Assembly: GCA_049720225.1 (NCBI GenBank)
Contig: JBNASD010000001.1
Span: 228,733 to 292,732, forward strand
DNA: 64,000 nt
Direction of reading: 5' to 3'
Source of the DNA: Microgenomates group bacterium
Lineage (GTDB): Bacteria > Patescibacteriota > Microgenomatia > PFEM01 > JBNASD01
Part shown: piece by piece, positions 1 to 64,000 of the stretch
Layout of the letters: the number at the start of each line of letters is the position of its first letter
How positions within the stretch are numbered: the stretch's first letter is position 1
Made by a program: the position numbers and the translations under genes
The notes under the pieces: generated by a model
The model's input: the letters and a program-made list of their open reading frames with translations, nothing else
Databases searched by the model: none
Told to the model about the DNA's origin: nothing

Positions 1-387
1 AACAATTATCTTTTTTCTTGCCCATTTTTCTGCTTTTTTTAAAATTTCGTAACCCACCTTTTTAGGTAGATGTTCTAAAACCTCTATCATTATCACCGCA
101 TCAAAACTTTTTTCCGGAAAATCTACATCTTCAATTTTTTTATTTAAATATTTAGTGTGAATTTTTCTTTTTTTAGATTCTTCCAAATAAGGTTTAAATA
201 TTTCTACCCCAACGGAGTATTTAATCCATTTACAATATTGAAGAGGCGAGGATGGACCGCAACCCAAATCTAAAACACTTTCGCAATCTTTAAGTTCTTT
301 TTTAAGACAATAATTTAAGGTATGAAAAATTCTTCCCAAGAAATCAGAATTATGAAGATTGTTTATTATTTTATCGACTAAACTCAT
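1..387 (-). CDS. Class I SAM-dependent methyltransferase, 3'-truncated by the window edge. The N-terminus is at 387; the ORF track does not list this ORF.
   Basis: The reverse-strand translation begins MSLVDKIINNLHNSDF. It contains a glycine-rich motif I VLDLGCGPSSP, a post-I motif VGVEI, and FDAVIMIEVLEHLP typical of Methyltransf_11/25-type enzymes. Its ATG overlaps the stop of the downstream GT2 gene in an ATGA arrangement. Confidence 0.6.
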   Translation of the reverse strand, partial: MSLVDKIINNLHNSDFLGRIFHTLNYCLKKELKDCESVLDLGCGPSSPLQYCKWIKYSVGVEIFKPYLEESKKRKIHTKYLNKKIEDVDFPEKSFDAVIMIEVLEHLPKKVGYEILKKAEKWARKKIIV

Positions 388-1418
388 TTTAACTTATATT
401 GAAAATTAATTTTTTTAATAGCTTTTGCATAAATATTATTTTTATACCAATCAACTAAGCGAATTAAAATAAAGGGAGGAGTAATTACTGCCAAAATTGC
501 GCATCCCCAAAAAATGGGAGAAAAAATATTTTCCGGTCGGTATTTTAAAAGATAATAAATTTCCCTTAGGGTATACAAATAATTATGCCGGGAATAGTTT
601 TTAATCTGAAATAACCCCACATAATTAGTGGCTACAAAATCTTTAATCATTTTTTTTCTAAAATCATTATATTTTTTTTCTTTATAAACATTGTTAAACA
701 TATCTATCCAACTTTTTATTGGCGATTTATCATAAATCCAGGATACTTTTCTTGCTTGGCTACTGGTAATTCTTACTGCTACTAAATAATCTCTTAAAAA
801 AACCACGGGGTGTTTTTTAAAAATTGAAGCAAATGGATAAACATGACAAGGAAAAATATCTTCATGAAAGGGAATATCCATATATTTCCTTCTGAAAGCC
901 AAACCAGAAAGTTGATCTAAAGTACTAAACATAGTAATAATTTCTTCAATTGGAGAATCAATTGTTAAAATTATATCTTCTTTTTCGCTCAATCTTTTTT
1001 TAATTCTTACTGGTTTTTCTGGCTTTTCATAAAACCAAAAGTAAGGTCTAGTAACTGCTCCAATTTCTTCGGATATTTGAAAAGCCTGATATGTTTTTAA
1101 TAAAGCATCTTTTGCCAAAATATCATCTTGTCCCATAAGATAAATAATATCACCCTTTGCTTTCTTTCTTAATTTTTCTAAATTTTTTGAATATCCTAAA
1201 TTTTTTTTATTTAAAAAAAGCTTAATTCTTCTGTCTTTTTTTTGAAATTCCTTTATCACTTTTATTGTATTGTCAGTGGAACAATCATTACTAATAATAA
1301 GTTCAAAATTATCAAAACTTTGAGAAAGAATGCTTTTTAAAGTAGGAGAAATTACTTTTTCTCCATTATAAACTGGCATTAAAATGCTAAATTTTAAATT
1401 AAACTTTTTTTTACCCAT
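384..1418 (-). CDS. Family 2 glycosyltransferase (GT-A fold).
   Basis: The N-terminus FSILMPVYNGEKVISPTLKSILSQSF...ELIISNDCSTDNT is a classic GT2 Rossmann-like nucleotide-sugar-binding region, with the DxD region at GQDD. Confidence 0.85.
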   Translation of the reverse strand: MGKKKFNLKFSILMPVYNGEKVISPTLKSILSQSFDNFELIISNDCSTDNTIKVIKEFQKKDRRIKLFLNKKNLGYSKNLEKLRKKAKGDIIYLMGQDDILAKDALLKTYQAFQISEEIGAVTRPYFWFYEKPEKPVRIKKRLSEKEDIILTIDSPIEEIITMFSTLDQLSGLAFRRKYMDIPFHEDIFPCHVYPFASIFKKHPVVFLRDYLVAVRITSSQARKVSWIYDKSPIKSWIDMFNNVYKEKKYNDFRKKMIKDFVATNYVGLFQIKNYSRHNYLYTLREIYYLLKYRPENIFSPIFWGCAILAVITPPFILIRLVDWYKNNIYAKAIKKINFQYKLK

Positions 1419-2295
1419 TTTTTTTAAAAATTTTAATAAAATAATAACTTCCCCCCACTAATCCTCTCAAAAACCACATTCCTAAAGCTAAAATTGGATG
1501 TTTTATTAAATTTTTCCATTTTCCATTTTCCATAAACACCCCAAAATAACGATACCAAAAACCAAATTGTTTACGAATATCTAAATCTTTTTCTCCCCAT
1601 TTTTTAATATAATTTTTCGCTGTAATTGCATATTTTCTTTTTTTACTTAGGTATTTTTTAAGAGTTAAGTTTTCTTCATGATGATATATTTTATTTTTAG
1701 TAATTGTAATTTTCGCTTCCAGGGATTTAATCTTTTTATTAAAATCCCAATCATCAAATCCAAAGGCAATATTTTTTTCATCAAATCCTCCTACTTTTAG
1801 AAATATACTTTTTTTAATAGCTCTTACCGCATCAATGCAAGTTTGATTATAAAAGCTTCTTTCAAAATCTCTAATTTTACCAAATATTCCTCTCCCAATA
1901 ACTCTTTCTGGAATAAATAAAGCATCAAATTTTTTTTCTCTAATTAATTCAACTATTTCTTCTATTAATTTTTTATCAAAAGTCATATCGGCATCAGGAA
2001 AAAATATTATTTCTCCTCTACTTTTCTTCACACCAAAATTTAATTGAGCCCCCCGGAAATTAATTATTTTTTTCTTTTTAACATCACTCTCAGAAGGATA
2101 ATTATAGACTTTCAAAGTATATTTTTTTGCAACTTCCTTAGTTTTATCCTCAGAATTATTATCTACTACAATAATTTCTATTTTTTGAGAAGGATAACTT
2201 TGGGCTTTAATACTTTCCAAGCAATTACCAATATTTTTTTCTTCGTTTTTGGTAGTAATTACTACAGAAACTAATGGTAAGTTTTTATTTTTCAT
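1411..2295 (-). CDS. Family 2 glycosyltransferase.
   Basis: VSVVITTKNEEKNIGNCLESIKAQSYP...EIIVVDNNSEDKTKEV and FFPDADM (DxD) match the GT2 family. Confidence 0.8.
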   Translation of the reverse strand: MKNKNLPLVSVVITTKNEEKNIGNCLESIKAQSYPSQKIEIIVVDNNSEDKTKEVAKKYTLKVYNYPSESDVKKKKIINFRGAQLNFGVKKSRGEIIFFPDADMTFDKKLIEEIVELIREKKFDALFIPERVIGRGIFGKIRDFERSFYNQTCIDAVRAIKKSIFLKVGGFDEKNIAFGFDDWDFNKKIKSLEAKITITKNKIYHHEENLTLKKYLSKKRKYAITAKNYIKKWGEKDLDIRKQFGFWYRYFGVFMENGKWKNLIKHPILALGMWFLRGLVGGSYYFIKIFKKNG

Positions 2296-3821
2296 TTAAA
2301 ATCTCTTCTTTTACTTAACCATTTCCATCCTAACCAAGCATAATATTTTGTTTTTTCCCAATCGGTTAGCGCTTCTTTGGTTTTTCGCCATAAAAATTGA
2401 GGGGTTAAAAAGGAGCTATAAATTTTTCTTACCAACTCCATCAATTCTTCATCTTTCATTGGAGTTTTCATTACTGGTTCTTTCATATCATATCTATCCC
2501 AATCCAAAGTTTTTAACCAACCATTTTTTTTACATTCTTCAAAAAGAGGTGTTCCTGGATAAGGAATCACCAACGTAGCTTGAAGAGTATCTACCAATCC
2601 TTTTTTAAAAAACTCCCGCGCCATATTTAAAGTTCGCAGGGCATCTTTCTTGGTCTCCCAAGGATAACCAACCATTACCGTAATATGAGGCCATAAACCG
2701 GCTTTTTTGGCCATTTTTAAATTTTCTTCAATTTGCTCAACTTTTAAATTTTTATTTATTTTATCAAGCGTTTTCTGGTTGGCGGATTCTAACCCATAAA
2801 GCAAAAAACGAAATCCTGCTTTTGCCATTAAATTATAATCTTTTTGTGTCAAACCGCTATTAAATCGCATATTACAATCAATTTTTATTTTTTTATTATA
2901 TCCTCGCTTAATCATTCCTTCACAAAATTCTTTTAACCAATCACCAACCGGAAAACTCCCACTATCATCCATAATTTCTTTAATTGGCCAGTTTTCTAAA
3001 ATATAGCCAATTTCATCCAAAGCTCTTTTGGGTGACATTACTCGATAACAACTACCGGGATATAAAGTAGTCCAACTACAAAAAGAGCATCTCCCCCACC
3101 AACAATCTCTTCCAAACATCGTATAAGTACCTGGAGTTCGGGAATAATTACTGTTTTTGTAAGCATAAAGTTGCCAACCAGTTAATTCTCGATCAACAAA
3201 CGGTAAAGTATCTAAGTTATGGTTAAGTTTAAAATTTCCTGTAGATTGCCAACTTTGAGATTTAAGTTGGAGTTTTGCGTTTTGCGCTTTACACTTTAAC
3301 TTTTTTCTATACCAAATTCCCGGTTCTAATTTTTCTCCTTCGGTTAGATGTTTAACTAAATTAAGCATCAAAAAATCATAATCCCCTCCCGTCAAAACAA
3401 AATCCACCGGCGAATTTTGTAAACTTTCTTCCGGCAAAGCGGTTACGTGATCTCCAACCAACGCAATCTTTAATTTTGAGTTTTTAGCTTTAAGTTTTGA
3501 AATAATCTTCCAATGCTTTTTAACAACCGGCGTTTTTGTTTCTATTATTAATAAATCGGGCTTTTCTTTTTTAAAATCTCCAAACCATTCCTTAAAAGTT
3601 TGCCCTTTGGCAATTCCATCTAACCAAACAACTTCAAAACCTGCTTTTTTAAGCATCGTCGCTCCATAAGCAGGAACCACCGGATAAGCGGTCCAAGGAG
3701 CGGTGGCCCACTGAAATTGGCGATTTTGCCCTAAAAACGGAATTCCTTTAGGAGAATCAAGCGGTGGATAACCAATGACTATTTTCATTGAAAATATTGT
3801 ATCATAATAATTAAGAAACAA
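2292..3821 (-). CDS. B12-binding-domain / radical SAM protein (class-B-like) with a non-canonical cysteine spacing.
   Basis: The N-terminal region has flavodoxin-like B12-binding features (LLIIETKTPVV, KIALVGDHVTA). The Cys cluster is DCWWGRCSFCSW, which is Cx4Cx2C rather than CxxxCxxC. The downstream region (SPKRALDEIGYI...IKIDCNMRFN...LYGLESANQKTLDKINKN) is a radical SAM TIM-barrel. Confidence 0.7.
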   Translation of the reverse strand: MFLNYYDTIFSMKIVIGYPPLDSPKGIPFLGQNRQFQWATAPWTAYPVVPAYGATMLKKAGFEVVWLDGIAKGQTFKEWFGDFKKEKPDLLIIETKTPVVKKHWKIISKLKAKNSKLKIALVGDHVTALPEESLQNSPVDFVLTGGDYDFLMLNLVKHLTEGEKLEPGIWYRKKLKCKAQNAKLQLKSQSWQSTGNFKLNHNLDTLPFVDRELTGWQLYAYKNSNYSRTPGTYTMFGRDCWWGRCSFCSWTTLYPGSCYRVMSPKRALDEIGYILENWPIKEIMDDSGSFPVGDWLKEFCEGMIKRGYNKKIKIDCNMRFNSGLTQKDYNLMAKAGFRFLLYGLESANQKTLDKINKNLKVEQIEENLKMAKKAGLWPHITVMVGYPWETKKDALRTLNMAREFFKKGLVDTLQATLVIPYPGTPLFEECKKNGWLKTLDWDRYDMKEPVMKTPMKDEELMELVRKIYSSFLTPQFLWRKTKEALTDWEKTKYYAWLGWKWLSKRRDFK

Positions 3822-3857
3822 TAATTTAGTGAACAGCGAATAGTCAAAAATAGTAAA

Positions 3858-5696
3858 ATGGCACTAACCAGAAAACAAAAAAAAGAATTAAAAAAACTAG
3901 TTAAAACAAAAACACTAAAAGAGACGGTAGAAATTCTTAATATTGACGAAAAAGAGGCTAAAAATTATCTTTTGGATATCTGGGGAAAGGAAAAATATCA
4001 GAAAAGAGTAAAGGAAAATTTAGTTGTTCACTCTTTATCAAAATCAAAATTAATCCTTCCTGAAAGTTTTAAATTTAAAGAGTGGTTAAAGATTAATAAG
4101 AAAATTTTATTTTTTCTTTTTTTTCTGGTTTTAGCGACCTACGCTGTAGCTCTACCTAATGAATTTATTTCTGATGATCTTCCTGCTATTGTCGAAAATC
4201 CTAAAATTTCTAATTTTAGTTACTTTTTTAGTTCTCAGTTTCCTTTATATTTTAATCTTCGTAATTTTTTATATTTTTTAATTAATAAAATTTTTGGTCT
4301 TAATCCAATTCCCTTCCGGTTAATAAACATTTTTTTTCATTTAGGAACAGTTTTTTTAATTTATCTTCTCCTTCATTTCTTCTTTCCCTCTCCTCTTCCT
4401 TTCTTTACCGCCAGTCTTTTTGCGGTTCATCCTATTTTAATAGAGGCAGTTACTTGGATTTCCGGCGGTCCTTATTCCCAAGCAGGCTTTTTTATTCTCC
4501 TTTCTCTGCTTTTTTGGATTTTTTTAACTAAAACTCAACAAAAAAAATTCCTTTTTTATTCACTAATTTCTTTTTTATTGGCCCTCAATACTTCAGAGAG
4601 AGTAATTTGGTTTTTGGCAGTTATTTTTCTTTATGAAATCTTTTTTGGAAAAATCAAAAATCACCTCAAATATCTTTTTCCTTACTTTATCTTAGTGGTT
4701 TTTTGGATAGTTTATATTTTTAAACTCGCCAGTCAACGATTGGTCGCCTTAGAAACAGTTTATTACCAAGAACCAGGATTAGATAATCCCTTAATTAAAA
4801 TTCCTATTGCGATTACCTCTTATCTAGAATTAATCTTTTGGCCGCAAAAACTTACTTTTTATCATTCGGAACTTAATTTTAGTCTTCAAGAGTTTTATTT
4901 TCGTTGTTTTATTTTTCTACTATTATTATCCCTTATTGGTTGGTTTTTAAAAAGGGATCGCCGAATCGCTTTTTGGTTTATATTTTTTATCCTTACTCTT
5001 TCTCCCACTCTCACTCCCTTACGAATCTCTTGGGTGGTAGCAGAAAGATATGTATACCTAGGAACAGTAGGAGTTTTGATTTTTATCGCCTTTTTAATTC
5101 AAAAAATTGGAGAAAAACTTAAAAACCAAAAGATCTCTTGGGGAATACTAGTCATTATTCTAATTACCTTAAGTATTCGCACTGTCTTTCGCAATTTAGA
5201 TTGGCGTAATCAAGACATTTTATGGTTTGCAACTGCCAAATATTCTCCTTCCTCTCACCAAAATCACAATAATTTAGGAAATACATATGCCCGTCGCGGT
5301 GATTATCAAAAAGCACTTGAAGAGTTTCAAACCGCTATTAAACTTAAACCAAACTACGCCGATGCTTACCACAATTTAGCCAACACTTACCATCAAATTG
5401 GTAAAGATGACTTAGCAGAAGAAAATTACAAAAAAGCTTTAGAAATTAATCCTAACCTTTGGCAAACTCATCAAAACTTAGCAGCATTGTATTTTTTAAA
5501 AAAAGATTATTTATCGGCAGAAAATCATCTTCAACAAGCCATAAAAATTAATCCCAAAAATCCGGAACTTTACATTAACTTAGGAATTCTTTACTCCCAA
5601 ATGGGTGATAAACAAAAAGCCCATGAAGCTTTCCAAAAAGCTCTGACCTTAGATCCCCAAAATCAAACAATCAAACAATTTTTATTAAATCTATAA
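3858..5696 (+). CDS. TMTC-like multi-pass membrane protein with C-terminal TPR repeats; putative GT-C fold O-glycosyltransferase.
   Basis: A K-rich cytoplasmic N-terminus of about 90 aa contains an HTH-like stretch TLKETVEILNIDEKEAKNYL. It is followed by about 10 predicted TM helices. The C-terminus has at least five TPR-like repeats (NLGNTYARRGDYQKALEEFQTAIKLKPNYADAYHNLANTYHQIG...). This is the membrane-domain-plus-TPR architecture of TMTC/DUF1736 proteins. Confidence 0.65.
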   Translation: MALTRKQKKELKKLVKTKTLKETVEILNIDEKEAKNYLLDIWGKEKYQKRVKENLVVHSLSKSKLILPESFKFKEWLKINKKILFFLFFLVLATYAVALPNEFISDDLPAIVENPKISNFSYFFSSQFPLYFNLRNFLYFLINKIFGLNPIPFRLINIFFHLGTVFLIYLLLHFFFPSPLPFFTASLFAVHPILIEAVTWISGGPYSQAGFFILLSLLFWIFLTKTQQKKFLFYSLISFLLALNTSERVIWFLAVIFLYEIFFGKIKNHLKYLFPYFILVVFWIVYIFKLASQRLVALETVYYQEPGLDNPLIKIPIAITSYLELIFWPQKLTFYHSELNFSLQEFYFRCFIFLLLLSLIGWFLKRDRRIAFWFIFFILTLSPTLTPLRISWVVAERYVYLGTVGVLIFIAFLIQKIGEKLKNQKISWGILVIILITLSIRTVFRNLDWRNQDILWFATAKYSPSSHQNHNNLGNTYARRGDYQKALEEFQTAIKLKPNYADAYHNLANTYHQIGKDDLAEENYKKALEINPNLWQTHQNLAALYFLKKDYLSAENHLQQAIKINPKNPELYINLGILYSQMGDKQKAHEAFQKALTLDPQNQTIKQFLLNL

Positions 5697-5704
5697 CCCT
5701 CGAA

Positions 5705-6790
5705 TCATTTTCTACTTCTTAAAATAAAAAATTTACCCTTTTTAGTAGTTCTTTCTCCAATCACTTCACAAAAACCAAAAGCTTCTTTTAAAATCTCTAA
5801 AAAAATATTTTTATATCCTTCTCCCACTACTAAAAAAATTTCTCCTCCCTTTTTAATCTTTTTTTTAACATCTCTAAATAAAAATGAAAGATCTTCTCTT
5901 TTTTTATGAAAGGGGGGATTAGATAGAACTAGATCAAATTCTTCAGAGGGAACACTTTCAATTCCCAAATAAAGCTTTGTTCTATTAAGAAGTCCAAAGT
6001 TTCTAACATTTTCTTCTGAAATTAAAATTGCACTTCTACTAACATCAACCATCGATATTTCTGCTTCTTCATTAATAAAACCAGCTACTACCCCAATTAC
6101 TCCCCATCCACATCCTAAATCAAGGATTTTTTCCGCCCTGCGAATTTTTCCTTCTGTTTCTTCCAATAAAAATCTCGTCCCTTCATCTAATTCCTGCCAA
6201 GAGAAAAGCCCTGGTAAACTCCTCATCTCAAAACTTCTGCCAAATAAATTAAATCTAACTAAAGTAGGTTGTTTTTCTTGAACTTCATTATTTCTTTTTA
6301 TTGCCCTCAAAATTCTGTATCCTCCCCTTCCTTTAGCTATAATTTCCATTTCTCCTAAAACTTTTTTTATTACCTCTCCTTGCCCCTCAAGACCCCAATT
6401 TTTATGAGTAATCACATAAATAACTCCTCCTTCTCTTAAATAATTAGCTAATCTTCTTAACCAATAATCAAAAGTTTCTTGAGACATAAAATTACTTAAA
6501 GAAAGAAGCGCTCCATCAAACTTTTCGGATGCAGGCAGTTTAGTTAATAAATCTACATTTCCAATTGGAATATCACTATCCATTACGCTATCGATTTCTT
6601 TTTCTTCCTCTAAATTATCTTGATAAACACAAAAAGCAACATTAGGTATTGCTCCTAAAAAATTTAAAAAAGCCTTTTTATTCGGATTTAAAATTAAAAC
6701 ACGACTTCCTTTCTCAAACTCAATATCAGCGAGAAGCGGAAAATATTTCAGCTCATCTTTTCGTGATAATCGTAAAGGAGAATTAATCAT
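5705..6790 (-). CDS. rsmC: RsmC/RlmG-like rRNA (guanine-N2-) methyltransferase, with a two-lobed methyltransferase architecture.
   Basis: The C-terminal catalytic lobe has ILDLGCGWGVIGV (motif I) and DLVLSNPPFH (the NPPF/H N-methyltransferase motif). A non-catalytic methyltransferase-like lobe sits at the N-terminus. The 361-aa length fits RsmC. Confidence 0.6.
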   Translation of the reverse strand: MINSPLRLSRKDELKYFPLLADIEFEKGSRVLILNPNKKAFLNFLGAIPNVAFCVYQDNLEEEKEIDSVMDSDIPIGNVDLLTKLPASEKFDGALLSLSNFMSQETFDYWLRRLANYLREGGVIYVITHKNWGLEGQGEVIKKVLGEMEIIAKGRGGYRILRAIKRNNEVQEKQPTLVRFNLFGRSFEMRSLPGLFSWQELDEGTRFLLEETEGKIRRAEKILDLGCGWGVIGVVAGFINEEAEISMVDVSRSAILISEENVRNFGLLNRTKLYLGIESVPSEEFDLVLSNPPFHKKREDLSFLFRDVKKKIKKGGEIFLVVGEGYKNIFLEILKEAFGFCEVIGERTTKKGKFFILRSRK

Positions 6791-6892
6791 TTCTTTTTCC
6801 TTTTTTTTGTCCCAAAATTATCATATTAGGATTAGTTATTAAAAACTTAAGGGTGTTTAATAATATTTTTTTTCTATCTAGTAAAAAATTCT

Positions 6893-7240
6893 TTAAACAA
6901 TAAAAAATCTTTCTTTATTTTTTTTATTTTTATTAAATTTATTAAAAATAACTCTTTCATCAAAAATATCTAAAACTTTAAACCTCGCTTTTTCTAGAAG
7001 AAAAATTATTGATTTCTTCGCAAAAAAGGTAATATGTCCTTCATTTTTAAGAAATGGGTTATAATTCCGACAAGTTATTGAGGCTAATCCCCCAACATCT
7101 CCAGTATCAATCAAAATAATTCCCTCCGGCAAAAGCTTTTCAAAGGTAACAAATCATCACTTATCAAATTTAGCGCTTTAAAAATGTTCTCTTTTCTTGT
7201 TTTTTCTTTAACTAAAGCAACCTTACCTGCCATATTTTGA
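6893..7240 (-). pseudogene. Apparent frameshifted gene remnant, made of two short ORFs in different frames.
   Basis: The 5' piece MAGKVALVKEKTRKENIFKALNLISDDLLPLKSF ends at a stop near 7139. It is followed in another frame by LPEGIILIDTGDVGGLASITCRNYNPFLKNEGH... (track ORF 6893..7132). The two pieces would be contiguous without the frame shift and loosely resemble the N-terminus of a DUF362-type protein. Non-coding AT-rich sequence flanks them. Confidence 0.3.
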
Positions 7241-8263
7241 TTTTAAATTAGGGGTAAAAAATCCTTTAAGAAATAAAATTCCGTAAACTAAATGGGTAAT
7301 AAAAATTGCGGGAATCACCAAGAAAGCTACTTTCCAATTTCTTTCTTGACGATAAACATCCCAAGCAGTAAAAAGTAAAGCAAGTAAATAAAAACTAATT
7401 ACTCCCCAATAAAACCAATTTAATAAATTACTTAAAAAATAAAATTCTAATTTTTTCGCGAAAAAGATTATAATTGGTCCACCTATTAATCCTAAAACAA
7501 AAAAGGTAGGCAATAAATATCCCAACCGAAATGAAGTTTTAGGAATGACTCGAGCAAAATATCCTCGATGGAGAGCATAACGAGAAATTTGCCGTAAATG
7601 AGGCCTAAAAATTTCTCGCCGATGATGATAGACCAAAACAGTGGGGTCGTAAATTATTTTTTTTCCTAATTTATATACTAAATCATGACACAATTTCGTA
7701 TCTTCTCCTGGCCAAAAAGAAGAATTAAATCCTCCTACTTGAAAGAAGTCTTTTTTTCTTACCAATAAATTGACGCTCGGATAATCATCAACTTCTCGAC
7801 GTGATTTAATTGCACACCGATAATTTCCTGCTCCCCCACTTCCTAAAAAAGTTGACCAAACATAGCCTGAAGTTTTTTGGAGAATATTATCTTGAGGAGG
7901 AGTAATTGCCGGACCACAAACGCCAACAATTAGTGATGGATTAAATTTTTTAAGATTAAAAATTTTTAAGGCATTTTTTAACCAATCTTTAACTGGATAA
8001 GAATCATCATCTAAAAAGGCTAAAATCTCTCCTTTTGCCTTTTTAGCTCCTAAATCTCGCTTATCTGCTGGTCCTATTTTTGGCCAAGAGGGAATAATTT
8101 TAATCCTTTTATCAGAAAATTTTTCTTTTGTTTTTTTGTCAGGAAGAATAATTACCTCAAATTTTTTTTCACTTTGAGATAAAATTGCCGGAATTGTTTC
8201 TTTTCTTAAATAATCATTAATCTCTTTTACCGGAATAATAATGGAAAACAAAACTTTTTTCAT
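7223..8263 (-). CDS. Family 2 glycosyltransferase with a C-terminal multi-TM domain.
   Basis: FSIIIPVKEINDYLRKETIPAILSQ...EVIILPD and AFLDDDSYP (DxD) match GT2. The last roughly 110 aa are hydrophobic (three or four helices). Confidence 0.8.
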   Translation of the reverse strand: MKKVLFSIIIPVKEINDYLRKETIPAILSQSEKKFEVIILPDKKTKEKFSDKRIKIIPSWPKIGPADKRDLGAKKAKGEILAFLDDDSYPVKDWLKNALKIFNLKKFNPSLIVGVCGPAITPPQDNILQKTSGYVWSTFLGSGGAGNYRCAIKSRREVDDYPSVNLLVRKKDFFQVGGFNSSFWPGEDTKLCHDLVYKLGKKIIYDPTVLVYHHRREIFRPHLRQISRYALHRGYFARVIPKTSFRLGYLLPTFFVLGLIGGPIIIFFAKKLEFYFLSNLLNWFYWGVISFYLLALLFTAWDVYRQERNWKVAFLVIPAIFITHLVYGILFLKGFFTPNLKSKYGR

Positions 8264-9192
8264 AAAATTCTGGCAAAATAATTAATAGTTCTTTTTAAAC
8301 CTTCTTCTAATTTAATTTTTGGTTCCCAACCTAATTTTTCTTTAGCTAAACTAATGTCTGGCCGTCTTTGTTTTGGATCATCTTTTGGTAACGGTAAAAA
8401 TACAATTTTTGATTTACTTTTAGTAATTTTTAAAACTAATTTTGCTAACTGCAAAACCGTAAATTCTCCTGGATTTCCTAAATTAATCGGCCCATTTTCA
8501 TTACTTATCATCATTTTTATCAAACCATCAATTAAATCATCAATATAACAAAAAGAGCGAGTTTGACTCCCATCACCATAAACTGTTAAAGGCTCCCCTT
8601 TTAAGGCCTGAACAATAAAATTAGAAACTACCCGACCATCATCCGGTCGCATTCTTGGTCCGTAGGTATTAAAAATTCTGACAATTTTTGTCTCTAAGCC
8701 AAATTTTTTCCGGTAATTTTCTATTAAGCTTTCGGCAAATCTTTTTCCTTCATCATAACAACTCCGCGGACCAATAGGATTGACATTTCCCCAATAAGAT
8801 TCTTTTTGAGGATGAACTAGAGGATCACCATAAACCTCGGAAGTAGAAGTATGTAAAAATTTAGCTTTTTTTTCTCTCGCTAAATCAAGCATATTTTTCA
8901 CTCCATAAGAACTTACTAACAAAGTTTCAATGGGAAATTGAGAATAATCAGGAGGAGAGGCAGGACAAGCTAAATTCCAAATTTCTTCAATTTTCTCTTT
9001 GATTTTTAAAGGCTTAATGATATCGTGATAAATAAAATCAAAATTTTTATATTTTTTAAGTTCTTCTATATTCTTTTTCTGTCCGCTAATAAAATTATCT
9101 ACCCCAATTACTTTAATTTTTAACTTAAGTAATTTTAAACATAAATTAGAACCGATAAAACCGGCGGCGCCGGTAACTAAAGCAGTTTTCAT
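8260..9192 (-). CDS. uxs: UDP-glucuronate decarboxylase (UDP-xylose synthase, UXS-type SDR).
   Basis: ALVTGAAGFIGSNLC is the Rossmann GxxGxxG region. LACPASPPDYSQFPIETL, TSTSEVYGDPLVHPQKESYWGNVNPIGPRSCYDEGKR and IFNTYGPRMRPDDGRVVSNFIVQALKGEPLTVYGDGSQTRSF are near-diagnostic UXS/ArnA-C-domain motifs. Confidence 0.85.
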   Translation of the reverse strand: MKTALVTGAAGFIGSNLCLKLLKLKIKVIGVDNFISGQKKNIEELKKYKNFDFIYHDIIKPLKIKEKIEEIWNLACPASPPDYSQFPIETLLVSSYGVKNMLDLAREKKAKFLHTSTSEVYGDPLVHPQKESYWGNVNPIGPRSCYDEGKRFAESLIENYRKKFGLETKIVRIFNTYGPRMRPDDGRVVSNFIVQALKGEPLTVYGDGSQTRSFCYIDDLIDGLIKMMISNENGPINLGNPGEFTVLQLAKLVLKITKSKSKIVFLPLPKDDPKQRRPDISLAKEKLGWEPKIKLEEGLKRTINYFARIL

Positions 9193-9989
9193 CCGATATT
9201 AACTTTAAAATTTAACTCGGGGTCCCAACGCCATTTTCTTTTGTTTTTATCATCATAATAATGCAAAATATGAAGGCGATAAAAAACTGCTAAAGTGTCT
9301 ATCAGCATTTCCCAAACGGTTTTAAATTTAATCGTGCTGGTAAATTTAAATTGCTCTGGATTTATCTTTATTGGCGCCTCATAAATTTTTTTAAAACCTA
9401 ATCGGCGAGCTACTGCTAATAGTTCCACATCAAAAGCAAATTTTTTTACTAATAATCGCGGCAACACCTTTTCCAAAACCTCTCTTTTAAAAATTTTTAA
9501 ACCAGTTTGGGTATCTTTCACTTTTAATCCAAAAAGAAACCAAATTAACATCTGATAACCAAAACTATAAATTTTTCTTAAAAAGGGATATTCCACTTGA
9601 GAAGCAGGATGACGCTTAGAACCAACAATAATATCTGCTCCATACCATTCCATATGTTCCAAAATCATCGCTAAACCATTAGGGTCAATATCCATTCCCG
9701 CGTCAATAAAAGCAATTAAATCTCCTTTCGTTCTTGCCATTCCATATCGAACTGCATACCCTTTTCCTCTATTAGTTTTGTAACCAACTACCTTAATTTT
9801 TTTTCCTTGAAGTTTTTTTGCTTTTTGATAAGTTTTATCAATCATCCCATCAACAACAATAATCAGTTCATAATCATAACGCATTTTTTCTAATACCCTC
9901 TTAATTTGTTTAATATCCTCCACAATCGTTTTCTCTTGTTTATAAGCAGGAACAACCACCGAAAGAAAATGAGAATTATCTTTTCTCAT
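9189..9989 (-). CDS. GT2 polyprenyl-phosphate glycosyltransferase (Dpm1/ArnC-like).
   Basis: LSVVVPAYKQEKTI...ELIIVVDGMIDKT, AFIDAGMD, and the KVKDTQTGLKIFKREVLEKV (..DTQ.G.K) loop are typical of Dpm1/ArnC/GtrB enzymes. There is a 4-nt overlap with uxs downstream. Confidence 0.8.
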   Translation of the reverse strand: MRKDNSHFLSVVVPAYKQEKTIVEDIKQIKRVLEKMRYDYELIIVVDGMIDKTYQKAKKLQGKKIKVVGYKTNRGKGYAVRYGMARTKGDLIAFIDAGMDIDPNGLAMILEHMEWYGADIIVGSKRHPASQVEYPFLRKIYSFGYQMLIWFLFGLKVKDTQTGLKIFKREVLEKVLPRLLVKKFAFDVELLAVARRLGFKKIYEAPIKINPEQFKFTSTIKFKTVWEMLIDTLAVFYRLHILHYYDDKNKRKWRWDPELNFKVNIG

Positions 9990-11217
9990 TTTTAAATAAA
10001 AATATCATTAAAATTAAAAAAAGTAAAACAGAAATTAAAAGAGAAATTCTTATTACCTCCATTAAAGAAGAATGAAATAAATTAATTAAAATTATTTGAA
10101 GAATTGCTCCTCCCAAACACCACAAAACTACTTTTGTTTTTCCTACAGAAAGAAAAAAATTAATTAATAAATTATTTAAAGAATAAAAACTAATAAAAAC
10201 TGCAAAGGCTCCTAAGTAAGGTACTGCTGAAAGATAAGAATTTCCATACAAAAGACGAACCATTAAAGTGGGAAAAAGGAAATAAACCAAAGTAATAAAA
10301 ATTGACTCTCCACCGACAATTAATAATGACTGATTCAATAAATGCCGATAACTTTTACCATTTTCAAATCTTTCCGAAACTAAAGGAAACATTACTGCGG
10401 GAATTACTCCTGAGGCAAAAAAAACAATTTTTCCCAAAACAGATACCGCGGAATATATTCCTGCCTCCATCGCCGAAAAAAAATGTTTTACCAATATCAC
10501 GTCTGACGAATAAAAACTGGTTAAAGAAAGCATCGCTATTAACACCGGAAAACTAAATCCAAAAAATTCTTTCTTGTTAATTTTTTCTATTTTATCTTGA
10601 TATCGCCATAAAAATTTCAAAGGAAAGAAAGAAATTAAAAAATAAACTAAAGAAGCAATTACTATCCCTCCCAATGCCCCATTAATACCAAAACCTCTTT
10701 TAACTAAAAAAACTACCAAGATGAGTTTTAAAATCGTCGTTAAAACACTATTAAAAGATAAAAATCCAAATTTTAAAAAAGCACGCAAAATCCCATCGTT
10801 TATAAAAGAAACTAAACTAATCATCAACCAAAAACTTAAAATTATTAAAGGAAAGGAATCTTCTAAGTTTAAAAAATAAGAAATTTTTTCTTTTAAAATA
10901 ATAATTAAAATCATTAAAAAGATTCCAATAAAACCAAAAATTTTAAAAAGGTTTAAAAATAATCCTAAAATTTTTCCAAAATCTTTTTTAACTTTATATT
11001 TAGTAACAAACTTTACGGTTGTGGTTAAAAAAGTTCCGGCAATAATGGAAAAAAAGTAAGTTAAAGAAATTAAGGCGGTTAAACTTCCATAATCTTTTGG
11101 TCCTAACATCCTTCCCATTAAAAGATGATATAAATAATTTCCAAAATTAGTGACCATCGTTCCTAAAAACAAAACAGCACTTCCGCTAATTAAGGGGTTT
11201 TGGAAAATTTTTTTCAT
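9976..11217 (-). CDS. Wzx/MurJ-superfamily (MOP) lipid-linked oligosaccharide flippase, polysaccharide biosynthesis protein family.
   Basis: It has about 12 TM helices, and the N-terminus reads LISGSAVLFLGTMVTNFGNYLYHLLMGRMLGPKDYGSLTAL. Topology and motifs match Polysacc_synt/Wzx proteins. Confidence 0.6.
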   Translation of the reverse strand: MKKIFQNPLISGSAVLFLGTMVTNFGNYLYHLLMGRMLGPKDYGSLTALISLTYFFSIIAGTFLTTTVKFVTKYKVKKDFGKILGLFLNLFKIFGFIGIFLMILIIILKEKISYFLNLEDSFPLIILSFWLMISLVSFINDGILRAFLKFGFLSFNSVLTTILKLILVVFLVKRGFGINGALGGIVIASLVYFLISFFPLKFLWRYQDKIEKINKKEFFGFSFPVLIAMLSLTSFYSSDVILVKHFFSAMEAGIYSAVSVLGKIVFFASGVIPAVMFPLVSERFENGKSYRHLLNQSLLIVGGESIFITLVYFLFPTLMVRLLYGNSYLSAVPYLGAFAVFISFYSLNNLLINFFLSVGKTKVVLWCLGGAILQIILINLFHSSLMEVIRISLLISVLLFLILMIFLFKNEKR

Positions 11218-11218
11218 T

Positions 11219-12343
11219 TTAAGCTAACCAATAACCTCGGGAAAAGAAAATTAAACTGATAACCAGTAAAATCAAGCTAAAAATTAAATAAAAAATTTTA
11301 AATCTTTGATACTTTTCCAAAATAAATCCCAAAGACAAGAAAGCAGGAAAAACTACCAAAACATACCTAGGTAAGGAAGAAAAAGTACCAGTTAAGGTTG
11401 GCAAAATATAAGCCAAAAATCCAAAAACCAGATAAGACAACCTAATTTTTTTAAGATATCCATAAACCAAAAGACCCAAAAAGCTAATTGCTACCAATAA
11501 TTCCAACCAAACAACAAAATATAGAGGATCAATTTTTGTCGTTAAAATCATCTTAAAATAGCGCCAAAAAACTTGATATAAAAGAATTATTTTCCCTCCG
11601 CTTCTTTGGGCTCCAAAATGAGGCTGAACATGGATAAAAAGCAAAGGGTCTCCATAATGAACTAATAAATATCGCATATAAAAAATTAACCCTAAAGGAA
11701 TTAAAAAAAGAAAAATTAAATTTAAAATCTTAAATTTAAAATTTAAAATCTTTTTGTCCTCCCACCATTCAATTAATAAAGCAGGCAGAAGAAATATTCC
11801 TACTATCCGTGTGGCGCTGGCAAAAGCTCCAAAAACTCCTCCCAACCACCATTTTTTAATTCTTATAAAATAAAAGGCGCCTAAAACAAAAAATAAAAAT
11901 AATGATTCCGTATAGACGGAAACAAAATAAAAGGAAGCGGGAAAGAGCAAAAGACCAATAATTACCAATTTTATAAATTTCGGGGAGTAATCTAAGGTAA
12001 GCAATTTATAAAGAAAAACCAAAGCGCCTAAAAAAGCCAAATGAGAAATTAAAAGACCAGAAACTAAATAATTATGAATAAAGTTACTTAACCACCGAAT
12101 TAAAAAAGGATAAAAAGGAAAAAATGCTTGTTGATATAATCCATAGCCATTTTGAGCAATGTTTAAATAATAAACTCCATCAAAATTAGCCCAAACTGAA
12201 GGTCCCAAATAATCTAATTTTTCAGGAAGAATTTTTTTACCTAGAAAAACTACCAATTCCAACCCAATCCGCCAAATAACAAAAATTTTAAACATCCAGC
12301 GAAAAATTTGCTGATTATTTTCTTTGAAGGTAGACTTTTTCAT
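11219..12343 (-). CDS. PIG-V/DUF2029-like GT-C membrane glycosyltransferase (putative mannosyltransferase).
   Basis: WANFDGVYYLNIAQNGYGLYQQAFFPFYPFLIRWL resembles the conserved first loop of the PIG-V/GT76 and bacterial GT87-like families. The protein is polytopic. It is a paralogue of 47221..48303 (shared KKWWLGGVFGAFA / KKWWLAGLFGALA). Confidence 0.5.
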   Translation of the reverse strand: MKKSTFKENNQQIFRWMFKIFVIWRIGLELVVFLGKKILPEKLDYLGPSVWANFDGVYYLNIAQNGYGLYQQAFFPFYPFLIRWLSNFIHNYLVSGLLISHLAFLGALVFLYKLLTLDYSPKFIKLVIIGLLLFPASFYFVSVYTESLFLFFVLGAFYFIRIKKWWLGGVFGAFASATRIVGIFLLPALLIEWWEDKKILNFKFKILNLIFLFLIPLGLIFYMRYLLVHYGDPLLFIHVQPHFGAQRSGGKIILLYQVFWRYFKMILTTKIDPLYFVVWLELLVAISFLGLLVYGYLKKIRLSYLVFGFLAYILPTLTGTFSSLPRYVLVVFPAFLSLGFILEKYQRFKIFYLIFSLILLVISLIFFSRGYWLA

Positions 12344-13382
12344 AAACTTCTACTGTTTTTAAAGCAGTTTTTTCCCAACTAAAATTCTTAACCCATTCTA
12401 ATCCATTTTTTATCAAATTATTTCTCTTTTTTTCATCTTTAATTATCCTTACTAAAGCCTGAGTTATATTTTTTATGTTATAAGGATCAAATAAAATAGC
12501 AGATTTTCCACAAATTTCTGGTAAACTTGAGGTATTGGCGCTTATTACCGGACATCCACAAGCCATCGCCTCTAAAACCGGTAAACCAAATCCTTCGGAA
12601 AAAGATGGTTGGCAATAAACACTTGCTAAATTATAAATCACTACCAAATCTTCTGTTGGTACATAGCCTAAAATTTTAATTTTATTAATTAAATTAAGTT
12701 CTTTAATTAATTGGATTATCTCTTTTGTTTCTTTTAATTCTTTATCTTCAAACGCCTTTCCTACCAAAACTAAATTGTAAATTGAAAATTGGGAATTGAA
12801 AATTTTAAAAGCTTTTATTAAACCAATTACATTCTTATTCCAATTTACATCGCCAACATAAAGAATAAATTTATCTGGCAATTGATACTTTTGTTTAATT
12901 TTTAATTTTTCGCTTTTACCTTTCACTAACTTAAATTCTTCTCCTGCGGCTAAAGGAACTACATAAATTTTTTCTTTAGGATATCCTGTTAACTTTGGAA
13001 TTTCTTCTTGCCAATAATAACTATCAGTAATCACCCCATCAATCTTTTTAAGCCGCCATTTTTGAACTTCCCAACGAATTCTTCCTTTAACTCCTGGAGT
13101 AAAATTTTCCATAAATTTCACAGGAATTAAATCATGAATGGTTACTATACTTTTAGTTAATTTTTTTGTTGGTAAAGTAAGAAAAAAGGGAGAAAAATAA
13201 GGGTAATGAATAATATCTGCCTCGACAAAAACTAATTTATCAGCTGATTTTAAAAATTCTAATTCTATTCCTTTCTTAGGAGCTATTTTTTTCAAAGCCT
13301 CTATTAAACGTTTTGTATAAAAACCAATTCCCCGAAATTGATGGGCAGAATAAAGAGGGGTCAAATCAATCACTACTTTCAT
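12315..13382 (-). CDS. Family 4 glycosyltransferase (GT-B, retaining).
   Basis: The C-terminal domain has SFSEGFGLPVLEAMACGCPVISANTSSLPEI, the EX7E-type GT4 motif. Confidence 0.85.
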   Translation of the reverse strand: MKVVIDLTPLYSAHQFRGIGFYTKRLIEALKKIAPKKGIELEFLKSADKLVFVEADIIHYPYFSPFFLTLPTKKLTKSIVTIHDLIPVKFMENFTPGVKGRIRWEVQKWRLKKIDGVITDSYYWQEEIPKLTGYPKEKIYVVPLAAGEEFKLVKGKSEKLKIKQKYQLPDKFILYVGDVNWNKNVIGLIKAFKIFNSQFSIYNLVLVGKAFEDKELKETKEIIQLIKELNLINKIKILGYVPTEDLVVIYNLASVYCQPSFSEGFGLPVLEAMACGCPVISANTSSLPEICGKSAILFDPYNIKNITQALVRIIKDEKKRNNLIKNGLEWVKNFSWEKTALKTVEVYEKVYLQRK

Positions 13383-13387
13383 TTTTT

Positions 13388-14152
13388 TTATTCTATCAGT
13401 TTTTTTACTGCTTTAAAAATACCGGTTGAATACTGAAACGCTTTTTTAGGTCGAAAAGTAATTTCTTCTGGTAACCCTAAAAATTCTCCATATTTTCTTA
13501 AAATATACTTCTCTTTTCCGTTCTTAATTTTTAAATTAGCAGGAATTTTAAGACAAAAGTCAATAAAATTCTTCTCTATAAAAGGATAAATAATTTTAAT
13601 TCCCTCCTTTTCTGATAATATCTTTTCTCTTTTTACATCTTTTTTTAACAACGTTAACTCATTTTTAATAGTCTGATTTAGCTCTCCTAACTTTATTTTT
13701 TTATAACGATGGTAACCCCCCAACAAAATATCTGGACCTTGTCCAGAAAATAAAATTTCTACTCTTCTTTTTTTAGTTTCCTCCAGACATAATAAAAAAC
13801 AAACTCCTAAAGATAAATGAGTTAAATCTATAGAAAAATTCCTCTTTTTATAAATTTTTATTACTTTAAAGATAGCTTTCTTAATTTTTTTTGAATCATA
13901 ATTAACTCTAATAATTTTCTTTTTTAAAAATTTCTCTAAAATATCCAAAAAAATCCAATCTTTACTCGTCTTACAAGCGACACTCAAAAAAACACAATTG
14001 GGAAAAGTTTTTCTTACCCACCAAGCAATTATCGAAGAATCAATGCCTCCAGAAACTAAAACTCCAACAACTTTTTTGTGATATTTTTTTTTATATTTTT
14101 CAAAACTTTCTTTAAGAATAAAATCAATTTTCTCCAAAATTTTTTTATTCAT
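13388..14152 (-). CDS. Standalone asparagine-synthetase-type PP-loop ATP-pyrophosphatase (amidotransferase synthetase domain only).
   Basis: VGVLVSGGIDSSIIA is the SGGxDS PP-loop. SGQGPDILLGGYHRY corresponds to AsnB GEGADELFGGY, and LRKYGEFLGLPEEITFRPKKAFQ is AsnB-C-like. No glutaminase domain is present, so the enzyme is presumably ammonia-dependent. Confidence 0.6.
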   Translation of the reverse strand: MNKKILEKIDFILKESFEKYKKKYHKKVVGVLVSGGIDSSIIAWWVRKTFPNCVFLSVACKTSKDWIFLDILEKFLKKKIIRVNYDSKKIKKAIFKVIKIYKKRNFSIDLTHLSLGVCFLLCLEETKKRRVEILFSGQGPDILLGGYHRYKKIKLGELNQTIKNELTLLKKDVKREKILSEKEGIKIIYPFIEKNFIDFCLKIPANLKIKNGKEKYILRKYGEFLGLPEEITFRPKKAFQYSTGIFKAVKKLIE

Positions 14153-14178
14153 TATCTCATTAATTATATAATATCTTT

Positions 14179-15849
14179 ATGTTTTATCCGGAAAATTTTC
14201 CTAAAGAAAAAGAAAATGAATTAATAAATTTTTTAAAAGAAACAGAGAAATATTGGCTTAAGAAAAAACCAATTACATATTCTGAGTTTAAAAAATATTT
14301 TTTTCAAATTTTAAAGAATGGTAGATTTTCTTTTTCTAATCCTCCACCTTTTTGGTGGTTAAATTTTATTCTTCTTCGCCACCAAAATATATTTTCTGAA
14401 GATTTTGTTAATTTTTTAAAAAAATATCTTATAAAAACCAAAACTCGTTCTATATCAGGAATCATCCCTGTAGCTATCTTTACAAAACCAGTTGGCTGTC
14501 CTTTCCATTGCGTATATTGTCCAGAAAATAAAACTCTCCCCAAAAGTTATTTAAAAGATGAGCCAGCTTTAAGAAGAGCTATAAGAGAAAAGTTTGATCC
14601 CTATTTTCAAACTCGCAATCGTTTAATTACTCTCCTTTTATCGGGTCATAAAATTGATAAGGTAGAAATTATTATCAAAGGAGGAACTTTTTCCTTCTAT
14701 TCTAAAAAATACCGTCAAAAATTTATAAAAGAAATTTTTGACGCAGCTAATACCGATATTCTGCAACTTATTAAGACAGGAGAGGAAAAAATTTTTAAAA
14801 GTAAGACACTTTCTCAAGCCCAAAAAATTAACGAAAAAGGGTTTTGTCGCATTATAGGAATAAATATTGAAACCCGAACAGATTTTATCAATCCTCAAGA
14901 AATTAAATTTTTAAGAAAATTAGGAGTAACTCATGTAGAATTAGGAATCCAAATCCTTAATGATAAAATTTTAGAGAAAATTAATCGCCAACAAAATATT
15001 AACCAAATAATCAAGGCAACTTTTCTTTTAAAAGAATCAGGATTTAAAATTTCTTATCATTTAATGCCAAATTTGCCTTTTTCTTCTCCTCAAAAAGACT
15101 TAGAAACATTCAAAAAAGTTTTTACTCCTAAATTTTCTCCCGATCATTTAAAAATTTATCCAACAGTAGTCCTTAAAAATTCCCAAATTTATCAATGGTT
15201 AAGAAAAAAATTTTATCGACCTTATTCTCTTGATCAATTAATTAACTTATTAATAAAAGTTAAAACAGAAATTATTCCTCCTTGGGTAAGAATTAGTCGA
15301 TTAGGAAGAGATATTAGTGAAAAAGAAATTATTGCCCCAAAAATTCCTTCAAATTTAAGAGAAATTGTTTTGAGAAAAATAAAATTATTAGGAAAGTTTT
15401 GTCAATGTATCCGTTGTCGAGAAATAAAAAACCAACCATGGAAAGGAAAACCTAAATTAAGAATTTTTCAATATCAAGCTTCTGAGGGAAAAGAATTTTT
15501 TTTGGAGTTTGTAGATCAAGAAAATCATTGTTTAGGATTTTTAAGATTAAGAATTCCCGCCTATCTTATTTATCCCGATAGTTATCTACCATTATTTTCA
15601 TCTTTAAAAAATGCCGCTCTTATTCGTGAACTTCATGTCTACGGGCCAGCTCTTTCTTTAAAAGAGAAAGATTCTATCGCTACTCAACATAAAAATTTAG
15701 GAAAAAAATTACTTAATAAAGCGGAAAAAATTACTCAAAAATTAAAAATAAAAAAAATTGCTATTATCGCAGGAATTGGCGTTCGTGATTATTACCGAAA
15801 ATTAGGATATTGTCTTAAAGAAACCTATATGATAAAAAATCTTAATTAA
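14179..15849 (+). CDS. elp3: Elp3-family radical SAM / GNAT protein (tRNA uridine-34 carboxymethylation enzyme homologue).
   Basis: SGIIPVAIFTKPVGCPFHCVYCP...SYLKDEPALRRAI...FDPYFQTRNRLITLLLSGHKIDKVEIIIKGGTFS matches the Elp3 radical SAM core. The C-terminus IRELHVYGPAL...QHKNLGKKLL...IIAGIGVRDYYRKLGY is the Elp3 KAT/GNAT domain. Confidence 0.85.
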   Translation: MFYPENFPKEKENELINFLKETEKYWLKKKPITYSEFKKYFFQILKNGRFSFSNPPPFWWLNFILLRHQNIFSEDFVNFLKKYLIKTKTRSISGIIPVAIFTKPVGCPFHCVYCPENKTLPKSYLKDEPALRRAIREKFDPYFQTRNRLITLLLSGHKIDKVEIIIKGGTFSFYSKKYRQKFIKEIFDAANTDILQLIKTGEEKIFKSKTLSQAQKINEKGFCRIIGINIETRTDFINPQEIKFLRKLGVTHVELGIQILNDKILEKINRQQNINQIIKATFLLKESGFKISYHLMPNLPFSSPQKDLETFKKVFTPKFSPDHLKIYPTVVLKNSQIYQWLRKKFYRPYSLDQLINLLIKVKTEIIPPWVRISRLGRDISEKEIIAPKIPSNLREIVLRKIKLLGKFCQCIRCREIKNQPWKGKPKLRIFQYQASEGKEFFLEFVDQENHCLGFLRLRIPAYLIYPDSYLPLFSSLKNAALIRELHVYGPALSLKEKDSIATQHKNLGKKLLNKAEKITQKLKIKKIAIIAGIGVRDYYRKLGYCLKETYMIKNLN

Positions 15850-17414
15850 TTACATAATTTTTCTATTTTTATTTTTCCTATTTTCCAGCTTACTTTTTCC
15901 TTTTCAAAATTTCCTCTCCATTCTTTAAACCAATTTTCTTGAGACTCTTGAGGTTCAATAATTAGGTAGATACACTCAGCCCTTTTCGAAGGAGTAATAG
16001 CGTCTATTTTTTTCTTTCCAGGAACATAATCTACTTGATTAGGTAAATAACTATAATCTTCAGGTAAATATTTATATTTTGTTTTTGCCCGCCACCAAAT
16101 GAGATATTGATAAGGGTAGTCATAAACATAAGGAGTAAAACTATAAATTTTCATCCCTTTATTATTAGCATCAGTATAAATTGAATCTATTGCCATTAGA
16201 CGGGTTCTTAAGTTACCTGGGTCTTCAATAAAAGCTTTTTCTAATTTAGTTGGTAAATATTTTTTAATATCCCACCAAAGATAAAAAATAAATATCATTG
16301 CTAATAAAACTTTAAAAATAAGTGATTTCTTCTCCCAAAAAATAAAACCAATAGTTAATCCCAATAAAGTAATAAATATCGCATCAAGAGTTCCAAAATA
16401 CCATACCCAAAGGTTATAGGGATAAATTACAAAAAAACAAAAATTGGCAAACAAAGCAATCAAAAGAATCAAAAATAAGTTTTTTTCCTTTTTCCTTTCT
16501 TTAATTAAGAAAATAACAAAAAACAAAATTAAAAAAACAAAGAAAAAAAGATGGTTGGGAAAGTGAGTTAGAAAATAATTTTTAAAAATTGAAAATCTTT
16601 CTATTAATCTTCTTAACAAATCCATATTGGCAGAAGATAAAGAATTTGCTTTACCACTCAAAAGAAACAAAATTGCTTTAGTTTGAATAAAATTATGACG
16701 AAGATCAAATAATAACTGAGGTAAAAAGGGAATTAAGAAAAAAAACCAAGATTTTATATTTTTAAACAAAAATCTCAATTTTCTAAAAATTAAAAAAACT
16801 AAAAACATCGTCAATAACCAGATTACTCCATCTACGGGTTCAAAGTGAAAAGATAATGCTATTAAAAAAAGAGCAATTTTTAAATAAATTATTTTTTCGT
16901 TATTTATTGTTTTAAATAAAAATAACAAAAATAAAGGAAATAAAAACACAATAGGATTAACATTTAAAGCATAAACAGATTTTTGGAGATAAGGAAAAGA
17001 AAAAAAATAAAGAACCAATAAAAATATTGAAGTTTTTTTATCTTCAAATAAAAGAAAAAATAAAAAGGGTAATAAAAAAGAAACAAAAAGATTCATAATT
17101 AAAAAACTTAATGGGTGTCCTTTAGTTAAAATAAAAAAAGGAATAGCTATCCAATACCAAGTAGGACCATAGAAAACTCCCTGAAGAGAAGTAGTTGGTC
17201 CAATTAGTCTAGGCTTACGAAGAAAAACTATCTCTCTTATATCCAATAAATCTCTTGCTTGATCATAAGTGAAAGCTGTCGAATTTACATACAAAAATAA
17301 AATTTTTGTCCCTAAACTTAAAATTCCTAAAAATAAAACTAAGAAAATCAAAAATTTTGAATCAATTTTTACTTTATTCCCAATCTTTTTTAATGTCAAT
17401 TCTTCTTTTTTCAT
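15846..17414 (-). CDS. Polytopic membrane protein, GT-C-like (ArnT/PMT-related). Paralogue of 45696..47186.
   Basis: The first loop reads YDQARDLLDIREIVFLRKPRLIGPTTSLQGVFYGPTWYWIAIPFF. The paralogue has the corresponding GDEGRDVLIVKRMIVDHKFTLLGPIASVAPFHLGPIYYYLMLPFL. There are more than 10 TM helices and a soluble C-terminal domain. Confidence 0.5.
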   Translation of the reverse strand: MKKEELTLKKIGNKVKIDSKFLIFLVLFLGILSLGTKILFLYVNSTAFTYDQARDLLDIREIVFLRKPRLIGPTTSLQGVFYGPTWYWIAIPFFILTKGHPLSFLIMNLFVSFLLPFLFFLLFEDKKTSIFLLVLYFFSFPYLQKSVYALNVNPIVFLFPLFLLFLFKTINNEKIIYLKIALFLIALSFHFEPVDGVIWLLTMFLVFLIFRKLRFLFKNIKSWFFFLIPFLPQLLFDLRHNFIQTKAILFLLSGKANSLSSANMDLLRRLIERFSIFKNYFLTHFPNHLFFFVFLILFFVIFLIKERKKEKNLFLILLIALFANFCFFVIYPYNLWVWYFGTLDAIFITLLGLTIGFIFWEKKSLIFKVLLAMIFIFYLWWDIKKYLPTKLEKAFIEDPGNLRTRLMAIDSIYTDANNKGMKIYSFTPYVYDYPYQYLIWWRAKTKYKYLPEDYSYLPNQVDYVPGKKKIDAITPSKRAECIYLIIEPQESQENWFKEWRGNFEKEKVSWKIGKIKIEKLCN

Positions 17415-18177
17415 TATATAACTCCCAAAATTTCACATAAGCAGTAATATGATGGAAACCAGAATAAAGCGAAAACACAAAGCCAGGAAAACCATCTAAA
17501 AAACCTTTATGGCGAATAAACAAAAGTAAAAAGGTTTTAATTGCTTGCCATTCTGCTTTTAAATATCCAAAAATACTTGGTTTTTCTCCATTCTTTAGAA
17601 GTTCTTGAGCGGTTAAACTAGTGTAACGATTCGATTTTTTAAGATATTCAGAAAAAGAAGAATAAGGATAGTGAAGTAAATGACTTTTTAGCCAATCAAC
17701 TTTCCCTTTTACCTCCATTTGTTCATGCACAGATTTACAAGGTAGATAAGCTTTTCCTTTTTTAAAAAACCTAATTACTCCATCTGGATATTGGCCGGTT
17801 TTTCTTAACCATCGTCCTAAAAAAAAGTTTTTTCGGGGAATAAAATAAGCTACCACATCATGGGGAGAATTTTTAATTATTCTTTTAATTTCCTTTTTTA
17901 ATTCCAGTGTCACTCTTTCATCCGCATCTAATTGTAAAATCCATTCTCCCCTGCAAACATTAATTGCTTTTTGTTTATTAATATGAAAAATAGGGGGATT
18001 ATCAGTTATTATTAGTTTAGCCCTAAATTTTTTAGCAATTTCTACCGTTTTGTCAGTAGAACCTCCATCAACAATTACAATTTCATCAGCTAAATCTTTA
18101 ATTGAATTAAGACAATCCGTCAGATTGTTTTCCTCATTAAAGGTTGCCAAAGCAACTGAGAGTTTTATTTTTTTCAT
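17374..18177 (-). CDS. Family 2 glycosyltransferase.
   Basis: LSVALATFNEENNLTDCLNSI...IVIVDGGSTDKTVEIA and LQLDADERVT match GT2. It belongs to the same subfamily as 32213..32986 and 34968..35837 (W.K.GQYPD... / GWYPDWQ). Confidence 0.8.
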   Translation of the reverse strand: MKKIKLSVALATFNEENNLTDCLNSIKDLADEIVIVDGGSTDKTVEIAKKFRAKLIITDNPPIFHINKQKAINVCRGEWILQLDADERVTLELKKEIKRIIKNSPHDVVAYFIPRKNFFLGRWLRKTGQYPDGVIRFFKKGKAYLPCKSVHEQMEVKGKVDWLKSHLLHYPYSSFSEYLKKSNRYTSLTAQELLKNGEKPSIFGYLKAEWQAIKTFLLLFIRHKGFLDGFPGFVFSLYSGFHHITAYVKFWELYNEKRRIDIKKDWE

Positions 18178-18192
18178 TTTTTTAATTATAAA

Positions 18193-19872
18193 TTAAATTT
18201 CAGCGATTTTAAAAGCGGGCTTTCCGTTAGGAAAGTAAATTATTTTAATTATTTTTGCCTCGGGAGGAATTTCTTCTTCTGTTCCTACTATTAAAACATT
18301 TTTTTGTTTTTCCAGTTTTTTCCAATCAATATTTTCAAAATGAAAATTGGCAAAGTGACGTACGGTGGAAAAACCAAATTTATCGCGAGGAGTTAATATC
18401 ACTTCTTTTTGAAATATCTCTGGCGGGTATTGTAAATAAAACAAAAATAAAATATACGGCTGATCATATTTCTCCGTCACATAAATTTTAGAATAATTAT
18501 CTTTAATAGGTTTAAGATATTCTACTAATTCTCTAAACCCATATTCCCATGCTTGAGGAGAAGTTTTAGGATAATGAACAAAATATTGATGAAGAAAGTA
18601 AAAAAAATTCCAAAAAAGTAAAGCGGAAAGAAATAAACAAATAAAGGAATTTAGAAATTTAGATTTAAATAAATTTAATAAATTAAAAAATCCATAAGCA
18701 GAGATTATTATTAAAGGAAAAACCATATTATGAGCTCTTAAAGCGCTCGGTACTTGAAAAGTTAACGCTCCCGCAATTGGTGCAATTAATAACCAAACAA
18801 AAGGAAGAAACCAATTTTTGGGTTTTTTTCTAAAAAAGAAATATATCCCGGCAAATATAAAAATTAAATCCAAAAAATACATTTCTCCTACTGCTGACGA
18901 GTTATTTCTTTCCACCCTATCTCCAATTAGAAAAAGAAAATTTCCATCAAAAAAAGATAAATAATTCTTTAAAAATTGAATTCCATAAATAAATGGTCGA
19001 TTATGAAGAATTCGTGCTAAAAATTCATTGGAGTTTTGATGTTCTCCTCGCAAACTTAAAATCAAACTATAAGGCCCAATATCCGAAAAAAGACTTAATC
19101 CAGAAAATCTTGCGGTTCCTGCAGGACCAAAAAAATCAACTAAAAGAGGAATCGAAATTAAACCCGCAATTATTCCTCCTATTAAAAAATGTTTAAAATT
19201 CTTTTTTAAAAAAATGTGTCTTTTAAAAAAGACAATCAAATTCAAACCTAAAAGGGGAATAATTATTCGAGGGCTATGATAGGTATATAAAGAAAATACC
19301 CAAAACAAAAAGGAAAAAATAAAAAATTTAGGTTCTTTTAAGGCTCTTAAAAAGAAGTAAACTCCAAAAAGAATAAAAGTGCTCGCTATATTTGTCTCCC
19401 ATCCTCCCCTTGAAAAATGAATATGCCAAGGAGAAATTGCTAAAAATAAAGCAGAAATTAAAGCTAATTTTTGATTGCCAAATATTTCTTTTACTAATAA
19501 AAATATTCCTAATATCCCTCCTATTCCTATTAAAGCTGAAGGTAATCTTACTGCCCATTCATTAAGACCTAATATTTTTACAAAAGGTAATACTAAATAA
19601 AAATATCCGCCTGGTTTATAATCGGCAAAAGATTTAAAATGAATTGGCCAAAAATTTCCATGTTCATCTTTACCAGTTAAAATCAAACTATAAGCATTGT
19701 AGCCAATTGCGGCCTCATCGGCATTTAAACCTATAGGAAATTTATCTAATTCCCACAAACGCAGAAATCCCGCTAAAAGAATAATTAAAGTTAAAAAGAT
19801 TTTTTGAAAATCGAAAATTATCCGTCTACTGCGGATCCGACTTTGGCGGAAAAATCGAAAATTTTTCTTCAT
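18193..19872 (-). CDS. GT39/GT83-like (PMT_2/ArnT-like) GT-C membrane glycosyltransferase; tandem copy 1 of 4.
   Basis: The first periplasmic loop is LNADEAAIGYNAYSLILTGKDEHGNFWPIHFKSF (acidic DE motif plus TGKDE). It also has AVRLPSALIG...AISPWHIHFSRGGWETN, more than 10 TM helices and a C-terminal soluble domain. Confidence 0.8.
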   Translation of the reverse strand: MKKNFRFFRQSRIRSRRIIFDFQKIFLTLIILLAGFLRLWELDKFPIGLNADEAAIGYNAYSLILTGKDEHGNFWPIHFKSFADYKPGGYFYLVLPFVKILGLNEWAVRLPSALIGIGGILGIFLLVKEIFGNQKLALISALFLAISPWHIHFSRGGWETNIASTFILFGVYFFLRALKEPKFFIFSFLFWVFSLYTYHSPRIIIPLLGLNLIVFFKRHIFLKKNFKHFLIGGIIAGLISIPLLVDFFGPAGTARFSGLSLFSDIGPYSLILSLRGEHQNSNEFLARILHNRPFIYGIQFLKNYLSFFDGNFLFLIGDRVERNNSSAVGEMYFLDLIFIFAGIYFFFRKKPKNWFLPFVWLLIAPIAGALTFQVPSALRAHNMVFPLIIISAYGFFNLLNLFKSKFLNSFICLFLSALLFWNFFYFLHQYFVHYPKTSPQAWEYGFRELVEYLKPIKDNYSKIYVTEKYDQPYILFLFYLQYPPEIFQKEVILTPRDKFGFSTVRHFANFHFENIDWKKLEKQKNVLIVGTEEEIPPEAKIIKIIYFPNGKPAFKIAEI

Positions 19873-21509
19873 AAAGTTTCTACGATTCTAAAAGCTAATT
19901 TACCATTAAAAAAATTTATTTCTTTTAAAATTCTTGCCTCTTCTTCTCTAATATCTTCTAAAGGAATTTCATAGGTAGCCCCAATATAGAGTCTTTTTTT
20001 TACAAACCTATCTTTAGGCCAATAAATCTCCCTAAAAACAATATTATCAATTCTTTCTACTCTTCCCACATCACCTTCTGGATGTTCAATCAATTTTGCT
20101 TGTTTTTGATAATTTTCCGGTGGGTATTGAGAATAAAAAAGCCAAAAAATATAAGGTTGACCATATTTAGAAGTAAAAACAACTTCTTCATAATCATCTG
20201 TTTTATCCTTAATAAATTCCACTACTTGTTTGTATCCGTAAAGCCAATCTTCAGAATAAGTAAAGGGGAGATGAATAAAAAATTGATCTAAATAAAAAAT
20301 GAAAGAAAAAAACCAACCAAAAATTAAAATTCCTAAAATCCCAACTTTAAAAAAATGAGGAATTTTCTTGACAATTTGAAAAACAAAATAAATTCCTAAA
20401 GCTATCAACAAAGAAAGAGGAATCACTATAAAGTAGGAACGAGTTGCTTGAATAATATCGCGACTTAAAGCGGCGGGTAAAGGAGCAATTGCCAACCAGT
20501 ACCACCAAAATCCTTGTTTTTTAGAATTTTGACTAATCAAATAATAAACTCCCAATGGTAAAAATAAAATTCCCATATGATTTAAAACTCCTACGTAAGG
20601 AACGCTATGACGGTGATTACTCCAATCCCCTTCAAAAAATAAAAATCGTGGAGAAAAATGATTTAAATAACGTTCTAAAATTCCTCGCCCAAAATAAACT
20701 AAATTATTATGAAATAAATTCCAGGATAAATTTTTAAAATTATTTTCTTGCTCTAAAATGAATCTCTTTTCTTCAGGCGGTCGAGGATAAGAAAAAATAC
20801 TCATTACTTTTAGTCTTCCCCCTGCCTTACCAAAAAAGGTAAAATAAAAAACCGGCAAAACTAAAATCCCCATTATTAAAACCCCTAAAGTTATTTTTTT
20901 CCACTCTTTTTTCTTCAGTTTTTCAGGAAAAAATAATATTAACCCTAAAATTAAAAGAGGAGTAATTAATTTAGCGGAATTATAAACATGAAAACACAAA
21001 CCAAAAAACAAACCACTAACCAACCATTTTCTTTTAAGAAAAAAGTAAATTCCTAAAAGCAAAAAAACTAATAAAACGTTAACCTCCCAAGCCCCATGGG
21101 AATAATGATAGTGCCATGGCGAAAAAGCCAAAACTATACTAGTCAAAAGAGAAATCATTTCATTGTTAAAAATCTCTTTTACCACCAAAAAGGCCAGTAA
21201 AATACTTAAAGTGCCAAAAAACGCCGCGGGAAATCTTACCGCAAATTCATTTAAACCAAAAACTGCCTCGGAAATAGCGGTTAAATAAACATAAACTGGT
21301 GTTTTATAATCGCCAAAAGCTTTAAAAATTAGAGGTAAAAAATTTCCATATTCATCTTTTCCTGTTTTTAAAATTGACCAAGCATTATAGCCCCACGAAG
21401 GTTCATCCCAGTGCATTGAAGGAGGTGCACTACCTAATTTAAATATCCTAATTCCCAAGGCAAAAATAATAACTAAAAAAAGAAAAATTTTAATATTTTT
21501 TTCTTTCAC
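19869..21509 (-). CDS. GT39-like GT-C membrane glycosyltransferase; tandem copy 2 of 4.
   Basis: MHWDEPSWGYNAWSILKTGKDEYGNFLPLIFKAF...AVRFPAAFFG...AFSPWHYHYSHGAWEVN is collinear with copy 1. Confidence 0.8.
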   Translation of the reverse strand: MKEKNIKIFLFLVIIFALGIRIFKLGSAPPSMHWDEPSWGYNAWSILKTGKDEYGNFLPLIFKAFGDYKTPVYVYLTAISEAVFGLNEFAVRFPAAFFGTLSILLAFLVVKEIFNNEMISLLTSIVLAFSPWHYHYSHGAWEVNVLLVFLLLGIYFFLKRKWLVSGLFFGLCFHVYNSAKLITPLLILGLILFFPEKLKKKEWKKITLGVLIMGILVLPVFYFTFFGKAGGRLKVMSIFSYPRPPEEKRFILEQENNFKNLSWNLFHNNLVYFGRGILERYLNHFSPRFLFFEGDWSNHRHSVPYVGVLNHMGILFLPLGVYYLISQNSKKQGFWWYWLAIAPLPAALSRDIIQATRSYFIVIPLSLLIALGIYFVFQIVKKIPHFFKVGILGILIFGWFFSFIFYLDQFFIHLPFTYSEDWLYGYKQVVEFIKDKTDDYEEVVFTSKYGQPYIFWLFYSQYPPENYQKQAKLIEHPEGDVGRVERIDNIVFREIYWPKDRFVKKRLYIGATYEIPLEDIREEEARILKEINFFNGKLAFRIVETL

Positions 21510-23134
21510 TTTATTTTTCCAATTAAAAAAGCAGTTTTCCCATCTTGATATTTTATCTCTTCTAAAAGTTCTATTTCAAAATTAATTTCTTGTGGAGAAA
21601 TTGTTATTAACTCACCTGTTTTTAGTTTAATTTTCCTCCAATCATCAATAAACCAATATTTTCCGATTCTATCAACATTTACCCATTTGTCTTCCCTATC
21701 ATAACGAATAACCTCCTTTTCTTCTTGATATAATTTAGGATCATATTTTTGATAAAAAAGATAAAAAATATGAGGTTCACCGTAAAATTTGGTTACCAAA
21801 ATTCGTTCGTAATCTTTTTCCAATAAACTTAATTTTTGATAAAGAGGCTTATATCCTGCTTGCCATGTGGAAGTATGAACTTTCGGGTAAGAAAAAAAAT
21901 AATCAAATAAGAAATTTTTCCAACTAATAAAGGAAAAAAACAATATTCCTCCTAAAAAAACCGTTTTTATTTTTTTATTCCTAATATTTTCCCAAATCAT
22001 TGTTGCTCCTCCCGCATTTAAAAAAGGAATTAGTAATAAAAGAAAAATTGCCCTTACTGGATGGGCAGTTCCAGTAAAGCTATTGGCAATTGGAGAAACT
22101 AAAAGCCACCAAACTAAGAATAAAAATATTTTCCTTTCTTTTTTTAAAAACCAAAAAATTCCTAAAATTATTAACGGTAATTGCCATAAATATGCCATTC
22201 CCCTTTGGGGAACGGTATATTGTGCTAAATTAGGTCCTTTTAAAAATAAAAAATCCAAAGAAAAATGACTAAAATAATTCTTAAAGAAGATTAAAGAATA
22301 AAATACAGGGCGATTATAAAAAAGCCGGCAAAAAAATTCTGGATTCTTTTCTAAACAAATTCCTCTTTTTTCATTAATCTGGGCTAAAATTCCTTGATTG
22401 GTAAAAATTCCTACTTTCGCCAATCTTTCTGGTGTCCCTCTAAATCCGCTTAAAACTAAAGGAAAAGAAAATAAAATCATCAATAATAAAGGGGGGATTA
22501 TTTTTTGCCATTGTCGTGAAATAAAAAAGAAAATCATCCCTCCCAATAATAGAGGGGTAAAAATTCGACAAGCATTATAAGTATATAAAGAAAGAGCAAA
22601 AATCAAGAAAGAAAAATAAAAAAATTTATTATTTTTAATTCCTTTGAAAAAAAATAAGGTTCCCAAAATTAATAAGAAAAAAGCTAAATTAGCTTCAAGC
22701 GCCATCCGACTTGTCTGAATATGCCAAGGTAAAATCGCCAGAAAAAAACCGGTTAAAAAGGGAAAAATTGATGTTTCTTTTATAATTTCTTTTGCCAGAA
22801 AAATTACAATTAATACGCTTAAAACACCAAAAATTACACTCGGCAATCTCACCGCTGTTTCATTTAATCCAAAAATCCCTAGGAATGGAGTAGCGGTATA
22901 AATATAAACCGGCAATTTATACTCCCCAAAAGCTTTAAAGTTTAAAGGCAAAAATATTCCCCATTCATCTTTACCAGTTTTTAAAATTGACCAAGCGTTA
23001 TAACCAATGGAGGCTTCATCGGAAATAAAAGTTGGATGATTGCCTATATCCCAAATTCTTACCCCGAAAGCCAAAATAAAAATTAAAATTAAAAAAATTT
23101 TTTCTTTTTTACTCATTTTCTTTAATATCCGCAC
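21506..23134 (-). CDS. GT39-like GT-C membrane glycosyltransferase; tandem copy 3 of 4. An alternative start is MSKKEK at 23116.
   Basis: FISDEASIGYNAWSILKTGKDEWGIFLPLNFKAF...AVRLPSVIFG...AILPWHIQTSRMALEAN. Confidence 0.8.
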   Translation of the reverse strand: MRILKKMSKKEKIFLILIFILAFGVRIWDIGNHPTFISDEASIGYNAWSILKTGKDEWGIFLPLNFKAFGEYKLPVYIYTATPFLGIFGLNETAVRLPSVIFGVLSVLIVIFLAKEIIKETSIFPFLTGFFLAILPWHIQTSRMALEANLAFFLLILGTLFFFKGIKNNKFFYFSFLIFALSLYTYNACRIFTPLLLGGMIFFFISRQWQKIIPPLLLMILFSFPLVLSGFRGTPERLAKVGIFTNQGILAQINEKRGICLEKNPEFFCRLFYNRPVFYSLIFFKNYFSHFSLDFLFLKGPNLAQYTVPQRGMAYLWQLPLIILGIFWFLKKERKIFLFLVWWLLVSPIANSFTGTAHPVRAIFLLLLIPFLNAGGATMIWENIRNKKIKTVFLGGILFFSFISWKNFLFDYFFSYPKVHTSTWQAGYKPLYQKLSLLEKDYERILVTKFYGEPHIFYLFYQKYDPKLYQEEKEVIRYDREDKWVNVDRIGKYWFIDDWRKIKLKTGELITISPQEINFEIELLEEIKYQDGKTAFLIGKIK

Positions 23135-24836
23135 TGGAAAATATCACGAACGAAATTAACCCATCAGGCGTCTTAATCTCTTTAACAAATCTCACATAAG
23201 GAGATTTTTTGATATCCAAATCAGGAATGGCGAGTTCTGCGGGATTAACAATATATAAAGTTTTTAAATCTCCTTCTCCCCTTTTTACTCTTCCTAAATC
23301 AGGTGAATAAAAATGATACTTTCCCAAAGCATTTACCGTAAGAGTAATTTCTTTTTGGACTTCATAAGGAGAAAATTTTCCATAAAATAAACTATAAACC
23401 GTCGAAGGCTCCCAACTTGGAGAAATATAAATTCTTTCATATTTATTTTCCACCTTATTTACATATTCGAACACTTTTTTATACCCATAATTCCACCACC
23501 GTCCGGAAATTTTTGGATAGTGAACAAAATAATGATGAAAATAATTGAAGCACGAAAGTATAATTACCAAACTTAAAGCTACCCCAAAAATTATTTTGAA
23601 TTTTTTATTTTTTAAATAGTTAAAAAACTCACCAATTCCTAAGGCAGTAAAAATCTGTAACCACGGCAAAAATAAAAACAATCTTAAAGCATGTGTACCT
23701 CCATTTAAAGTCAAAGAAGCAGGAATGGGAGCTAAAACTAACCACCACAAACTAAATTGGAAAAATTTATTTTTTTCTTTTATTGCCTGCCAAAAAGCAA
23801 AAATTAAACCTAATATTAAAAACGGCAATTCCCATAAATACATTTCTCCTCTTCCCCCAATTGAATGGCGAGGATTAGGGTCACCGCTTCCGAATAAAAA
23901 TGAAGGAGAAATTGCTGAAAGATAATTTTTTACAAAATCGTCAAACCAAAAAACCACTTTATTATGTAAAACCCGCTCAAAAATTCCCTGATAATCACAT
24001 TTTTCCCTTGCTAATCTCACTTTTTCTGCTGTTTGGGGATTATTAAATATACTGATTCCTAAAAAGCGCGCTTGACTAGTACCTTTTAAAAAATCTTTTC
24101 CTAATGGTAAAAGAACAATAAATAAAACTATCAAAAAAATCATCAAATTTTTTCTTTCGCTTAAAACTTCTTTTCGCCATAAATAAAATAGGACAACTAA
24201 AATTAACGGTAAAAAAAGTTTAGAAGTATTATAAGCATAAGGAGTTAATCCTAAAAAAATAGCTGAAAGAATAAACAAAAATCTTTTTTTATTTTCTAAA
24301 CCCTTCCAAAAACACAAAATTCCCAAAGGAAATAAAACTGGTAAAAAATTTACCTCCAGTCCTATCCGACTGATATGAAAATGCCAAGGAGAGATTGCTA
24401 ACAAAAATGCACTTAATAAAGCAATATTTTTATTTTTTGTAAATTTTTGAACTAAAAAGAAAACAGCTAAAACACTTAACATTCCTAAAATCACTGCTGG
24501 TAATCTTACTGCCATTTCAGTCAATCCAAAAATTGCTACAAACAAGGTATCCAAATAAATATACAAAGGCACTCGCCAATCCCCTAAAGATTGAAAATGA
24601 ACTGGTAGAAAATTACCAAAATAATCTTTTCCTGTTTTTAAAATCGAATAAGCTTGATAACCAGTATCCACTTCGTCTCCAAATAACCCTGGTGGTATCC
24701 GTGTTACTTCCCAAAAACGCAAAAATCCTGCCACTAAAAAAATTAAAATCAAAAAAAGAAGCTTCACTTCATTTTTATTTTTTTTAAAATTTTTCTCCAT
24801 TTTTGCCCACTCCAGATAATAAAGGTTAAAAGCCAA
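23109..24836 (-). CDS. GT39-like GT-C membrane glycosyltransferase; tandem copy 4 of 4. The start is probably the internal MEKNFKK near 24800.
   Basis: LFGDEVDTGYQAYSILKTGKDYFGNFLPVHFQSL...AVRLPAVILG...AISPWHFHISRIGLEVN. Confidence 0.8.
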   Translation of the reverse strand: MAFNLYYLEWAKMEKNFKKNKNEVKLLFLILIFLVAGFLRFWEVTRIPPGLFGDEVDTGYQAYSILKTGKDYFGNFLPVHFQSLGDWRVPLYIYLDTLFVAIFGLTEMAVRLPAVILGMLSVLAVFFLVQKFTKNKNIALLSAFLLAISPWHFHISRIGLEVNFLPVLFPLGILCFWKGLENKKRFLFILSAIFLGLTPYAYNTSKLFLPLILVVLFYLWRKEVLSERKNLMIFLIVLFIVLLPLGKDFLKGTSQARFLGISIFNNPQTAEKVRLAREKCDYQGIFERVLHNKVVFWFDDFVKNYLSAISPSFLFGSGDPNPRHSIGGRGEMYLWELPFLILGLIFAFWQAIKEKNKFFQFSLWWLVLAPIPASLTLNGGTHALRLFLFLPWLQIFTALGIGEFFNYLKNKKFKIIFGVALSLVIILSCFNYFHHYFVHYPKISGRWWNYGYKKVFEYVNKVENKYERIYISPSWEPSTVYSLFYGKFSPYEVQKEITLTVNALGKYHFYSPDLGRVKRGEGDLKTLYIVNPAELAIPDLDIKKSPYVRFVKEIKTPDGLISFVIFSSADIKENE

Positions 24837-25579
24837 TATTTAATTATTCCATTGTAAATTTTACTACTTTTTACTAACCATTTTCTCGCTTGATCTCCAA
24901 CTTTTTTAGCACTTTGACCATGATGATGTAAAATTTTTACCGTAGGAAGATAATAAATTTTCAATCCTGCCTTTTTAACTCGCCGGCAATAATCTAAATC
25001 TTCAAAATACATAAAATACCTCTCGTCAAATAAACCTATTTTTTTAATTGTTTTTCTAGAAATCAACATCACTGCTCCGGTTACTGCATCCACTTCTAGC
25101 GGTTTTTCCCCTAAAGGCGTATATTTTTCATATGCTCCTTTTTCTCCTAACCAAAATTCTTTAAACGCTCTCCATAAAGAAGGAAAATGATAAACAGAAG
25201 ATTGAATTGAACCATCAGGATTAATTAATTTCGCTCCAATTACTCCAACATCAGGATGAGATTTTGCAAAGCTTAAAAGATTTTTTAAAGAACCGGGTTT
25301 AACTTTAGTATCAGGATTTAAAAGGAGAATATAATCTCCCCTTGCCTTCTTAATTCCTTGATTTACCGCTTTCGCAAATCCTAAATTTTTTTTATTTTCA
25401 ATAACCCTTAACTCTTTAACGCCTAACTTTTTAACTATCTTAACCGAATTATCAGTTGAAGCATTATCAACAATAATAATTTCGTAACTCAATTCATTTT
25501 TATTTTTTAAAATTGATTCAATACATTCTTTAAGCAGTTTTCCAACATTGAAACTAACAATAATTATTGATAAATCCAT
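24764..25579 (-). CDS. Family 2 glycosyltransferase.
   Basis: LSIIIVSFNVGKLLKECIESI...EIIIVDNASTDNSV, LLLNPDT and a DxD-like FEDLDY. Confidence 0.85.
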   Translation of the reverse strand: MDLSIIIVSFNVGKLLKECIESILKNKNELSYEIIIVDNASTDNSVKIVKKLGVKELRVIENKKNLGFAKAVNQGIKKARGDYILLLNPDTKVKPGSLKNLLSFAKSHPDVGVIGAKLINPDGSIQSSVYHFPSLWRAFKEFWLGEKGAYEKYTPLGEKPLEVDAVTGAVMLISRKTIKKIGLFDERYFMYFEDLDYCRRVKKAGLKIYYLPTVKILHHHGQSAKKVGDQARKWLVKSSKIYNGIIKYWLLTFIIWSGQKWRKILKKIKMK

Positions 25580-25586
25580 GGTTTAA

Positions 25587-26456
25587 TTAATTAAAATAAT
25601 TAAAAATTTCTTCATCGCTAACTTTTTTTTCTTTTAACTCCTTAATTCGGCGAGAAAAAATTAAATAAGATTTTTTAACTGCCATTAAAAATGGACACCA
25701 ATATCCTGGTTTAGTTAATAACTTCATTCCCAACCAAAACTTATGCTCAAAAATCATTTTGGGTGAAGTAATATTTTTCCAAATAAATAAGAGACGATTT
25801 CTTTCGGCAATTAAAGAAACATACTTTTTAGAAAATCGACTAATTGTTCCTTCATGTTTATGATAAACCACTGACCGAGGGTCCCAAATAACTTTATACC
25901 CCCTTTTCCATGCCCGATAGGATAAGTCAACATCTTCCCAATAAAAAGGATGATATAGGTTATCCATTCCTCCTAATTTTTCCCAAATATCTTTCCTAAA
26001 AGCGCCACTTCCTCCTGAAGCCCAAAAAGAAATATGAGGTTTTTGAGTTTTTCCTCCCGGTTGATGTTCTATAAATCCTTTCTGCCAAATACCTCTTACC
26101 CAACTCCATTGAGGTTCTCCTAAAGAAACCGCAAAAACTTTTGAATCAGCAAAATCTTCTTCAAGGGGTTTTAAAAAATCTTTTTCTGGAATTACATCGT
26201 TATTTAACAAAATTACAATCTCTCCCCTTGCTTCTTTTACTCCTCGATTAACTGAATAAACAAATCCCAAATTTTTTTCATTTTTAATAATCTTTAATTT
26301 TTTAATTTTTAAATTTTCAATTATCTTAAGCGAATTATCAGTAGATCCATCATCTACAATAATTATTTCATCTGAATTCGCTTTTAGTACATAGGATAGA
26401 TTTTCCCTTAATAGCTTTTCTCCATTCCAATTAGGAATTACAATTGAAAATTTCAT
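25587..26456 (-). CDS. Family 2 glycosyltransferase.
   Basis: FSIVIPNWNGEKLLRENL...IIIVDDGSTDNS and ILLNNDV. Confidence 0.85.
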   Translation of the reverse strand: MKFSIVIPNWNGEKLLRENLSYVLKANSDEIIIVDDGSTDNSLKIIENLKIKKLKIIKNEKNLGFVYSVNRGVKEARGEIVILLNNDVIPEKDFLKPLEEDFADSKVFAVSLGEPQWSWVRGIWQKGFIEHQPGGKTQKPHISFWASGGSGAFRKDIWEKLGGMDNLYHPFYWEDVDLSYRAWKRGYKVIWDPRSVVYHKHEGTISRFSKKYVSLIAERNRLLFIWKNITSPKMIFEHKFWLGMKLLTKPGYWCPFLMAVKKSYLIFSRRIKELKEKKVSDEEIFNYFN

Positions 26457-26510
26457 ATTTTATTAAATTTTACTCAAAAAATAATAATAAATAAAGAAAA
26501 TCTCAAAAAA

Positions 26511-26529
26511 ATTAGATATAATTAAAAAG
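26511..26529 (+). promoter_or_regulatory. -10-like TATAAT hexamer immediately upstream of the start codon of 26530..28524. Candidate leaderless promoter.
   Basis: attagatataattaaaaag ATG, with no GGAGG-like Shine-Dalgarno sequence. It lies in the divergent intergenic region 26457..26529 shared with the minus-strand GT2 operon. Confidence 0.3.
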
Positions 26530-28524
26530 ATGGCTATCTTTTTATCTTTTTTTATTTGTTTAAGTTCGGTTTTCATTTATCTTTTCTCTTATTTTTGGAA
26601 ATTTAATCATTTTTCTATCATTGGTGGATTTTTGTTTGCTTTTTTAATTTCTCTTTTTTATCTTCATTTTTTTAAAAAAAATAAAGAAAAAGAGCCCTTT
26701 ATAATCAAAATTATTTCTTTAAGTCTCTTTTTAATTTTCCTTATGGCAATAGCATTTATATTATCTCCTTTAATCATTCCTGTTAAAGCAGAGGGTTTTA
26801 CCTTCTTAAGATTTCCGGGTATTGGCGACTATAATAAACATCTTTATGTCACTGGAGCAATTTATAATTCAGGAATTCCCCCTCGACACCCTTATTATCC
26901 TTCAGATTATCTTTCTTATTATTTTGGTTACTATATCATCCCTGCAAGTCTAAGTCTTCTATTCAAAATTTCTCCTCAACTGTTTTTATTTTTCTTTATT
27001 ATTTTAACTTCTTTTCTTTCTTTTTCATTAATTAAAAATGTCATCTATATTTGGGTTAAAAACTCATTTTTTAGAATTCTCAGTCTGAGTTTAATAATAA
27101 TTGGTACAGGATTAGATATTATCCCCACTATTATTTTAGAGAAAATCAAATTTGGAAATACTACTCATATTGAATACTGGGCACATCTATTGGGAAACAA
27201 ATTAATGATTACCAATACTTCTACAGCTATCTTGTGGACTCCTCAACATTTTTTTGTAAGTGCATTGACAGTCTATCTAATTAATTATCTTCTAATTAAT
27301 AAAAAAATCCCTTTATTTATTTTTTCCATTTTTATTTCTTTTATTCTTTTTTCTAGCTCTTTTGTCGCTTTTACTTTCTTTTTCTGGATATTTTTAATTT
27401 TAATTTTTGAAAGAAAAGCCAGAAAGGATATTATTTACAGCGGGCTATTTTCTTTCTTTTTGTCTTTTCCTTTTATTCTCTTTATCTTTAAAAATAGAAC
27501 ATATGATATTTTTAATTTTGAATTTCTTGCAAATAATAAGTTACCACTTCCTAAATTTCTTCAAATTTTAAGTTTTTTTATAATTAATTTTCCAATTGAA
27601 TTCGGAATTGTAGGTATTTTAACTTTATTTCTTGGTCTCAAAAAAATTAAAGTTAGTAATAAAAACTATCAAGTGATATTTTTAGGGGTAATTATTCCTT
27701 TAATAATAATAACTTTTATTGTCTCTTCAAACTGGAATGATTTCGGAATGAGAACAATTCTTCCTATACAGTTAGTTATTCCAATTATTTTGTTTTTACT
27801 TTTAGAAAAAATAAAATCTTTAAAAACTAAAAAATTTGCAATTATTTTGATTTTTATTAATATTATAGTTTCTTCAATTGGAACTCTGTGGGAATTTTAT
27901 TGGCGTTGGAAAGAAAGAAAGCTTTTTACTATTGAAGAATCATTATTATATTTAAAACTCCGTCAAGAGGAAAAATCAAAAATTATTTCTACTTTAGATA
28001 ATTCATTTTGGACATCTTACATTCCTGTAATTTCTTTTCATTCTTTATATTCACCTTCTGTCTATGACTCTCGAGTTTATCTAAATAAAAAATTACAAGA
28101 AGAAATTGATGAATTTAATAATTTTTTAGAAAAAACTTTTATTAACCCTTCATTTGGAAAAAGTCCGAATGAAATAATTAACGAAAAAAATAAACTTTTT
28201 CAAGATTTTCCAAATTACATTAAAAAAATTCCTCCATCTTTATTTATTTTAAGAAAACATAATTCATATGTAATAAGAGGATGGCTGAGTACTTATCATG
28301 CTATTTTTGAACAGATATCAACACCCCAGGAATATAGTTTAGATTTCTCTACTTTTAATATTGAACAAGTTAAAGAAAAAATTAATAAATACCAAATTTT
28401 TATCGAACAAAAACCAGTAAAAGAAATTAACCCACAAAAAAATAATAAAATTTTCCTTAAAAGAGAATTATATTTTTTAATTGGCTGCAAAAAAAAGAAG
28501 AAACTCAAAATATTGAAATTTTAA
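26530..28524 (+). CDS. Large polytopic membrane protein of an unassigned family (family X, member 1). Possibly a GT-C glycosyltransferase or polymerase.
   Basis: There are about 14 TM helices. A conserved extracytoplasmic loop reads FPGIGDYNKHLYVTGAIYNSGIPPRHPYYPSDYLSYYFGYY, related to the DG.WH...FPP.NP...AGE.L.NYH loop of 35843..37819 and 37882..39903. It ends in a C-terminal soluble region of about 200 aa. Confidence 0.45.
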   Translation: MAIFLSFFICLSSVFIYLFSYFWKFNHFSIIGGFLFAFLISLFYLHFFKKNKEKEPFIIKIISLSLFLIFLMAIAFILSPLIIPVKAEGFTFLRFPGIGDYNKHLYVTGAIYNSGIPPRHPYYPSDYLSYYFGYYIIPASLSLLFKISPQLFLFFFIILTSFLSFSLIKNVIYIWVKNSFFRILSLSLIIIGTGLDIIPTIILEKIKFGNTTHIEYWAHLLGNKLMITNTSTAILWTPQHFFVSALTVYLINYLLINKKIPLFIFSIFISFILFSSSFVAFTFFFWIFLILIFERKARKDIIYSGLFSFFLSFPFILFIFKNRTYDIFNFEFLANNKLPLPKFLQILSFFIINFPIEFGIVGILTLFLGLKKIKVSNKNYQVIFLGVIIPLIIITFIVSSNWNDFGMRTILPIQLVIPIILFLLLEKIKSLKTKKFAIILIFINIIVSSIGTLWEFYWRWKERKLFTIEESLLYLKLRQEEKSKIISTLDNSFWTSYIPVISFHSLYSPSVYDSRVYLNKKLQEEIDEFNNFLEKTFINPSFGKSPNEIINEKNKLFQDFPNYIKKIPPSLFILRKHNSYVIRGWLSTYHAIFEQISTPQEYSLDFSTFNIEQVKEKINKYQIFIEQKPVKEINPQKNNKIFLKRELYFLIGCKKKKKLKILKF

Positions 28525-28653
28525 ATCGCCCCCTATTTTCTATTCCCCCAAAGGAAAATTGCGCTGGACAATTTTTTTATCCAGAAGAAGATGGAATATA
28601 TGAAATTACAAAAAATCAAATTTTAACAAGTTTTTACGTATTTCCATTAATAA

Positions 28654-29934
28654 TCAAAATTTAGGTAAATAAAGAAAGCTCCACAAATTTAAAATAATCG
28701 AACCAGTTATTATCGCAATAGTTAAATTTTTTTGAATATTTTTATCTTTAACTAAGTTAAATATCCCCATATTTGCTAAAACCATAATTGGAATTAAAAC
28801 TGGAAATAAATACCTTCCCTGATTTTGAAAATCAAAATATAAAGAGTTCCATAAAGAAAAGGCAATATTTAAAGGAATCAAAATTGTAAATAATAAATAA
28901 AATAAATTATTTCCTTCCCAAATAATAATTTTCTTTTTTTCAGTTAGTTTTTCAATCAATCCTACTAATCCTAGAAATAAAAATCCCCTAAAAATCCATT
29001 GCATTACCGGATCTATCTCTATGGTCATATATCCAAAACGTCCATAAAAACTACTTAGAGTTTCTTCAATCCATTTACTTTTAAATAACACATCATAAAC
29101 TGTCCATCCTGCTTGATTAAAAGTTCGACTAACAAAATTAGCTTTAGTAATTTCTTGATAGGTTTTTATTCCTAAAAAGTCTTTATAAATCAACCAATTT
29201 CTCATAAAAAACCAACCACTTAAAAATAACGGTATTAGTGAAATAATTAATAAGTTTTGAAAATATAATTTTCTAACCTGCCAAAACCTTACTCCTAAAA
29301 ACAACAAGGGAATTAAAAATAACAACCAAAAATTCGTTTTAGAGAAAAAATGAAGAGCTAAACTTAATCCTAAAAGTACCCAGTATTTTTTCTCTTTTAT
29401 TTTTTCTTTGGATAATTGATAAAAAATTAAACTAATCAATATCAAAAATACGCTACTAGCCAGCGAATAAGCTTCTTGGTTAATATAGGCAAAAATATAA
29501 GTTACCTGGGGAATAAAAATTGTAGAAACTAATGTAGAATACACTATAAATGTGTTTTTTAAAAAAAACTTTTTTAAAAATAAATAATAAAGAACAACAA
29601 AAATTATTCCAAAAAAAACTGAGGACATTCTCCCTGCTAAATAATCTCTTTCTATTTTAACTAAACCTTTAAAATTAATAAAAATCGCCGTGATTATATA
29701 ATTTAAAAATGGAGTCTCAATATAAGTTGTCCCTTGACAATCTTTTTCTCTTATTACTGTAATTTTTTCTTTTCCTGCCACTGGTAATCTTTTTTCTTCC
29801 TGAAAAAATTTGGCTGTTTTAAAATGTAAACACTCATCAGGAGCCATATTATAAGGTAAAACCCAAGCCCAATGAGTTACCCACAAAGTCCAAATTATTA
29901 AAATTAAAATAAAAAATTTATTATTCTTCAGCAT
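28654..29934 (-). CDS. Polytopic membrane protein with a PMT/ArnT-like acidic loop motif (GT-C candidate).
   Basis: The first loop LPYNMAPDECLHFKTAKFFQEEKRLPVAG has a DE motif following TM1, as in the GT-C families. There are about 10 TM helices. Confidence 0.4.
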   Translation of the reverse strand: MLKNNKFFILILIIWTLWVTHWAWVLPYNMAPDECLHFKTAKFFQEEKRLPVAGKEKITVIREKDCQGTTYIETPFLNYIITAIFINFKGLVKIERDYLAGRMSSVFFGIIFVVLYYLFLKKFFLKNTFIVYSTLVSTIFIPQVTYIFAYINQEAYSLASSVFLILISLIFYQLSKEKIKEKKYWVLLGLSLALHFFSKTNFWLLFLIPLLFLGVRFWQVRKLYFQNLLIISLIPLFLSGWFFMRNWLIYKDFLGIKTYQEITKANFVSRTFNQAGWTVYDVLFKSKWIEETLSSFYGRFGYMTIEIDPVMQWIFRGFLFLGLVGLIEKLTEKKKIIIWEGNNLFYLLFTILIPLNIAFSLWNSLYFDFQNQGRYLFPVLIPIMVLANMGIFNLVKDKNIQKNLTIAIITGSIILNLWSFLYLPKF

Positions 29935-31186
29935 TTTTTTCTTTTAAAATAACCCAACTATAAAACAACGCAGTCCCTGCAAAAACACTGCGAACCAAAC
30001 TTTTTAATTGAAAAACATTAAACCAACGACTTAAAAAATCAGCCAATGAAGAGGCATTTTTTAAATGAGGAAAAATTGGTACAAATAATCCATATGATAA
30101 AGATGCCTCAAAAGTTAAAGTAATAAATAACCAACAACTAAATAAAGTTAAAACTAACCAAATATGTTTAAAATTATTTTCCACCAATTCTAAAATTAAA
30201 AAGGGGGTAATCCATAAAAACCATTGAGGATGATAGTGAGTAACGGAAAATATTAAAAGTAAAATAGATATATAATAACCAATAAGCCTCCCACTATTCT
30301 TGTAATAAAAGGCATAAAAATAAAGAAAAATTAAAATAAAAATAAATGGATAAATTGATTCTGCACCAGAAAGCGCCCAATTCATAAAAAGCATCTTTTG
30401 GCTCTTGGGAGAAAATAGAACCATCGACCTGAAGCCTTTAGAAAAGAGGTAGGGAAAAATAGAAAGAATAAACGGAAAAAACCCAATTAAAATAAGTTTA
30501 ATCCTCTTTTTTATCCCCTCTTCCAGCTTAAATGCAGTAGGAAAAATTAATAAAAGTGGAAATAATTTATAACTCCCACCTACACCTAAAGAAAACATAG
30601 CCCAATTTATTTTTTTATTTTTTATTAAAAAAAGAGATAAAACTACAAAAAATACAGGCAATATATCTATTTGTCCTATCATAAAAGTAGTATATAAAGC
30701 GATAGGATTAAACATCCAAAACAAAAAAGTTAGTTTTTTTTGACTCTCTTTTTCTAAAAGAGAACTTAGCAAAAACGCAAGAAGTATATCAAGAAAAATA
30801 TACGGAAATTTAAAGAAAAATATATGAGAATAAATTTTGGGATAGAAGTATGCTTGATTAATATTTTCCATCAGCCAGGGAATAAAATTAGAGTCAGTAA
30901 AAGGTTTTACTAAAAACCTAAAAATTCCCAAGGTAAAATAAGTTAAAGGTGGATAAATAAATATATCTCCTACTCCGAAATTACGCACTAAAGGATGAGA
31001 CTGAGGTAAATTAATTAAATAATCATAAATATTAAATTTACCTTCGTACGCAAAAAAATAAGCGGTAAACGAATGACCCCATAAATCAGAATGAGCGGTA
31101 ATTGGAGAGAGTATTAACCTTAAAAAAAGTCCAAAAATTAGCCAAGGAAAATACCAGCAATTAGTTATTTTCTTTAATAATCTCAT
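29921..31186 (-). CDS. Polytopic membrane protein (GT-C/DUF2029-like candidate).
   Basis: There are about 11 TM helices. The N-terminal loop is ITAHSDLWGHSFTAYFFAYEGKFNIYDY. No soluble catalytic domain is present. Confidence 0.35.
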   Translation of the reverse strand: MRLLKKITNCWYFPWLIFGLFLRLILSPITAHSDLWGHSFTAYFFAYEGKFNIYDYLINLPQSHPLVRNFGVGDIFIYPPLTYFTLGIFRFLVKPFTDSNFIPWLMENINQAYFYPKIYSHIFFFKFPYIFLDILLAFLLSSLLEKESQKKLTFLFWMFNPIALYTTFMIGQIDILPVFFVVLSLFLIKNKKINWAMFSLGVGGSYKLFPLLLIFPTAFKLEEGIKKRIKLILIGFFPFILSIFPYLFSKGFRSMVLFSPKSQKMLFMNWALSGAESIYPFIFILIFLYFYAFYYKNSGRLIGYYISILLLIFSVTHYHPQWFLWITPFLILELVENNFKHIWLVLTLFSCWLFITLTFEASLSYGLFVPIFPHLKNASSLADFLSRWFNVFQLKSLVRSVFAGTALFYSWVILKEKNAEE

Positions 31187-32240
31187 AAAATTTTTCCCAA
31201 AATTTTGTTTCTGAGTAATTTTTACTTGATTTTACTACTTTTTTAGATAATTTTTGAAGTTTTTGAGGGTTATTAATTAAATCAAATGTAATGGTTATCA
31301 AATCTTGTTCTTTTTCCCATAAAAATCCATTTTCTCCTTCTTTAATTATAACTGGTGCTTCTCCTTTTTTAATTACTATAGGAACTACCCCTGAAGCCAT
31401 TGCTTCAATTGTGGTAATACCAAAATGTTCAACTTTTTCTGGTTCTTTGTTTTCATCAATTCCAAATCCAGAAGCGGACCAAAAAATTTTTGCTCGAGAA
31501 TATAATTTTTTAAGCTCTTCGAAAGAAGGACTTTTAATTAACTTAATAGGAAAACCAATTGTTTCTTTTTCCAAAAACTTAAAATATTCCTCTCCTCCTA
31601 CTTCTACTCCTCCAGCGAGAATCAATTTCCAATTTTTCAATCCCTGTTTTACCATTTCTTTAAAAATCTTTATAAGAATATCTTGCCTTTTTGCCTGTAA
31701 AAGTTGAGAAAATCTTCCTACTGATAAAATAATATTTTCTTTTTTGCCAAGGTTAAATTGATCTACAGCTACTGGAGGATAAATCACTAAAGAATTAATT
31801 CCATATTCTCTATCAATAAATTTTTTAGTGAAAAATGAATTACAAACAACATAATCTATATTTTTTAATTTTAGTTTATTTAACCAATTTTTTCCCCCTA
31901 CATTATGAAAAGGCACTTGAAAATGTAAAATATTTTTTTTAGAAAAAAGCCAGGGAATACTACCATCACTTAACCAAAAAAATAAATCATACTTTCTAGT
32001 TTTTTTAACACGAGAAAGAAAAGAATTAACTAAAGGAGAAAAATTTTCTTTATCAAAATTAAAATCAAATCTTTCTTTAATCTTTAAAGCAATTTCGGGA
32101 TTGTTCCAAAAAATTTTTACTACCCACCCATTTTTTTTAAAAAAATTAGCTAAAGTAAGAGTATATCTTTCCCCTCCTCCTAAAGTATCTAAATAAGGAT
32201 CATAAAATCCAACTATTTTTTTATTTTTTGTTTTTCCCAT
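31161..32240 (-). CDS. Family 4 glycosyltransferase (GT-B). The start is probably the internal MGKTKNKK at 32240 rather than the track start at 32315.
   Basis: The C-terminal domain has EHFGITTIEAMASGVVPIVIKKGEAPVII (the GT4 E-x7-E region). The N-terminus GFYDPYLDTLGGGERYTLTLANFFKKNG is typical of GT4 enzymes. Confidence 0.8.
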   Translation of the reverse strand: MGKTKNKKIVGFYDPYLDTLGGGERYTLTLANFFKKNGWVVKIFWNNPEIALKIKERFDFNFDKENFSPLVNSFLSRVKKTRKYDLFFWLSDGSIPWLFSKKNILHFQVPFHNVGGKNWLNKLKLKNIDYVVCNSFFTKKFIDREYGINSLVIYPPVAVDQFNLGKKENIILSVGRFSQLLQAKRQDILIKIFKEMVKQGLKNWKLILAGGVEVGGEEYFKFLEKETIGFPIKLIKSPSFEELKKLYSRAKIFWSASGFGIDENKEPEKVEHFGITTIEAMASGVVPIVIKKGEAPVIIKEGENGFLWEKEQDLITITFDLINNPQKLQKLSKKVVKSSKNYSETKFWEKFYEIIKENN

Positions 32241-32986
32241 AATTTTGCATAAGTAATAAATCGAGAAAACATTTGATAAATTATTTCTATCCATCCTACT
32301 ACTCCATCTCGCCATCCTTGTTTTTTAATTCCTCTTTCCCAAAATTCAGTTAACATAATTCTTAAAAATCGCCACCAGGTCATTGGTGGATGGCCACTTT
32401 TATAAAGTAATTCTGCTTCAATTTCCGACCATTGATTTGTTTTTTCTACCATCGAAGACAAGTCGCGATGGGTTATATGAAGAATTGGATTTTTTAAATA
32501 TCCTAATTTTCCTTCAAAAACTGGCCTTTCATGAAGTTTTCCTTCCCATTTTCTTAAGTTTTCTCGTTTAAACAATCTTATCTGATAATCTGGCCACCAT
32601 CCACCAAATCTTACCGGACGACCTAACAAAATATTTTGCCGAGGAATGGCATAAGCAGAGAATTCTTTTGAATTTTTACTAATTATTTCCGAAATTTCCT
32701 TTTTAAGTTCCGGAGTCACTCTTTCATCGGTATCTAAATAAAAAATCCATTCTCCTTTACTTTCGCCAATCCCCTGATTATGCCATTCGGCAAAATCCAT
32801 TTTCTTTTCTTTTTGAAAACGAATTTTTACCTTTTTAAATTCTTTTACTATTTCTAAAGTTCCATCGGTTGAACCTCCATCTAAATAAATAATTTCATCA
32901 GCCCATTTTACTGATAAAAGGCAATCTTTAATTAAATCTTTAGCATTTTTTCCGATAATTATTACCGAAATTTTTGGCTTTTTCAT
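32213..32986 (-). CDS. Family 2 glycosyltransferase.
   Basis: ISVIIIGKNAKDLIKDCLLSVKWADEIIYLDGGSTDGT...YLDTDERVT...GGWWPDYQIRLF. It is a paralogue of 17374..18177 and 34968..35837. Confidence 0.8.
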   Translation of the reverse strand: MKKPKISVIIIGKNAKDLIKDCLLSVKWADEIIYLDGGSTDGTLEIVKEFKKVKIRFQKEKKMDFAEWHNQGIGESKGEWIFYLDTDERVTPELKKEISEIISKNSKEFSAYAIPRQNILLGRPVRFGGWWPDYQIRLFKRENLRKWEGKLHERPVFEGKLGYLKNPILHITHRDLSSMVEKTNQWSEIEAELLYKSGHPPMTWWRFLRIMLTEFWERGIKKQGWRDGVVGWIEIIYQMFSRFITYAKLWEKQKIKK

Positions 32987-32987
32987 C

Positions 32988-33683
32988 TTAATAAAGAAAA
33001 TCTATTAAAAAAATTGCCACTGTCAACCAAAATCCTCCTAAAAGAAAACCACCAATTACATCAGTTAAAAAATGAACTCCTAAATAAAGCCGACTAAAGG
33101 CAATTAAAAGTATTAATAAACCAATCATTATAGAAAATCCTACATTCCATTTTTTAGAAAATTTACCAAAACGAAAAATTAAATAAGTAATTAATCCATA
33201 AAAGTAAAAAGAAATGGCGCTGTGACCAGAAGGAAAAGAATAACAATTAAAAATCCCCCCAAATAAAAAATCAGGACATTCCCCTGGACGAATTCGCGAA
33301 AAAAAAGATTTAAAAAAACTTAATAAAATAGCGCTTCCCAATAAAGAAATTAAAACAGTAATTGCCGCTCTTTTCCTTTTGGTCTTAATTAAAAAAATTA
33401 ATAAAAATAAAGATAAACTCATAATAAAAAATTCTGATCCTAAAAGAGTAATTTTTTCTAGAAAATATCTTATTGTCGGTGAAGAATTCTTCTGAAAAAA
33501 TAAAGATAAATTTACATCTAAATCAATTAAGAATGAATTAAATATTTTTTTCCATAAAAGAAAAAAACTGAAAATAGAAAATAAACAAACCATTAAAAAA
33601 AATAAAAACTTACGCTTTGGGTAATTTTTAATTCTTTTAATTAAATCTTCTTTTTGAAATTCTAGCCACTGTTTTAGGGTCAT
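32988..33683 (-). CDS. PAP2-family phosphatase; candidate undecaprenyl-diphosphate phosphatase.
   Basis: All three PAP2 motifs are present: KSFFSRIRPGE (KX6RP), FPSGHSA (PSGH) and SRLYLGVHFLTDVIGG (SRX5HX3D). The protein has six TM helices. Confidence 0.75.
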   Translation of the reverse strand: MTLKQWLEFQKEDLIKRIKNYPKRKFLFFLMVCLFSIFSFFLLWKKIFNSFLIDLDVNLSLFFQKNSSPTIRYFLEKITLLGSEFFIMSLSLFLLIFLIKTKRKRAAITVLISLLGSAILLSFFKSFFSRIRPGECPDFLFGGIFNCYSFPSGHSAISFYFYGLITYLIFRFGKFSKKWNVGFSIMIGLLILLIAFSRLYLGVHFLTDVIGGFLLGGFWLTVAIFLIDFLY

Positions 33684-34048
33684 TTTATTTTTTCAATAAA
33701 TGCAGGAAGAAAAATAAAAAAACCCAAAATTGCCAATCCAAAGGAAAGAACTAGCATCATCCCCGCAGAGATATCTTTTGCAATTTTTATTTTAGGATCG
33801 TACTTTTCACTGATAACATCTAAGGTTTTTTCAAAAGCGGTATTAGTCATTTCGATGGTTAACCCTAGAAAAATAGCTAAAATTAAAAACAAAAGTTTTT
33901 CCCCAGAAATTTTTAACCACCAAGAAAAAAATAAAACTAAAAGAGAGATAATTAAATGAACTTTAAAGTTTCTTTGTGTTTTAAAAGCATACACAATCCC
34001 GTTTAAAGCATTTTTAAATGATTGCCACCAATTTTGATTTTTAGTCAT
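33680..34048 (-). CDS. dgkA: Prokaryotic diacylglycerol-kinase family protein (DgkA-like); possibly undecaprenol kinase.
   Basis: It is 122 aa with three TM helices. IEMTNTAFEKTLDVISEKYDPKIKIAKDISAGMMLV matches the DAGK_prokar signature (E..NTAIE...D.......AKD.aAgAVL). Confidence 0.7.
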   Translation of the reverse strand: MTKNQNWWQSFKNALNGIVYAFKTQRNFKVHLIISLLVLFFSWWLKISGEKLLFLILAIFLGLTIEMTNTAFEKTLDVISEKYDPKIKIAKDISAGMMLVLSFGLAILGFFIFLPAFIEKIK

Positions 34049-34058
34049 ATTTTTTATT

Positions 34059-34967
34059 TTAATCTATCCAACTGCCTTTGCCAAATTTTTGAAAATAAAA
34101 GTCTCTAATAGCAATTTTTTGCCACTTTCGTCCTTTTAAAAAAATTTTAAAGCTTTCTTTAATTAAAGCTATTTTAGTACGCAAAGAAGCATATTTTATC
34201 CCAAAAAGCATCCGATTTCGGGTAATAAAATAGTCATGAAGTGACCCGCCAACCTCACTTGATCCTGCATTATAATGCCAAACTTTTGCCTGAGGAACAT
34301 AAATAATCTTAAATCCTGCTTTTTTTGCTCTAACACAAAAATCAACATCTTCCAAATACAAAAAATAACGAGGATCAAATAAACCCACTTTTTCAAAAAC
34401 TTCTCTTTTAACCAACATTGCACAACCAGAAACAAAATCTGTTTCTTCTACTTTATCATATTGTCCTCTATCAACTTCATCAACTCCTCGATGAGAACAA
34501 TAAATATTTTTCCAATCAATTAATCCTCCCGCATACCAAAAAACTTTTCCTCTTTCTTCTTTTTTATATCTATTTTTGTGGTATTCATAGCAGGGTGCAA
34601 AGTAAATCTTTGGACCAAAAATGCCACTTTTATTAATCAAATCACTTTGTTTAATTAAATAAATTAAAAAATTTTTATCAACAGTAGTATCGTTATTTAA
34701 AATTAAAATATAATCGGCACCATTTTTTAAAGCATACCTTATTCCCACATTATTCCCTTCTGCAAAACCTAAATTTTGGGAATTTTTAATTATTTTTAAA
34801 TCTTTAAATTTTTTCCTCAGATAATCAACCGGTTCGGGAGAACAATTATCAACTAAAATTTTAATAATTTGATAGTTTTTGATATTTATTTCGTTAAGAA
34901 ACTTAAAACATTGGTCTGTTAAATTTTTACCTTTATAATGAAGAACAACAATTCCAACTTTTTTCAT
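34059..34967 (-). CDS. Family 2 glycosyltransferase.
   Basis: VGIVVLHYKGKNLTDQCFKFLNEI...ILVDNCSPEP, ILNNDTT and LEDVDFC. Confidence 0.8.
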   Translation of the reverse strand: MKKVGIVVLHYKGKNLTDQCFKFLNEINIKNYQIIKILVDNCSPEPVDYLRKKFKDLKIIKNSQNLGFAEGNNVGIRYALKNGADYILILNNDTTVDKNFLIYLIKQSDLINKSGIFGPKIYFAPCYEYHKNRYKKEERGKVFWYAGGLIDWKNIYCSHRGVDEVDRGQYDKVEETDFVSGCAMLVKREVFEKVGLFDPRYFLYLEDVDFCVRAKKAGFKIIYVPQAKVWHYNAGSSEVGGSLHDYFITRNRMLFGIKYASLRTKIALIKESFKIFLKGRKWQKIAIRDFYFQKFGKGSWID

Positions 34968-35837
34968 TTAGATTTTACTTTTTATCTTTAACCAAAATTT
35001 TTTAGGAAATTTTTCTACACAAGATCGCCACCAAAAATAATTATTAATTACTTTTTCAAAAGATAACGAATAATCTTTTATTTCAACCTCTCTAAATTTT
35101 TCTTTTTCCCAAATTTTTAAATAAACTACTAACTCTGAAAATGCTTGTAGTAAACAAAGAGCTAATCCATGAATTCCATCTTTCCATCCTTTTTCAACAA
35201 AAAATCGACGAAAAAATTCCTCGGCTGGTTTGATTATTAAATCTTGATATTCAAATTTATAATTCTTTTCTCTCAAAATTTCCGCTGTCAATGTAGTATA
35301 TCGATCCAATTTCTGAAGATATTGAGAAATTGAATGGTAGTTATAATGAACAAGAGGAACATTTATTTCTCCAACCTTTCCTTCTAAAATCAATTGCTCA
35401 TGAACTTTTCCTTGATATTTTCCTTTTTTAGTTTTAAACAAATGAAGTTGCCAATCTGGATACCAACCAGTATGTTTTATCCATTTACCAAAAATAATAT
35501 TCTTCCGAGGAAAACGAAAGCCGTCATATTTATCTTCTTTAATTACTTTTTCTACTTCTTTTCTAAACTCAGGAGTAACTCGCTCGTCCGCATCTATCAT
35601 TAAAACCCATTTTGTTTTCACCTTGTTTAAAGCCCAATTTCTTTGAGAAGAAAAGTTATCAAGCCTCCTCTGATAAACTCGCGCACTAAACTTCTTAGCA
35701 ATTTTAACCGTTTCATCGGTAGAAAAATCATCAACTACAATAATTTCTTTAACCCAAGACAAATTATCAAGACATTCACCAAGATTTTTCTCTTCGTTTT
35801 TGGTAAGAATTACCGCCGTTAAATCTGATTTCTGCAT
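34968..35837 (-). CDS. Family 2 glycosyltransferase.
   Basis: TAVILTKNEEKNLGECLDNLSWVKEIIVVDDFSTDETV, MIDADERVT and GWYPDWQLHLF. Confidence 0.8.
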   Translation of the reverse strand: MQKSDLTAVILTKNEEKNLGECLDNLSWVKEIIVVDDFSTDETVKIAKKFSARVYQRRLDNFSSQRNWALNKVKTKWVLMIDADERVTPEFRKEVEKVIKEDKYDGFRFPRKNIIFGKWIKHTGWYPDWQLHLFKTKKGKYQGKVHEQLILEGKVGEINVPLVHYNYHSISQYLQKLDRYTTLTAEILREKNYKFEYQDLIIKPAEEFFRRFFVEKGWKDGIHGLALCLLQAFSELVVYLKIWEKEKFREVEIKDYSLSFEKVINNYFWWRSCVEKFPKKFWLKIKSKI

Positions 35838-35842
35838 TAACT

Positions 35843-37819
35843 TTATTTTATCCTATTGACTTTAAAAATTCTAACTTTTCCATTATTAAAAATTAAAGGC
35901 AAATCTAAATCTTTTTCGGAGTTAAATTTTTGGTCATCTACTAAATAAATATAATTAATTCTTGCCTCCTTCAAAAATTTTTCCGCTTTTTCTTTTTCTT
36001 TAGTTTGAAAAAATTCTTCAACTTTTTTTAATCTTTCTTTCCAAGGATAACCTAAAATATTTGCCTGGTTTTGGTCTTCTAAATAGACTCTTCTTTCACT
36101 AAAAAATGAGACATAGGAAGAATTATAATAAGTCAAAGGAATTGGTGGTCTTTCAAATTGTTTTCTTTTATTTTCATAATAAGGATAAGTGAGAATAATT
36201 TCCTCTTTAGAAGAATAGCGTTTTAAAAAATTTAATCCCTCCAACTCTTTTTTTTCTAAAATCGTAGTTGGAGTAGGAGCATTATACCACCAAAAGGTTT
36301 TTACTGCCGAAGGTAAAGAACAAACAATTAATAAAATAATAATTAGAATTTTAATTTCATTTTTAGGGATTTTTTTCCATATTTTTCCTATTGCCCATCC
36401 CGCTAAAAATCCAAAAAAGAAGATAAAATAATAAAGAAACTGAATAGTATTCCAAGCTACTCCTTTTTGGATAAAAAATAATGGAGGAAAAAAAGAAATC
36501 GGTAAAGCAATCAAAAAAAGGATATCCAAAAAATTTTTTCTTTTAAATAAATCTTTAAAAGAAAGAAATCCGCAAATTCTACTACCTAAATTACCTACTA
36601 AAAAAATTAAAAAAGCAATAAGTTCTATTATTAAAACTTTATATTTTTCTCCAATTAAAGAATAAAATTGACGTCTCATTTCTAAATTCACCCAATTTAC
36701 TCGATCTGGCGCTTCAATCATGGTTCTAATAAACCACCACGGTTTCCAAATTAAAAATTCTTCGCCAGTAATATTACTTTTCCAGTAAAATAAACCAGAA
36801 ATTAAAAAAGCCAAAAGCACAATTTTTATTAAATCGAAATCTTTTTTATTTATCATCCGCCAACCTCCAATTAAACTTAGAGTTAAAAAAATAACTATGG
36901 CTCCATAAATTTTAACGATAACCAATAATCCCAAAATTAAAGCAATTAAAGGAATTAAAATTTTATTTTTTTCTTTTATGAATAAATTTAGTAAAATTAA
37001 ACCTCCACTAATCAAAATTAATGATAAAGCAAAAGGTGGATTTAAAAAGGCAGAGGGCGTCTGAGCTCCCCAAAAAGCAGTCTCCCAATTGTTACTTCCC
37101 AAACCAAAGATATTTAAAACCCAACCAAAACTACTAGTAAAAGAAAAGAAGAAAACACTAAAAATAGAGGCAACTTTATTTTTAGTCCACTGCAAAGTTA
37201 AAAAATAAACCAAACTGTTTAAAATCAAGCTAAATATTAAAGGAAAAAAACGAAAGTAAATATCTAAAATTGGAATTTTAAAAAAATAATTAATCTGAGC
37301 AATTAGTAAATCAGTTAAAAAATGATAATTCTTTAATAATTCTCCAGCAAAACCAGGATTTTGAGGGGGAAAATTATTGACTAACTCCCTCGTTAATGCC
37401 ATATGCCACACCCCATCATATCCATTTACTCCCCAAAACAAGATCCCTTTATCTGTCATCCATCCGCTTTTAAACATTAAAGAAGACTGGAAAAGTGCTC
37501 CTCCTAAAACTATCAAAAAAGGAAAGAAGTTTATTTTTAACTTTTTAATTTTTAGGTAGTATTCTCGATAAATTTGTTTTTTAAGAAACAAAAATAAAAA
37601 TATGAGGTTAATTGGTAAAATTAAAATCCTTAATTCCAAAAATCCCAACCAAAAGCTCAAAAAAAGAAAAAAACTTAAACCAACAACGACACTTAAAAAA
37701 ATTTTTTGTAGGGGGAAAATTTTGACTTTAACCAAAAGAACAGCTCCAGAAATAAAAAGAAAAAAAAGCAAAAAAAGCAAGAATAAAATAAAATTTCCCA
37801 ATAAGGATAAAATTGTCAT
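35843..37819 (-). CDS. Large polytopic membrane protein, family X member 2 (unassigned; GT-C/polymerase-like).
   Basis: The conserved loop is KSGWMTDKGILFWGVNGYDGVWHMALTRELVNNFPPQNPGFAGELLKNYHFLTDLL. There are about 14 TM helices and a C-terminal soluble domain. Collinear similarity to 37882..39903 runs throughout. Confidence 0.45.
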   Translation of the reverse strand: MTILSLLGNFILFLLFLLFFLFISGAVLLVKVKIFPLQKIFLSVVVGLSFFLFLSFWLGFLELRILILPINLIFLFLFLKKQIYREYYLKIKKLKINFFPFLIVLGGALFQSSLMFKSGWMTDKGILFWGVNGYDGVWHMALTRELVNNFPPQNPGFAGELLKNYHFLTDLLIAQINYFFKIPILDIYFRFFPLIFSLILNSLVYFLTLQWTKNKVASIFSVFFFSFTSSFGWVLNIFGLGSNNWETAFWGAQTPSAFLNPPFALSLILISGGLILLNLFIKEKNKILIPLIALILGLLVIVKIYGAIVIFLTLSLIGGWRMINKKDFDLIKIVLLAFLISGLFYWKSNITGEEFLIWKPWWFIRTMIEAPDRVNWVNLEMRRQFYSLIGEKYKVLIIELIAFLIFLVGNLGSRICGFLSFKDLFKRKNFLDILFLIALPISFFPPLFFIQKGVAWNTIQFLYYFIFFFGFLAGWAIGKIWKKIPKNEIKILIIILLIVCSLPSAVKTFWWYNAPTPTTILEKKELEGLNFLKRYSSKEEIILTYPYYENKRKQFERPPIPLTYYNSSYVSFFSERRVYLEDQNQANILGYPWKERLKKVEEFFQTKEKEKAEKFLKEARINYIYLVDDQKFNSEKDLDLPLIFNNGKVRIFKVNRIK

Positions 37820-37861
37820 TATAAATTAATTTTATCATTTAAAATTGATTTTAGAAAACAG

Positions 37862-37881
37862 ATAAAAGTATAATTTAATAA
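37862..37881 (+). promoter_or_regulatory. -10-like TATAAT hexamer about 8 nt upstream of the ATG of 37882..39903, with no Shine-Dalgarno sequence. Suggests a leaderless or very short-leader transcript.
   Basis: ...gataaaagtataatttaataa ATG. The same arrangement occurs at 26517..26522 (tataat, ATG at 26530) and near 14166..14173 (tatataat, ATG at 14179). In an AT-rich genome such hexamers can occur by chance. Confidence 0.3.
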
Positions 37882-39903
37882 ATGAATTCGGTTTTTTTTA
37901 ATTTGATAAAAGTTATTTTTTTTCTACCTTTTTTTCTTTTTCTTTCAACATTAGTTTTCTATATTCCTGGCTTTTTGTTAGTTAAATACACCTTTAACAA
38001 ATTAAGATCAGATGAAATAATTATTCTTTCTTATGCAATTGGAATAATTATTTTTCTTCTAATTAGCATTCTTTTTTTTATTATTAAAATTAATCCTCTT
38101 TTTCTTTTTATTATCTTAACTTTATTTTCATTCATAAAGTTTAAAAAAAGATTATTTATTCCTTTCTCTTTTTTCTTTAAGGAAAAATTTCTTTTATTTC
38201 TTCTTCTTTTAGGCACTCTTACGGAAGGTTTTATTAATTTTCCCAGCGGTTTTCCATATCAAAACGGCCATCTTTATTGGAGCGCCCAAGGTCATGATGG
38301 TCTCTGGCATATAGCAGTAATTGAAGCAATCAAAAAAAATTTCCCTCCCAATAATCCTTTGTATGCCGGCGAGAAACTTTTTAATTATCACTATTTTAGC
38401 GATATTGTAATGGCAGGTTTTAGCAACATTTTTCCTTTTTTTAATGTTTTAGACCTTTATTTTCGCTATTTTTCTTTTTTAATTTCTTTTTTAATTGGTC
38501 TTTCTGCTTATTCTTTTTTAACTACTTGGACTAAAAATAAAAAAATTGGTTTGTGGGGGGTATTTTTTAGTTATTTTGTTGGTAGTTTTGGATATATAGT
38601 ATTAGCTATCCAAAGACGTGGATTTTTTGGTGGAGAAACAATTTTTTGGGCTGCTCAGGGAAATACTATTATTGGCAATCCTCCCCATGCTTTTTGTTAT
38701 GTTCTAGTTCCTGCTTTCTTTTTAGCCTTTTTTTATTATCTTAAGCAGCCAACTATTCAAAGTTTTATTCCTCTTTTTTTACTAGGAAGCTTTTTAGCTG
38801 GTTTTAAAGTTTCTGCGGGAGTAGTTTTAGGAGGGGCGCTGGCAGGGGTCTTCTTTTTTAATTTGTTATTTAAAAAAGAAAAAAAACTTTTTCCAATAAT
38901 TATCATTCCCATTTTAAATTTCTTTATCTTCAAAATTTTAACTAGAAAGGGAGAATCATTTTTGATTTTTGAACCATGGTGGTTTATTAGAACAATGGTG
39001 GTGGCTCCTGATCGATTAAACTGGGTTGATTTAGAATTAAAAAGACAGTTTTATCTTGCTAAAGGAGGCTTCCGTTCTTGGCTTCGAATTTTTCAGTTTG
39101 AGGCAACTGCTTTTTTAATTTTTCTTTTAGGAAATTTAGGAACAAGATTTGTAGGATTTTGGGAAATTTTTAAAAACTTTATAAACAAAAAAGTGTTTAA
39201 AGATCCACTTATAATGAATCTTTTTGTTTCTTTAATTATTAGTTTTTTAATTCCTCTTTTTTTTGTCCAAAGGGGAGTAGCTTATAATCTTATTCAATTT
39301 ATGCAATATTTCTTGCTTATTTTTGGCTTTTTTGCGGCAATTGCTACTTATAACATTATTGAAAACATTAAATCTCGCTTTAAAAAAATAATTTTTGTTA
39401 TTCTCTTTGTTTTTCTTTCAATCCCTACGGTAATAGGCAATTTGTATGAATTTTATGGAAAAAATGCTCTTGCTATTGTTAGTAATCAAGAAATTGAAGC
39501 TTTAAATTTTTTAAAAAAAATTTCAAAACCTACCGATATTGTTTTAACCAAACCCTTTGATCGGTGGGCCCATTTAGCTTACCCCCATCAACCATGGCCA
39601 ATTTCTGTATGGGAATCGACTGCCCATGTAAGTGCTTATACATCTTTACAAACCTATCTTACTGACGAAGGACAAGTTAAAATCTTAGGAATCGATCCAG
39701 AAGAAAGATTGGCAAAATCTGGTGCTTTTTTTGACTCTAAAACTCCTCTTTCTCAAAAAAAATCATTTTTGGATTCAGAAAAAATTAGCTTTATTTATCT
39801 TCGTAAGGAAGAAAATGATAGAATTAATTTCGAAATATTTCCGAAATTGAATTTAGAAAAGATATTTGAAAATCAGGAAGTAGTAATTTATAAGAAAAAA
39901 TAA
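37882..39903 (+). CDS. Large polytopic membrane protein, family X member 3, divergently transcribed from member 2.
   Basis: Its loop PSGFPYQNGHLYWSAQGHDGLWHIAVIEAIKKNFPPNNPLYAGEKLFNYHYFSDIV matches member 2. The shared downstream blocks are WWFIRTM..APDR.NWV.LE..RQFY and FIQ.GVA.N.IQF.QYF. Confidence 0.45.
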   Translation: MNSVFFNLIKVIFFLPFFLFLSTLVFYIPGFLLVKYTFNKLRSDEIIILSYAIGIIIFLLISILFFIIKINPLFLFIILTLFSFIKFKKRLFIPFSFFFKEKFLLFLLLLGTLTEGFINFPSGFPYQNGHLYWSAQGHDGLWHIAVIEAIKKNFPPNNPLYAGEKLFNYHYFSDIVMAGFSNIFPFFNVLDLYFRYFSFLISFLIGLSAYSFLTTWTKNKKIGLWGVFFSYFVGSFGYIVLAIQRRGFFGGETIFWAAQGNTIIGNPPHAFCYVLVPAFFLAFFYYLKQPTIQSFIPLFLLGSFLAGFKVSAGVVLGGALAGVFFFNLLFKKEKKLFPIIIIPILNFFIFKILTRKGESFLIFEPWWFIRTMVVAPDRLNWVDLELKRQFYLAKGGFRSWLRIFQFEATAFLIFLLGNLGTRFVGFWEIFKNFINKKVFKDPLIMNLFVSLIISFLIPLFFVQRGVAYNLIQFMQYFLLIFGFFAAIATYNIIENIKSRFKKIIFVILFVFLSIPTVIGNLYEFYGKNALAIVSNQEIEALNFLKKISKPTDIVLTKPFDRWAHLAYPHQPWPISVWESTAHVSAYTSLQTYLTDEGQVKILGIDPEERLAKSGAFFDSKTPLSQKKSFLDSEKISFIYLRKEENDRINFEIFPKLNLEKIFENQEVVIYKKK

Positions 39904-39906
39904 AAA

Positions 39907-41394
39907 TTATTTTCTAAATATCGAATAAATATTTTTAATCTCTTTTAAGAAAGTCTCTCTTAATGTTAAAAAAATCAATCCGAAATAAAATAAACATCCA
40001 ATTATAGTTAAAATTAATATTCCCCATATTGTTTTTCCTACATAAAAACTTAAAAGATAAACTAATATTCCCATTAATAATGAAGCAAAAAATGGTTTAT
40101 TAATACTTTTCCAAAAACTAAACTCTATTTCTTTTTTAACTATCAAAATCGCTATTAAAGAACTAAAAGATACTAAAGCGGAAGCCAATGCTATTCCATT
40201 ATATCCAAATTTAATTCCCAGGGCAGGATAAAAAATCCAGGTGAGAACTGTCCACATAACCATTAAATTAAATACCTTTTTGATTTTCCCTACCGCTGCT
40301 AAAAAATTAGTTAATGGTGTAGTTACAGAAGCCCATGCGCTGTTTAAAGAAAAAAATCCTAATGCAAACAAACCTATTTCCCATTTTTGATAACGAGGAA
40401 TTAAATAAACTAAAGGCTTAGATAAAATTACCAATCCAGTTAAAACGGGAAAAACTAATAAAGAAACATAAAATAGAGTTTTTTCTATCATTTTTTTTAG
40501 TTCTGCTTTATTTTCCTGAACACGGGAATACGCAGGAAAAGTCACCCTCATTACCGGCTCCATAAAAAATCGTAGGGGAACTTGCGACCATTTTTGTGCC
40601 CACCCTAAAATTCCTACTCCCTCGGTACCGATTATTTTCCATAAAAATACATTCATTAATCTATCTTTAATTAATGCTAATAAACTGTTCCCTTGATAAG
40701 GGATTCCAAATTTTAAAAGCCTACCTAATGACTCCCAATCAAAAGCAATTCCAATTTTCCAAGGAAAAAGAATATAAATTAAAATCACTCCGAAAATCCC
40801 CCTCAATAAAACTGCCCACACATAACTTAAAACACCAAATCCTTTCCATGCCAAAAATCCTGAAACTAAATAAAAAGTTAAAGTCTCCACAATTTCTACT
40901 AAAACCAAAAATTCGAATTTTAATTGCCTTTCTAATAAAACTGAAGGAATTGTCTTTAATGAAGCAAGAAAAAATCCTATTGTCAAAGCCCACAAAAGCC
41001 AAACGCCTTGTGGGGAAATATGATAAAAATTTTTTAGCCACGGAGTAAAAATAAATATTAAACTTACTAAAGTAATGACTAATATTTGTTGAAGAGTAAA
41101 CGTGCTTCTGATTTCTTTTAAGGTTGGTTTTTCTTTCTTTTGAATTAAAGAAGCCGCTAAACCAATATCAGAAAAATAACCTAAAATCCCTACTAACTCA
41201 GAAATAGCAAAAAACAAGCCAATTTCTGATTGATTTAAAAAAACAGTTAAAATAAAAAAACCAAGAAAAGAAACTAATTGAAGAATACCTGCTCTTCCTA
41301 CTAAAGTTACTATCCCTTTAATTGTTCTTTCTTTAAGAGTATCTAAATCGATTTCTGGAGTATAGCTTAATTCTTCAGGGTTGATTTCTTTCAT
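39907..41394 (-). CDS. Wzx/MOP-superfamily lipid-linked oligosaccharide flippase.
   Basis: It is 495 aa with about 14 TM helices. The N-terminal region TIKGIVTLVGRAGILQLVSFLGFFILTVFLNQSEIGLFFAISELVG and its topology are typical of Polysacc_synt/Wzx proteins. Confidence 0.6.
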   Translation of the reverse strand: MKEINPEELSYTPEIDLDTLKERTIKGIVTLVGRAGILQLVSFLGFFILTVFLNQSEIGLFFAISELVGILGYFSDIGLAASLIQKKEKPTLKEIRSTFTLQQILVITLVSLIFIFTPWLKNFYHISPQGVWLLWALTIGFFLASLKTIPSVLLERQLKFEFLVLVEIVETLTFYLVSGFLAWKGFGVLSYVWAVLLRGIFGVILIYILFPWKIGIAFDWESLGRLLKFGIPYQGNSLLALIKDRLMNVFLWKIIGTEGVGILGWAQKWSQVPLRFFMEPVMRVTFPAYSRVQENKAELKKMIEKTLFYVSLLVFPVLTGLVILSKPLVYLIPRYQKWEIGLFALGFFSLNSAWASVTTPLTNFLAAVGKIKKVFNLMVMWTVLTWIFYPALGIKFGYNGIALASALVSFSSLIAILIVKKEIEFSFWKSINKPFFASLLMGILVYLLSFYVGKTIWGILILTIIGCLFYFGLIFLTLRETFLKEIKNIYSIFRK

Positions 41395-43073
41395 TTTCTT
41401 TTTAAAAATTTTAAACTACTTCCTGTTAATAAAGTAAAACCAAATAAAGAAAGAAGATTTCCTATTTTTCTGATTAAAGTATCATTTAGTCTTACTTTTA
41501 TTTTGTGATCTCCTTTAGTAACTTTAAAAGTAATTAACCCCAAAAAATTATTATGGTCAGTTATTATCTTTTGGTTATTAATATAGACTTCCCATCCCGG
41601 AAAATCATATAAAGAAAGTTGGATTTTTGCCTCAGAAGAATTTACTACCAATTCAAACTCTTGCCAATTAGTTCCTTTGCGAAAATTTTTAATTTCTCCC
41701 TCCCCTTCAATAAATTGAGAAATTTCCGGAGCTTTTTCTCCAGGGGGATAAGAAGCATAAATAGGTAAATAATCAAAAATAGCATTTTTTAATGATTCCT
41801 CCCACTTTTCTCCTTTAAGACGGTCGCTATCTTTTTCCTCAAAGAAAAATTTTTCTGGTCGAAAATAACTACTATAAAGATAAATCGCTCCCAAAACTAG
41901 AACAAAATTAAAAACAATTTTAATTTTTTTATTTTTAAAAAAATCTATTATTCCCCCGGCTAAAAAGGAAGAAAAGAAAATCACTAAGGCTAAAAATCGC
42001 CAAGGAAATTGAAGATATTCCAAAATTTTAACTAACTGCCAAATTGGAGTAGAGCGATAATGGGTCATAAAAGCGGTAAATAAAAAGGCAGTAAATAAAA
42101 ATACTACTAAAAAGAATTTTTTATTCTCTTTTTTAAACCAAAAAATTAGGCTAAAAAGAAAAACTATCCCTCCTAAAATCCAATGAAGATAGCCAATCAT
42201 AAAAGGCATTCCATCATCCGGCCCCCAAACAGAAGCTCCCCACCCCCATTTATTGCTTAAAAAAAGTTGTTTTAGGTCAACAAAGTGAGCTAAATAATTA
42301 AAATAACCCATTAACATTGTTTCTGTATGAACAAATTTCTTTTCAAATAAAGCGGGCAAAAGAAAAAAACTAGCAATCATAAATGCCCAAATTCCACCCA
42401 AAAAAAGAGGAATTATTTTTTTAAAGTTTTTAAATATTAAAAGCCAAAAAGACATCCAAACTATAACAAAAGGGGTAAAAATCATACTCATAATATTATG
42501 AGAAAGCCAGAGGAATCCTAAAGAAAGTGCTAAAAGCCAAATCCAAAAAAAATTTTTTTCTTCTTTTATAATTTTATAAATTGATAAAAAAATCAAAGGA
42601 AACCAAACTAATCCCCAACTTTCTGCTAATGCGCCTCGCACATAAACATCAACTGCATGATAGGGAGCATAAATATATAAAATTGCCGATAAAAATCCTC
42701 CCCACTCTCCCCAAAATTCTTTAGCTAAAAGAAACATAAAAAATCCTGATAATATTAATCCTAAACCAAAGATAATTTCTACTGAATCAATAATGGAAAA
42801 TCCCAAAAGATGAAAAATTTCTCCTAAATAATAAGGAAGAGGCGGGTAATAATTGAATAAAGGATAACCATATCCATATCCCAAATCAGGAACCCACCGA
42901 CAAGGAATTTGACCATCCTTAATACATTTATCCATTTCATAAATTCTTATAAACTGCATATCGTCATGCATCGAAAAATAACCAGGAAAAGTTAAAGAAC
43001 GCCAAGAAAAAAAGGAAGTTATTAAAATCCCCAAGAGGAAAAATAAATTTTTATATTTTTTTAATTTTTCCAT
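41391..43073 (-). CDS. Polytopic membrane protein resembling PTPS-related/YfhO-like GT-C candidates.
   Basis: The N-terminal loop is MHDDMQFIRIYEMDKCIKDGQIPCRWVPDLGYGYGYPLFNYYPPLPYYLGE. There are more than 12 TM helices and a C-terminal soluble beta-rich domain. The family assignment is tentative. Confidence 0.35.
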   Translation of the reverse strand: MEKLKKYKNLFFLLGILITSFFSWRSLTFPGYFSMHDDMQFIRIYEMDKCIKDGQIPCRWVPDLGYGYGYPLFNYYPPLPYYLGEIFHLLGFSIIDSVEIIFGLGLILSGFFMFLLAKEFWGEWGGFLSAILYIYAPYHAVDVYVRGALAESWGLVWFPLIFLSIYKIIKEEKNFFWIWLLALSLGFLWLSHNIMSMIFTPFVIVWMSFWLLIFKNFKKIIPLFLGGIWAFMIASFFLLPALFEKKFVHTETMLMGYFNYLAHFVDLKQLFLSNKWGWGASVWGPDDGMPFMIGYLHWILGGIVFLFSLIFWFKKENKKFFLVVFLFTAFLFTAFMTHYRSTPIWQLVKILEYLQFPWRFLALVIFFSSFLAGGIIDFFKNKKIKIVFNFVLVLGAIYLYSSYFRPEKFFFEEKDSDRLKGEKWEESLKNAIFDYLPIYASYPPGEKAPEISQFIEGEGEIKNFRKGTNWQEFELVVNSSEAKIQLSLYDFPGWEVYINNQKIITDHNNFLGLITFKVTKGDHKIKVRLNDTLIRKIGNLLSLFGFTLLTGSSLKFLKRK

Positions 43074-44185
43074 CTTAAAATAAACTTTTTTAAATTATAA
43101 CAAAGAAGAATATACAATGGAGGTAGCACTGGCAAAAGATAACGAGGATAAGGAACTCCCATCGAAAACATCACTAATAAAGAAAATGGCCAAAGAATTA
43201 ACAAAAAAAGCTTCAATTTTCTTTTTAAAATTGTTTCAAAAAAAGAAAGTAAACTCAATATAAAACTTAAAGCCCACCAAGGACGCCAGGAAACCACATT
43301 AATTATTTCTCCCTTATCCCACCAAGTTTTCCACTTTCCCAAAAGAAGAATTCTTAAAATCTCTCCCTTTGGATAATTTTCTACTTGAACTCGCGCGAAA
43401 TGACGAATCCAAAAATGAAGATATTTAAAATCCCCAAAATTATGACCCTTTAAAAAATAACCAATGTAAACTCCTAGATAAAAAATAACAAATACTGGCA
43501 AAAATCCTAAAAACCAAAAAATATCTTTTCTTTTTTCAATTACCAAAAGTAAAAAAAGATAAAAAATAAACACTCCAATTAAAGCAAATCCCACTAAATA
43601 CATTTTAGTAGTGCTTACCATTCCTAAAAAAATTACACTTAAAAGATAAAATAATTTATTCTCTTTTCCTTTTAAAAGAGAAAAAAAGGCTAAAGCAATA
43701 AATAAAGAAAATGGTAAATCTAACATGCTGGTTGTTAAGTTTTCTCTAAAAAGAGAATCAAAATTTATAAGAAATACAGGTATTATCGCTAAAAGGTTAT
43801 CTTTAAGGATTTTTTTAGATAAAAGAAAAATTGTTACCAAAAAAAGAAAACCAAAGATTGGAGAAATCATTACAGGATTATTAAAAATTAAAATTGACAA
43901 ACCAATTAAATATTTTCCCAATGGAGGAACTTCAGGATTAATTTTTGTGGGATCATCTCCTTTAATTTGACGCCAACCAGCATAAGCATAAAGTTCAGCA
44001 TCGCCCATTTTTTCTTTTGCTTCCCATCCTTTAACCCATTGAGAATTTAAATAACGTTGCTCCCAATAAAGATAATCATAAGAAGAAAGAAAAACTTCTT
44101 TATGAATTATTATTTCTCTTAAAAAAATAATAATTGTTAACCCTACCAATAAATAAAAAATTACTTTTTTCATTTTATTTTTCAT
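43061..44185 (-). CDS. PMT-like GT-C membrane protein (short form).
   Basis: The first loop GDAELYAYAGWRQIKGDDPTKINPEVPPLGKYLIGLSI has the PMT-family acidic motif followed by an HPPLgK-like motif (VPPLGKYLI). Confidence 0.5.
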   Translation of the reverse strand: MKNKMKKVIFYLLVGLTIIIFLREIIIHKEVFLSSYDYLYWEQRYLNSQWVKGWEAKEKMGDAELYAYAGWRQIKGDDPTKINPEVPPLGKYLIGLSILIFNNPVMISPIFGFLFLVTIFLLSKKILKDNLLAIIPVFLINFDSLFRENLTTSMLDLPFSLFIALAFFSLLKGKENKLFYLLSVIFLGMVSTTKMYLVGFALIGVFIFYLFLLLVIEKRKDIFWFLGFLPVFVIFYLGVYIGYFLKGHNFGDFKYLHFWIRHFARVQVENYPKGEILRILLLGKWKTWWDKGEIINVVSWRPWWALSFILSLLSFFETILKRKLKLFLLILWPFSLLVMFSMGVPYPRYLLPVLPPLYILLCYNLKKFILRWKN

Positions 44186-45699
44186 TTTAGACGATAAAAA
44201 AGAAAGTAATCTTGACTTCCTTCTGGGCTTACTGGTTTAGGGATTTTAAAAATCAATTCTAATTCTTTACCCTCTTTATCATTAACTCCTAATCGAGATT
44301 GATTACCAACCAAAAAAGTAGGAGTTTTGTTTAAAAAAGCCTCTTTTAACGGTTGCGGAATTTCTTTAAAATCTAATCCTACCCCAATAATTTTAATTCT
44401 TGGTTCTTTATCAAAATAAATTTGTAATCCATCAGGTAATGTACCCCAAAAACCTTCGGTTCCTACCACTATTTCTTTTTCTTTTTTTAAAACATCCTTA
44501 AGATAATCTTTTACTTCTTTTATTCCCCATCCCGAAGTCCAATCTGAAAGATAACCCCGCCTCATTTCCGTGGTAAGAGGAGCTTTTGCCGGAGAAGTTA
44601 AAATAAAAAAATCGTATTTTAACGCAGGAAAGAAAATAAGAAGAACCAAAATTATTTTTATAAAACCCAATCTCTTAAAAAAACCTAAAATTCTCTCAAG
44701 AAAAAATCCTCCAAAAATAATTAAAGGAAAAATAGTAAAAAGAAGATAACGAGAGTTAAAAACTTTAGCGATAAATGATTGAATAATTAAAGGCAATAAA
44801 CACCAACTTCCTAAAACTAACGTTTCTTTAGGTTTTTTTATCATTCCCCAAAAAAAACCCAAAATACTTAAAGATAAAATTGGCCAAGTAAATAAATTAG
44901 GAAACCAATCTGTAATATCTTTAAGATGAACTAATAAAGGATCATGAGGATGAAGTAATATTTCTTTAAAACTAAAAATATAATCCTTGTTTCTTAAGTT
45001 AATCATATAAAAACTAGGAGAAAGACGTAAAAGATTGTAAATCCCCACTCCAATTCCCACAAATATCATTAATAAAAATCCCATTCTAAGAAAAATTTTA
45101 AAATTAGCCTTCTCAACCAAAATTCCTACAATAAATAAAAGAAAAACAAAAAAAAGCGCCGGTGATTTAGTCAAAAGAGATAATCCTAAAACAAATCCTC
45201 CTATAATCGCCCATTTTAATTTTAAAGTTTTAACCACTAAAATCCCAAAAATTAAAACCCAAATTCCCAAAGCCATTAGCAAACTATCAACTAATGCCAT
45301 TCGATCGAAAAATAAAGTGTAAGGTAAAACAATATAAATTAAGCTAGCAAAAAAAGCACTTCTTTTAGAATTAAAAATAAGCAAACTAAGAAAAAAAACT
45401 CCTATTAAACTTATTAATCCACTAAAAACAGAAACCATTCTTCCCCCAAATAACGGATCAGGAAATATTTTCAAAAATGGCACCATTAACCACATAAACA
45501 ATGGTTGCTTACCATCAGAAAGAGAAATGAATTTTAGTTCAGGAACTGATTTTATTATTTGTGCCCAACGAATATAAATTGCTTCATCGCAAAAAACAGG
45601 CAGTAAGCTAAGGTTAAAAAGGCGAGTAAATAGAAAAAGTACGATTATTATCAAAAATAATATTTTCTCATTCAAACTTAAAAAATAGTGTTTTTTCAT
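44182..45699 (-). CDS. GT39/ArnT-like GT-C membrane glycosyltransferase.
   Basis: PVFCDEAIYIRWAQII provides the DE motif after TM1. There are about 12 TM helices and a C-terminal periplasmic domain. Confidence 0.7.
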   Translation of the reverse strand: MKKHYFLSLNEKILFLIIIVLFLFTRLFNLSLLPVFCDEAIYIRWAQIIKSVPELKFISLSDGKQPLFMWLMVPFLKIFPDPLFGGRMVSVFSGLISLIGVFFLSLLIFNSKRSAFFASLIYIVLPYTLFFDRMALVDSLLMALGIWVLIFGILVVKTLKLKWAIIGGFVLGLSLLTKSPALFFVFLLFIVGILVEKANFKIFLRMGFLLMIFVGIGVGIYNLLRLSPSFYMINLRNKDYIFSFKEILLHPHDPLLVHLKDITDWFPNLFTWPILSLSILGFFWGMIKKPKETLVLGSWCLLPLIIQSFIAKVFNSRYLLFTIFPLIIFGGFFLERILGFFKRLGFIKIILVLLIFFPALKYDFFILTSPAKAPLTTEMRRGYLSDWTSGWGIKEVKDYLKDVLKKEKEIVVGTEGFWGTLPDGLQIYFDKEPRIKIIGVGLDFKEIPQPLKEAFLNKTPTFLVGNQSRLGVNDKEGKELELIFKIPKPVSPEGSQDYFLFYRLK

Positions 45700-47186
45700 A
45701 AGTGTTCTAGTTTATAAATTTTTATTCCTAAATGTTCCCACTCTTGAGTAATTTTTGCCATTCCAAAACCAGCAATTTCCCAAAGCGGATGACCAACAGG
45801 TTGGCAGTTTTTTTCTTCGCAAATTACAAAAAGTTGATCGGTTACTGTTTTTCTTTCTGGATCAACGTGAGGCGGTTTAATTATCCCTACTGGTTTTTTC
45901 CAGACTTCTAAAAAATAAAAATAAGGAAAATAAGTATTATTTGAAGAAATCAAAGCCAAATTAAACGGTTTCCCTTCGCTTTTCTCTAAAATAAACTTAG
46001 CAATTTCTTGAGTTTGATAAAGTTGACGATTGGGAGTTTGTTTTAAAGGACTAGCTTTTATATTTACCCAAATAAGAGAAAAAAATATTAAACTAGATAA
46101 TATCCACCCTATTTTATTTATCTCTTTTAATTTTTCAAGAATTAAGCCAATAATTAAAAATGGTGCAGGAAACATAAAAACTAAATAATAACTATGAATC
46201 GTCCCTCTGAAAAACCCAAAAAGAAAAACTCCTCCTAAAAACCAAAGAAAAAGAAAGATGTAATTTTTGTTTTTTTGAGTAATTAATTTTAAAAATAAAA
46301 AAATAAATAAAAAAATTAATATTTTAAGCAAGATATCATTTTTTGCTACCACTAAATCATTAAAACTTCTTATAAACACATCTTTTACTATTATCCAAAA
46401 ATTTTTTTCCATTCCTACTTTTTCTCCGGAAGTTAAAAACCAATAAAGATTTTTTAAATTAACAAAATTATGACGAAATTCAAAAGCTAAAAAGGGTGAC
46501 CACCCCAAAACAAATCCTCCCAAAAGATAAAAATAAGAAATAATTTTTTTTCTTTGGGGCATAAAAAACAAAAAATAACTAACCACAATTGCAATTAAAA
46601 ATACGCAAATATAATGAAGTTGAAGGCAAATCCCTAATAAAAACCCTACTATTCCTAAACAGTAAATTTTTTTCTTTTCTTCTTCTAATTTAAGAAGATA
46701 AATACTTAACAAAGCAAAAAATGGTACAACGTTAGGATTCCAAGAAGAGCGAGAATGAATAATTACTAAGGGAGAAATAGCATATAAAAAGCTAGCGATT
46801 AATCCAACAAAGGAACTAAAAAATTTTTTTCCCGTTAAATAAACTAAAAAAACGGTAGCTACCCCAAACAACGCCACCATTATTGCTGGTCCTACTGGAT
46901 TTAAATTAAAAATCCATAAAAATGGTAACATCAGATAGTAATAAATTGGTCCTAAATGAAAGGGAGCAACACTGGCTATTGGTCCTAATAAGGTAAATTT
47001 ATGATCAACGATCATTCTTTTTACAATCAGAACATCTCTTCCTTCATCACCTAAAAAAATCATATAATCAGAAATTCGATAAAATCTCAAAAAAGAGGCT
47101 AAAAGAAGAATTAAAATCAAAAAAATCGTTTCAATTTTATTTTTTTTTAAAGAAGAAAACCACTTCATTAGTTCAAAGTATAGCAT
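45696..47186 (-). CDS. GT-C-like membrane protein, paralogue of 15846..17414. The track start at 47198 is TTG; ATG candidates lie at 47186 and 47168.
   Basis: MIFLGDEGRDVLIVKRMIVDHKFTLLGPIASVAPFHLGPIYYYLMLPFL is collinear with the first loop of 15846..17414. Confidence 0.5.
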   Translation of the reverse strand: MLYFELMKWFSSLKKNKIETIFLILILLLASFLRFYRISDYMIFLGDEGRDVLIVKRMIVDHKFTLLGPIASVAPFHLGPIYYYLMLPFLWIFNLNPVGPAIMVALFGVATVFLVYLTGKKFFSSFVGLIASFLYAISPLVIIHSRSSWNPNVVPFFALLSIYLLKLEEEKKKIYCLGIVGFLLGICLQLHYICVFLIAIVVSYFLFFMPQRKKIISYFYLLGGFVLGWSPFLAFEFRHNFVNLKNLYWFLTSGEKVGMEKNFWIIVKDVFIRSFNDLVVAKNDILLKILIFLFIFLFLKLITQKNKNYIFLFLWFLGGVFLFGFFRGTIHSYYLVFMFPAPFLIIGLILEKLKEINKIGWILSSLIFFSLIWVNIKASPLKQTPNRQLYQTQEIAKFILEKSEGKPFNLALISSNNTYFPYFYFLEVWKKPVGIIKPPHVDPERKTVTDQLFVICEEKNCQPVGHPLWEIAGFGMAKITQEWEHLGIKIYKLEHL

Positions 47187-47206
47187 AAATAAATTCAATT
47201 ATGCTA
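47181..47206. promoter_or_regulatory. Perfect 8-bp inverted repeat TAGCATAA-N10-TTATGCTA in the divergent control region between the GT-C gene (minus) and the PIG-V-like gene (plus). Candidate operator.
   Basis: tagcataaataaattcaattatgcta reads directly. It lies 15 nt upstream of the 47221 ATG and overlaps the possible 5' end of the minus-strand gene. Confidence 0.35.
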
Positions 47207-47220
47207 ATATATAAATTAAA

Positions 47221-48303
47221 ATGAAAAATTTTTTGATTATCGCCTTTTTGGTGGTTTTTTCTTCTTTATTGGTTTGGCTTCCTTTTTCTTTAAAAAACGA
47301 AATGCTTAAAGTTTTTGCTAACTACGATGGCCCAAATTATCTTATTGTCGCGAAAACTTGGTATCAAAAAAACTTAATAAGAGAAAAGTTTGAATTTCCT
47401 CTTCCTTTAGAATATTATCCTGCTCATTTTCCTGGATATCCCGCAATAATTAGAGTTTTTAATTTTTTTCTTCCTGGCCCCTGGGCAATGCTAATTGCTA
47501 CTGTTTTTTCTACCATTTTAATGGCAGAAATTTTTTATCTTTTTCTTAAAAAAAACAGTTTTTCTAAATTCCCTTTATGGTTAACTTTTGTTTTCCTTTT
47601 TTTTCCTGCGCGATTTTTAGTAGTAAGAACGATTGGAGCTCCTGAGTCACTTTTTATTTTTGCTATTTTGACTTCTTTTTATTTTTTCCGCCTTAAAAAA
47701 TGGTGGCTTGCCGGACTTTTTGGAGCACTAGCGCAAATTACCAAATCTCCTGGAATTCTTTTGTTTATTGCTTACATAATTATTATTCTGAAAGAGGGGT
47801 TAAAAACAAAAAAGTTTAATTTTAAAACTTATCCCCTTCTTTTGATTCCTTTTTCTTTATTGGGAGTTTTTCTTTTTTATTATCAAAAAACAGGTAATTT
47901 TTGGGCTTACTTTCATTCGGGAGACAACTTTCATTTGTTCTTTCCTCCTTTTCAAATTTTTAAAACTGGTCGCTCGTGGATAGGAGATTTTTGGTTAGAA
48001 GATGTAATTTATATTTATCTTTTAGGAATTTTAACAATTATTTTTTTGATCAAAAAAAGGTATTTTGATTTAGCTACGTTCGCGGGCATTTTTTATTTAA
48101 CTACTCTATTTATCGCTCACCGTGACTTATCGCGATATTCTCTTCCTCTTGTTCCTTTTAGTTTAATCGCCTTTAGTGATTTTTTGGAAAAAAAGGAGTT
48201 TAAAATTGCTTTCTTTTTTATTCTTATTCCTATTTATCTTTATACTCTCAATTTTATTTCTTATAATGTTGCTCCTATTGGAGAGTGGCAACCTTTTCTT
48301 TAA
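47221..48303 (+). CDS. PIG-V/DUF2029-like GT-C membrane glycosyltransferase, paralogue of 11219..12343.
   Basis: NYDGPNYLIVAKTWYQ...YYPAHFPGYPAIIRVF and KKWWLAGLFGALAQITKSPGILLFIAYIII are collinear with 11219..12343. Confidence 0.5.
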   Translation: MKNFLIIAFLVVFSSLLVWLPFSLKNEMLKVFANYDGPNYLIVAKTWYQKNLIREKFEFPLPLEYYPAHFPGYPAIIRVFNFFLPGPWAMLIATVFSTILMAEIFYLFLKKNSFSKFPLWLTFVFLFFPARFLVVRTIGAPESLFIFAILTSFYFFRLKKWWLAGLFGALAQITKSPGILLFIAYIIIILKEGLKTKKFNFKTYPLLLIPFSLLGVFLFYYQKTGNFWAYFHSGDNFHLFFPPFQIFKTGRSWIGDFWLEDVIYIYLLGILTIIFLIKKRYFDLATFAGIFYLTTLFIAHRDLSRYSLPLVPFSLIAFSDFLEKKEFKIAFFFILIPIYLYTLNFISYNVAPIGEWQPFL

Positions 48304-49055
48304 TCATAAAAACCGCGCCAATCATTAAATTTTACCCGCAAAATTTCTTTAAACATTTCCTTTGATTCCTTAAAAAAATTTCTTTTCTTTCCTACTGCAA
48401 TGTCTTTGTCTATCCATTCAACAGGGACTTCGGCAATTTTATATCCTCTTTTTTGAGCAATAAATAAAAGTTCGACATCAAAAGCCCCTACTCGCCAACC
48501 TTTTACTTGGGTAGGATTTTTAAAAATTAGAAGTTGAGAAAACAAATCTTTAGCTACCTTATTTTTAAAAGCTTTAAAACCACATTGGGTATCTTTAATT
48601 TCTCGCAATAATAAAATTTGTCTAAAACTACGAAAAACTATTGAGGCAACTTTTCTTAAAATTGAAAAACCCTTTCTTTCTAATCCTCGACTCCCTATCA
48701 CCACGTCATAATTCTTTTCAAAAAAAGGAAAAAATTTTTCAATTTCTTTTAAGGGGGTTGATTGATCCATATCGGTAAAAAGAACAATTTTTCCTTTTGC
48801 TTTTTGAATTCCTGCCTTAACCGCAAATGGCTTACCTCCGTGAGGATTTTTTAAAAGAAGAAAAGAAGGATTTTTTTGACAATATTTTTCTAAAAAATTT
48901 AGGCTTCCATCAGTAGAACCATCATCGGAAATAATCACTTCCCAATCATATTTTTGTTTTTTAAGGTAATTTTTTACTTCGTCTAAAACTCCTCTTTTTA
49001 AATTCTTTTCTTCATTGTAACAGGGAATTACTACCGATAAAAATGGTTTTTTCAT
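48300..49055 (-). CDS. GT2 polyprenyl-phosphate glycosyltransferase (Dpm1/GtrB-like).
   Basis: LSVVIPCYNEEKNL...EVIISDDGSTDGS, LFTDMDQSTP and IKDTQCGFKAF. Confidence 0.8.
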   Translation of the reverse strand: MKKPFLSVVIPCYNEEKNLKRGVLDEVKNYLKKQKYDWEVIISDDGSTDGSLNFLEKYCQKNPSFLLLKNPHGGKPFAVKAGIQKAKGKIVLFTDMDQSTPLKEIEKFFPFFEKNYDVVIGSRGLERKGFSILRKVASIVFRSFRQILLLREIKDTQCGFKAFKNKVAKDLFSQLLIFKNPTQVKGWRVGAFDVELLFIAQKRGYKIAEVPVEWIDKDIAVGKKRNFFKESKEMFKEILRVKFNDWRGFYD

Positions 49056-49777
49056 GAAATTCGCGAAAGTTTTCTTTTAAGTCTAATTAGGTCTTTCAAC
49101 CCACTCCAAATGACCTTTAAACTCGCCCCTGTGGCTTTTCCTGCTTTTCGCGGATAGTGATGTACCCCAATTTGAACAATTTTAAAGCCTTCTTTTTTTG
49201 CTTTAATTAAAAGCTCTGAGGAAATAAACGGTCCTCTTTCTACTTCTAAAGGAGGAATTTTTTCAATTACTTCTTTTTTAATTAATTTAAAACCACAATC
49301 AATGTCTTTCACTTTTAAACCGAAAAGCAAAAATACCGCCAATTCCCATAACTTTGATCCCCAAATTCGATAAAAAGGCACTGCGCGCTTTAAATAGTAA
49401 CCAATAACTAAATCCGCTCCTGTTTCTTTTTGTTTTTCAAAAAATTTTGTAATTTCAGAAAAATCAAATTGCCCATCCGCGTCAGTAAAAGCAATCCACT
49501 TATATTGAGAATTATAAAAACCTGATTTTAAAGCCGCCCCATAACCTCTGTTAGGAGTATGAGTAATCATTCTTATTCGCGGTTCTTTTTTCATTAATTT
49601 TTTGACAATTTCTCCTGTTTTATCTTTTGAACCATCATCAACTACAATTATCTCCCATTTTTCAGCGACTTCATTTAAAACCGCAATTGCTTTTTCTACC
49701 GTTTCTTTAATGTTTGCTTCTTCATTATAAGCAGGAAAAAAGACTGAAAGTTCTTTTATTTTTTGTTTTTTAGTCAT
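49052..49777 (-). CDS. GT2 polyprenyl-phosphate glycosyltransferase (Dpm1/GtrB-like).
   Basis: LSVFFPAYNEEANI...EIIVVDDGSKDKTGEI, AFTDADGQFD and VKDIDCGFKLIKKEV. Confidence 0.8.
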   Translation of the reverse strand: MTKKQKIKELSVFFPAYNEEANIKETVEKAIAVLNEVAEKWEIIVVDDGSKDKTGEIVKKLMKKEPRIRMITHTPNRGYGAALKSGFYNSQYKWIAFTDADGQFDFSEITKFFEKQKETGADLVIGYYLKRAVPFYRIWGSKLWELAVFLLFGLKVKDIDCGFKLIKKEVIEKIPPLEVERGPFISSELLIKAKKEGFKIVQIGVHHYPRKAGKATGASLKVIWSGLKDLIRLKRKLSRIS

Positions 49778-49778
49778 T

Positions 49779-50966
49779 TTAACCTATCCTTTCTTGAATC
49801 CTTTTTAAAAAGGGAACTTTCCATGTTTTCCAGATAAAAATATTATACATTGAATAATTATAAGGAATAACAAAGAATCCGATCGCAATTACTAAATAAA
49901 TCTGCCGCCATTGATCGCCAAAAATTTTCGCTAAAATTCCCACTACTAACCATTGTAATATTACTGCCCCTAATGAAGTCAAGTTGAATTGAAAAAATTT
50001 CCAAATAATTCGCTTAAAACCAGTAATTCTTTTTTCTGAAAATGTCCACAAATTATTTAAGGTAAAATTAGAAATAATTGCTAATTCTGCACCTAATCCC
50101 GCCGCTGGTCCGGGAGATAAACCCAATCGATAAAAAAGTTCCAAACCTAAAGCATTAATTATATACCCAATAAAACCCACTACCGCAAATTTTAAAAAAC
50201 GAATTGTTGTCGGATCATTTAAGCGTAATTTTATTACTCCCAAAAATGTATTTATCACCTCTTTAAAAGTAATCTTGCTTTCTCCTTTTTCTCGTAATTT
50301 AAACTTTAAAGGAATTTCTATTATTTTAGCTCCGTTTTTAACAATCTGATAAAGAATTTGCGTCTTATAAAAGAATCCATTTCCAACCTGACTAAAATCA
50401 ACTTTATCTAAAACCCCTTTCACGCGCGTTAATTTTAACCCTGTGGAAACATCTTTTACTTTATTTATTTGAGGAAAAAATAAGACAAAACGACTAAATA
50501 ATCCCCCTCCAATAGTTAAAAGTTTTCGATACCAACTCCATTCTTTGGGAATTGAACCGCCCTTTACAAAGCGAGAACCAATTACATAATCATATCCTTG
50601 ATCAAATTTTTCTACTAAATCAATAATATAGCGTGGATCATGTTGAAAATCTGCGTCAAATTCAATTACCGCCGCCGCCCCCATTTTTTCCATGGCATAT
50701 TTCATTCCTCTTTTATAAGCCGCTCCTAATCCTTGTTTTTTCCCTAAAGAAAGGTGAATATTGGAATATTTTTTCATTTTTTCTTTCACTACATCGGCAG
50801 TCCCATCTGGAGAATTATCATCAACTACTAAAATTTCCATCTGGTGATTTTTAATCTGAGGAAAAATTTCTTCTTCTAAAACATCAATCATTTTTTGAAT
50901 ATTTTCTTTCTCGTTGTAAGTGGGAATAATTACAATAATCTTCATTTTTGTACCCTTTCTCGCCAA
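49779..50966 (-). CDS. GT2 polyprenyl-phosphate mannosyl/glycosyl-transferase with a C-terminal GtrA-like 4-TM domain (Ppm1/Dpm1-like).
   Basis: IIVIIPTYNEKENI...EILVVDDNSPDGTADVV, EFDADFQHDP, VKDVSTGLKL, and a C-terminal FLKFAVVGFIGYIINALGLELFYRL... (GtrA-like). Confidence 0.8.
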   Translation of the reverse strand: MARKGTKMKIIVIIPTYNEKENIQKMIDVLEEEIFPQIKNHQMEILVVDDNSPDGTADVVKEKMKKYSNIHLSLGKKQGLGAAYKRGMKYAMEKMGAAAVIEFDADFQHDPRYIIDLVEKFDQGYDYVIGSRFVKGGSIPKEWSWYRKLLTIGGGLFSRFVLFFPQINKVKDVSTGLKLTRVKGVLDKVDFSQVGNGFFYKTQILYQIVKNGAKIIEIPLKFKLREKGESKITFKEVINTFLGVIKLRLNDPTTIRFLKFAVVGFIGYIINALGLELFYRLGLSPGPAAGLGAELAIISNFTLNNLWTFSEKRITGFKRIIWKFFQFNLTSLGAVILQWLVVGILAKIFGDQWRQIYLVIAIGFFVIPYNYSMYNIFIWKTWKVPFLKRIQERIG

Positions 50967-51907
50967 TAGTTTAACAAATCTTTTAAAGTTTTTCTAAGGG
51001 GAATTTTTGGCTTCCAGCCTGTTTTTTGCCGAAATTTCGAATTATCTCCCTGTAAAATCGGTACATCCGAAGGTCGCATTCTTGCCGGATCTTGAACTAT
51101 TTTTACTTTTATTTTGCTCATTTCTAAAAGCATCTCCAAAACTTGAGAAATTTTTACTGCTTTTCCTGAGCAAATATTATAAACTTCCCCTGGTTCTCCT
51201 TTTAAAACCGCCAGTAAGTAACCGTTAACCATATCCCTAACATCAGTATAATCCCTTTTGGCTTCTAAATTACCAACGTAAATTACCGGTTCTCTTTTAC
51301 CTTTTTCTGCCTCCGCAATTTGTTTGGCAAAAGTTGATTCGGCAAAAACTTCTCCCCGCCGAGGTCCGGTATGATTAAAACCCCGAGTTCTAACAATCTT
51401 CATTCCGTAACTTTTAAAGTACTGATATCCTAAATAATCCATTGCCAGTTTAGAAACCGCATAAGGACTGAGAGGTCTTAAAGGATTGGTTTCTTTAATG
51501 GGAACTTCTTCTGGTTTTACTAAGCCATATTCTTCCGAAGAACAAGCAATTTGAATCACTGGATCGATTTTAACTGCTCTTATCGCTTCAAATAAATTAC
51601 ATGAACCAATAACATTAATTTCTAAAGTTGCTGCTGGTGAAGTCCAAGAAGCAGGAACAAAACTTTGGGCTGCCAAGTGAAAAACAAAATCCGGTCTTGC
51701 ATCTATCAATGACTTTTGTAATGAATTAAGATCAAGAAGGTCTCCTTCAATTAAATGAATTTTATTTTTAATATGTTCAATATTTTCTGTTCGCGATCGC
51801 CATCGACAAAGACCATAAACCTCCCAACCTTTTTTCAAAAGTAAATCTGCCAAATGAGAGCCAGCAAAACCGGTAATTCCGGTGATAAAAGCAACGGGTT
51901 TTTTCAT
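50942..51907 (-). CDS. rmd: Gmd/Rmd-family NDP-4-keto-6-deoxyhexose reductase (Rmd-like).
   Basis: AFITGITGFAGSHLADLLLKKGWEVYG, HLAAQSFVPASWTSPAATLEINVIGSCNLFEAI, SPYAVSKLAMDYL, TRGFNHTGPRR and VYNICSGKAVKISQVLEMLLEMSKIKVKIVQDPARMRPSDVPILQGDNSKFRQKTGWKPKI align block-for-block with GDP-4-keto-6-deoxy-D-mannose reductase (Rmd), not with RmlD. Confidence 0.7.
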   Translation of the reverse strand: MKKPVAFITGITGFAGSHLADLLLKKGWEVYGLCRWRSRTENIEHIKNKIHLIEGDLLDLNSLQKSLIDARPDFVFHLAAQSFVPASWTSPAATLEINVIGSCNLFEAIRAVKIDPVIQIACSSEEYGLVKPEEVPIKETNPLRPLSPYAVSKLAMDYLGYQYFKSYGMKIVRTRGFNHTGPRRGEVFAESTFAKQIAEAEKGKREPVIYVGNLEAKRDYTDVRDMVNGYLLAVLKGEPGEVYNICSGKAVKISQVLEMLLEMSKIKVKIVQDPARMRPSDVPILQGDNSKFRQKTGWKPKIPLRKTLKDLLNYWRERVQK

Positions 51908-53196
51908 CTCCCTACTCCTAAATAACGAAAACCTAATTTTTCCATTTTTTCTTTATCTAAAATATTTCGGCTATCAAAAATAAAACTACCCTTCATTATT
52001 TTTTTTATTTTAGCAAAATTTAAATTTCCAAACTCAGGCCAATCAGTTAAAATTAACAAACCATCAACATCTTTTGCTACTTCATAAGCATCCCGAGAAA
52101 ATTCAACATTTTCTAAAACTTTTTTCGCATTTTCCGTTGCCAAAGGATCATAAGCTTTTACTTTTGCTTTCTTTTTCAAAAGCAAGTTTATTACTTTAAT
52201 TGCGGGTGATTCCCGAATATCATCAGTTCCCTGTTTACAGGCTAAACCTAAAACTCCTATTTTTTTATTTTTAAAAGAACCAAAGGTATCCTCTACTCGT
52301 TTTAAAGTCCGAGGGATTCTTTCTTTATTTAAAGAATGGATCTTGGCAAATAAAGAGCGAGAAATTCTTTTTTTTCTAGCAAAATTAGCCAAAGCAGAAA
52401 CATCTTTAGGAAAACAACTTCCTCCATAACCTAATCCCGGATACCAATAATGAAGACCAATTCTTTTATCCATTCCCATTCCTTTAATCACCTCTTCAAT
52501 ATCTGCCCCACATTTCTCGCACAAATCAGCAATTTGGTTAATAAAAACAATTCTTAAGGCTAAATAAGAATTAGCGGCATATTTTATTAGTTCGGCACTT
52601 TCAATTTTAGTAATTAAAATCGGTGCTTTAAAACTTTCATGAAGTTTTTTTAAGATTTCTGCTACCTTTTTATTTTCTGTTCCAATGACCACTCTATCGG
52701 GATGTTTAGTATCCTCCACCGCGCTTCCTTCTTTCAAAAATTCTGGACAAAAAGCTAACCCAAATTTTGCTTTTTTTGGTTTATATTTTTCAATTATTTC
52801 TCCAATTTTTCGCGTGGTTCCCGGAGGAGAAGTGCTTTTATTGACAATAATTGTAAAATTTGAAGAAAGATTTTTGCCTATTTCCTTACTCGCTTCAAAC
52901 ACTTGCCTTAAATCAACCGCTCCGTTTTTCAAAGAAGGCGTACCAACCGCAATAAAAACAACTTCAGAAAAAGGAATTGCTTGGGAATATTCGGTAGTAG
53001 GAATAAATCGATTAACGGATAAATTTTTCTTCACTAGCTCTTCCAATCCTAGTTCGAAAAAATGAATTTTTCCCTTTTTAAGGGCTTCGTTTTTTTCTTT
53101 ATCTTTTCTGACTACCCAAACCTTATGTCCCAAATCCGCCAAAACTGCTGCCAACGTCAAACCTACATAACCAGCGCCGACTACGCTAATATTCAT
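51904..53196 (-). CDS. ugd: UDP-glucose 6-dehydrogenase.
   Basis: MNISVVGAGYVGLTLAAVLADLGHKV is the N-terminal Rossmann fold. GLGYGGSCFPKDV contains the catalytic Cys. The C-terminal UDP-binding domain reads KKIGVLGLACKQGTDDIRESPA. Confidence 0.9.
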   Translation of the reverse strand: MNISVVGAGYVGLTLAAVLADLGHKVWVVRKDKEKNEALKKGKIHFFELGLEELVKKNLSVNRFIPTTEYSQAIPFSEVVFIAVGTPSLKNGAVDLRQVFEASKEIGKNLSSNFTIIVNKSTSPPGTTRKIGEIIEKYKPKKAKFGLAFCPEFLKEGSAVEDTKHPDRVVIGTENKKVAEILKKLHESFKAPILITKIESAELIKYAANSYLALRIVFINQIADLCEKCGADIEEVIKGMGMDKRIGLHYWYPGLGYGGSCFPKDVSALANFARKKRISRSLFAKIHSLNKERIPRTLKRVEDTFGSFKNKKIGVLGLACKQGTDDIRESPAIKVINLLLKKKAKVKAYDPLATENAKKVLENVEFSRDAYEVAKDVDGLLILTDWPEFGNLNFAKIKKIMKGSFIFDSRNILDKEKMEKLGFRYLGVGR

Positions 53197-53236
53197 ATGT
53201 TTCTAATTTTATCCATTGTGTTAAAATAAATCAATA

Positions 53237-53947
53237 ATGAAGATAGATATCCTCACCATTTTTCCTTCAATGTTTAAGGGCCCATTTGAAGAGTCAATTA
53301 TTAAAAAAGCTCAAGAAAAAGGTTTAGTCAAAATAGAAATTCATAATTTAAGAAAATGGGCTAAAGACAAAAGAGGAACAGTTGACGACCGTCCTTATGG
53401 TGGCGGAGTAGGAATGATAATGATGGTGGAACCAATTTATAAAGCTTTAAAAGAGCTTAAAATTAAACCAAAAACAAAAGGCGAAAAAATTGTTTTGCTT
53501 AGTCCCCGTGGAAAACTTTGGACTCAAAATTTAGCCAGAAAATACGCTAAATTAAATCATTTAATTTTAATTTGCGGCCATTATGAAGGTGTAGACGAAA
53601 GGATAAGAAATTTTATTGATGAAGAAATTTCTATTGGTGATTACGTTCTAACTGGGGGAGAAATTCCGGCAATGGTTTTAGTTGACTCTATTGTTCGTTT
53701 AATTCCCGGTGTTTTAGAAAAACCAGAAGCTACCCAATTTGAGTCTTTTTCAAGTTTGAAAATTGGAAAATTGAAAATTGAAAATTTACTGGAGTATCCT
53801 CAATATACCCGGCCAGAAAATTTTATGGGTCTAAAAGTGCCCAAAATCCTTCTTTCTGGTAACCATCAAGAAATCGAAAAATGGCGAGTGGAGCAGGCTT
53901 TAAAAATCACTAAAAAACGTCGGCCGGATTTATTATTAAAAAAGTAA
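53237..53947 (+). CDS. trmD: tRNA (guanine37-N1)-methyltransferase.
   Basis: [67 protein letters not shown]...LLSPRGK...[13 protein letters not shown]...[28 protein letters not shown] is the SPOUT trefoil-knot TrmD signature. Confidence 0.9.
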
Positions 53948-53950
53948 TTT

Positions 53951-54964
53951 TTATTTTTTTCCATATTGTTTTTGAAAATATTTTTTTTGTTTTTCTTTTA
54001 ATGGTTTCCACCACCATTCGTTTTTTTGATACCACCGAACCGTTTTTTCAAGCCAAATATCAAAATCAAACTTTGGCTGCCACCCTAATTCCTGTTTGAT
54101 TTTTCTCCAGTCAACAGCATATCGTCGATCATGTCCTGGCCGATCTTTAACAAATTCAATTGATTCTTCGAAATTTTTACCTAAAATTCGGCAAATTTTT
54201 TTAACTACTTCCAAATTAGAAATATCCTTAGTCATTCCACCCACGCAATAAGTTTCCCCTACTTTTCCTTTTTTTAAAACTAAATCAATTGCCCGACAAT
54301 GATCTTCTACATAAAGCCAATCGCGAACATATAATCCGTCTCCATAAATCGGTACTTTTTTCCCTTCCAAAAGATTAGTAATTGCTAAAGGAATTAATTT
54401 TTCTGGAAATTGATAAGGACCGTAATTATTAGAAGTATTAGTAATGGTTATCGGTAATCCATAGGTTTTAAAATAAGCTCTCACTAATAAGTCAGAACCA
54501 GCCTTTGAAGCAGCATAAGGAGAATTAGGAGCAAAACGAGTAGATTCATTAAATTTTTTCTTACTTTTAAGGGGTAAAGCCCCAAAAACTTCATCAGTAG
54601 AAACATGATGAAATCGTTTAATGTTATAACGTAAAGCGGCATCTAAAAGAACTTGGGTTCCGACAATATTAGTTTTTATGAAAACTTGTGGTCCTAAAAT
54701 TGAACGATCAACGTGACTTTCGGCGGCAAAATGGACAATAACATCAATATCTTTAACAATTTTATCAACTAATTTTCCGTTACAAATGTCACCCTTAACA
54801 AATTTATAACGGGGATTATTCTCGATATCTTTAAGATTTTGCAGATTACCAGCATAAGTTAGTTTATCTAAATTAATAATTTTGTCGTTAGGGTATCTTT
54901 TTAACCAATATCTAATAAAATTAGAACCGATAAAACCAGCACCGCCGGTAACTAAAATTTTCAT
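53951..54964 (-). CDS. rmlB: dTDP-glucose 4,6-dehydratase. The start is probably MKILVTGG at 54964, which gives an ATGA overlap with rmlA; the track start at 54988 adds MGKKKRNK.
   Basis: MKILVTGGAGFIGSNFIRYWL, FAAESHVDRSI, STDEVFG, SPYAASKAGSDLLVRAY and TNTSNNYGPYQFPEKLIPL. Confidence 0.9.
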   Translation of the reverse strand: MKILVTGGAGFIGSNFIRYWLKRYPNDKIINLDKLTYAGNLQNLKDIENNPRYKFVKGDICNGKLVDKIVKDIDVIVHFAAESHVDRSILGPQVFIKTNIVGTQVLLDAALRYNIKRFHHVSTDEVFGALPLKSKKKFNESTRFAPNSPYAASKAGSDLLVRAYFKTYGLPITITNTSNNYGPYQFPEKLIPLAITNLLEGKKVPIYGDGLYVRDWLYVEDHCRAIDLVLKKGKVGETYCVGGMTKDISNLEVVKKICRILGKNFEESIEFVKDRPGHDRRYAVDWRKIKQELGWQPKFDFDIWLEKTVRWYQKNEWWWKPLKEKQKKYFQKQYGKK

Positions 54965-55686
54965 TTTATTCCTTTTTTTCTTGCCCAATATTGATTAGAG
55001 CGAAATAACGACTCAAAAGTTCCCGCATCAGACCAAAAACCTTTTAATTCCTCCCATCTTAATTTCCCCGCTTTTATATAAAAATTATTTACATCGGTAA
55101 TTTCTAACTCTCCTCGAGTAGAAGGTTTACATTTTTTAATAAATTCAAAAACTTGATTATCGTAAATATAAAGACCAGTAACGGCGTAGTTACTTTTTGG
55201 CTTTTTTGGTTTTTCTTCAATTTTAATAACCTTTTTTGGATTTTTTTTATCAAAAACTGGTACTCCAAATCGCCAAGGGTCAGATACTTTTTTAATAAAA
55301 ATTACTGCCCCTTCTTTAAATTTTTTAACTACCGGTCCAATATCAGCATCGGTAGTATTATCTCCTAAAATAACGGTAATTGGTCCTCCATCAGCAAAAT
55401 CTTCCGCCAGCGATAAAGCGTCAGCAATTCCTCCTTCTCCTTCTTGATAAGCATATTCAAGATGTTTCACTCCTAATTCTTTTCCATTTTTTAAAACGCG
55501 CAAAAAATGACCAGCATGAGGACCGCCAGTCACTACTAAAATTTCTTTTATTCCCGCCTTCACTAACGTTTCAATTGGATAAAAAACCATCGGTTTATCG
55601 TAGATAGGAAGAAGGTGTTTATTAGTGGCAAAAGTAAGGGGATAAAGCCGAGTTCCTAAACCACCGGCAAGAACCACACCCTTCAT
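54961..55686 (-). CDS. rmlA: Sugar-phosphate nucleotidyltransferase, short-form glucose-1-phosphate thymidylyltransferase-like.
   Basis: MKGVVLAGGLGTRLYPLTFATNKHLLPIYDKPMVFYPIETL...ILGDN is the canonical GXGTRL nucleotidyltransferase core. The 241-aa length fits the short-form enzymes. Confidence 0.65.
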   Translation of the reverse strand: MKGVVLAGGLGTRLYPLTFATNKHLLPIYDKPMVFYPIETLVKAGIKEILVVTGGPHAGHFLRVLKNGKELGVKHLEYAYQEGEGGIADALSLAEDFADGGPITVILGDNTTDADIGPVVKKFKEGAVIFIKKVSDPWRFGVPVFDKKNPKKVIKIEEKPKKPKSNYAVTGLYIYDNQVFEFIKKCKPSTRGELEITDVNNFYIKAGKLRWEELKGFWSDAGTFESLFRSNQYWARKKGIK

Positions 55687-55688
55687 TG

Positions 55689-55723
55689 TAATTTTAAATT
55701 TTAAATTTTAAATTTTAAATTTT
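55689..55723. repeat. Tandem 7-bp repeat (ATTTTAA)n with about 5 copies, immediately upstream of the rmlA start codon and overlapping the stop of the YkuK-like gene.
   Basis: The sequence reads directly as ...gta attttaa attttaa attttaa attttaa atttt caag. Coordinates are approximate to within a few nt. Confidence 0.7.
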
Positions 55724-56214
55724 CAAGTGTGTTTGTCAGCCACAGAAAAAGCACCGTAAGATTCAGGTTTTGTTTTAGCGATAAAACCATTTCCTACTAC
55801 CATTCCTACCACCTCTTTAATCATCTCTCGTGTTGGCCCAACATCCCCTACATCAATATGAATTTCTAATTTATATCTTTCTCCGTTTAATCTTTTAGTT
55901 AAATCAGGAACTAATTTCTCTGCCAATTGAATTGATAAAAGAGTTTCGGTATAAATTTTATCCCGTAAACTGGCGATTTTTTCAATTTTATTTTTCTGCC
56001 AGAAATATCGTCCCCCTTTATTTTTTCGGTGAATCACCACTGCGGTTACAAAATCAACCGGTTTATTAAAGCTTAGTTTTCCTGATTTAGAATCAGTACC
56101 AATGATTAATTTATAAAAATAATCAGGTTCTTCCCGCATAAAAGCCACTAAATCATCTACCATTTCCTCAATGGTCATTTTTCCCTTGGAAGGACTGATA
56201 AAAAATTTTTTCAT
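55723..56214 (-). CDS. YkuK/DUF458-like predicted RNase-H-fold protein. The start is probably MKKFFISPSKGK at 56214; the track start at 56289 would overlap rtcB head-to-head.
   Basis: KLIIGTDSKSGK...VDFVTAVVIHRKNKGGRYFW...IHIDVGDVGPTREMIKEVVGMVVGNGFIAKTKPESYGAFSVADKHT matches the conserved blocks of the YkuK family (GTDS...vtvvviH.k.kGG...e.h.D.g....S........G......G......KP.a.aa..AD+h). Confidence 0.5.
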   Translation of the reverse strand: MKKFFISPSKGKMTIEEMVDDLVAFMREEPDYFYKLIIGTDSKSGKLSFNKPVDFVTAVVIHRKNKGGRYFWQKNKIEKIASLRDKIYTETLLSIQLAEKLVPDLTKRLNGERYKLEIHIDVGDVGPTREMIKEVVGMVVGNGFIAKTKPESYGAFSVADKHT

Positions 56215-56260
56215 CTTAAGCTTATATTTTAGCACAATTTTGCTAAAATATTTATTAATT

Positions 56261-57670
56261 ATGGAAATAAAACTCAAAAAAGTAGGCATTCATTGCTGGG
56301 AAATTCCCCAACAAAAGGGAATGAAGGTAAAAGCGGTTATTTATGCCAAAAAAGAGCTTTTATCACAAATTTATCGCGATCAATCTCTAAATCAACTAAT
56401 TGATGCCGCTTCTTTGCCTAAAGTAATTTCTCCCGTTATTGCTATGCCTGACGTTCATGAAGGATTTGGTCTTCCTATTGGAGGAGTAATGGCTACTGAT
56501 GGACTAGTTTCTGCTGGAGCAGTAGGAATGGATATTAATTGCGGGGTAAGACTTCTTTTTAGCCAATTAATCTATGATCCTCAAGTTTTTTCTCCAGCAT
56601 TTTTAAATCTTTTAATCAAAAAAATTGAAAAAAAAGTTCCTTTGGGATTAGGAGGAAAACACCGTTCTCCTTTAACCATTTCTTTTAAAGAAGTGGTAGA
56701 AAAAGGAGTAAAAGCACTCTTAAAAGACAAAATTGCCAACGAAGACGATCTTCAGGCTATTGAGGAAAATGGTTGTTTAGAAGGAGCGCTTTTAGAAAAT
56801 CTTTCCCCTCAAGCAATTAAAAGAGCAGAAAAAGAATTAGGAACATTAGGTTCAGGAAATCATTTTATTGAAATTCAAAGAATTACCCAGATTTACGATG
56901 AAAACTTAGCCAAAAAATGGGGGCTTTTTGAAAATCAAATTTGTGTAATGGTTCACACCGGTTCTCGTGCTTTAGGTCATCAAACCTGTATTGATTATAC
57001 TAACAAATTTTTTAAAGAACAAAAAAATTATGGAATTACTTCTCCTAATAAAAATTTTTCTTCTTTACCCGCAGATTCTCCTTTAGGAAAGGCTTATTTA
57101 TCGGCAATGGCAGGGTGTGTTAATTTTGCTTTTGCTAATCGCCAATTAATTACTTTTTTTATTCGTCAGGTTTTTCAAGAAGTATTTTTAAAGCCAGAGG
57201 CTAAGCTCTCTCTTCTTTATGACGTTGCTCACAATATCGCCAAATGGGAAATCCACCAAGGAAAACGAGTTTTAGTTCACCGTAAAGGTGCTACCCGAGC
57301 TTTGCCCACCAATCACCCTCAAAATCCTCCAAAATATCTTTCTACTGGTCATCCGGCAATTGTTCCCGGAAGTATGGGAACTTCTTCTTATATTATGGTT
57401 GGTCTTCCTCCTGCTGAAAAAACTTTTTATTCCATCAATCATGGAGCGGGAAGAGTAATGAGCCGAACAGAAGCAATTAATACTATTAAAAAACAAGATT
57501 TTGAAGAAAAAATGGGAAAAATTGTTTATAATCTACCTTTTTTCAAAATTGCCGATGAAGCTCCTCAAGCTTATAAAGACATTGATTTGGTCGTAGAAAC
57601 TTTAGTTGAGGCAGGATTAACCAAAAAAGTTGCTCAACTTAAACCACTGGCAGTCATTAAAGGAGTCTAA
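56261..57670 (+). CDS. rtcB: RtcB RNA 3'-phosphate ligase (tRNA-splicing ligase family). The start is at the internal MEIKLKK at 56261.
   Basis: MPDVHEGFGLPIGGVMA, MDINCGVRL, GSGNHFIEIQ, HTGSRALGHQ, AIVPGSMGTSSYIM and NHGAGRVMSR are the metal-binding and GMP-His motifs of RtcB. Confidence 0.9.
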   Translation: MEIKLKKVGIHCWEIPQQKGMKVKAVIYAKKELLSQIYRDQSLNQLIDAASLPKVISPVIAMPDVHEGFGLPIGGVMATDGLVSAGAVGMDINCGVRLLFSQLIYDPQVFSPAFLNLLIKKIEKKVPLGLGGKHRSPLTISFKEVVEKGVKALLKDKIANEDDLQAIEENGCLEGALLENLSPQAIKRAEKELGTLGSGNHFIEIQRITQIYDENLAKKWGLFENQICVMVHTGSRALGHQTCIDYTNKFFKEQKNYGITSPNKNFSSLPADSPLGKAYLSAMAGCVNFAFANRQLITFFIRQVFQEVFLKPEAKLSLLYDVAHNIAKWEIHQGKRVLVHRKGATRALPTNHPQNPPKYLSTGHPAIVPGSMGTSSYIMVGLPPAEKTFYSINHGAGRVMSRTEAINTIKKQDFEEKMGKIVYNLPFFKIADEAPQAYKDIDLVVETLVEAGLTKKVAQLKPLAVIKGV

Positions 57671-57924
57671 CGAAGTAAAAGAAAAATTACCAGACTACAA
57701 GATAAACCCGCCACTAATAAATATTCCAATATCACCCTAAAATAAAGTTCTTTTTTTAAGGCATGATAAATTATTCCCCATAAAACATAAATACTTCCTA
57801 AAATAATGGTAATCCATACTTGAACTTGACGATTAAAATTAAAAAGCCAATAAAACCAAAAACCAATTGCCAAAATTGTAATTAAGATTAAATAAGGTTT
57901 TATTTCTTTTATTTCAAATTTCAT
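57667..57924 (-). CDS. Small membrane protein of 85 aa with two or three TM helices; hypothetical.
   Basis: ILITILAIGFWFYWLF and IILGSIYVLWGIIYHAL are hydrophobic helices. It overlaps its neighbours by 4 nt at each end, which suggests it is a real, translationally coupled gene. Confidence 0.4.
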   Translation of the reverse strand: MKFEIKEIKPYLILITILAIGFWFYWLFNFNRQVQVWITIILGSIYVLWGIIYHALKKELYFRVILEYLLVAGLSCSLVIFLLLR

Positions 57925-58913
57925 AATATTGCTCCTGGTGTGGTAAAAATAATTGCTAATAATAAAGTAGCAATGAAAAGCAAATGAGCTAAATTTTTTC
58001 CTGAAAGTCTTACCACTTTATTTTGGGCAACTAAAATGCCATCGATAATTAAGGCACCTAAAATTATTCCTAATAAAAATAAAGCAATTGTTTTAGTAAA
58101 CAAAAAGGGAGAAAAAAGAGGGGGAGAAGGAACTTCATTTCCTCCTCGGGCTAAAACTACTGATTGATAAGGAACTTTTTCCTCTAATGGTTTAGTTTCT
58201 TCTGGGGGTAACTGTTCGGAAGGAAGTGTTTCTTCTGGCGATTTCACTTCTGGTTTAGTCTCTTGTTTAATTTCTGTTTTAGTTTTCTGCTCTTGTGTTT
58301 GATTTTTTACTACTAATGAAGGTTTCTTCTCTACCACTGGAGCAGGTGGAGGTGTTCCAAACACTTGAACCACTAAGGTGGTCTCTATCCCGTTTAGAGT
58401 ACCATTTACTACCGCTACTCCTATCTCTTTGAAATTAGGGTTAACAATATTATCCCGATGAGTGGGTGAATTCATCCATGCTTCCACAACTGAGGAACTA
58501 TCCATGAAATCCCGGGCCAAATTTTCTCCGGCATAAATATAACGATAACCGACCTCTTTAAAAAAAGACCAAGGATCTCTTCCCGAAGGAGAAACATGCG
58601 CCCAATAATTGAAAGCAAACATATCGGCTGCTTTTCGTTGAGCCACTTCATTTAATAAAGGATTGTTTACCAGGGGATTAAGTCCTAATTCTGCTCTTTT
58701 TTGATTTGTAAGCTGAATAATTTGTTCGGGAGTAATATTGGATGCATAGCCTAAAACAGAAGGAGAAGTTAAACTAAAAAAATTTAAAAAAAATTGCCCG
58801 GTTAAAAAGAGGGCAACAATTATTGATAAAGAAGCGGGGTGAAGAATTTTTGCTTTATGATTATTACCAGAATGGGGAATAAATAAGTCTTTCAACCACT
58901 CCAAAAGTTTCAT
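57921..58913 (-). CDS. CAP / SCP / PR-1-like domain protein with an N-terminal TM anchor, a Pro/Glu/Lys/Thr-rich linker and a C-terminal TM helix.
   Basis: NEVAQRKAADMFAFNYWAHVSPSGRDPWSFFKEVGYRYIYAGENLARDF...SSSVVEAWMNSPTHRDNIVNPNFKEIGVAVV carries the CAP-domain signature (GENLA, HxxN). The linker reads PPPAPVVEKKPSLVVKNQTQEQKTKTEIKQETKPEVKSPEETLPSEQLPPEETKPLEEK. Confidence 0.65.
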   Translation of the reverse strand: MKLLEWLKDLFIPHSGNNHKAKILHPASLSIIVALFLTGQFFLNFFSLTSPSVLGYASNITPEQIIQLTNQKRAELGLNPLVNNPLLNEVAQRKAADMFAFNYWAHVSPSGRDPWSFFKEVGYRYIYAGENLARDFMDSSSVVEAWMNSPTHRDNIVNPNFKEIGVAVVNGTLNGIETTLVVQVFGTPPPAPVVEKKPSLVVKNQTQEQKTKTEIKQETKPEVKSPEETLPSEQLPPEETKPLEEKVPYQSVVLARGGNEVPSPPLFSPFLFTKTIALFLLGIILGALIIDGILVAQNKVVRLSGKNLAHLLFIATLLLAIIFTTPGAIL

Positions 58914-58958
58914 ATTTTAAATATAACACTTTATTTTTTAGTCAACAAGATCAAAAAT

Positions 58959-61900
58959 TTATGAAGAACGACGACGAGAAAGAAGAAAGAATGTCCCTCC
59001 TAAAATTATTAAAATTATCCCTCCGCCTAAAAGCAAAATTTTCTTATTTTTAGTTACTTTATTAATAATTGATTCTTCCGTTGTTTTCTCTTCTAAAGAA
59101 GCTTTCTCTTCTCCTGGAGAAGTAGCTTCTTCTCCTAAAATTTCTCCCTTTTTCTCCTCTTTAGGTAAAATTTTTACTTCTTCTACTTTTGAAGTTTCCG
59201 AAGGAGTAGGAGTTACTTCTATATAATAGGTTGATCCCCCATCTCCTACTAAACTTGAAGCATTTCCCGCTTTATCAATAGCTCTTAAGGCATAATAATA
59301 TTCTTTATTGGGAATTAAACAACAATCAACAAAATCCATTTCTTGATCAGGCGAACCCCCTCGTTGACCAACCAAAGTTGAAGAATCGGCCGTAAAATTT
59401 CTCACTTCCGAACGATAAACTAAAACCTTTTCAAAATCGCTATTGGAAGGATTTCTCCAATAAAGTTTATATTCGGTTGAGCTTAATCTTTCTTTACGAT
59501 AATCCCGTGGGGCATCAGGAGAAGAAAAATCAATTATTACTTCTTCAATATTGCTCTCCACTCCATTTCCAATTACTTTAAAATAATATTTTCCTTCTCC
59601 GCTAAAATATTCACTTTTGGTTTGAAAGTAACCTGATGGTTCATTTTTGGTAATATCAAACTGCTTCCATCCCTCTCCCTCTTTACGCATCCATCCCTGA
59701 ACGTTGTAGCTGGGAGTTTCGCTGATGTCTAAAACGGTGTAATAAACTTTAAATTCATATTTATTAATTCTTTCTGGTAAATCAGTAATACTTACTTTAA
59801 CTGCCGTCTGAGCATTTTGAGTAACCGTAAATAATATACCCAATCCCAAAATTAAAACTTTAATTATCTTTCCAAATTTAATAAACTTCCTTGTCTTCTC
59901 CCAATTCCTAATTATTAAACCAGTAATAATCATCAATAAAGCCAAAATTAAATGAGAGGTGGGTGAACCAGTTGCCGCTCCCAAAACTTGTCCTTCTGTA
60001 GCCGCTCCCAAAACTGTCCCCCCAAAAATCGGTGAAACTGTTGCGCTATAAGTTGTTCCTGTTCCTATTTTTACCAAAGAAGTGGCAATATTGCTTTCTG
60101 TTCTTATCCCTCCGGTAGGTCGATTATAACCATAAGCATAAGCCTGATTTTCAAAACTTCCTGTTTCCAATCCGCTATCTGTTTTTACCTGGTAAGTAAT
60201 TTCTATACTGGTATTCCCCGCTAAATTTCCTATTGTCCAAGTCAAAACTTGTCCAGAAATACTTGGCTCAACACTAACTCCTCCTACCTTTCCACTCCCC
60301 ACCACATAACTAAATCCATAAGGCAAAACATCCACTACTTTTACTCCATAAGCGGTGTTAGGAGCGGTATTGGTAACGGTAATTTTATAATTTACTGTGG
60401 TTCCTGGTCCAATACTTCCACTGGTATCATTTGTTTTACTAATTCCTAAAATAACTGGCTGAAGTTTATTAAGAAAATTAACAGTTAAAGACGCTCCCGA
60501 AGCGATTGTAAGTCCTCCAGAAACCCGATGTGAATCCTCATTAAGATAACTATCAGTTGGTGTATAACCAGCTAAATCCGTATCTATCAAATCTTCAACT
60601 GCTCGATAAGTACCCGGCCCTAAATTGTCAAAAAGATAACAACCAGTTTCGTCTGTCTCTACCCAATCACCAACATCTTCCCAATTAGTTATTTCTTCTG
60701 AAGATTGCTTTTGTAATTTTATATTTACCCCGGCAATTCCTGGTTCATTTTCATCTTTTACTCCATCCCCATTTAAATCGTCATATTTACAAACCTTAAT
60801 CTCTCCTAATTTGAAATTAGCTATATTAACAGCGGTTATTTCTCCGGGAACAACACTAACATTTTGACAAACACTGGTTGTTGTTTGCCAACCTGGTTTT
60901 AAAATTTCTTTAACTGAATAATTACCAGGTACCAAATTGTTAAATTCAAGATCTCCTTTACTATCAGTTAAACCACTGGAAATCGACGCTTCTTCTAAAC
61001 AATCAAAACCACTAAAAAGTTTTATTTCCCAATTTTCCAAACCTGTTTCTTGTCCATCAATTACTCCATTACCATTAACATCTTCAAATTTATGAACTAA
61101 AATTCCTCCATAACGAATATTTCCAAAACTTTCACCCGTTCGACTTTGTCCTGATCGAGTAATACTTACAATCCGACATCTTGGTCCTTCTTTATTTTTA
61201 TTAGGCGAATAGTTATTAGGATTCCCCACGGGTCCTGTTTGTTTCCAACCAGCTTGAAGAACTTCACACACGCGATAAGTACCTAAGGAAAGATTTTCAA
61301 ATCGATATTGACCAACATTACCAGTATGACCGGTAGTTTTTTCTCCTAAAATATTCCACCCATTATCATAAAGCCTAATTGTCCAACCATTTAAATAAGG
61401 TTCATTGGCGTCTCTTCCTCCATCTTGATTTAAATCCTCATATTTTCTTCCAGAAATTTTTCCTAATTGAAAATTACCAAAATTAACATTTTCAACAACA
61501 GTTCCTGATTGAATTGTAATATCTGGAGGATTGGCGCTTGTCTGGATCCAACCTACTTCTTGTTCTTCCAAAATTCGATAAATTCCTGCGGTAAGTCCAC
61601 TAAATTCATAATTTCCATTTAAATCAGTTGTAGTGATATTATCTACTACTCCATCCGCTCCTTTATCAAGTTTAATTATCCACCCACTTAATCCAGGTTC
61701 ATTATCATCTTTTATTCCGTCTCCATCCAAATCTTCAAATTTCTGTCCAGAAATTTTTCCTAATTGAAAATTAAGAATTTTAAGACTAAAGCCTGAGCCG
61801 GAAACCATAGGAACTGATATAGGATACCACCCGGGACGGGTATGAGAAGTTCTTATCCACCCTACCCTCTCTTCTTCGGAAAGAAGATAGTTTCCGGGCG

Positions 61901-64000
61901 CAAGATCTCCAAAAGTATAACAACCATTATCTCCTGTCACTCCAGAAAGTACTTGTCCTGTCGGTGTTTGCAAATACATTGTCCAACCAGGAATAAATGG
62001 TTCTCCTCCATAACTACCATTTCCATTTAAATCATTAACTTTGCAAATTTCAATATAACCCTCTAAATAATTACCAAAAACTACATTTACCTGTTGACCG
62101 GCATTAAGATTAACATTTTGACAGATTCCTCCAGTAGTATTAATCCAGTCTCGACCATCTGGCCATTTGGTAATAACCTCCAAAACAGAATATTGACCGG
62201 CAAGCAAATTAGAAAAAAGTTTATTTCCGCTACTATTAGTCAATCCTTGATCTATAGGATTACCCTGACAATTAGAACCGGAAAATAACTTCATTTCCCA
62301 CCCCGGTATAGCAAGATCACCTGAATCTTTTACTCCATTTCCATTATTATCATTAAATTTATGAACTAAAATTGAACCATATTTACTATTAGTAAAGGTA
62401 CAACTAACTGTTTCTCCGGGATCAATATCTATAAAAACTTGATTATTTGGTAAATCATAAGTTGTTTGGTTATCAGGATCGACACAGGTAATATCTGTCA
62501 ACTTCCAACCACTAACTTCTTTTTCCACAATTTGCCAAACATCAGCAAAAATTGTCTTTATTTCATAAGGAGTGTTTTGATCGGTTAAGTCTTCAACAGT
62601 TTTAACATAGTTTCCTCCCCGATAAAATTCAAAATCAAAGGTTTGGGAGTCACCAGAAGGATTAGTCGTTTTATCGATAATTAATTTTCCGTATTTTATA
62701 TTTTGAAAATAGCAAGTCACTTCATCATTACTATTTAGCGGTAAAGTAATTTGATGGGTTTTACTATTAAAGGAGCCTACTGGATTTTGATTTTTATCAA
62801 GACAATAAGGCGGATTAGTACTCTCAGGTGAATACCAGCCCTCTAAAAACATTTCTTTGATTTTATAGGTATCAGGCGGTAAGTTAATAAATCCAGTATC
62901 CCCTACACCTCCACTAGTAGTAGCTGAAGGAGTAGCTACTGTTATATCTTGGCTATTTTTAATTTGAAAGTTAAAAGTTTCGTCGCCTCCAAAGGCATTT
63001 TTTACAATCTTAATTTTGCCTTGCTTGGTGTTAGTAAAGGTGCAAGCTATATTTTCATTTTTATCTAACTCAAATGTTACTGTCCGTTTATTGAGATCAA
63101 TAAATACAGGTTGATTGCAAACTAAATTAGTTAAATCCCACCCTGTCGGCAAATTTTTTTCTTCAATAATATATACTCCAGTCTCATAGGCTTTACTAAA
63201 TGGGACGTCTTGATCTTTTAATGAAATATCTTCATTTACCCCTGTCTCACTACTGGAAATATTAAAAATAAATTCAGTCGTATCGCCGGGAGGATTAGTA
63301 ACTTTATCTATTGCAATTGTCCCTTTATCTCGAATTAAAGTACAATTTTGAGAACAAGTATAACCAGATGGTACTCCATCGGTTCCATCACACTCTTCAT
63401 AACCAATATCCTTTTTTCCATCACCACAATAACCGTCAGTTAAAGTAATAATTTGGCAGTTATCACTACAATAAGTACAAGAGGCTGGCTGACCCCCAGT
63501 TCCATAAGGAGGCGTACAAACTATTCCGTTTTTATCGCCATAATCACATTGTTCGCCTAAATCTTGATCAAGATTACCGTCTCCACAATACCCGCAATTT
63601 TCTACAGTAATATAATTTAATTTTTTTTCCGTATCTGAATTACCAGAACTATCTGTAACGGTTAAGGAAACATCAAAAGTACCAATAGTATTATATTGAT
63701 GGGTTGGATTTTTTAAAGTTGAACTTCCTCCGTCTCCAAAATTCCAATTATAAGAATAAGGGCTATTACCCCCTGTTGTTAAATCTGTAAATTGAACAGT
63801 ATCGCCTTTACAAATAGTTAAGGGGTTAGCGGAAAAATTAGCTATCAGCGGAGTAGTAACGATATAATCCAAACCAAAGTTACACCAAGATTGACCGGGC
63901 GGATTACACTTTTCATTTGATCCGAAAGAAGCACAATTATTGGTATTTGTATCCCAAGAAACTTTTATATTTTTTATTGCTAGACTTGTTCCACAGGACC
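58959..64000 (-). CDS. Giant multi-domain cell-surface adhesin-like protein, 5'-truncated by the window edge (at least 1,680 aa).
   Basis: The frame stays open upstream of the track's TTG start at 63872 to position 64000. The domains run in order as follows. A PKD domain is recognised by NWNFGDGGSSTLKNPTHQYNTIGTFDVSLTVTD. Two Myxococcus-type Cys-rich repeats follow (CGYCGDGNLDQDLGEQCDYGD and YCGDGKKDIGYEECDGTDG). Three Ig/prealbumin-like repeats each end in CTFTN..G. Six SdrD-B/Cna-B-like repeats carry K[FY][EN]DLNG[DN]G..D..EPG..GW.I.L. A DUF11-like domain reads GTTVNYKITVTNTAPNTAYGVKVVDVLPYGF. A TM hairpin (HLILALLMIITGLII then RNWEKTRKFIKFGK then IIKVLILGLGILF) lies mid-protein. An FN3-like domain follows (YRKERLSSTEYKLYWRNPS...EYYYALRAIDKAGNAS). 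The C-terminal TM reads ILLLGGGIILIILGGTFFLL with an RRR tail. Confidence 0.8.
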   Translation of the reverse strand, partial: SCGTSLAIKNIKVSWDTNTNNCASFGSNEKCNPPGQSWCNFGLDYIVTTPLIANFSANPLTICKGDTVQFTDLTTGGNSPYSYNWNFGDGGSSTLKNPTHQYNTIGTFDVSLTVTDSSGNSDTEKKLNYITVENCGYCGDGNLDQDLGEQCDYGDKNGIVCTPPYGTGGQPASCTYCSDNCQIITLTDGYCGDGKKDIGYEECDGTDGVPSGYTCSQNCTLIRDKGTIAIDKVTNPPGDTTEFIFNISSSETGVNEDISLKDQDVPFSKAYETGVYIIEEKNLPTGWDLTNLVCNQPVFIDLNKRTVTFELDKNENIACTFTNTKQGKIKIVKNAFGGDETFNFQIKNSQDITVATPSATTSGGVGDTGFINLPPDTYKIKEMFLEGWYSPESTNPPYCLDKNQNPVGSFNSKTHQITLPLNSNDEVTCYFQNIKYGKLIIDKTTNPSGDSQTFDFEFYRGGNYVKTVEDLTDQNTPYEIKTIFADVWQIVEKEVSGWKLTDITCVDPDNQTTYDLPNNQVFIDIDPGETVSCTFTNSKYGSILVHKFNDNNGNGVKDSGDLAIPGWEMKLFSGSNCQGNPIDQGLTNSSGNKLFSNLLAGQYSVLEVITKWPDGRDWINTTGGICQNVNLNAGQQVNVVFGNYLEGYIEICKVNDLNGNGSYGGEPFIPGWTMYLQTPTGQVLSGVTGDNGCYTFGDLAPGNYLLSEEERVGWIRTSHTRPGWYPISVPMVSGSGFSLKILNFQLGKISGQKFEDLDGDGIKDDNEPGLSGWIIKLDKGADGVVDNITTTDLNGNYEFSGLTAGIYRILEEQEVGWIQTSANPPDITIQSGTVVENVNFGNFQLGKISGRKYEDLNQDGGRDANEPYLNGWTIRLYDNGWNILGEKTTGHTGNVGQYRFENLSLGTYRVCEVLQAGWKQTGPVGNPNNYSPNKNKEGPRCRIVSITRSGQSRTGESFGNIRYGGILVHKFEDVNGNGVIDGQETGLENWEIKLFSGFDCLEEASISSGLTDSKGDLEFNNLVPGNYSVKEILKPGWQTTTSVCQNVSVVPGEITAVNIANFKLGEIKVCKYDDLNGDGVKDENEPGIAGVNIKLQKQSSEEITNWEDVGDWVETDETGCYLFDNLGPGTYRAVEDLIDTDLAGYTPTDSYLNEDSHRVSGGLTIASGASLTVNFLNKLQPVILGISKTNDTSGSIGPGTTVNYKITVTNTAPNTAYGVKVVDVLPYGFSYVVGSGKVGGVSVEPSISGQVLTWTIGNLAGNTSIEITYQVKTDSGLETGSFENQAYAYGYNRPTGGIRTESNIATSLVKIGTGTTYSATVSPIFGGTVLGAATEGQVLGAATGSPTSHLILALLMIITGLIIRNWEKTRKFIKFGKIIKVLILGLGILFTVTQNAQTAVKVSITDLPERINKYEFKVYYTVLDISETPSYNVQGWMRKEGEGWKQFDITKNEPSGYFQTKSEYFSGEGKYYFKVIGNGVESNIEEVIIDFSSPDAPRDYRKERLSSTEYKLYWRNPSNSDFEKVLVYRSEVRNFTADSSTLVGQRGGSPDQEMDFVDCCLIPNKEYYYALRAIDKAGNASSLVGDGGSTYYIEVTPTPSETSKVEEVKILPKEEKKGEILGEEATSPGEEKASLEEKTTEESIINKVTKNKKILLLGGGIILIILGGTFFLLSRRRSS

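Follow-up and report, generated by a model that had tools for sequence, protein, structure and literature searches.

Four consecutive genes on the minus strand of an uncultured, ultra-small CPR bacterium of the Microgenomates group encode, by full-length alignment, true collinear paralogues of the GT-C/PMT_2 superfamily, and comparison of orthologous loci shows that the duplications are ancient and the array lineage-wide. Within the 64-kb stretch of DNA analyzed here (the window), the four open reading frames (ORFs) lie where the preliminary description had located them and are referred to, in order of transcription, as D (23109..24800, 563 aa), C (21506..23116, 536 aa), B (19869..21509, 546 aa, the protein chosen for modelling) and A (18193..19872, 559 aa, the last GT-C of the array). 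We consider A–D to be, probably, non-redundant extracytoplasmic GT-C class A glycosyltransferases which use polyprenyl-phosphate-sugar donors in a multi-component cell-envelope glycosylation pathway, a reading in which the type of donor, the succession of steps and the kind of acceptor are inferred.

The true starts of C and D are likely shorter than the longest ORFs, which extend to a GTG at 23134 for C and to 24836 for D. The start of D at ATG 24800 is preceded by a Shine-Dalgarno-like GGAG 9 nt upstream, agrees with the NCBI call (MGB9911229.1) and is backed by a 562-aa orthologue with 84 % identity in locus L086; the array feature therefore ends at 24800 and not at 24836. C starts at ATG 23116, as in the NCBI annotation, B at a GTG and A at an ATG. 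A is entered at NCBI as MGB9911226.1, ‘GT39 family protein’, and B, which is 100 % identical to P0001, bears the NCBI name ‘ArnT family glycosyltransferase’. Neighbouring genes overlap by 4 nt (B/A and C/B), 8 nt (D/C; 26 nt with the longest ORF) and 37 nt (D and the upstream GT2 gene). From these tight overlaps alone we infer that A–D may form one transcript and be translationally coupled; promoter and terminator scans gave results at chance level.

Pairwise BLASTP comparison of A–D gave 32.7–37.2 % identity over ~545 residues (E 1e-78 to 1e-93), far above expectation from shared hydrophobic composition, and in the MAFFT alignment of the four proteins identity to the first sequence was 35–37 %. 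The 82 invariant columns of this alignment are spread over loops, transmembrane (TM) segments and the C-terminus, which contradicts a similarity confined to hydrophobic low-complexity segments and bears out the collinear paralogy proposed in the preliminary description. All four likewise have in common a first loop with the conserved D-E...TGKD pattern and, at the C-terminus, a conserved soluble domain; the motifs quoted for them are approximately right and inexact for some of the copies: the first loop reads YSLILTGKDE in A and TGKDY in D, C carries AILPWHIQTS, and the C-terminal motif is YDQPY in A and WEPSTVYSLFY in D. At the DNA level, the sole repeat common to all four genes is a 123-nt stretch of 67–80 % identity, which encodes the first-loop motif.

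The AF2 model of B (pLDDT 93.1, pTM 0.91) shows a predicted GT-C class A fold. All 27 Foldseek matches with E <= 1e-3 were GT-C enzymes (ArnT, STT3/PglB/AglB, ALG9/12, PMTs and DPY19), the best being ArnT (5ezm/5f15, TMq 0.54–0.55, 12 % identity), followed by the oligosaccharyltransferases (OSTs) and ALG9/12; these three groups align with the model along its whole length. A profile match to ArnT (E = 3e-5) places K69 on ArnT K85 and E142 on ArnT D158 (residue numbers follow B throughout). D35/E36 and D52, in the first extracytoplasmic loop after TM1, are invariant in a 74-sequence alignment and kept in 99–100 % of the members per clade, and D35, E36, D52, R92, Y176, R232 and R357 are retained in 97–100 % of the members of every clade. 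In the large external loop, clade C alone is without D295 and R300 (kept in 0 % of its members). Across the family, no region is more conserved than the catalytic first loop (0.76 within clades versus 0.66 family-wide), whereas within-clade conservation exceeds family-wide conservation most strongly in the 227–312 loop (0.51 versus 0.39) and in the C-terminal domain (0.46 versus 0.36). Since the solved GT-C enzymes are only 12–17 % identical, with TMq ~0.5, the active-site details are extrapolated.

Each paralogue ends in a family-specific soluble domain, encoded on the minus strand at 18196–18579 (A), 19872..20252 (B), 21509–21880 (C) and 23112–23510 (D), which measures ~120–135 aa (~125 aa) rather than the ~150 aa first estimated. 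Modelled separately, it forms a predicted soluble alpha/beta domain (pLDDT 92.5) and presumably faces outside. No significant PDB fold match, PDB sequence match or Pfam match was found for it, and as sole query in the PDB fold search it did not retrieve the ArnT periplasmic domain. Its profile retrieves 2,351 of 1.84 billion cluster representatives, always in C-terminal position. The last TM helix is followed by a W-x-Y-G-[YF] motif whose third position is occupied by Q, E, L, H or N, and in no clade by Asp; the WWDYG motif of oligosaccharyltransferases (STT3/PglB/AglB) is thus absent, and we rejected this identity. When the C-terminal profile was searched against PDB sequences, no OST was among the matches either.

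In a neighbour-joining tree, A, B, C and D each fall into their own orthologue clade across Woese-, Shapiro-, Ames-, Collier- and Gottesmanbacteria, with 50–84 % identity between orthologues versus 30–38 % between paralogues. A, B and C occur once per locus; clade A is the most widely conserved (73 members, 72 loci), clade C comprises 71 members in 70 loci, and clade D is more variable and often multi-copy (91 members, 60 loci). Gene order is kept as well: C-B-A forms an uninterrupted run in 60 of 82 loci, D lies upstream of it in at least 50, and a GT2 homologue directly follows A in 56 of 70. Together, the separate lineage-wide clades, the kept gene order and the identity gap indicate that the duplications are older than the split of these Microgenomates lineages, so that the ‘local tandem amplification followed by divergence’ initially proposed cannot be upheld as a local event. 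All four copies are under purifying selection, with dN/dS between 0.09 and 0.20 (B 0.09–0.11, A 0.12–0.15, C 0.19–0.20). Upstream of C, the number of extra members varies from 0 to 4 even between close relatives, and the array of L086 has two additional divergent family members and one more GT2 at its 5' end, so that a pathway of strictly four steps cannot be general.

The GT2 gene directly downstream of the array (17374..18177, minus strand, 267 aa, no TM helix predicted; Pfam Glycos_transf_2, E = 6e-22) belongs to the conserved core module C-B-A-GT2 and shows a dN/dS of 0.07–0.11. Its best relatives of solved structure are GmaR (E = 1.4e-17) and SunS, and it resembles these protein/peptide glycosyltransferases rather than GtrB or ArnC. 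It overlaps by 41 nt with a gene for a 522-aa polytopic membrane protein (15846..17414, minus strand, ~10 hydrophobic segments), a remote GT-C-like protein judging from a BLASTP match to the PMT_2 protein at 45696–47198 (31 % identity over 219 aa) and a domain-level match to the N-module profile of the family (i-E = 8e-5); it has no Pfam or NCBIfam match and lacks the C-terminal domain of the family. Upstream of D, two further minus-strand GT2 genes (24764–25579 and 25587–26456; Pfam GT2, E = 1e-32 and 2.5e-26) are oriented as the array and syntenic in L001, L003, L004 and L086, an adjacency which is not conserved in more distant loci.

No donor synthase directly adjoins the array. A candidate lies ~25 kb away (49779..50966, minus strand; Pfam GT2 and GtrA_DPMS_TM) and is homologous to dolichol-phosphate-mannose synthase (DPMS), matching the P. 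furiosus enzyme (PDB 5mlz) over residues 7–351 with E = 1.7e-47; it is the one DPMS-like synthase in the window, and homology alone does not reveal its sugar. A second candidate polyprenyl-phosphate-sugar synthase, a GT2 with NCBIfam PgfS, ArnC and PpgS matches below cut-off (9189..9989, minus strand), adjoins one of the two Wzx-like flippase genes of the island (9976–11217); in 46 of 84 loci, a homologue of this GT2 lies no more than 10 kb from the array. The island also holds a PAP2 gene and a DgkA-like gene, whose products could recycle the lipid carrier, and the nucleotide-sugar genes identified there are RmlB, an RmlA-like gene and Ugd. Most of the 64-kb stretch consists of glycan genes, with roughly a dozen enzymes of GT-C type and over a dozen GT2s; it also encodes a 1,637-aa SdrD/SpaA/PKD adhesin-like protein.

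In the mechanism that we propose, a GT2 synthase would produce the donor inside the cytoplasm before it is flipped across the membrane. By analogy with ArnT and the monoderm PMT_2 enzymes, each enzyme would move a single sugar from polyprenyl-phosphate-sugar to a cell-envelope acceptor on the outside of the membrane. In the N-terminal multi-helix module, the first external loop would present the catalytic acidic residues D35/E36, D52 and E142 and the putative phosphate-binding basic residues K69, R92, R232 and R357, and the large second external loop together with the C-terminal domain may set linkage or acceptor specificity. The ancient duplicates, held in the fixed order D..C-B-A-GT2 in what would be one translationally coupled operon, would all be catalytically competent and carry out different, probably successive, steps on one surface glycopolymer or glycoprotein.

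A different reading, which we regard as unlikely, is that A–D are PMT/GT39-type protein O-glycosyl(mannosyl)transferases, each modifying Ser/Thr residues in its own secreted proteins or surface proteins, or PMT-like dimers with different substrates. With the eukaryotic and actinobacterial Pmt1/Pmt2/Pmt4 enzymes of GT39 they share the DE motif in loop 1, after TM1, and a partial similarity to Pfam PMT (PF02366), which matches all four; against its 22.7-bit cut-off, B and D score above (34.0 and 35.2 bits) but A and C below (21.3 and 20.7). Pfam PMT_2, in contrast, is matched above cut-off by all four and scores higher than PMT in every case (in D, E = 1.5e-12 versus 1.3e-8). GT39 architecture is defined by PMT_4TMC, a module at the C-terminus, and by MIR, a luminal domain of the eukaryotic enzymes; neither occurs among the Pfam hits of A–D at E <= 0.01. 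The structural likeness is partial as well: most Pmt1/Pmt2/Pmt4 chains align with the B model over 258–277 N-terminal columns (TMq 0.32–0.33), the single longer alignment being that of C. thermophilum Pmt4 (9i5k_A, 522 columns, TMq 0.44), and the second half of the proteins is organized otherwise, so that we rejected a whole-length likeness. Of the two modelling templates suggested earlier, ArnT thus fits over the whole length and Pmt1–Pmt2 mostly over the N-terminal ~270 columns, and of the original label ‘GT39/PMT_2-like’ we retain PMT_2/GT-C and not GT39/PMT. Mannose, also suggested, appears here only in the Pfam name, and no GDP-mannose pathway gene was identified within the window, although a DPMS-like synthase is present. 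The likeness of the conserved adjacent GT2 to GmaR and SunS and the adhesin-like protein would suit protein glycosylation, and GT-C protein O-glycosylation is known in monoderms; yet the streptococcal protein-glycosylating GT-Cs are YfhO-type and not PMT_2 (PMC12041528), and the monoderm PMT_2 enzymes listed act on LTA, WTA and wall polysaccharides (PMC8035078).

It is also conceivable, and in our view quite unlikely, that the products of C-B-A (with or without D) work as subunits of a single, obligately hetero-oligomeric GT-C machine, comparable to the EmbA–EmbB or Pmt1–Pmt2 heterodimers. The gene order fixed over deep evolutionary time, the single copies of A, B and C per locus and the 4-nt start/stop overlaps, suggestive of translational coupling and matched stoichiometry, would agree with such a machine, as would PMTs being reported to function as dimers (PMC7759382, PMC12705809). 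Yet no two-module fusion occurs among 425 family ORFs, every copy has the full catalytic residue set and none resembles a pseudo-enzyme scaffold, and the number of D-type and further upstream copies varies. An extended form of this idea, which we hold to be similarly doubtful, would have C-B-A(+D) work outside the membrane as an obligate hetero-oligomeric assembly line, building a Microgenomates-specific wall glycopolymer entirely from polyprenyl-phosphate-monosaccharide donors (compare mycobacterial arabinan/mannan), with the C-terminal domain as a previously unseen acceptor-binding fold. Finally, a recent local tandem amplification yielding redundant or diversifying copies, e.g. for surface-glycan variation under phage or host pressure, would account for the copy-number differences at the 5' end of the array between close relatives, as in L086, and for the frequently multi-copy clade D; but paralogues of only 32–38 % identity whose notable four-copy DNA similarity is limited to the first-loop stretch, the presence of A, B and C as one orthologue each in the loci of several candidate phyla and the low dN/dS values make it highly improbable, and for the four genes of this window it is effectively refuted.

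For the favoured reading, i.e. envelope glycosylation by non-redundant GT-Cs, ArnT (GT83; C. metallidurans, PDB 5EZM/5F15) is the closest known enzyme by both sequence profile and fold, and is built alike, its GT-C class A module (multi-TM, N-in) preceding a soluble domain at the C-terminus. It differs in that the NCBIfam ArnT equivalog NF009784 is matched by B only, with 25.2 bits versus a cut-off of 567, and in its context: Ugd is present in the window, whereas ArnC-like GT2s remain below cut-off, ArnA has only sub-threshold SDR matches (41 and 85 bits versus 777) and the scanned ORFs of the window included no ArnB, ArnD or ArnE/F. CPR bacteria have, to our knowledge, no LPS and no lipid A acceptor. 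Given the score and the missing arn context, an identity as ArnT/GT83 aminoarabinose transferase was rejected.

The monoderm three-component systems (GtlB, GttB, CsdD/CsdF, GtsC, GacL, YkcB) belong to the same Pfam family, PMT_2, and likewise lie among wall-polysaccharide genes, and their logic of GT2 synthase, GtrA/Wzx flippase and GT-C would be shared by the array and the candidate genes of the island; such systems have been described (PMC11127046), and their PMT_2 GT-Cs glycosylate LTA, WTA, rhamnan and SCWP (PMC8035078). They pair one GT-A with one GT-C, whereas here 3–7 paralogous GT-Cs stand side by side in conserved order, next to a GT2 unlike GtrB, and each copy bears a C-terminal domain without known relative. 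Mycobacterial embCAB offers a likeness in organization, with tandem GT-C paralogues that share an operon and are each extended by an extracytoplasmic domain at the C-terminus, and, presumably here too, polyprenyl-phosphate-monosaccharide donors and a wall glycan assembled outside the membrane. The Emb proteins are larger (~1,100 aa versus ~550 aa), with EmbA–EmbB forming a heterodimer, and carbohydrate-binding modules (CBMs) are found in Emb and AftD (PMC11127046). Pfam Arabinose_trans is not matched by A–D, no Emb chain is among the Foldseek matches listed, AftA and AftD are weak fold matches (TMq ~0.4), and the C-terminal domain shows neither a CBM nor a significant PDB match; an EmbCAB-like GT53 + CBM identity was thus rejected, the tandem-paralogue organization being all that is common.

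Taken together, these results do not overturn current understanding: known polyprenyl-phosphate-dependent glycosylation systems have the same fold, catalytic residues and general pathway logic, and the array, real and lineage-wide, represents a variant of an established enzyme class and not a new kind of system, its most likely function, by analogy, being that of membrane enzymes adding lipid-carried sugars to the cell surface. The CPR/Patescibacteria represent a large, mostly uncultured part of bacterial diversity whose envelope chemistry is essentially unknown, and the C-B-A-GT2 module, with its order conserved across several candidate phyla, sits at the core of a glycan-gene stretch. The family is a defined target for heterologous expression, for structure determination (the C-terminal domain having no solved relative) and for glycan analysis, and could be usable as a lineage marker for envelope type. 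If the assembly-line reading is true, ultra-small CPR bacteria would spend several per cent of their genome on an envelope glycan pathway without characterized counterpart.

The four genes, which follow one another head-to-tail at 18193-24836 on the minus strand and are termed here A to D with transcription in the order D, C, B, A, comprise A (18193-19872, ORF of 559 aa), B (19869-21509, 546 aa), C (21506-23134, longest ORF 542 aa) and D (23109-24836, longest ORF 575 aa). C and D probably start within their longest frames, at the ATG at 23116 (536 aa) and the ATG at 24800 (563 aa), respectively: the D start is preceded by GGAG 9 nt upstream, the D orthologue of the closest relative measures 562 aa, consistent with the 563-aa product, and the NCBI annotation of the same contig agrees with both shorter starts. 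With these revised starts, the overlaps are 4 nt for B/A and for C/B, 8 nt for D/C, and 37 nt between the upstream GT2 gene and D. In this AT-rich DNA, scanning for promoters and terminators as operon limits yielded counts equal to those expected from shuffled sequence.

Aligned with MAFFT, the four proteins share 35-37 % identity with the first sequence and 82 invariant columns distributed along their whole length, and BLASTP pairwise comparisons gave 32.7-37.2 % identity over ~545 residues (E 1e-78 to 1e-93). All four exceed the Pfam PMT_2 cut-off, the PMT profile being weaker and above cut-off for B and D only. A to D are therefore true paralogues, as proposed in the preliminary description, and the alternative that it had raised, a likeness due to hydrophobic composition alone, is ruled out by the alignment and the BLASTP results. 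The motifs it listed were essentially right, if inexact for some copies; the C-terminal domain, put there at about 150 aa, measures about 125 aa.

The age of the duplications was addressed by phylogeny and synteny. B orthologues (45-84 % identity) are much closer to B than its own paralogues are, the same cassette is present on related contigs, and in a first NJ tree of three loci each gene fell into one of four position-specific clades. Scanning one genome per GTDB species returned at least 544 relatives, of which the best 80 loci, from Woese-, Shapiro-, Ames-, Collier-, Gottesman- and Daviesbacteria and unclassified Microgenomates/Patescibacteria, were analyzed and contain 389 family members. 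An NJ tree of 371 sequences assigned 73 members in 72 loci to clade A, 80 in 77 loci to clade B, 71 in 70 loci to clade C and 91 in 60 loci to clade D, with 56 members left unassigned. C-B-A are contiguous in 60 of 82 loci, contig ends interrupting most of the exceptions; at least 50 loci have a D-clade gene upstream, and in 56 of 70 the gene directly following A is a homologue of the GT2 at 17374-18177. Among the loci listed, arrays comprise 3 to 7 members. Comparison with the two closest relatives gave dN/dS values of 0.12 and 0.20 (D), 0.19 and 0.20 (C), 0.09 and 0.11 (B) and 0.12 and 0.15 (A), at dS values near saturation (0.74-1.15).

Taken together, the deep orthologue clades, the conserved order and the low dN/dS indicate that the duplications behind A to D are ancient, with A, B and C each kept as a single copy under purifying selection and in fixed order. 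The local tandem amplification suggested previously is thus not borne out by the phylogeny, and recent duplication or gene conversion was likewise rejected, since the sole notable DNA similarity among all four copies is a 123-nt stretch encoding the first loop and the orthologue clades are deep. Fusions of the Rosetta-stone type, sought as a sign of a complex, were absent from 425 family ORFs.

At its 5' end the array is plastic, as close relatives carry extra family members or an extra GT2, while C-B-A stays fixed. The closest relative, L086, harbors two extra divergent members upstream of D (3447-6705) and an additional GT2 of 230 aa that separates A from the conserved GT2; locus L001 likewise carries an extra divergent member upstream of D (4267-5733), these additional members being ~31-35 % identical to all four paralogues. 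Many cassette-bearing GTDB species-representative MAGs (loci L006-L085) bear the title 'uncultured Gammaproteobacteria' or 'Pseudomonadales', and one that of 'Clostridia'; these names are probably placeholders or taxonomic mislabels.

An AlphaFold2 model of B, built on a 74-sequence alignment (mean pLDDT 93.1, pTM 0.91), retrieved only GT-C enzymes from the PDB at E <= 1e-3 using Foldseek. ArnT, with which a structural comparison had been suggested, was the best match (5ezm/5f15, TMq 0.54-0.55, 12 % identity), along with ALG9/ALG12 (TMq 0.51-0.53) and STT3/PglB/AglB (about 0.5). Pmt1/Pmt2/Pmt4 reached TMq 0.32-0.33, most chains aligning over ~270 N-terminal columns only, and one C. thermophilum Pmt4 chain reached 0.44 over 522 columns. 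ArnT was also the sole significant match of the four-protein profile among PDB sequences (E = 3e-5). In this alignment, once a 3-residue difference between the published numbering and the chain index is taken into account, K69 (B numbering, as for all residues below) falls on ArnT K85 and E142 on ArnT D158, two positions with published residue roles. At the superfamily level A to D belong to GT-C class A. Tests specific to the ArnT, GT39/PMT, OST and Emb families placed them in none of these, and in NCBI they carry the generic annotations 'ArnT family' or 'GT39 family'; of the previous designation as GT39/PMT_2-like, only the PMT_2 part is supported. In their putative mode of action, they most resemble the PMT_2-type GT-Cs of three-component systems.

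Positions conserved in at least 90 % of the family concentrate in the first external loop (P29, D35, E36, G40, Y41, A43, S45, T49, D52, G55 and P59) and further include R92, P131, S137, R138, Y176, R232, R357 and a few glycines. Since each clade retains the catalytic-type residues D35, E36, D52, R92, Y176, R232 and R357 in 97-100 % of its members, no copy resembles an inactive enzyme. Conservation of the first loop holds in all clades (0.76 within-clade versus 0.66 family-wide), and the drop from within-clade to family-wide values is steepest in the external loop at 227-312 (0.51 versus 0.39) and in the C-terminal domain (0.46 versus 0.36). In clade C, D295 and R300 of the 'FFEGDWSNxRH' loop motif are lost and GEPHI replaces GQPYI in the C-terminal domain. 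Strict thresholds across all clades left almost no specificity-determining positions because clade D is heterogeneous; restricted to clades A-C, 8 sites emerged, including D295/R300 and the GQPYI motif. As judged from sequence conservation, this pattern would fit a common donor chemistry combined with diverged acceptor or linkage recognition.

The C-terminal domain, which would lie outside the membrane as in ArnT, was modelled alone (pLDDT 92.5), and Foldseek against the PDB returned nothing significant (best E = 0.15, TMq <= 0.22). Its profile matched no PDB sequence, and Pfam gave no match at E <= 10. Among 1.84 billion cluster representatives, 2,351 matched the profile at E <= 1e-3, with the domain at the C-terminal end in every match listed and full-length carriers of ~530-600 aa; in 382 proteins from 87 related loci it is invariably joined to the GT-C module. 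In A to D it opens, just after the last TM helix, with a conserved W-x-Y-G-[YF]-K motif (20226-20240, B residues 424-428; 'WWNYGY' in D), whose likeness to the OST WWDYG motif is superficial, the Asp never being present and no PDB sequence matching. A by-eye resemblance to the membrane protein at 15846-17414 ('YDYPYQYLIWW' versus 'YGQPYIFWLFY') was also dismissed, as the domain profile matches only A to D in the window.

Most of the window (1-57000; G+C about 25-37 % window-wide) forms one glycan-biosynthesis island, and tRNA and Rfam scans of the whole window gave no match. The island encodes at least 14 GT2s and two GT4s together with two Wzx-like flippases. Recycling of the lipid carrier could fall to its PAP2 phosphatase and DgkA-like kinase, and its sugar enzymes are RmlB (above cut-off), an RmlA-like protein, Ugd and two other SDR sugar-modifying enzymes. 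The ~12 polytopic GT-C-related proteins of the island comprise A to D, two more PMT_2 proteins (44182-47198), a GT87-like protein (29921-31186), four weaker candidates including 15846-17414, and a 612-aa PMT_2-like-TPR fusion (3858-5696, plus strand), in which a membrane module matching the N-terminal GT-C profile of the family (E = 2.5e-11) precedes C-terminal TPR repeats, an arrangement reminiscent of eukaryotic TMTC O-mannosyltransferases. One GT2 (49779-50966, minus strand) carries a fused GtrA-type TM domain and aligns along its entire length with the Pyrococcus dolichol-phosphate-mannose synthase (5mlz, E = 1.7e-47), and the island thus has at least one credible polyprenyl-phosphate-hexose synthase. 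Together with the preceding Ugd and an SDR and the two GtrB/ArnC-like GT2 paralogues that follow (49052-49777 and 48300-49055), it could constitute a polyprenyl-phosphate-sugar donor module. Three minus-strand GT2s (17374-18177, 32213-32986 and 34968-35837) are paralogous, with 37-40 % identity to the first.

Other genes of the window include two in divergent orientation that encode paralogous polytopic membrane proteins of ~660 aa (35843-37819, minus; 37882-39903, plus; 37 % identity, E = 8e-100), both rich in hydrophobic segments; Pfam matched neither, and an NCBIfam scan of 35843-37819 gave no match. An Elp3-type radical SAM/GNAT tRNA-modification gene (14179-15849, plus strand; TIGR01211 above cut-off) lies amid minus-strand glycan genes, a placement shared by the relatives L086 and L087. 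A B12-binding radical SAM protein (2292-3821, minus strand), nearest to hopanoid-associated HpnJ but below cut-off, is encoded among glycosyltransferases, with homologues <=10 kb from the arrays in 19 of 84 loci. At 58959-63872 (minus strand), adjoining a CAP-domain protein gene (57921-58913), a 1,637-aa product with PKD, SpaA-like, six SdrD_B, CarboxypepD_reg and DUF11 domains and C-terminal hydrophobic segments resembles a large surface adhesin.

The best-supported reading is that A to D are four non-redundant extracytoplasmic enzymes, which would depend on polyprenyl-phosphate-sugar donors and form part of a multi-component pathway for transmembrane glycosylation, a class reviewed in PMC8035078 and PMC11127046. 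Together with the GT2 genes they would be encoded in one translationally coupled, presumably co-transcribed operon, and the four enzymes may act successively on one glycopolymer. By analogy with monoderm PMT_2 precedents (PMC8035078), a wall polysaccharide or teichoic-acid-like polymer would fit as acceptor, and the recurrent array neighbors, namely a GT4, a Wzx-like gene, an ArnC/PgfS-like GT2 and an uncharacterised multi-TM membrane protein, fit such a polymer as well. A protein acceptor is also possible: the closest solved relatives of the conserved adjacent GT2 (17374-18177) are GmaR and then SunS, which are protein/peptide glycosyltransferases, and the adhesin-like product encoded nearby is a conceivable glycosylation target.

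Among the papers covered by full-text searches, none described such an array in Microgenomates or CPR, and none described a lineage-wide, order-conserved array of 3-7 paralogues, the C-B-A-GT2 core module, or a family-restricted C-terminal domain lacking a solved relative. For a small-genome CPR bacterium the island represents a large outlay, and the array, while no surprise to a glycosyltransferase specialist, is useful for CPR envelope biology.

Follow-up and report, generated by a model that had tools for sequence, protein, structure and literature searches.

Two adjacent genes of an uncultured Microgenomates (CPR) bacterium encode paralogous integral-membrane proteins, named B and C here, which are predicted to be glycosyltransferases of the GT-C fold. 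Their probable role is the glycosylation of the cell surface. At a little better than even odds (about 0.55), both are catalytically competent enzymes that move a lipid-linked sugar or glycan onto a surface acceptor as a conserved module. The novelty lies in the sequence family, which is large and nameless in databases; the enzyme class is well known, and the kind of system is not new. The pair and a third protein, A, lie in a window of 64,000 nucleotides, the whole stretch of DNA analysed. The three open reading frames and the B-C spacer have the positions and lengths that the original prediction gave them (Table 1).

Table 1. Features of the B/C region, with positions in the window
Feature	Positions	Strand	Remarks
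Protein A	26530..28524	+	664 aa; remote homolog, different, rarer family
Genes downstream of B	31161..35837	-	same strand as B
GT4	31161..32315	-	Pfam
GT2	32213..32986	-	Pfam
PAP2 phosphatase	32988..33683	-	Pfam
DAGK-like kinase	33680..34048	-	Pfam
GT2	34059..34967	-	Pfam
GT2	34968..35837	-	Pfam
Protein B	35843..37819	-	658 aa; subfamily B; paralog of C
B, equivalent of FVQRGVAYNLIQFMQY block	36428..36475	-	
B, equivalent of PWWFIRTMVVAPDRLNWVDLELKRQFY block	36662..36742	-	
B, equivalent of K309	within 36905..36919	-	K303
B, second extracytoplasmic loop equivalent	37031..37090	-	
B, first large extracytoplasmic loop	37310..37423	-	GYDGVWH...FPPQNP..AGE.LKNYHFLTD: D135, W138, H139, N164, Y165, H166, D170
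B-C divergent intergenic region	37820..37881	.	62 bp, AT-rich
Protein C	37882..39903	+	673 aa; subfamily C1; predicted GT-C-fold membrane glycosyltransferase, 14 predicted TM helices
C, first large extracytoplasmic loop	38290..38403	+	GHDGLWH...FPPNNP..AGE.LFNYHYFSD: D139, W142, H143, N168, Y169, H170, D174
C, second extracytoplasmic loop	38629..38688	+	GGETIFWAAQ...GNPPH: E252, F255, W256, Q259, N266
C, one-residue third extracytoplasmic loop	38800..38814	+	invariant K309, 100% of 241
C, large flexible extracytoplasmic loop block	38974..39054	+	PWWFIRTMVVAPDRLNWVDLELKRQFY; absent from A
C, short loop and helix block	39262..39309	+	FVQRGVAYNLIQFMQY; Q463, N469, Q472, Y476
C, OST-type C-terminal extracytoplasmic domain (predicted)	39460..39900	+	residues 527-673
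Wzx-type (MOP) flippase	39907..41394	-	convergent with C; Polysacc_synt_3, E 1e-49
PTPS_related/YfhO-like polytopic membrane protein	41391..43073	-	weak PF10131 match, E 0.0017

Searches of Pfam-A and NCBIfam at E<=1 gave no match for A, B or C, barring a chance 11-bit rad2 match in A. The PDB sequences gave none, and none of 30 B/C family members matched Pfam. The proteins remain unassigned, as first described, and their distinctness from PMT/ArnT, Wzy and Wzx is borne out at the sequence level. Some members carry the automatic UniProt name 'Glycosyltransferase RgtA/B/C/D-like domain-containing protein'. The family DUF6541 (PF20176), which the original prediction had named for checking and which like the B/C family consists of polytopic proteins of about 650 aa, gave one partial match in each of two scans, both to the N-terminal 60 profile positions (the long paralog P0243, E 0.0037; one of 30 A1 members, E 0.021). 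Membership was rejected, because the one reported score, 16 bits, falls short of the gathering cut-off of 29, and the match spans under 10% of the model.

The 241 aligned homologs, all of which came from Patescibacteria (CPR) MAGs and metagenome contigs in this analysis, form four subfamilies. In C numbering, D139, W142, P155, N168, Y169, H170, E252, F255, W256, N266, K309, P365, W367, G417, Q463 and Y476 are conserved in 100% of them, and H143, D174 (240 of 241 each), N418 and N469 in 99.6%. Judged from this alignment, the conservation is far beyond chance, and the DG.WH and NYH residues, at 99.6-100%, held up. The proteins B and C have in common the motifs GxDGxWH...FPPxNP..AGE.L.NYH, PWWFIRTM..APDR.NWV.LE..RQFY and F.Q.GVA.N.IQF, and B keeps all the family-invariant residues.

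Structurally, the AlphaFold model of C agrees with the original picture of some 14 TM helices and a C-terminal soluble domain. It contains 14 long membrane helices, of which three are extra N-terminal helices and 11 form a GT-C core, followed by an extracytoplasmic alpha/beta domain (residues 527-673) of the type seen at the oligosaccharyltransferase (OST) C-terminus. The closest full-length structural matches are also of the OST type. Lysine and arginine make up 11 of 36 residues in the short cytoplasmic loops and 5 of 39 in the outer ones. In the model, the strictly conserved polar residues are extracytoplasmic (D139/H143, N168-Y169-H170-D174, E252, K309, the PWWF..R..E..RRQ loop and Q463/N469), save for the N418/R422 block within TM11. 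The first-loop motif stands at the start of a helix (135-152) beyond TM4. Residues 330-380 are the lowest-confidence part of the model (pLDDT 53-75), as expected of a mobile loop.

Extracytoplasmic loops of GT-C enzymes carry an acid in loop 1, E/Q/N in loop 2 and K/R in loop 3 (PMC6801728), and the conserved layout of B and C follows this pattern. In loop 1, the acid is one Asp (H/Y-D-G) with no classical DxD. The invariant acidic, His and Lys residues, kept in both proteins, suggest that both are catalytically competent. By topology and analogy, D139 is a putative catalytic or metal-binding acid, and K309 with the conserved Arg residues are candidate lipid-phosphate holders.

The surroundings form a glycosylation island, as had been recognised. 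Its GT2 enzymes, some of them possibly Und-P-sugar synthases, include small ones with full-length GT2 domains, and it also contains GT4, Wzx-type flippase and GT2-GtrA fusion genes. The genes that follow B are presumed to be a cytoplasmic set for glycan building and lipid-carrier recycling, the latter presumably served by the PAP2 phosphatase and the DAGK-like kinase. A phosphoglycosyltransferase, LCP or Wzy found no Pfam match among the 49 window ORFs of at least 150 aa. In the mechanism that we propose, the adjacent GT2 and GT4 enzymes, at the inner membrane face, would load a polyprenyl phosphate carrier with a sugar or a short glycan, the neighbouring flippase would carry the product across, and B and C would pass the sugar or glycan on from the lipid to an acceptor at the cell surface, be it a wall polymer or a protein. 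The window also encodes six PMT_2 enzymes and further polytopic proteins that could equally use flipped substrates, so synteny cannot assign the donor uniquely. By analogy with WpsH/WpsI and WpsJ, B and C most likely perform two different transfers, such as polymerisation and anchoring; alternatively, they may form a heteromer, as in Pmt1-Pmt2 or EmbA-EmbB.

A less probable reading places B and C among the PMT/ArnT/GacL/YfhO-type enzymes, which add single sugars as decoration. In that case, the two would take a monosaccharide from a polyprenyl monophosphate charged by an island GT2 and place one residue on a wall polymer or protein, with neither en-bloc transfer nor polymerisation. The 11-TM core and the invariant loop-3 Lys resemble Dol-P/Und-P monosaccharide users; PMT/ALG/PIG-type GT-C enzymes typically carry a conserved K/R in the third luminal loop, where STT3 and DPY19 have N/Q (PMC6801728). 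Und-P-GlcNAc is among the possible cargoes of Wzx-type flippases, GacK being an example (PMC10821137, PMC8035078). The absent WWDYG motif, the small GT2 enzymes, the GT2-GtrA fusion and the remote profile similarity to PMT_2 point the same way. However, the several cytoplasmic GT2/GT4 enzymes of the conserved operon exceed the need of one sugar, the six PMT_2 enzymes already fit that role, and the structural matches and C-terminal domain are of the OST type.

It is unlikely that the family is a CPR-specific oligosaccharyltransferase, one that would move a Wzx-flipped oligosaccharide en bloc from Und-PP onto surface proteins (N- or O-linked), whose acceptor peptide the C-terminal domain would bind. 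The linked Wzx and GT2/GT4 genes, a PAP2 phosphatase that would recycle the released Und-PP and a nearby gene for a 1,637-aa surface protein are consistent with such an enzyme. Against it stand the absence of an STT3 Pfam match even at E<=1, the loop-3 Lys, the segment at the WWDYG position, which differs among subfamilies (NLxEFYG, LLwQFYs, Ti.Wfna), the six TM helices, in place of eight, that separate loop 1 from the large loop, and a window without an initiating phosphoglycosyltransferase. A non-enzymatic role as transporters, scaffolds or anchors of similar polytopic helical architecture is highly improbable, as the MFS/MOP transporter matches in Foldseek are weak and far down the list (probability <=0.09, TM-score ~0.1) and the invariant extracytoplasmic D/H/E/K are typical of GT-C active sites.

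The proposed surface transferases B and C are an old, conserved two-gene module in which a B-type or long paralog lies next to a C-type gene. Where other lineages have long paralogs of 1,030-1,150 aa, B is by alignment their shorter equivalent, matching the C-terminal part of a 1,148-aa protein (locus L004) with 34% identity over 635 aa (E 5e-87). The head-to-head arrangement recurs in seven other loci (L006-L012), with counterpart spacers of 39-68 bp in L006-L008. In most other lineages (22 other species loci), a long B-like paralog immediately precedes the C-type gene in the same orientation. Of 39 species-representative loci, 26 have the partner as the immediate neighbour and 30 have it within 3 kb, counts that are biased by retrieval of the loci with C-type peptide patterns. 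Eight of the 39 have no partner within 3 kb, and the pair is therefore not obligatory. In the eight wide-flank loci (L001-L008), the gene order is Wzx, long or B, C-type, (PMT_2), GT2, GT2, GT4, and a GT2-GT2-(GT2)-GT4 run follows the pair as it does here, so that linkage to a Wzx flippase and to GT2/GT4 genes is without exception. The flippase directly adjoins the pair in seven (L001-L005, L007, L008), and a PTPS_related/YfhO-like gene is near the flippase in five (L001-L004, L007) and farther away in L005. Start and stop codons overlap within the module in L004 and L005. In the B-C spacer, a sigma-70-like site (TTGATT-18-TATAAT) ends 8 nt ahead of the C ATG, and the count of such sites there is not above that of shuffled sequence.

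The original description of the pair as an inverted duplication, taken as a local event in this genome within a three-member family, is refuted as a recent event and retains next to no probability: B and C are paralogous and diverge over a short spacer, but they share only 37% protein identity over 554 aa (E 2e-101) and 66% at the DNA level, limited to 394 nt, they belong to separate subfamilies (mean identity 32%; 41 clusters in subfamily B) with dozens of orthologs each, their arrangement recurs elsewhere, and A is outside the B/C family.

The protein A, at ~20% identity to B and C, is a genuine remote homolog as judged by profile comparison. The proposed three-member family holds at the superfamily level, where hhalign of enriched profiles gave 97% probability (E 9e-11, 445 columns) and an intermediate group links the two families, matching each at 99.8-100%. 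It fails at the family level, where the 241-sequence B/C HMM gave A a whole-sequence E of 7.4; BLASTP of A gave E 0.012 against C and ~1 against B. All the motifs first ascribed to the three proteins occur in B and C, while A has the loop skeleton only (D100...H104...PP.HP...YY; E215.W217). It shares G.L.EFY, and lacks K309 and both 'shared downstream blocks', the PWWF...RRQ block among them. The word index gave only 7 homologs of A, and an exhaustive profile search gave 631 representative clusters (E<=0.001), of which 43 reached E<=1e-30. Its AF2 model was unusable (pLDDT 44.5).

Among known systems, the PMT_2/ArnT-like enzymes (PF13231; GT39/GT83) include GacL, GtlB and CsdD, which belong to Gram-positive multi-component transmembrane glycosylation systems. 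They resemble B and C in the 11-TM core, in the conserved loop-3 K/R, in proximity to flippases and GT2 genes (candidate Und-P-sugar synthases) and in remote profile homology, at 82.6% to the six PMT_2 paralogs of the window. In contrast, none of 30 B/C family members match PF13231 at E<=1, and B and C have extra N-terminal helices, an OST-type C-terminal domain and the loop-1 signature DGxWH...NYH..D in place of the PMT_2 D-E motif, which a low-confidence hhalign places ~12 residues upstream of D139. With STT3/AglB/PglB (GT66, PF02516), the likeness lies in a large mobile extracytoplasmic loop ahead of the last four TM helices and in the linked Wzx-type flippase. B and C differ in having no detectable sequence similarity, no WWDYG, a single Asp instead of DxD, Lys where STT3 has N/Q, 14 TM helices (three extra at the N-terminus, but two fewer on the way from loop 1 to the large loop) and a conserved paralog pair. 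Precedent for a Wzx-type flippase working with GT-C enzymes in multi-component transmembrane glycosylation is found in GacI/J/K/L and WpsA/B/G/H/I/J, and several GT-C enzymes of these systems also have no Pfam domain (PMC10821137, PMC8035078). The lactococcal PSP pathway (WpsA/B, WpsG, WpsH/WpsI, WpsJ) follows the same logic as that proposed for the present island: cytoplasmic glycosyltransferases make a glycan on polyprenyl phosphate, from a cluster without a classical phosphoglycosyltransferase, the Wzx-type WpsG flips it, and more than one GT-C-fold enzyme then polymerises and anchors it outside, in a model that is itself partly bioinformatic (PMC10821137). The likeness is one of system logic, and the two GT-C enzymes here differ in that they are paralogs of each other.

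Proteins B and C, the two polytopic membrane proteins encoded head-to-head in the window, are very probably glycosyltransferases of the GT-C fold, and we put the probability of this reading at about 90%. B and C, as well as the third membrane protein, A, lie exactly where the original prediction had placed them, in DNA of about 28% G+C. C, B and A are identical to the NCBI "hypothetical proteins" ACPLKP_01410, ACPLKP_01405 and ACPLKP_01360 of a MAG named "Microgenomates group bacterium", where they lie on a contig of 466 kb. The AlphaFold model of C (pLDDT 87, pTM 0.90), when compared with the PDB by Foldseek, matched at probability 1.0 only GT-C enzymes, namely DPY19, AglB, PglB, STT3A/B, AftA, ArnT and AftD. 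The polytopic domain of the model superposes on solved GT-C enzymes at the level of the fold, and a C-terminal extracytoplasmic alpha/beta domain of the oligosaccharyltransferase (OST) type is present.

Features of the window, with their positions in nucleotides
Feature	Position	Strand	Size	Remark
Protein A	26530..28524	+	664 aa	
Protein B	35843..37819	-	658 aa	
Spacer between B and C	37820..37881		62 bp	
Protein C	37882..39903	+	673 aa	
Wzx flippase	39907..41394			convergent with C
PMT_2	18193..19872			first of four in tandem
PMT_2	19869..21509			second of four
PMT_2	21506..23134			third of four
PMT_2	23109..24836			fourth of four
PMT_2	44182..45699			further copy
PMT_2	45696..47198			further copy
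PAP2 phosphatase	32988..33683			in operon downstream of B
DAGK-like kinase (prokaryotic)	33680..34048			4-nt overlap with PAP2 gene
Small GT2	48300..49055			precedes GT2-GtrA fusion
Small GT2	49052..49777			precedes GT2-GtrA fusion
GT2-GtrA/DPMS TM fusion	49779..50966		395 aa	
ORF without Pfam match	11219..12343			
ORF without Pfam match	15846..17414			
ORF without Pfam match	28654..29934			polytopic
ORF without Pfam match	43061..44185			
ORF without Pfam match	47221..48303			
Radical-SAM protein	2292..3821			
Radical-SAM protein	14179..15849			
Surface protein	58959..63872		1,637 aa	just past the island

Read together with the positive-inside rule (11 K/R in 36 residues of the short inner loops, 5 in 39 of the short outer ones), the model of C suggests 14 TM helices with both termini outside. 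A long outer loop 1 follows TM4 in the model, then come six TM helices, a 43-residue outer loop of low confidence (mobile) that carries PWWF..R..E..RRQ, and four TM helices before the C-terminal domain. This layout would amount to the 11-TM GT-C core of PMT/ALG-type enzymes with three N-terminal helices added, and together with the OST-type C-terminal domain it would represent a distinct GT-C architecture.

The family to which B and C belong is large, with at least 526 homolog clusters for C and at least 369 for B. Among the 120 best listed homologs of each, a Pfam domain was found only in one long form, as a precomputed "DUF3863 (weak)" label that was not reproduced. In an alignment of 241 sequences of at least 600 aa, in which the long ones were represented by their C-terminal 690 aa only, four subfamilies were distinguished, with between-subfamily identities of 32-39%: C1 (n=123, including C), C2 (n=66), B (n=41, including B) and a long subfamily of 1,030-1,150 aa (n=11). 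Seventeen positions, in the numbering of C, are conserved in 241/241 sequences: D139, W142, P155, N168, Y169, H170, G237, E252, F255, W256, N266, K309, P365, W367, G417, Q463 and Y476. H143, D174, N418 and N469 are conserved in 99.6%. The loop motifs that had been read from the window alone therefore hold up for B and C across all four subfamilies, and the window coordinates of the motif blocks were confirmed by translation. The family HMM recognised no further member among the ORFs of the window, and no cultivated organism is known to carry a gene of this family. The contigs of many GTDB representatives that carry it are titled "uncultured Gammaproteobacteria bacterium" (L010, L012-L016 and others of the fetched loci), with "Bathyarchaeia" or "Clostridia" in a few cases. 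In gene content these contigs match Patescibacteria loci, and their titles appear to be placeholders or misassignments from bulk MAG submission and no sign of a wider taxonomic range.

The conserved residues recall the general pattern of GT-C enzymes. That pattern consists of an acidic motif of the DxD, DD or ExD type in loop 1, R, D, E, N or Q in loop 2, and K or R in loop 3 (PMC6801728); B and C follow it with E/Q/N in loop 2 and a basic loop 3, and have one acid as the putative counterpart of the motif in loop 1. Loop 1 contains the single invariant Asp D139 within H/Y-D-G-x-W-H, with no second acid adjacent to it in the 241 sequences, and ends with D174; loop 2 contains E252, Q259 and N266, and K309 is the single residue of loop 3. 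As STT3 and DPY19 have N or Q in loop 3 (PMC6801728), the lysine makes the family resemble monophosphate-donor enzymes in this loop.

Membership in the known families was examined with profile searches. No Pfam-A model matched A, B or C above its gathering score, no Pfam-A or NCBIfam model matched B or C at E<=1, and the lone NCBIfam match in the scans of the three proteins was a chance 11-bit hit to rad2. A Pfam scan of 30 family members gave only a few sub-threshold matches (E>=0.02), and the family profile found no PDB sequence at E<=10. To the PMT_2 proteins, hhalign connects B/C by a remote link only (82.6%, E 1e-5, 374 columns, against the six PMT_2 paralogs of the window). Membership in PMT_2 is rejected nonetheless, as 0/30 members match the PMT_2/ArnT-like models (PF13231, PF02366) at E<=1; the six genuine PMT_2 proteins match Pfam PMT_2 at E 1e-8 to 1e-14. 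The transfer of the PMT_2 "DE" motif to D139 by hhalign was dropped, because the alignment is unreliable in that segment. UniProt automatically names some members [quoted passage not shown], a name which we presume to derive from the InterPro entry for PMT_2-like domains.

Membership in STT3 is likewise rejected. The STT3 model (PF02516) matches neither B, C nor the 30 members at E<=1, WWDYG is absent, and the topology differs: STT3, AglB and PglB have 13 TM helices, with loop 1 after TM1 and EL5 between TM9 and TM10, whereas the model of C has 14, with loop 1 after TM4. The segment after the last TM helix, in the WWDYG position, reads PTVIGNLvEFYG in C1, PTQlGLLwQFYs in C2 and LPStlkTi.Wfna in B, and is variable in the long subfamily. 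The paralogs may share their chemistry and differ in acceptor, and a subfamily-specific segment at this position is what would then be expected. The Pfam check that the original prediction had called for was run on A, B and C, and the models for YfhO (PF09586), PTPS_related (PF10131), Wzy_C/O-antigen ligase and Wzx were silent, as were those for EpsG, DUF2723 and AftD/Emb. Membership of B/C in DUF6541, YfhO, Wzy or Wzx is rejected for lack of any above-threshold Pfam match, the matches of two relatives to DUF6541 (PF20176) being partial and sub-threshold (E 0.0037, with 16 bits where the cut-off is 29, in one; E 0.021 in the other). A literature search on GT-C enzymes or oligosaccharyltransferases in CPR/Patescibacteria, or on the B/C family, returned no relevant paper.

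By their sequences, B and C are unmistakably paralogs (37% identity over 554 aa, E 2e-101). The spacer has the length first reported, and a promoter scan of it found one consensus-like site, a count not above shuffled expectation. The accompanying claim that the pair is an inverted duplication fares differently. At the DNA level the two genes are just 66% identical, over 394 nt, and their arrangement recurs in relatives, so a recent local inverted duplication is rejected; the pair is an old conserved two-paralog module, inverted in the lineage of the window organism. The head-to-head order, B(-)/C(+) with a 39-68-bp spacer, is kept in relatives of this organism. Among 39 species-representative loci classified by subfamily HMMs, a C1 or C2 gene is directly preceded by a long gene in 22, and B and C1 are head-to-head in 4; a long gene lies within 3 kb in 4, C1 and C2 are in tandem in 1, and a C-type gene stands alone in 8.

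The surroundings of the pair are conserved as well. Wzx adjoins it in 7/8 loci with wide flanks, and a GT2/GT4 run follows it in 8/8. A core of Wzx, paralog pair and GT2/GT4 recurs in MAGs labelled Daviesbacteria, Shapirobacteria, Woesebacteria, Berkelbacteria and Microgenomates. Daviesbacteria- and Berkelbacteria-labelled MAGs have PTPS_related, Wzx, a gene for about 1,140 aa, a C-type gene, PMT_2, GT2, GT2 and GT4, all read in one direction; in the loci L004 and L005, stop and start codons overlap. The long forms seem to have their short counterpart in B: the C-terminal 635 aa of a 1,148-aa protein share 34% identity with B (E 5e-87). In addition, the long paralogs carry at the N-terminus a secreted domain of some 500 aa (L004:4553..6100, L001:6537..8100, L005:4591..6150 and the upstream parts in L014-L046), with the invariant motifs V.DQY.TD.YQ.WGQ, QWA.RDP.N.YG, GLEN.Y and R.QY. 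This domain found no significant match in Pfam or the PDB, singly or as a 14-sequence profile, and has no separate gene in the window; it is possibly acceptor-binding or glycan-processing.

Protein A stands further away. It had been grouped with B and C in one three-member family, which is true at the superfamily level only: the B/C family HMM scores whole A at E 7.4, the BLASTP E-value of A is 0.012 with C and about 1 with B, and A has neither the PWWF...RRQ loop nor K309. A first profile-profile comparison gave a probability of 54.7%, and hhalign with enriched alignments (37 A-type, 241 B/C-type) raised it to 97.0% (E 9e-11, 445 columns). An intermediate group of 79 proteins is matched by the A and B/C families at 99.8% and 100%, and the B/C HMM also matches 9/148 proteins newly retrieved with the A profile (P0248-P0395). 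In the alignment, H104 of A corresponds to H143, and E215 and W217 to E252 and W256; the invariant D100 lies four residues upstream of H104, with the spacing of D139 to H143, and A also retains PP.HP, N229 and, past its last TM helix, a G.L.EFY segment. Sequence comparison thus makes A a genuine remote homolog. Its own family is much rarer than that of B and C, with 7 homologs by word-index search and, in an exhaustive profile search of 1.84 billion representatives, 43 clusters at E<=1e-30. At E<=0.001 the same search reached 631 representative clusters of membrane proteins of 500-1,050 aa (P0287-P0395 among those retrieved). None of 10 sampled has a significant Pfam match (one sub-threshold DUF6798, E 0.005), and the 10 intermediate members looked up were metagenomic proteins without a name, plus one from a "Phycisphaerae" MAG (3.5-kb contig). 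These results suggest that the A and B/C families are bridged by a large superfamily that is still unannotated. The AlphaFold model of A, built on a 7-sequence alignment, was unusable (pLDDT 44.5).

A scan of all 49 ORFs of at least 150 aa showed that the window from 384 to about 55.7 kb is almost wholly a glycosylation island of about 55 kb, broken up by a few genes of unrelated function (TPR, methyltransferases). Encoded in it are six PMT_2 GT-C proteins, one that is GT87-like and one that is PTPS_related/YfhO-like, two Wzx flippases, 13 GT2 (one a GT2-GtrA fusion), two GT4, a PAP2 phosphatase, a DAGK-like kinase and sugar-nucleotide enzymes; models for phosphoglycosyltransferase, LCP and Wzy matched none of the 49 ORFs. 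GT2, GT2, kinase, PAP2, GT2 and GT4 follow downstream of B on its strand, and the PAP2 phosphatase and DAGK-like kinase look like a dedicated polyprenyl-(pyro)phosphate recycling pair. The GT2-GtrA fusion and the two small GT2 genes are candidate Und-P-sugar synthase/flippase modules feeding GT-C enzymes.

Several further observations concern the island. Six PMT_2 genes are unusually many extracytoplasmic glycosyltransferases for a small-genome CPR bacterium. Five ORFs of 360-522 aa have no Pfam match, and the one that was read is clearly polytopic; they are candidate Wzy-like polymerases or more unrecognised GT-C enzymes. The two radical-SAM proteins, one with a B12-binding domain and the other with Radical_SAM_C, may modify sugars, e.g., by methylation or epimerisation. 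The large surface protein, with its SdrD_B, SpaA-type prealbumin-fold, PKD and DUF11 domains, could plausibly be an adhesin or a target of glycosylation. Two pairs of mechanically called ORFs overlap, 31161..32315 with 32213..32986 (103 nt) and 23109..24836 with 24764..25579 (73 nt); the true starts are probably internal, e.g., that of the GT4 at the ATG of "MGKTKNKK" and that of the PMT_2, with its TTG start, further downstream.

The co-occurrence of GT-A/GT2, flippase and GT-C genes that marks multi-component transmembrane glycosylation (PMC8035078) is found here. Taking the GT-C fold, the invariant extracytoplasmic D/H/E/K in both paralogs and the conserved linkage to Wzx and cytoplasmic GT2/GT4 as the basis, we lean slightly towards a system in which a lipid-linked sugar or glycan is built inside, flipped by Wzx, and transferred to a surface acceptor by B and C as putative transferases. 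The putative Und-P-sugar synthases (GT2), GT2-GtrA fusion, Wzx, PAP2 and DAGK-like kinase would provide the context for a polyprenyl-phosphate-linked donor. It is improbable, in our estimate, that a B or long protein and a C-type protein work as a heteromer of the OST kind and pass an oligosaccharide flipped by Wzx en bloc to surface proteins, as a third, CPR-specific bacterial OST lineage beside PglB and the PglL-type. Acceptor recognition would then be encoded by the subfamily-specific segment replacing WWDYG, and the family would sit within a much larger superfamily of extracytoplasmic glycosyltransferases (631 clusters, the 10 sampled without Pfam).

CPR/Patescibacteria are ultrasmall bacteria. 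To our knowledge, all members cultivated to date are episymbionts dependent on contact with a host surface, and almost nothing is known of CPR envelope glycans. Here, a GT-C pair without a database family lies at the conserved core of a glycosylation stretch. The family definition offers a handle for annotating more than 500 "hypothetical proteins" and nominates D139, H143, H170, D174, E252 and K309 for mutagenesis. An oligosaccharyltransferase-like activity would be of interest to glycoengineers; ordinary sugar-adding enzymes would make this a useful but routine family definition.

What is new is the family, whose architecture is distinct and whose paralog pair is conserved; the enzyme class itself is known. 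GT-C enzymes without a Pfam domain have been described in Gram-positives (GltB, GtlB, YkoS and CsdB; PMC8035078), and new GT-C families are still founded upon shown activity, e.g., GT136 (PMC11127046). The system of Wzx-flipped, lipid-linked donors towards which we lean has its nearest worked-out parallel, as far as the logic goes, in the lactococcal PSP pathway. There, the glycan is begun on undecaprenyl monophosphate by a GT2, elongated by cytoplasmic GTs and exported by a Wzx-type flippase; in the proposed model, the membrane proteins WpsH and WpsI polymerise and the GT-C enzyme WpsJ anchors (PMC10821137). A model of this type would explain why a phosphoglycosyltransferase is missing, why Wzx is linked, why loop 3 has a lysine and why there are two GT-C enzymes. 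Compared with the known systems, the family has the GT-C fold, an architecture nearest to the OSTs and a loop chemistry nearer to PMT/ALG-type enzymes, but in sequence it is none of these.

Follow-up and report, generated by a model that had tools for sequence, protein, structure and literature searches.

A giant Microgenomates gene encoding a predicted fibrillar adhesin fused in frame to a tandem-FN3 partner

What is understood of the ways in which CPR/Patescibacteria attach to other cells is, to our knowledge, largely confined to type IV pili and the recently described Pam pili. The question is raised anew at one end of the 64,000-nucleotide stretch of Microgenomates DNA analysed here (the window), where a very long minus-strand gene runs off the edge and where an initial annotation, made from the letters alone, had proposed a host-attachment adhesin: what does this gene encode, and is its product one protein or two?

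The gene and its adhesin-type stalk

The annotation had the minus-strand frame open from 58962 up to the edge of the window, and translation indeed found no in-frame stop: 58959-63998 gives 1,679 sense codons, followed by a stop at 58959-58961. The listed ORF has 1,637 aa because it was counted from the first TTG, and the prediction of a longer protein was borne out by the complete protein in NCBI (P0044, MGB9911261.1, from a Microgenomates MAG), which has 2,042 aa and matches the query with 100% identity. Its first 363 residues are accordingly missing from the window, the 5′ 1,089 nt of the gene lying beyond the edge, and the frame is not interrupted upstream, as the match to the intact P0044 demonstrates. 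P0044 also supplies the N-terminus that the annotation had sought: it begins MRLIFKLSVKRIKTLQKFFSLLTVISLIF...PILA, followed directly by EEP, recognised as an N-terminal Sec signal peptide by eye and from the alignment to orthologues. Around the 3′ end of the gene, a scan for promoters and terminators gave nothing above shuffled expectation.

The features of the gene and its neighbours are collected in Table 1, where residue numbers follow the window. Pfam profiles, scanned segment by segment, confirmed the adhesin-type repeats that had been proposed: a PKD domain (PKD_4 at aa 56-131, E 4e-19), three Ig/prealbumin-like repeats (SpaA_4, E 3e-9, 7.5e-9 and 2.3e-12), six SdrD_B repeats (E 1.9e-9, 1.5e-6, 1.8e-14, 1.6e-11, 1.7e-10 and 6e-13) and one DUF11/CLIPPER repeat (PF01345, E 6e-17, 62 bits against a cut-off of 24.6). 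SdrD_B (PF17210) reached 204 bits over the whole protein and, with the copies scanned singly, five of the six exceeded the 29.7-bit gathering cut-off, copy 2 scoring 28.8 bits. Because these copies are only 32-48% identical to one another and no DNA tandem repeat was found across them, the repeats are old and not an assembly artefact. Among PDB entries, the PKD domain matched that of the ColH collagenase and the SdrD_B region matched UafA; the CLIPPER domain had no sequence match to the solved CLIPPER structures. K, E/D and N were seen, by eye, at the strand positions expected for isopeptide bonds. As read from its sequence, the stalk would thus comprise ten Ig-like domains from families in which internal isopeptide bonds are frequent (three SpaA_4, six Ca-binding SdrD_B and one CLIPPER), an architecture that fits an adhesin role, and the description of the product as a giant surface protein, very large, secreted and with an adhesin-type stalk, holds on the strength of these profiles. 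For 13 Ig-like domains, fibrils of very roughly 50 nm would be expected.

Two further repeats had been labelled Myxococcus-type and cysteine-rich. Their CGDG...C...C pattern is present in two copies, but the family label has no HMM support, since the Myxococcus cysteine-rich repeat (TIGR02232/PF13948) gave no match at E ≤ 10 with either Pfam or NCBIfam; the orthologue P0045 does carry PF13948. The Cys-rich distal region had no Pfam or NCBIfam match and an AF2 pLDDT below 50, and the homologues found were confined to the Ig-like 'TDKADYAPTDT' domain that precedes it, with none further out.

Table 1. Coordinates of the adhesin-partner gene, its predicted parts and its conserved neighbours in the window.
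Feature	Position	Strand	Remarks
Adhesin-partner gene, 3′ 82% of 2,042 codons	58959..64000	-	translation and P0044
End of lineage-specific Cys-rich distal ('tip') region	63840..63998	-	window aa 1-53
PKD domain	63606..63839	-	aa 54-131; PKD_4 profile
Two Cys-rich CGDG-type repeats	63324..63605	-	aa 132-225; pattern in translation
Three SpaA_4 prealbumin-like (CnaB-type) stalk domains	62379..63323	-	aa 226-540
Six SdrD_B domains	60459..62378	-	aa 541-1180; each with a D-x-[ND]-x-[DN]-G loop
One DUF11/CLIPPER (CnaA-like) domain	60099..60458	-	aa 1181-1300
Predicted sortase-type tripartite sorting signal, internal	59886..60020	-	aa 1327-1371: GTVLGAATEGQVLGAATG, SPTSHLILALLMIITGLII, RNWEKTRK
Predicted partner signal peptide, internal	59802..59885	-	aa 1372-1399, FIKFGKIIKVLILGLGILFTVTQNAQTA; lacks a start codon
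Two tandem FN3 domains of the partner	59229..59801	-	aa 1400-1590
Disordered acidic Ser/Thr/Pro linker	59040..59228	-	aa 1591-1653; pLDDT below 50
C-terminal TM anchor and RRRSS tail	58962..59039	-	aa 1654-1679
Membrane-bound CAP-domain protein	57921..58913	-	45 nt downstream of the adhesin gene; conserved neighbour by synteny
85-aa membrane protein	57667..57924	-	overlaps the CAP stop codon; conserved neighbour

An internal junction and a fused partner

Three segments are hydrophobic: aa 1345-1363, 1372-1396 and 1654-1672 (TM1, TM2 and TM3). They had been taken as a TM hairpin and, after an FN3 domain, a C-terminal TM of the adhesin itself; the membrane segments are there, but this end belongs to a fused second protein and is not part of the adhesin. 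By its sequence features, what looked like a hairpin is best read as the sortase-type sorting signal of the adhesin (TM1) followed in frame by the signal peptide of the partner (TM2). The predicted sorting signal runs from VLGAATG through a hydrophobic stretch to a basic tail, its three parts spanning aa 1339-1371, with the motif LGAATG at 59967-59984. The motif lacks the Pro found in LPXTG; in orthologues the same position is taken by LPATG, LPSTG or LPAAG. Sortase sorting signals sit at the C-terminus (PMC5118464, PMC4155245), whereas here 308 residues more follow the basic tail, so that the signal is not C-terminal, which challenges the textbook rule. The internal signal peptide aligns with stand-alone homologues at their initial Met. 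A window-wide enrichment of the GxVLG motif was dropped as an indicator, as TM segments match it too.

The partner is a protein of ~300 aa with tandem FN3 domains, an acidic linker and a TM anchor, and its linker carries an LPKE...GEILGEE motif conserved in the alignment consensus. The FN3 fold had been annotated correctly, although as one domain and not two: AlphaFold2 predicted a pair of beta-sandwiches (pLDDT above 90), which Foldseek matched to tandem FN3 structures (probability 1.0, E 1e-8), while by sequence FN3 (PF00041) scored 16.1 bits (E 0.013), under the 25-bit cut-off.

An exhaustive profile search with the partner gave 834 cluster representatives at E ≤ 1e-30. The best 150 of these, which we classified, consist of 56 stand-alone partners, 69 partners fused at the C-terminal end of proteins that are 399-3,052 aa long, and 25 multi-FN3 proteins that are unrelated; the fusion recurs widely, and in about half of the relatives the partner is a separate gene. 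The two-gene order is sortase, adhesin (ending in ...GEVLGAATELPATG, TM, basic tail and stop) and then the partner, with its own Met and signal peptide; the partner ATG lies in an A-rich stretch, and the partner gene overlaps the adhesin 3′ end by 8, 14, 8 and 17 nt in loci L003, L006, L007 and L008, respectively. In the fused forms the junction motif is LPxTG (33), LGAATG-type (30) or LPxAG (6). That the two genes have been joined and separated repeatedly argues strongly, through guilt by association, for a joint role of the FN3 protein and the adhesin. After the internal h-region, a strict [AVS]-x-A signal-peptidase site occurs in 60 of the 69 fused and 49 of the 56 stand-alone forms; the window protein is among the nine fused forms without it (NAQTA, with Gln at -3), and release of its FN3 module is therefore uncertain.

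Linked sortases and alternative readings

A tblastn search of the 64-kb window, with six related sortases as queries, detected no sortase gene (no match under E 0.4). In relatives, sortases are linked to the adhesin: all eight distinct related loci examined have one, directly beside the adhesin in seven, and a sortase is adjacent in each of four fused relatives (P0047, P0064, P0141 and P0007). Locus L009, gene-for-gene syntenic with 45.7-64 kb of the window, has its sortase directly upstream of the adhesin, no more than about 0.3 kb from the adhesin start, which places the corresponding gene just beyond the window edge. The linked sortases carry the His/Cys/Arg motifs FAHS, LQTC and KRL, and three of the four scanned pass the generic sortase model TIGR01076. 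None of the four fits NCBIfam classes A-F (best scores 49-61 bits, cut-offs 140-166), and their specificity is hence not readable from known enzymes. An identity matrix of ten enzymes gave no clear split by motif type (LPxTG versus LGAATG), and our literature search on CPR sortase biology or internal sorting signals found nothing specific.

We consider it probable (roughly 0.6) that the gene encodes a Sec-exported fibrillar adhesin with a sorting signal, fused to the FN3 partner, and that cleavage would turn the product into two surface proteins. For its topology, both cleavages, wall attachment and binding role, we infer the following course. The N-terminal signal peptide would begin export; TM1 would stop transfer, with the positively charged loop remaining cytoplasmic; TM2, a former signal peptide, would restart export, now of the FN3 module, for which TM3 would be the membrane anchor. 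Sortase would then cleave LGAATG between T1343 and G1344 and join the stalk to the cell wall, and signal peptidase would probably release the FN3 protein by a cut between A1399 and V1400. With both cleavages, one ORF would give the same two proteins as the two-gene form, in a 1:1 ratio.

The same segments could instead form an uncleaved three-pass membrane protein, with LGAATG a decayed sorting motif and the adhesin hairpin-tethered and continuous with the FN3 module. The missing Pro and the atypical signal-peptidase site would agree with this, and the fusion would make wall anchoring needless. A decaying motif would drift, however, and the LGAATG-type motif is strictly conserved in the 30 fused cluster representatives that have it; in L007, a locus with a sortase, a CLIPPER protein that is not fused likewise closes with LGAATG, TM, basic tail and stop; and the LGAATG loci L001, L007 and L009 have kept their linkage to sortase genes. 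We therefore regard an uncleaved product as unlikely.

Going from this gene to the group, we propose, as a tentative generalisation that may well prove wrong, that Microgenomates commonly encode a surface 'polyprotein' with an internal sorting signal and an internal signal peptide, which a CPR sortase of unclassified lineage and signal peptidase would split into a wall-linked adhesin and a membrane-anchored tandem-FN3 protein, the latter, to which no family is assigned, possibly a dedicated adhesin co-factor or acceptor; LGAATG (and LPAAG) would then be previously undescribed sortase motifs. Cleavage at LGAATG, if true, adds a motif to the sortase repertoire.

The gene neighbourhood bears on whether the fibre would be an adhesin at all. 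The CAP-domain neighbour was recovered (E 1.3e-18), as was the large glycosylation gene set said to lie beside the gene, including six PMT_2 (GT-C) enzymes, a kind that acts outside the membrane. Candidate places for glycosylation of the product would be its Ser/Thr/Pro linkers, among them aa 45-175 near the N-terminus of the full protein. Adjacency of adhesin and sugar genes is kept in relatives, and may be mere conserved gene order because RtcB, TrmD and a gene of RNaseH-like type lie scattered among the sugar genes. In many lineages the cluster lies among TsaE/TsaD, FtsX, TrmD and sugar-nucleotide genes, and such conserved, housekeeping-like surroundings, together with the large size of the family, would suit a structural envelope fibre of Microgenomates (a spacer or surface coat) rather than a host-specific adhesin. 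On the other hand, the distal region is hypervariable among orthologues and without homologues, as is expected for a ligand-binding or antigenic tip. Moreover, the PKD, SdrD_B and CLIPPER architecture is typical of fibrillar adhesins as a survey of these characterises them (10.1101/2025.04.25.650565), and we give the purely structural fibre a low probability.

Less probable still is a sortase-polymerised pilus subunit, in which case the locus would be the CPR counterpart of Gram-positive pilus islands and the FN3 protein would serve as pilus base or in assembly. In L001, L004 and L009 there are indeed two sortases, accompanied by another CLIPPER or SpaA protein, the best sub-threshold class was C for three of the four sortases scanned and D for the fourth, and there was a weak RrgB-type isopeptide-domain match. 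All class scores are, however, far under cut-off (about 60 bits versus 160), many loci have a single substrate and a single sortase, and the proteins, at 1,300-2,700 aa, are several times longer than the pilins known to us.

Finally, one indel in the A-rich overlap, where the partner ATG of two-gene relatives lies 8-17 nt inside the adhesin 3′ end, could fuse the frames, yet an assembly or sequencing artefact has a negligible chance of being the explanation, since no ATG or alternative open frame was found at the junction in any of the three frames, the 69 fused cluster representatives come from many sources, and the closest orthologues P0196 and P0219, from independent samples, have the same NWEK..F junction, so that the fusion is inherited and not an error.

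Comparison with known systems

Viral and eukaryotic membrane polyproteins alternate stop-transfer and signal sequences to expose two ectodomains that membrane-associated peptidases then split. The predicted processing of the window protein would be a functional analogy without homology, the first cut being made here by a sortase transpeptidase, and in a bacterium.

The protein resembles staphylococcal Sdr/MSCRAMM adhesins (SdrD, SdrC, UafA) in its SdrD_B stalk with EF-hand-like Ca loops, its Sec signal and its predicted sorting signal of motif, hydrophobic helix and basic tail. It differs from them in having no MSCRAMM A-domain (the SdrC equivalog NF000535 scored 67 bits against a cut-off of 1,700, on the B-repeat part only), in LGAATG instead of LPXTG, in the internal position of the sorting signal and in coming from a CPR bacterium. 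The fibrillar adhesin survey, in its account of their building logic, names adhesion, stalk and sorting parts (10.1101/2025.04.25.650565), and the window protein shares with the adhesins described there a CLIPPER/DUF11, SpaA-like and SdrD_B stalk, PKD and a predicted sorting domain; as far as that account goes, the C-terminal fusion partner is a feature of the window protein. Gram-positive sortase-assembled pili of the SpaA and RrgB type likewise have a sortase gene beside large CnaB/CnaA-domain substrates, and two sortases with two substrates in some loci, but the sortases linked here fall outside class C.

Pam pili are CPR-specific and extracellular, have Ig-like domains, are found in Microgenomatia and assemble by donor-strand exchange with chaperone-like factors (10.64898/2026.03.03.709456). 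The window protein is similar in its CPR origin, its predicted extracellular location, its Ig-like domains and its occurrence in Microgenomates; membership of the Pam pili was rejected, as PamR scored 21.6 bits against a cut-off of 300, on the PKD domain only. Altogether, the locus would represent a third, widespread Microgenomates surface apparatus, composed of a sortase, a giant stalk adhesin, a tandem-FN3 partner and a CAP protein, and offers handles for testing it in the motif, the junction and the two predicted cleavage sites.

The full-length protein and its domains

Translated from 63998 to 58959, the giant minus-strand gene at the right window edge runs through 1,679 sense codons to a single stop at its end. 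As the initial annotation had claimed, the frame is open up to the edge and the protein exceeds the 1,637 aa of the listed ORF, whose start is merely the first TTG. The first 1,340 residues of the product are 100% identical to a database protein of 2,042 aa (P0044, NCBI MGB9911261.1; encoded on a 466,595-bp contig), and hence 363 N-terminal residues lie beyond the window and the gene is uninterrupted upstream. These comprise a signal sequence, a Pro/Thr/Glu-rich linker, a conserved Ig-like domain common to many CPR proteins and then a Cys-rich region for which no relatives were detected and AlphaFold2 gave no usable model.

Domain scans of the whole protein and of fifteen overlapping segments bore out the proposed PKD, Ig/prealbumin-like and SdrD-B repeats, with a D-x-N/D-x-D/N-G loop in each of the last, and one DUF11 domain, a family now named CLIPPER (10.1101/2025.04.25.650565). 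Two Cys-rich units resemble CGDG-type repeats; calling them "Myxococcus-type" was unsupported, since no Pfam or NCBIfam model matched them even at E≤10, although PF13948 is carried by one orthologue (P0045). Repeat copies share only 32-48% identity and no tandem repeat was found at the DNA level, so the array is ancient rather than a product of assembly.

Features of the window and of related loci (aa, window numbering of the giant ORF product)
Feature	Position	Strand	Remark
B12-binding radical-SAM enzyme	2292-3821	-	within sugar island
PMT_2 paralogues (GT-C, ArnT/PMT-like membrane glycosyltransferases)	18193-24836, 44182-47198	-	four in a row, two further on
Wzx-like polysaccharide flippase	39907-41394	-	within sugar island
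GT2-GtrA fusion	49779-50966	-	within sugar island
RtcB RNA ligase	56171-57670	+	between adhesin-CAP operon and sugar genes
CAP-domain membrane protein	57921-58913	-	PSVLGYAS at its aa 51-58, just behind N-terminal TM
Giant ORF	58959-64000	-	
PKD	aa 54-131		
Two Cys-rich units	aa 132-225		
Three SpaA_4	aa 226-540		
Six SdrD_B	aa 541-1180		
G-x-[VI]-L-G-x-x-[ST], two copies	aa 1327-1344		ahead of TM1
G-x-[VI]-L-G-x-x-[ST], one copy	aa 1616-1624		partner linker
L004 sortase paralogue	9320-9925		upstream of Gottesmanbacteria adhesin
L004 type IV pilus set	17285-25840		PilB-like ATPase, PilC, PilM/O, several N_methyl pilins
L001, L007 Peptidase_M73 region	5489-9771 (L001), 2105-6888 (L007)		short-adhesin sub-clade

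A putative sorting signal and a signal peptide in one frame

Most proteins homologous to the final 390 residues stand alone, at ~300 aa, and open with Met followed by a classical signal peptide. In the related locus L003, a sortase gene is followed by a 1,647-aa adhesin and a 296-aa partner; the adhesin ends in ...GEVLGAATELPATG-NDTKVLIMLLTMLALGASLKIV-...EEKERKNA-stop, by its sequence a textbook sorting signal, and the partner ATG lies 8 nt inside the adhesin 3' end; L006, L007 and L008 show the same pattern with overlaps of 14, 8 and 17 nt. In the window gene, the putative sorting signal (VLGAATG, SPTSHLILALLMIITGLII, RNWEKTRK) and the partner signal peptide that immediately follows it (FIKFGKIIKVLILGLGILFTVTQNAQTA) share a single frame. 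The proposed "TM hairpin" therefore stands as two helices but not as one adhesin hairpin: because two-gene relatives hold both elements in separate genes, TM1 would be the adhesin stop-transfer anchor and TM2 the partner signal peptide. The basic TM1-TM2 loop and the RRRSS tail would satisfy the positive-inside rule in an out-in-out-in topology.

An AlphaFold2 model of the partner, built from 45 sequences, has two beta-sandwiches (pLDDT above 90), a disordered stretch of ~57 residues where pLDDT falls below 50, and a helix at the end; Foldseek matched it to tandem FN3 pairs, among them contactin, integrin beta4 and neogenin, with probability 1.0. The FN3 assignment thus holds by fold, but with two domains instead of one, and not as part of the adhesin. 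Neither a Pfam family nor a functional annotation was found for the partner. Stretches of the type G-x-[VI]-L-G-x-x-[ST] lie immediately outside the membrane in the giant ORF product and, as PSVLGYAS, in the neighbouring CAP protein; the linker copy is kept as LPxE...GQVLGxE in 45 homologues, and a 964-aa CLIPPER protein in L009 has two VLG motifs and a TM at its end.

Sortases, related loci and sugar genes

Every related locus examined has a sortase in its adhesin locus, adjoining the adhesin in all except L007, and no sortase gene was found within the 64-kb window. Gene for gene, L009 is syntenic with window 45.7-64 kb (adhesin-partner fusion, CAP, ~80-aa protein, RtcB on the opposite strand, RNaseH-like, RmlA-like, dehydratase, TrmD, GT2-GtrA, two GT2, PMT_2) and has its sortase immediately upstream of the adhesin, so that of the window organism is predicted just beyond the edge. 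In the linked sortases the His, Cys and Arg motifs are retained; three of the four enzymes scanned pass a generic sortase model, and none reaches classes A-F. The L004 paralogue lacks the catalytic Cys (LQASYPP replacing LQTCYPP); another sortase, which is intact, is encoded after the adhesin, and all the genes of a type IV pilus come directly behind this locus. In L001 and L007, the CLIPPER protein and FN3 partner come after Peptidase_M73 (camelysin-like), an S24 gene of signal-peptidase type and a large protein with an LTD domain, an arrangement similar to that of TasA/SipW-type fibre loci. RtcB overlaps the end of an 85-aa gene by 4 nt in the window, as arranged in L009.

The claimed glycosylation island was recovered, with six PMT_2 paralogues, flippase, GT2-GtrA fusion and sugar-nucleotide enzymes; nearby ORFs of 522 and 560 aa had no Pfam match. 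PMT_2-type enzymes glycosylate substrates outside the membrane, and such enzymes, together with Ser/Thr/Pro-rich linkers in the giant ORF product, make adhesin glycosylation possible. Adjacency alone is weak evidence, as housekeeping genes lie in between and different lineages share this gene order. The whole window has a strongly negative GC skew (-0.04 to -0.33 in 31 of 32 sub-windows), with genes mostly on the minus strand, and GC is 25-30% at 10-48 kb versus 33-37% at 50-64 kb; unusual strand composition disparity has been reported for Microgenomates (PMC7143001).

Frequency and interpretation of the fusion

When 1.84 billion cluster representatives were searched by profile with no filters, 834 proteins were retrieved at E≤1e-30. 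The top 150 comprised 56 stand-alone partners, 25 unrelated multi-FN3 proteins and 69 fusions, in which the module lies C-terminally in proteins of 399-3,052 aa, directly behind a motif, TM and basic-loop junction (LPxTG in 33, LGAATG-type in 30, LPxAG in 6). LGAATG also occurs at the terminal sorting-motif position, since L007, a locus that also encodes a sortase, has an unfused CLIPPER protein whose C-terminus reads ...GEVLGAATGSKT, TM and LRKKND-stop. Our main finding, drawn from sequence comparison, is a widespread adhesin-partner fusion via a putative sorting-signal/signal-peptide junction.

The best-supported reading (probability about 0.6) is that one ORF would yield a sortase-processed, wall-linked fibrillar adhesin and a membrane-anchored tandem-FN3 protein. 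Among those top 150, 60/69 fused and 49/56 stand-alone forms have a strict [AVS]-x-A site behind the signal peptide, similar frequencies that argue for retained cleavage of the internal signal peptide, the window's own site (NAQTA) being among the atypical ones. An uncleaved three-pass protein seems unlikely. An adhesin role is plausible, and a structural fibre instead of a host adhesin is as unlikely as the uncleaved protein; a pilus subunit is highly improbable. An artefactual fusion can be dismissed, since the nearest orthologues P0196 and P0219 share the NWEK..F junction and neither an ATG nor an alternative frame was found there, so the fusion is inherited rather than a sequencing error.

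By the definition given in reviews, sorting signals are C-terminal (PMC5118464, PMC4155245), and our literature search found no paper describing internal sorting signals or the FN3 partner. Membership in MSCRAMM, the Pam pilus system or class C pilus systems failed in the tests run. In its stalk, the giant ORF product is of the same kind as Sdr and fibrillar adhesins.
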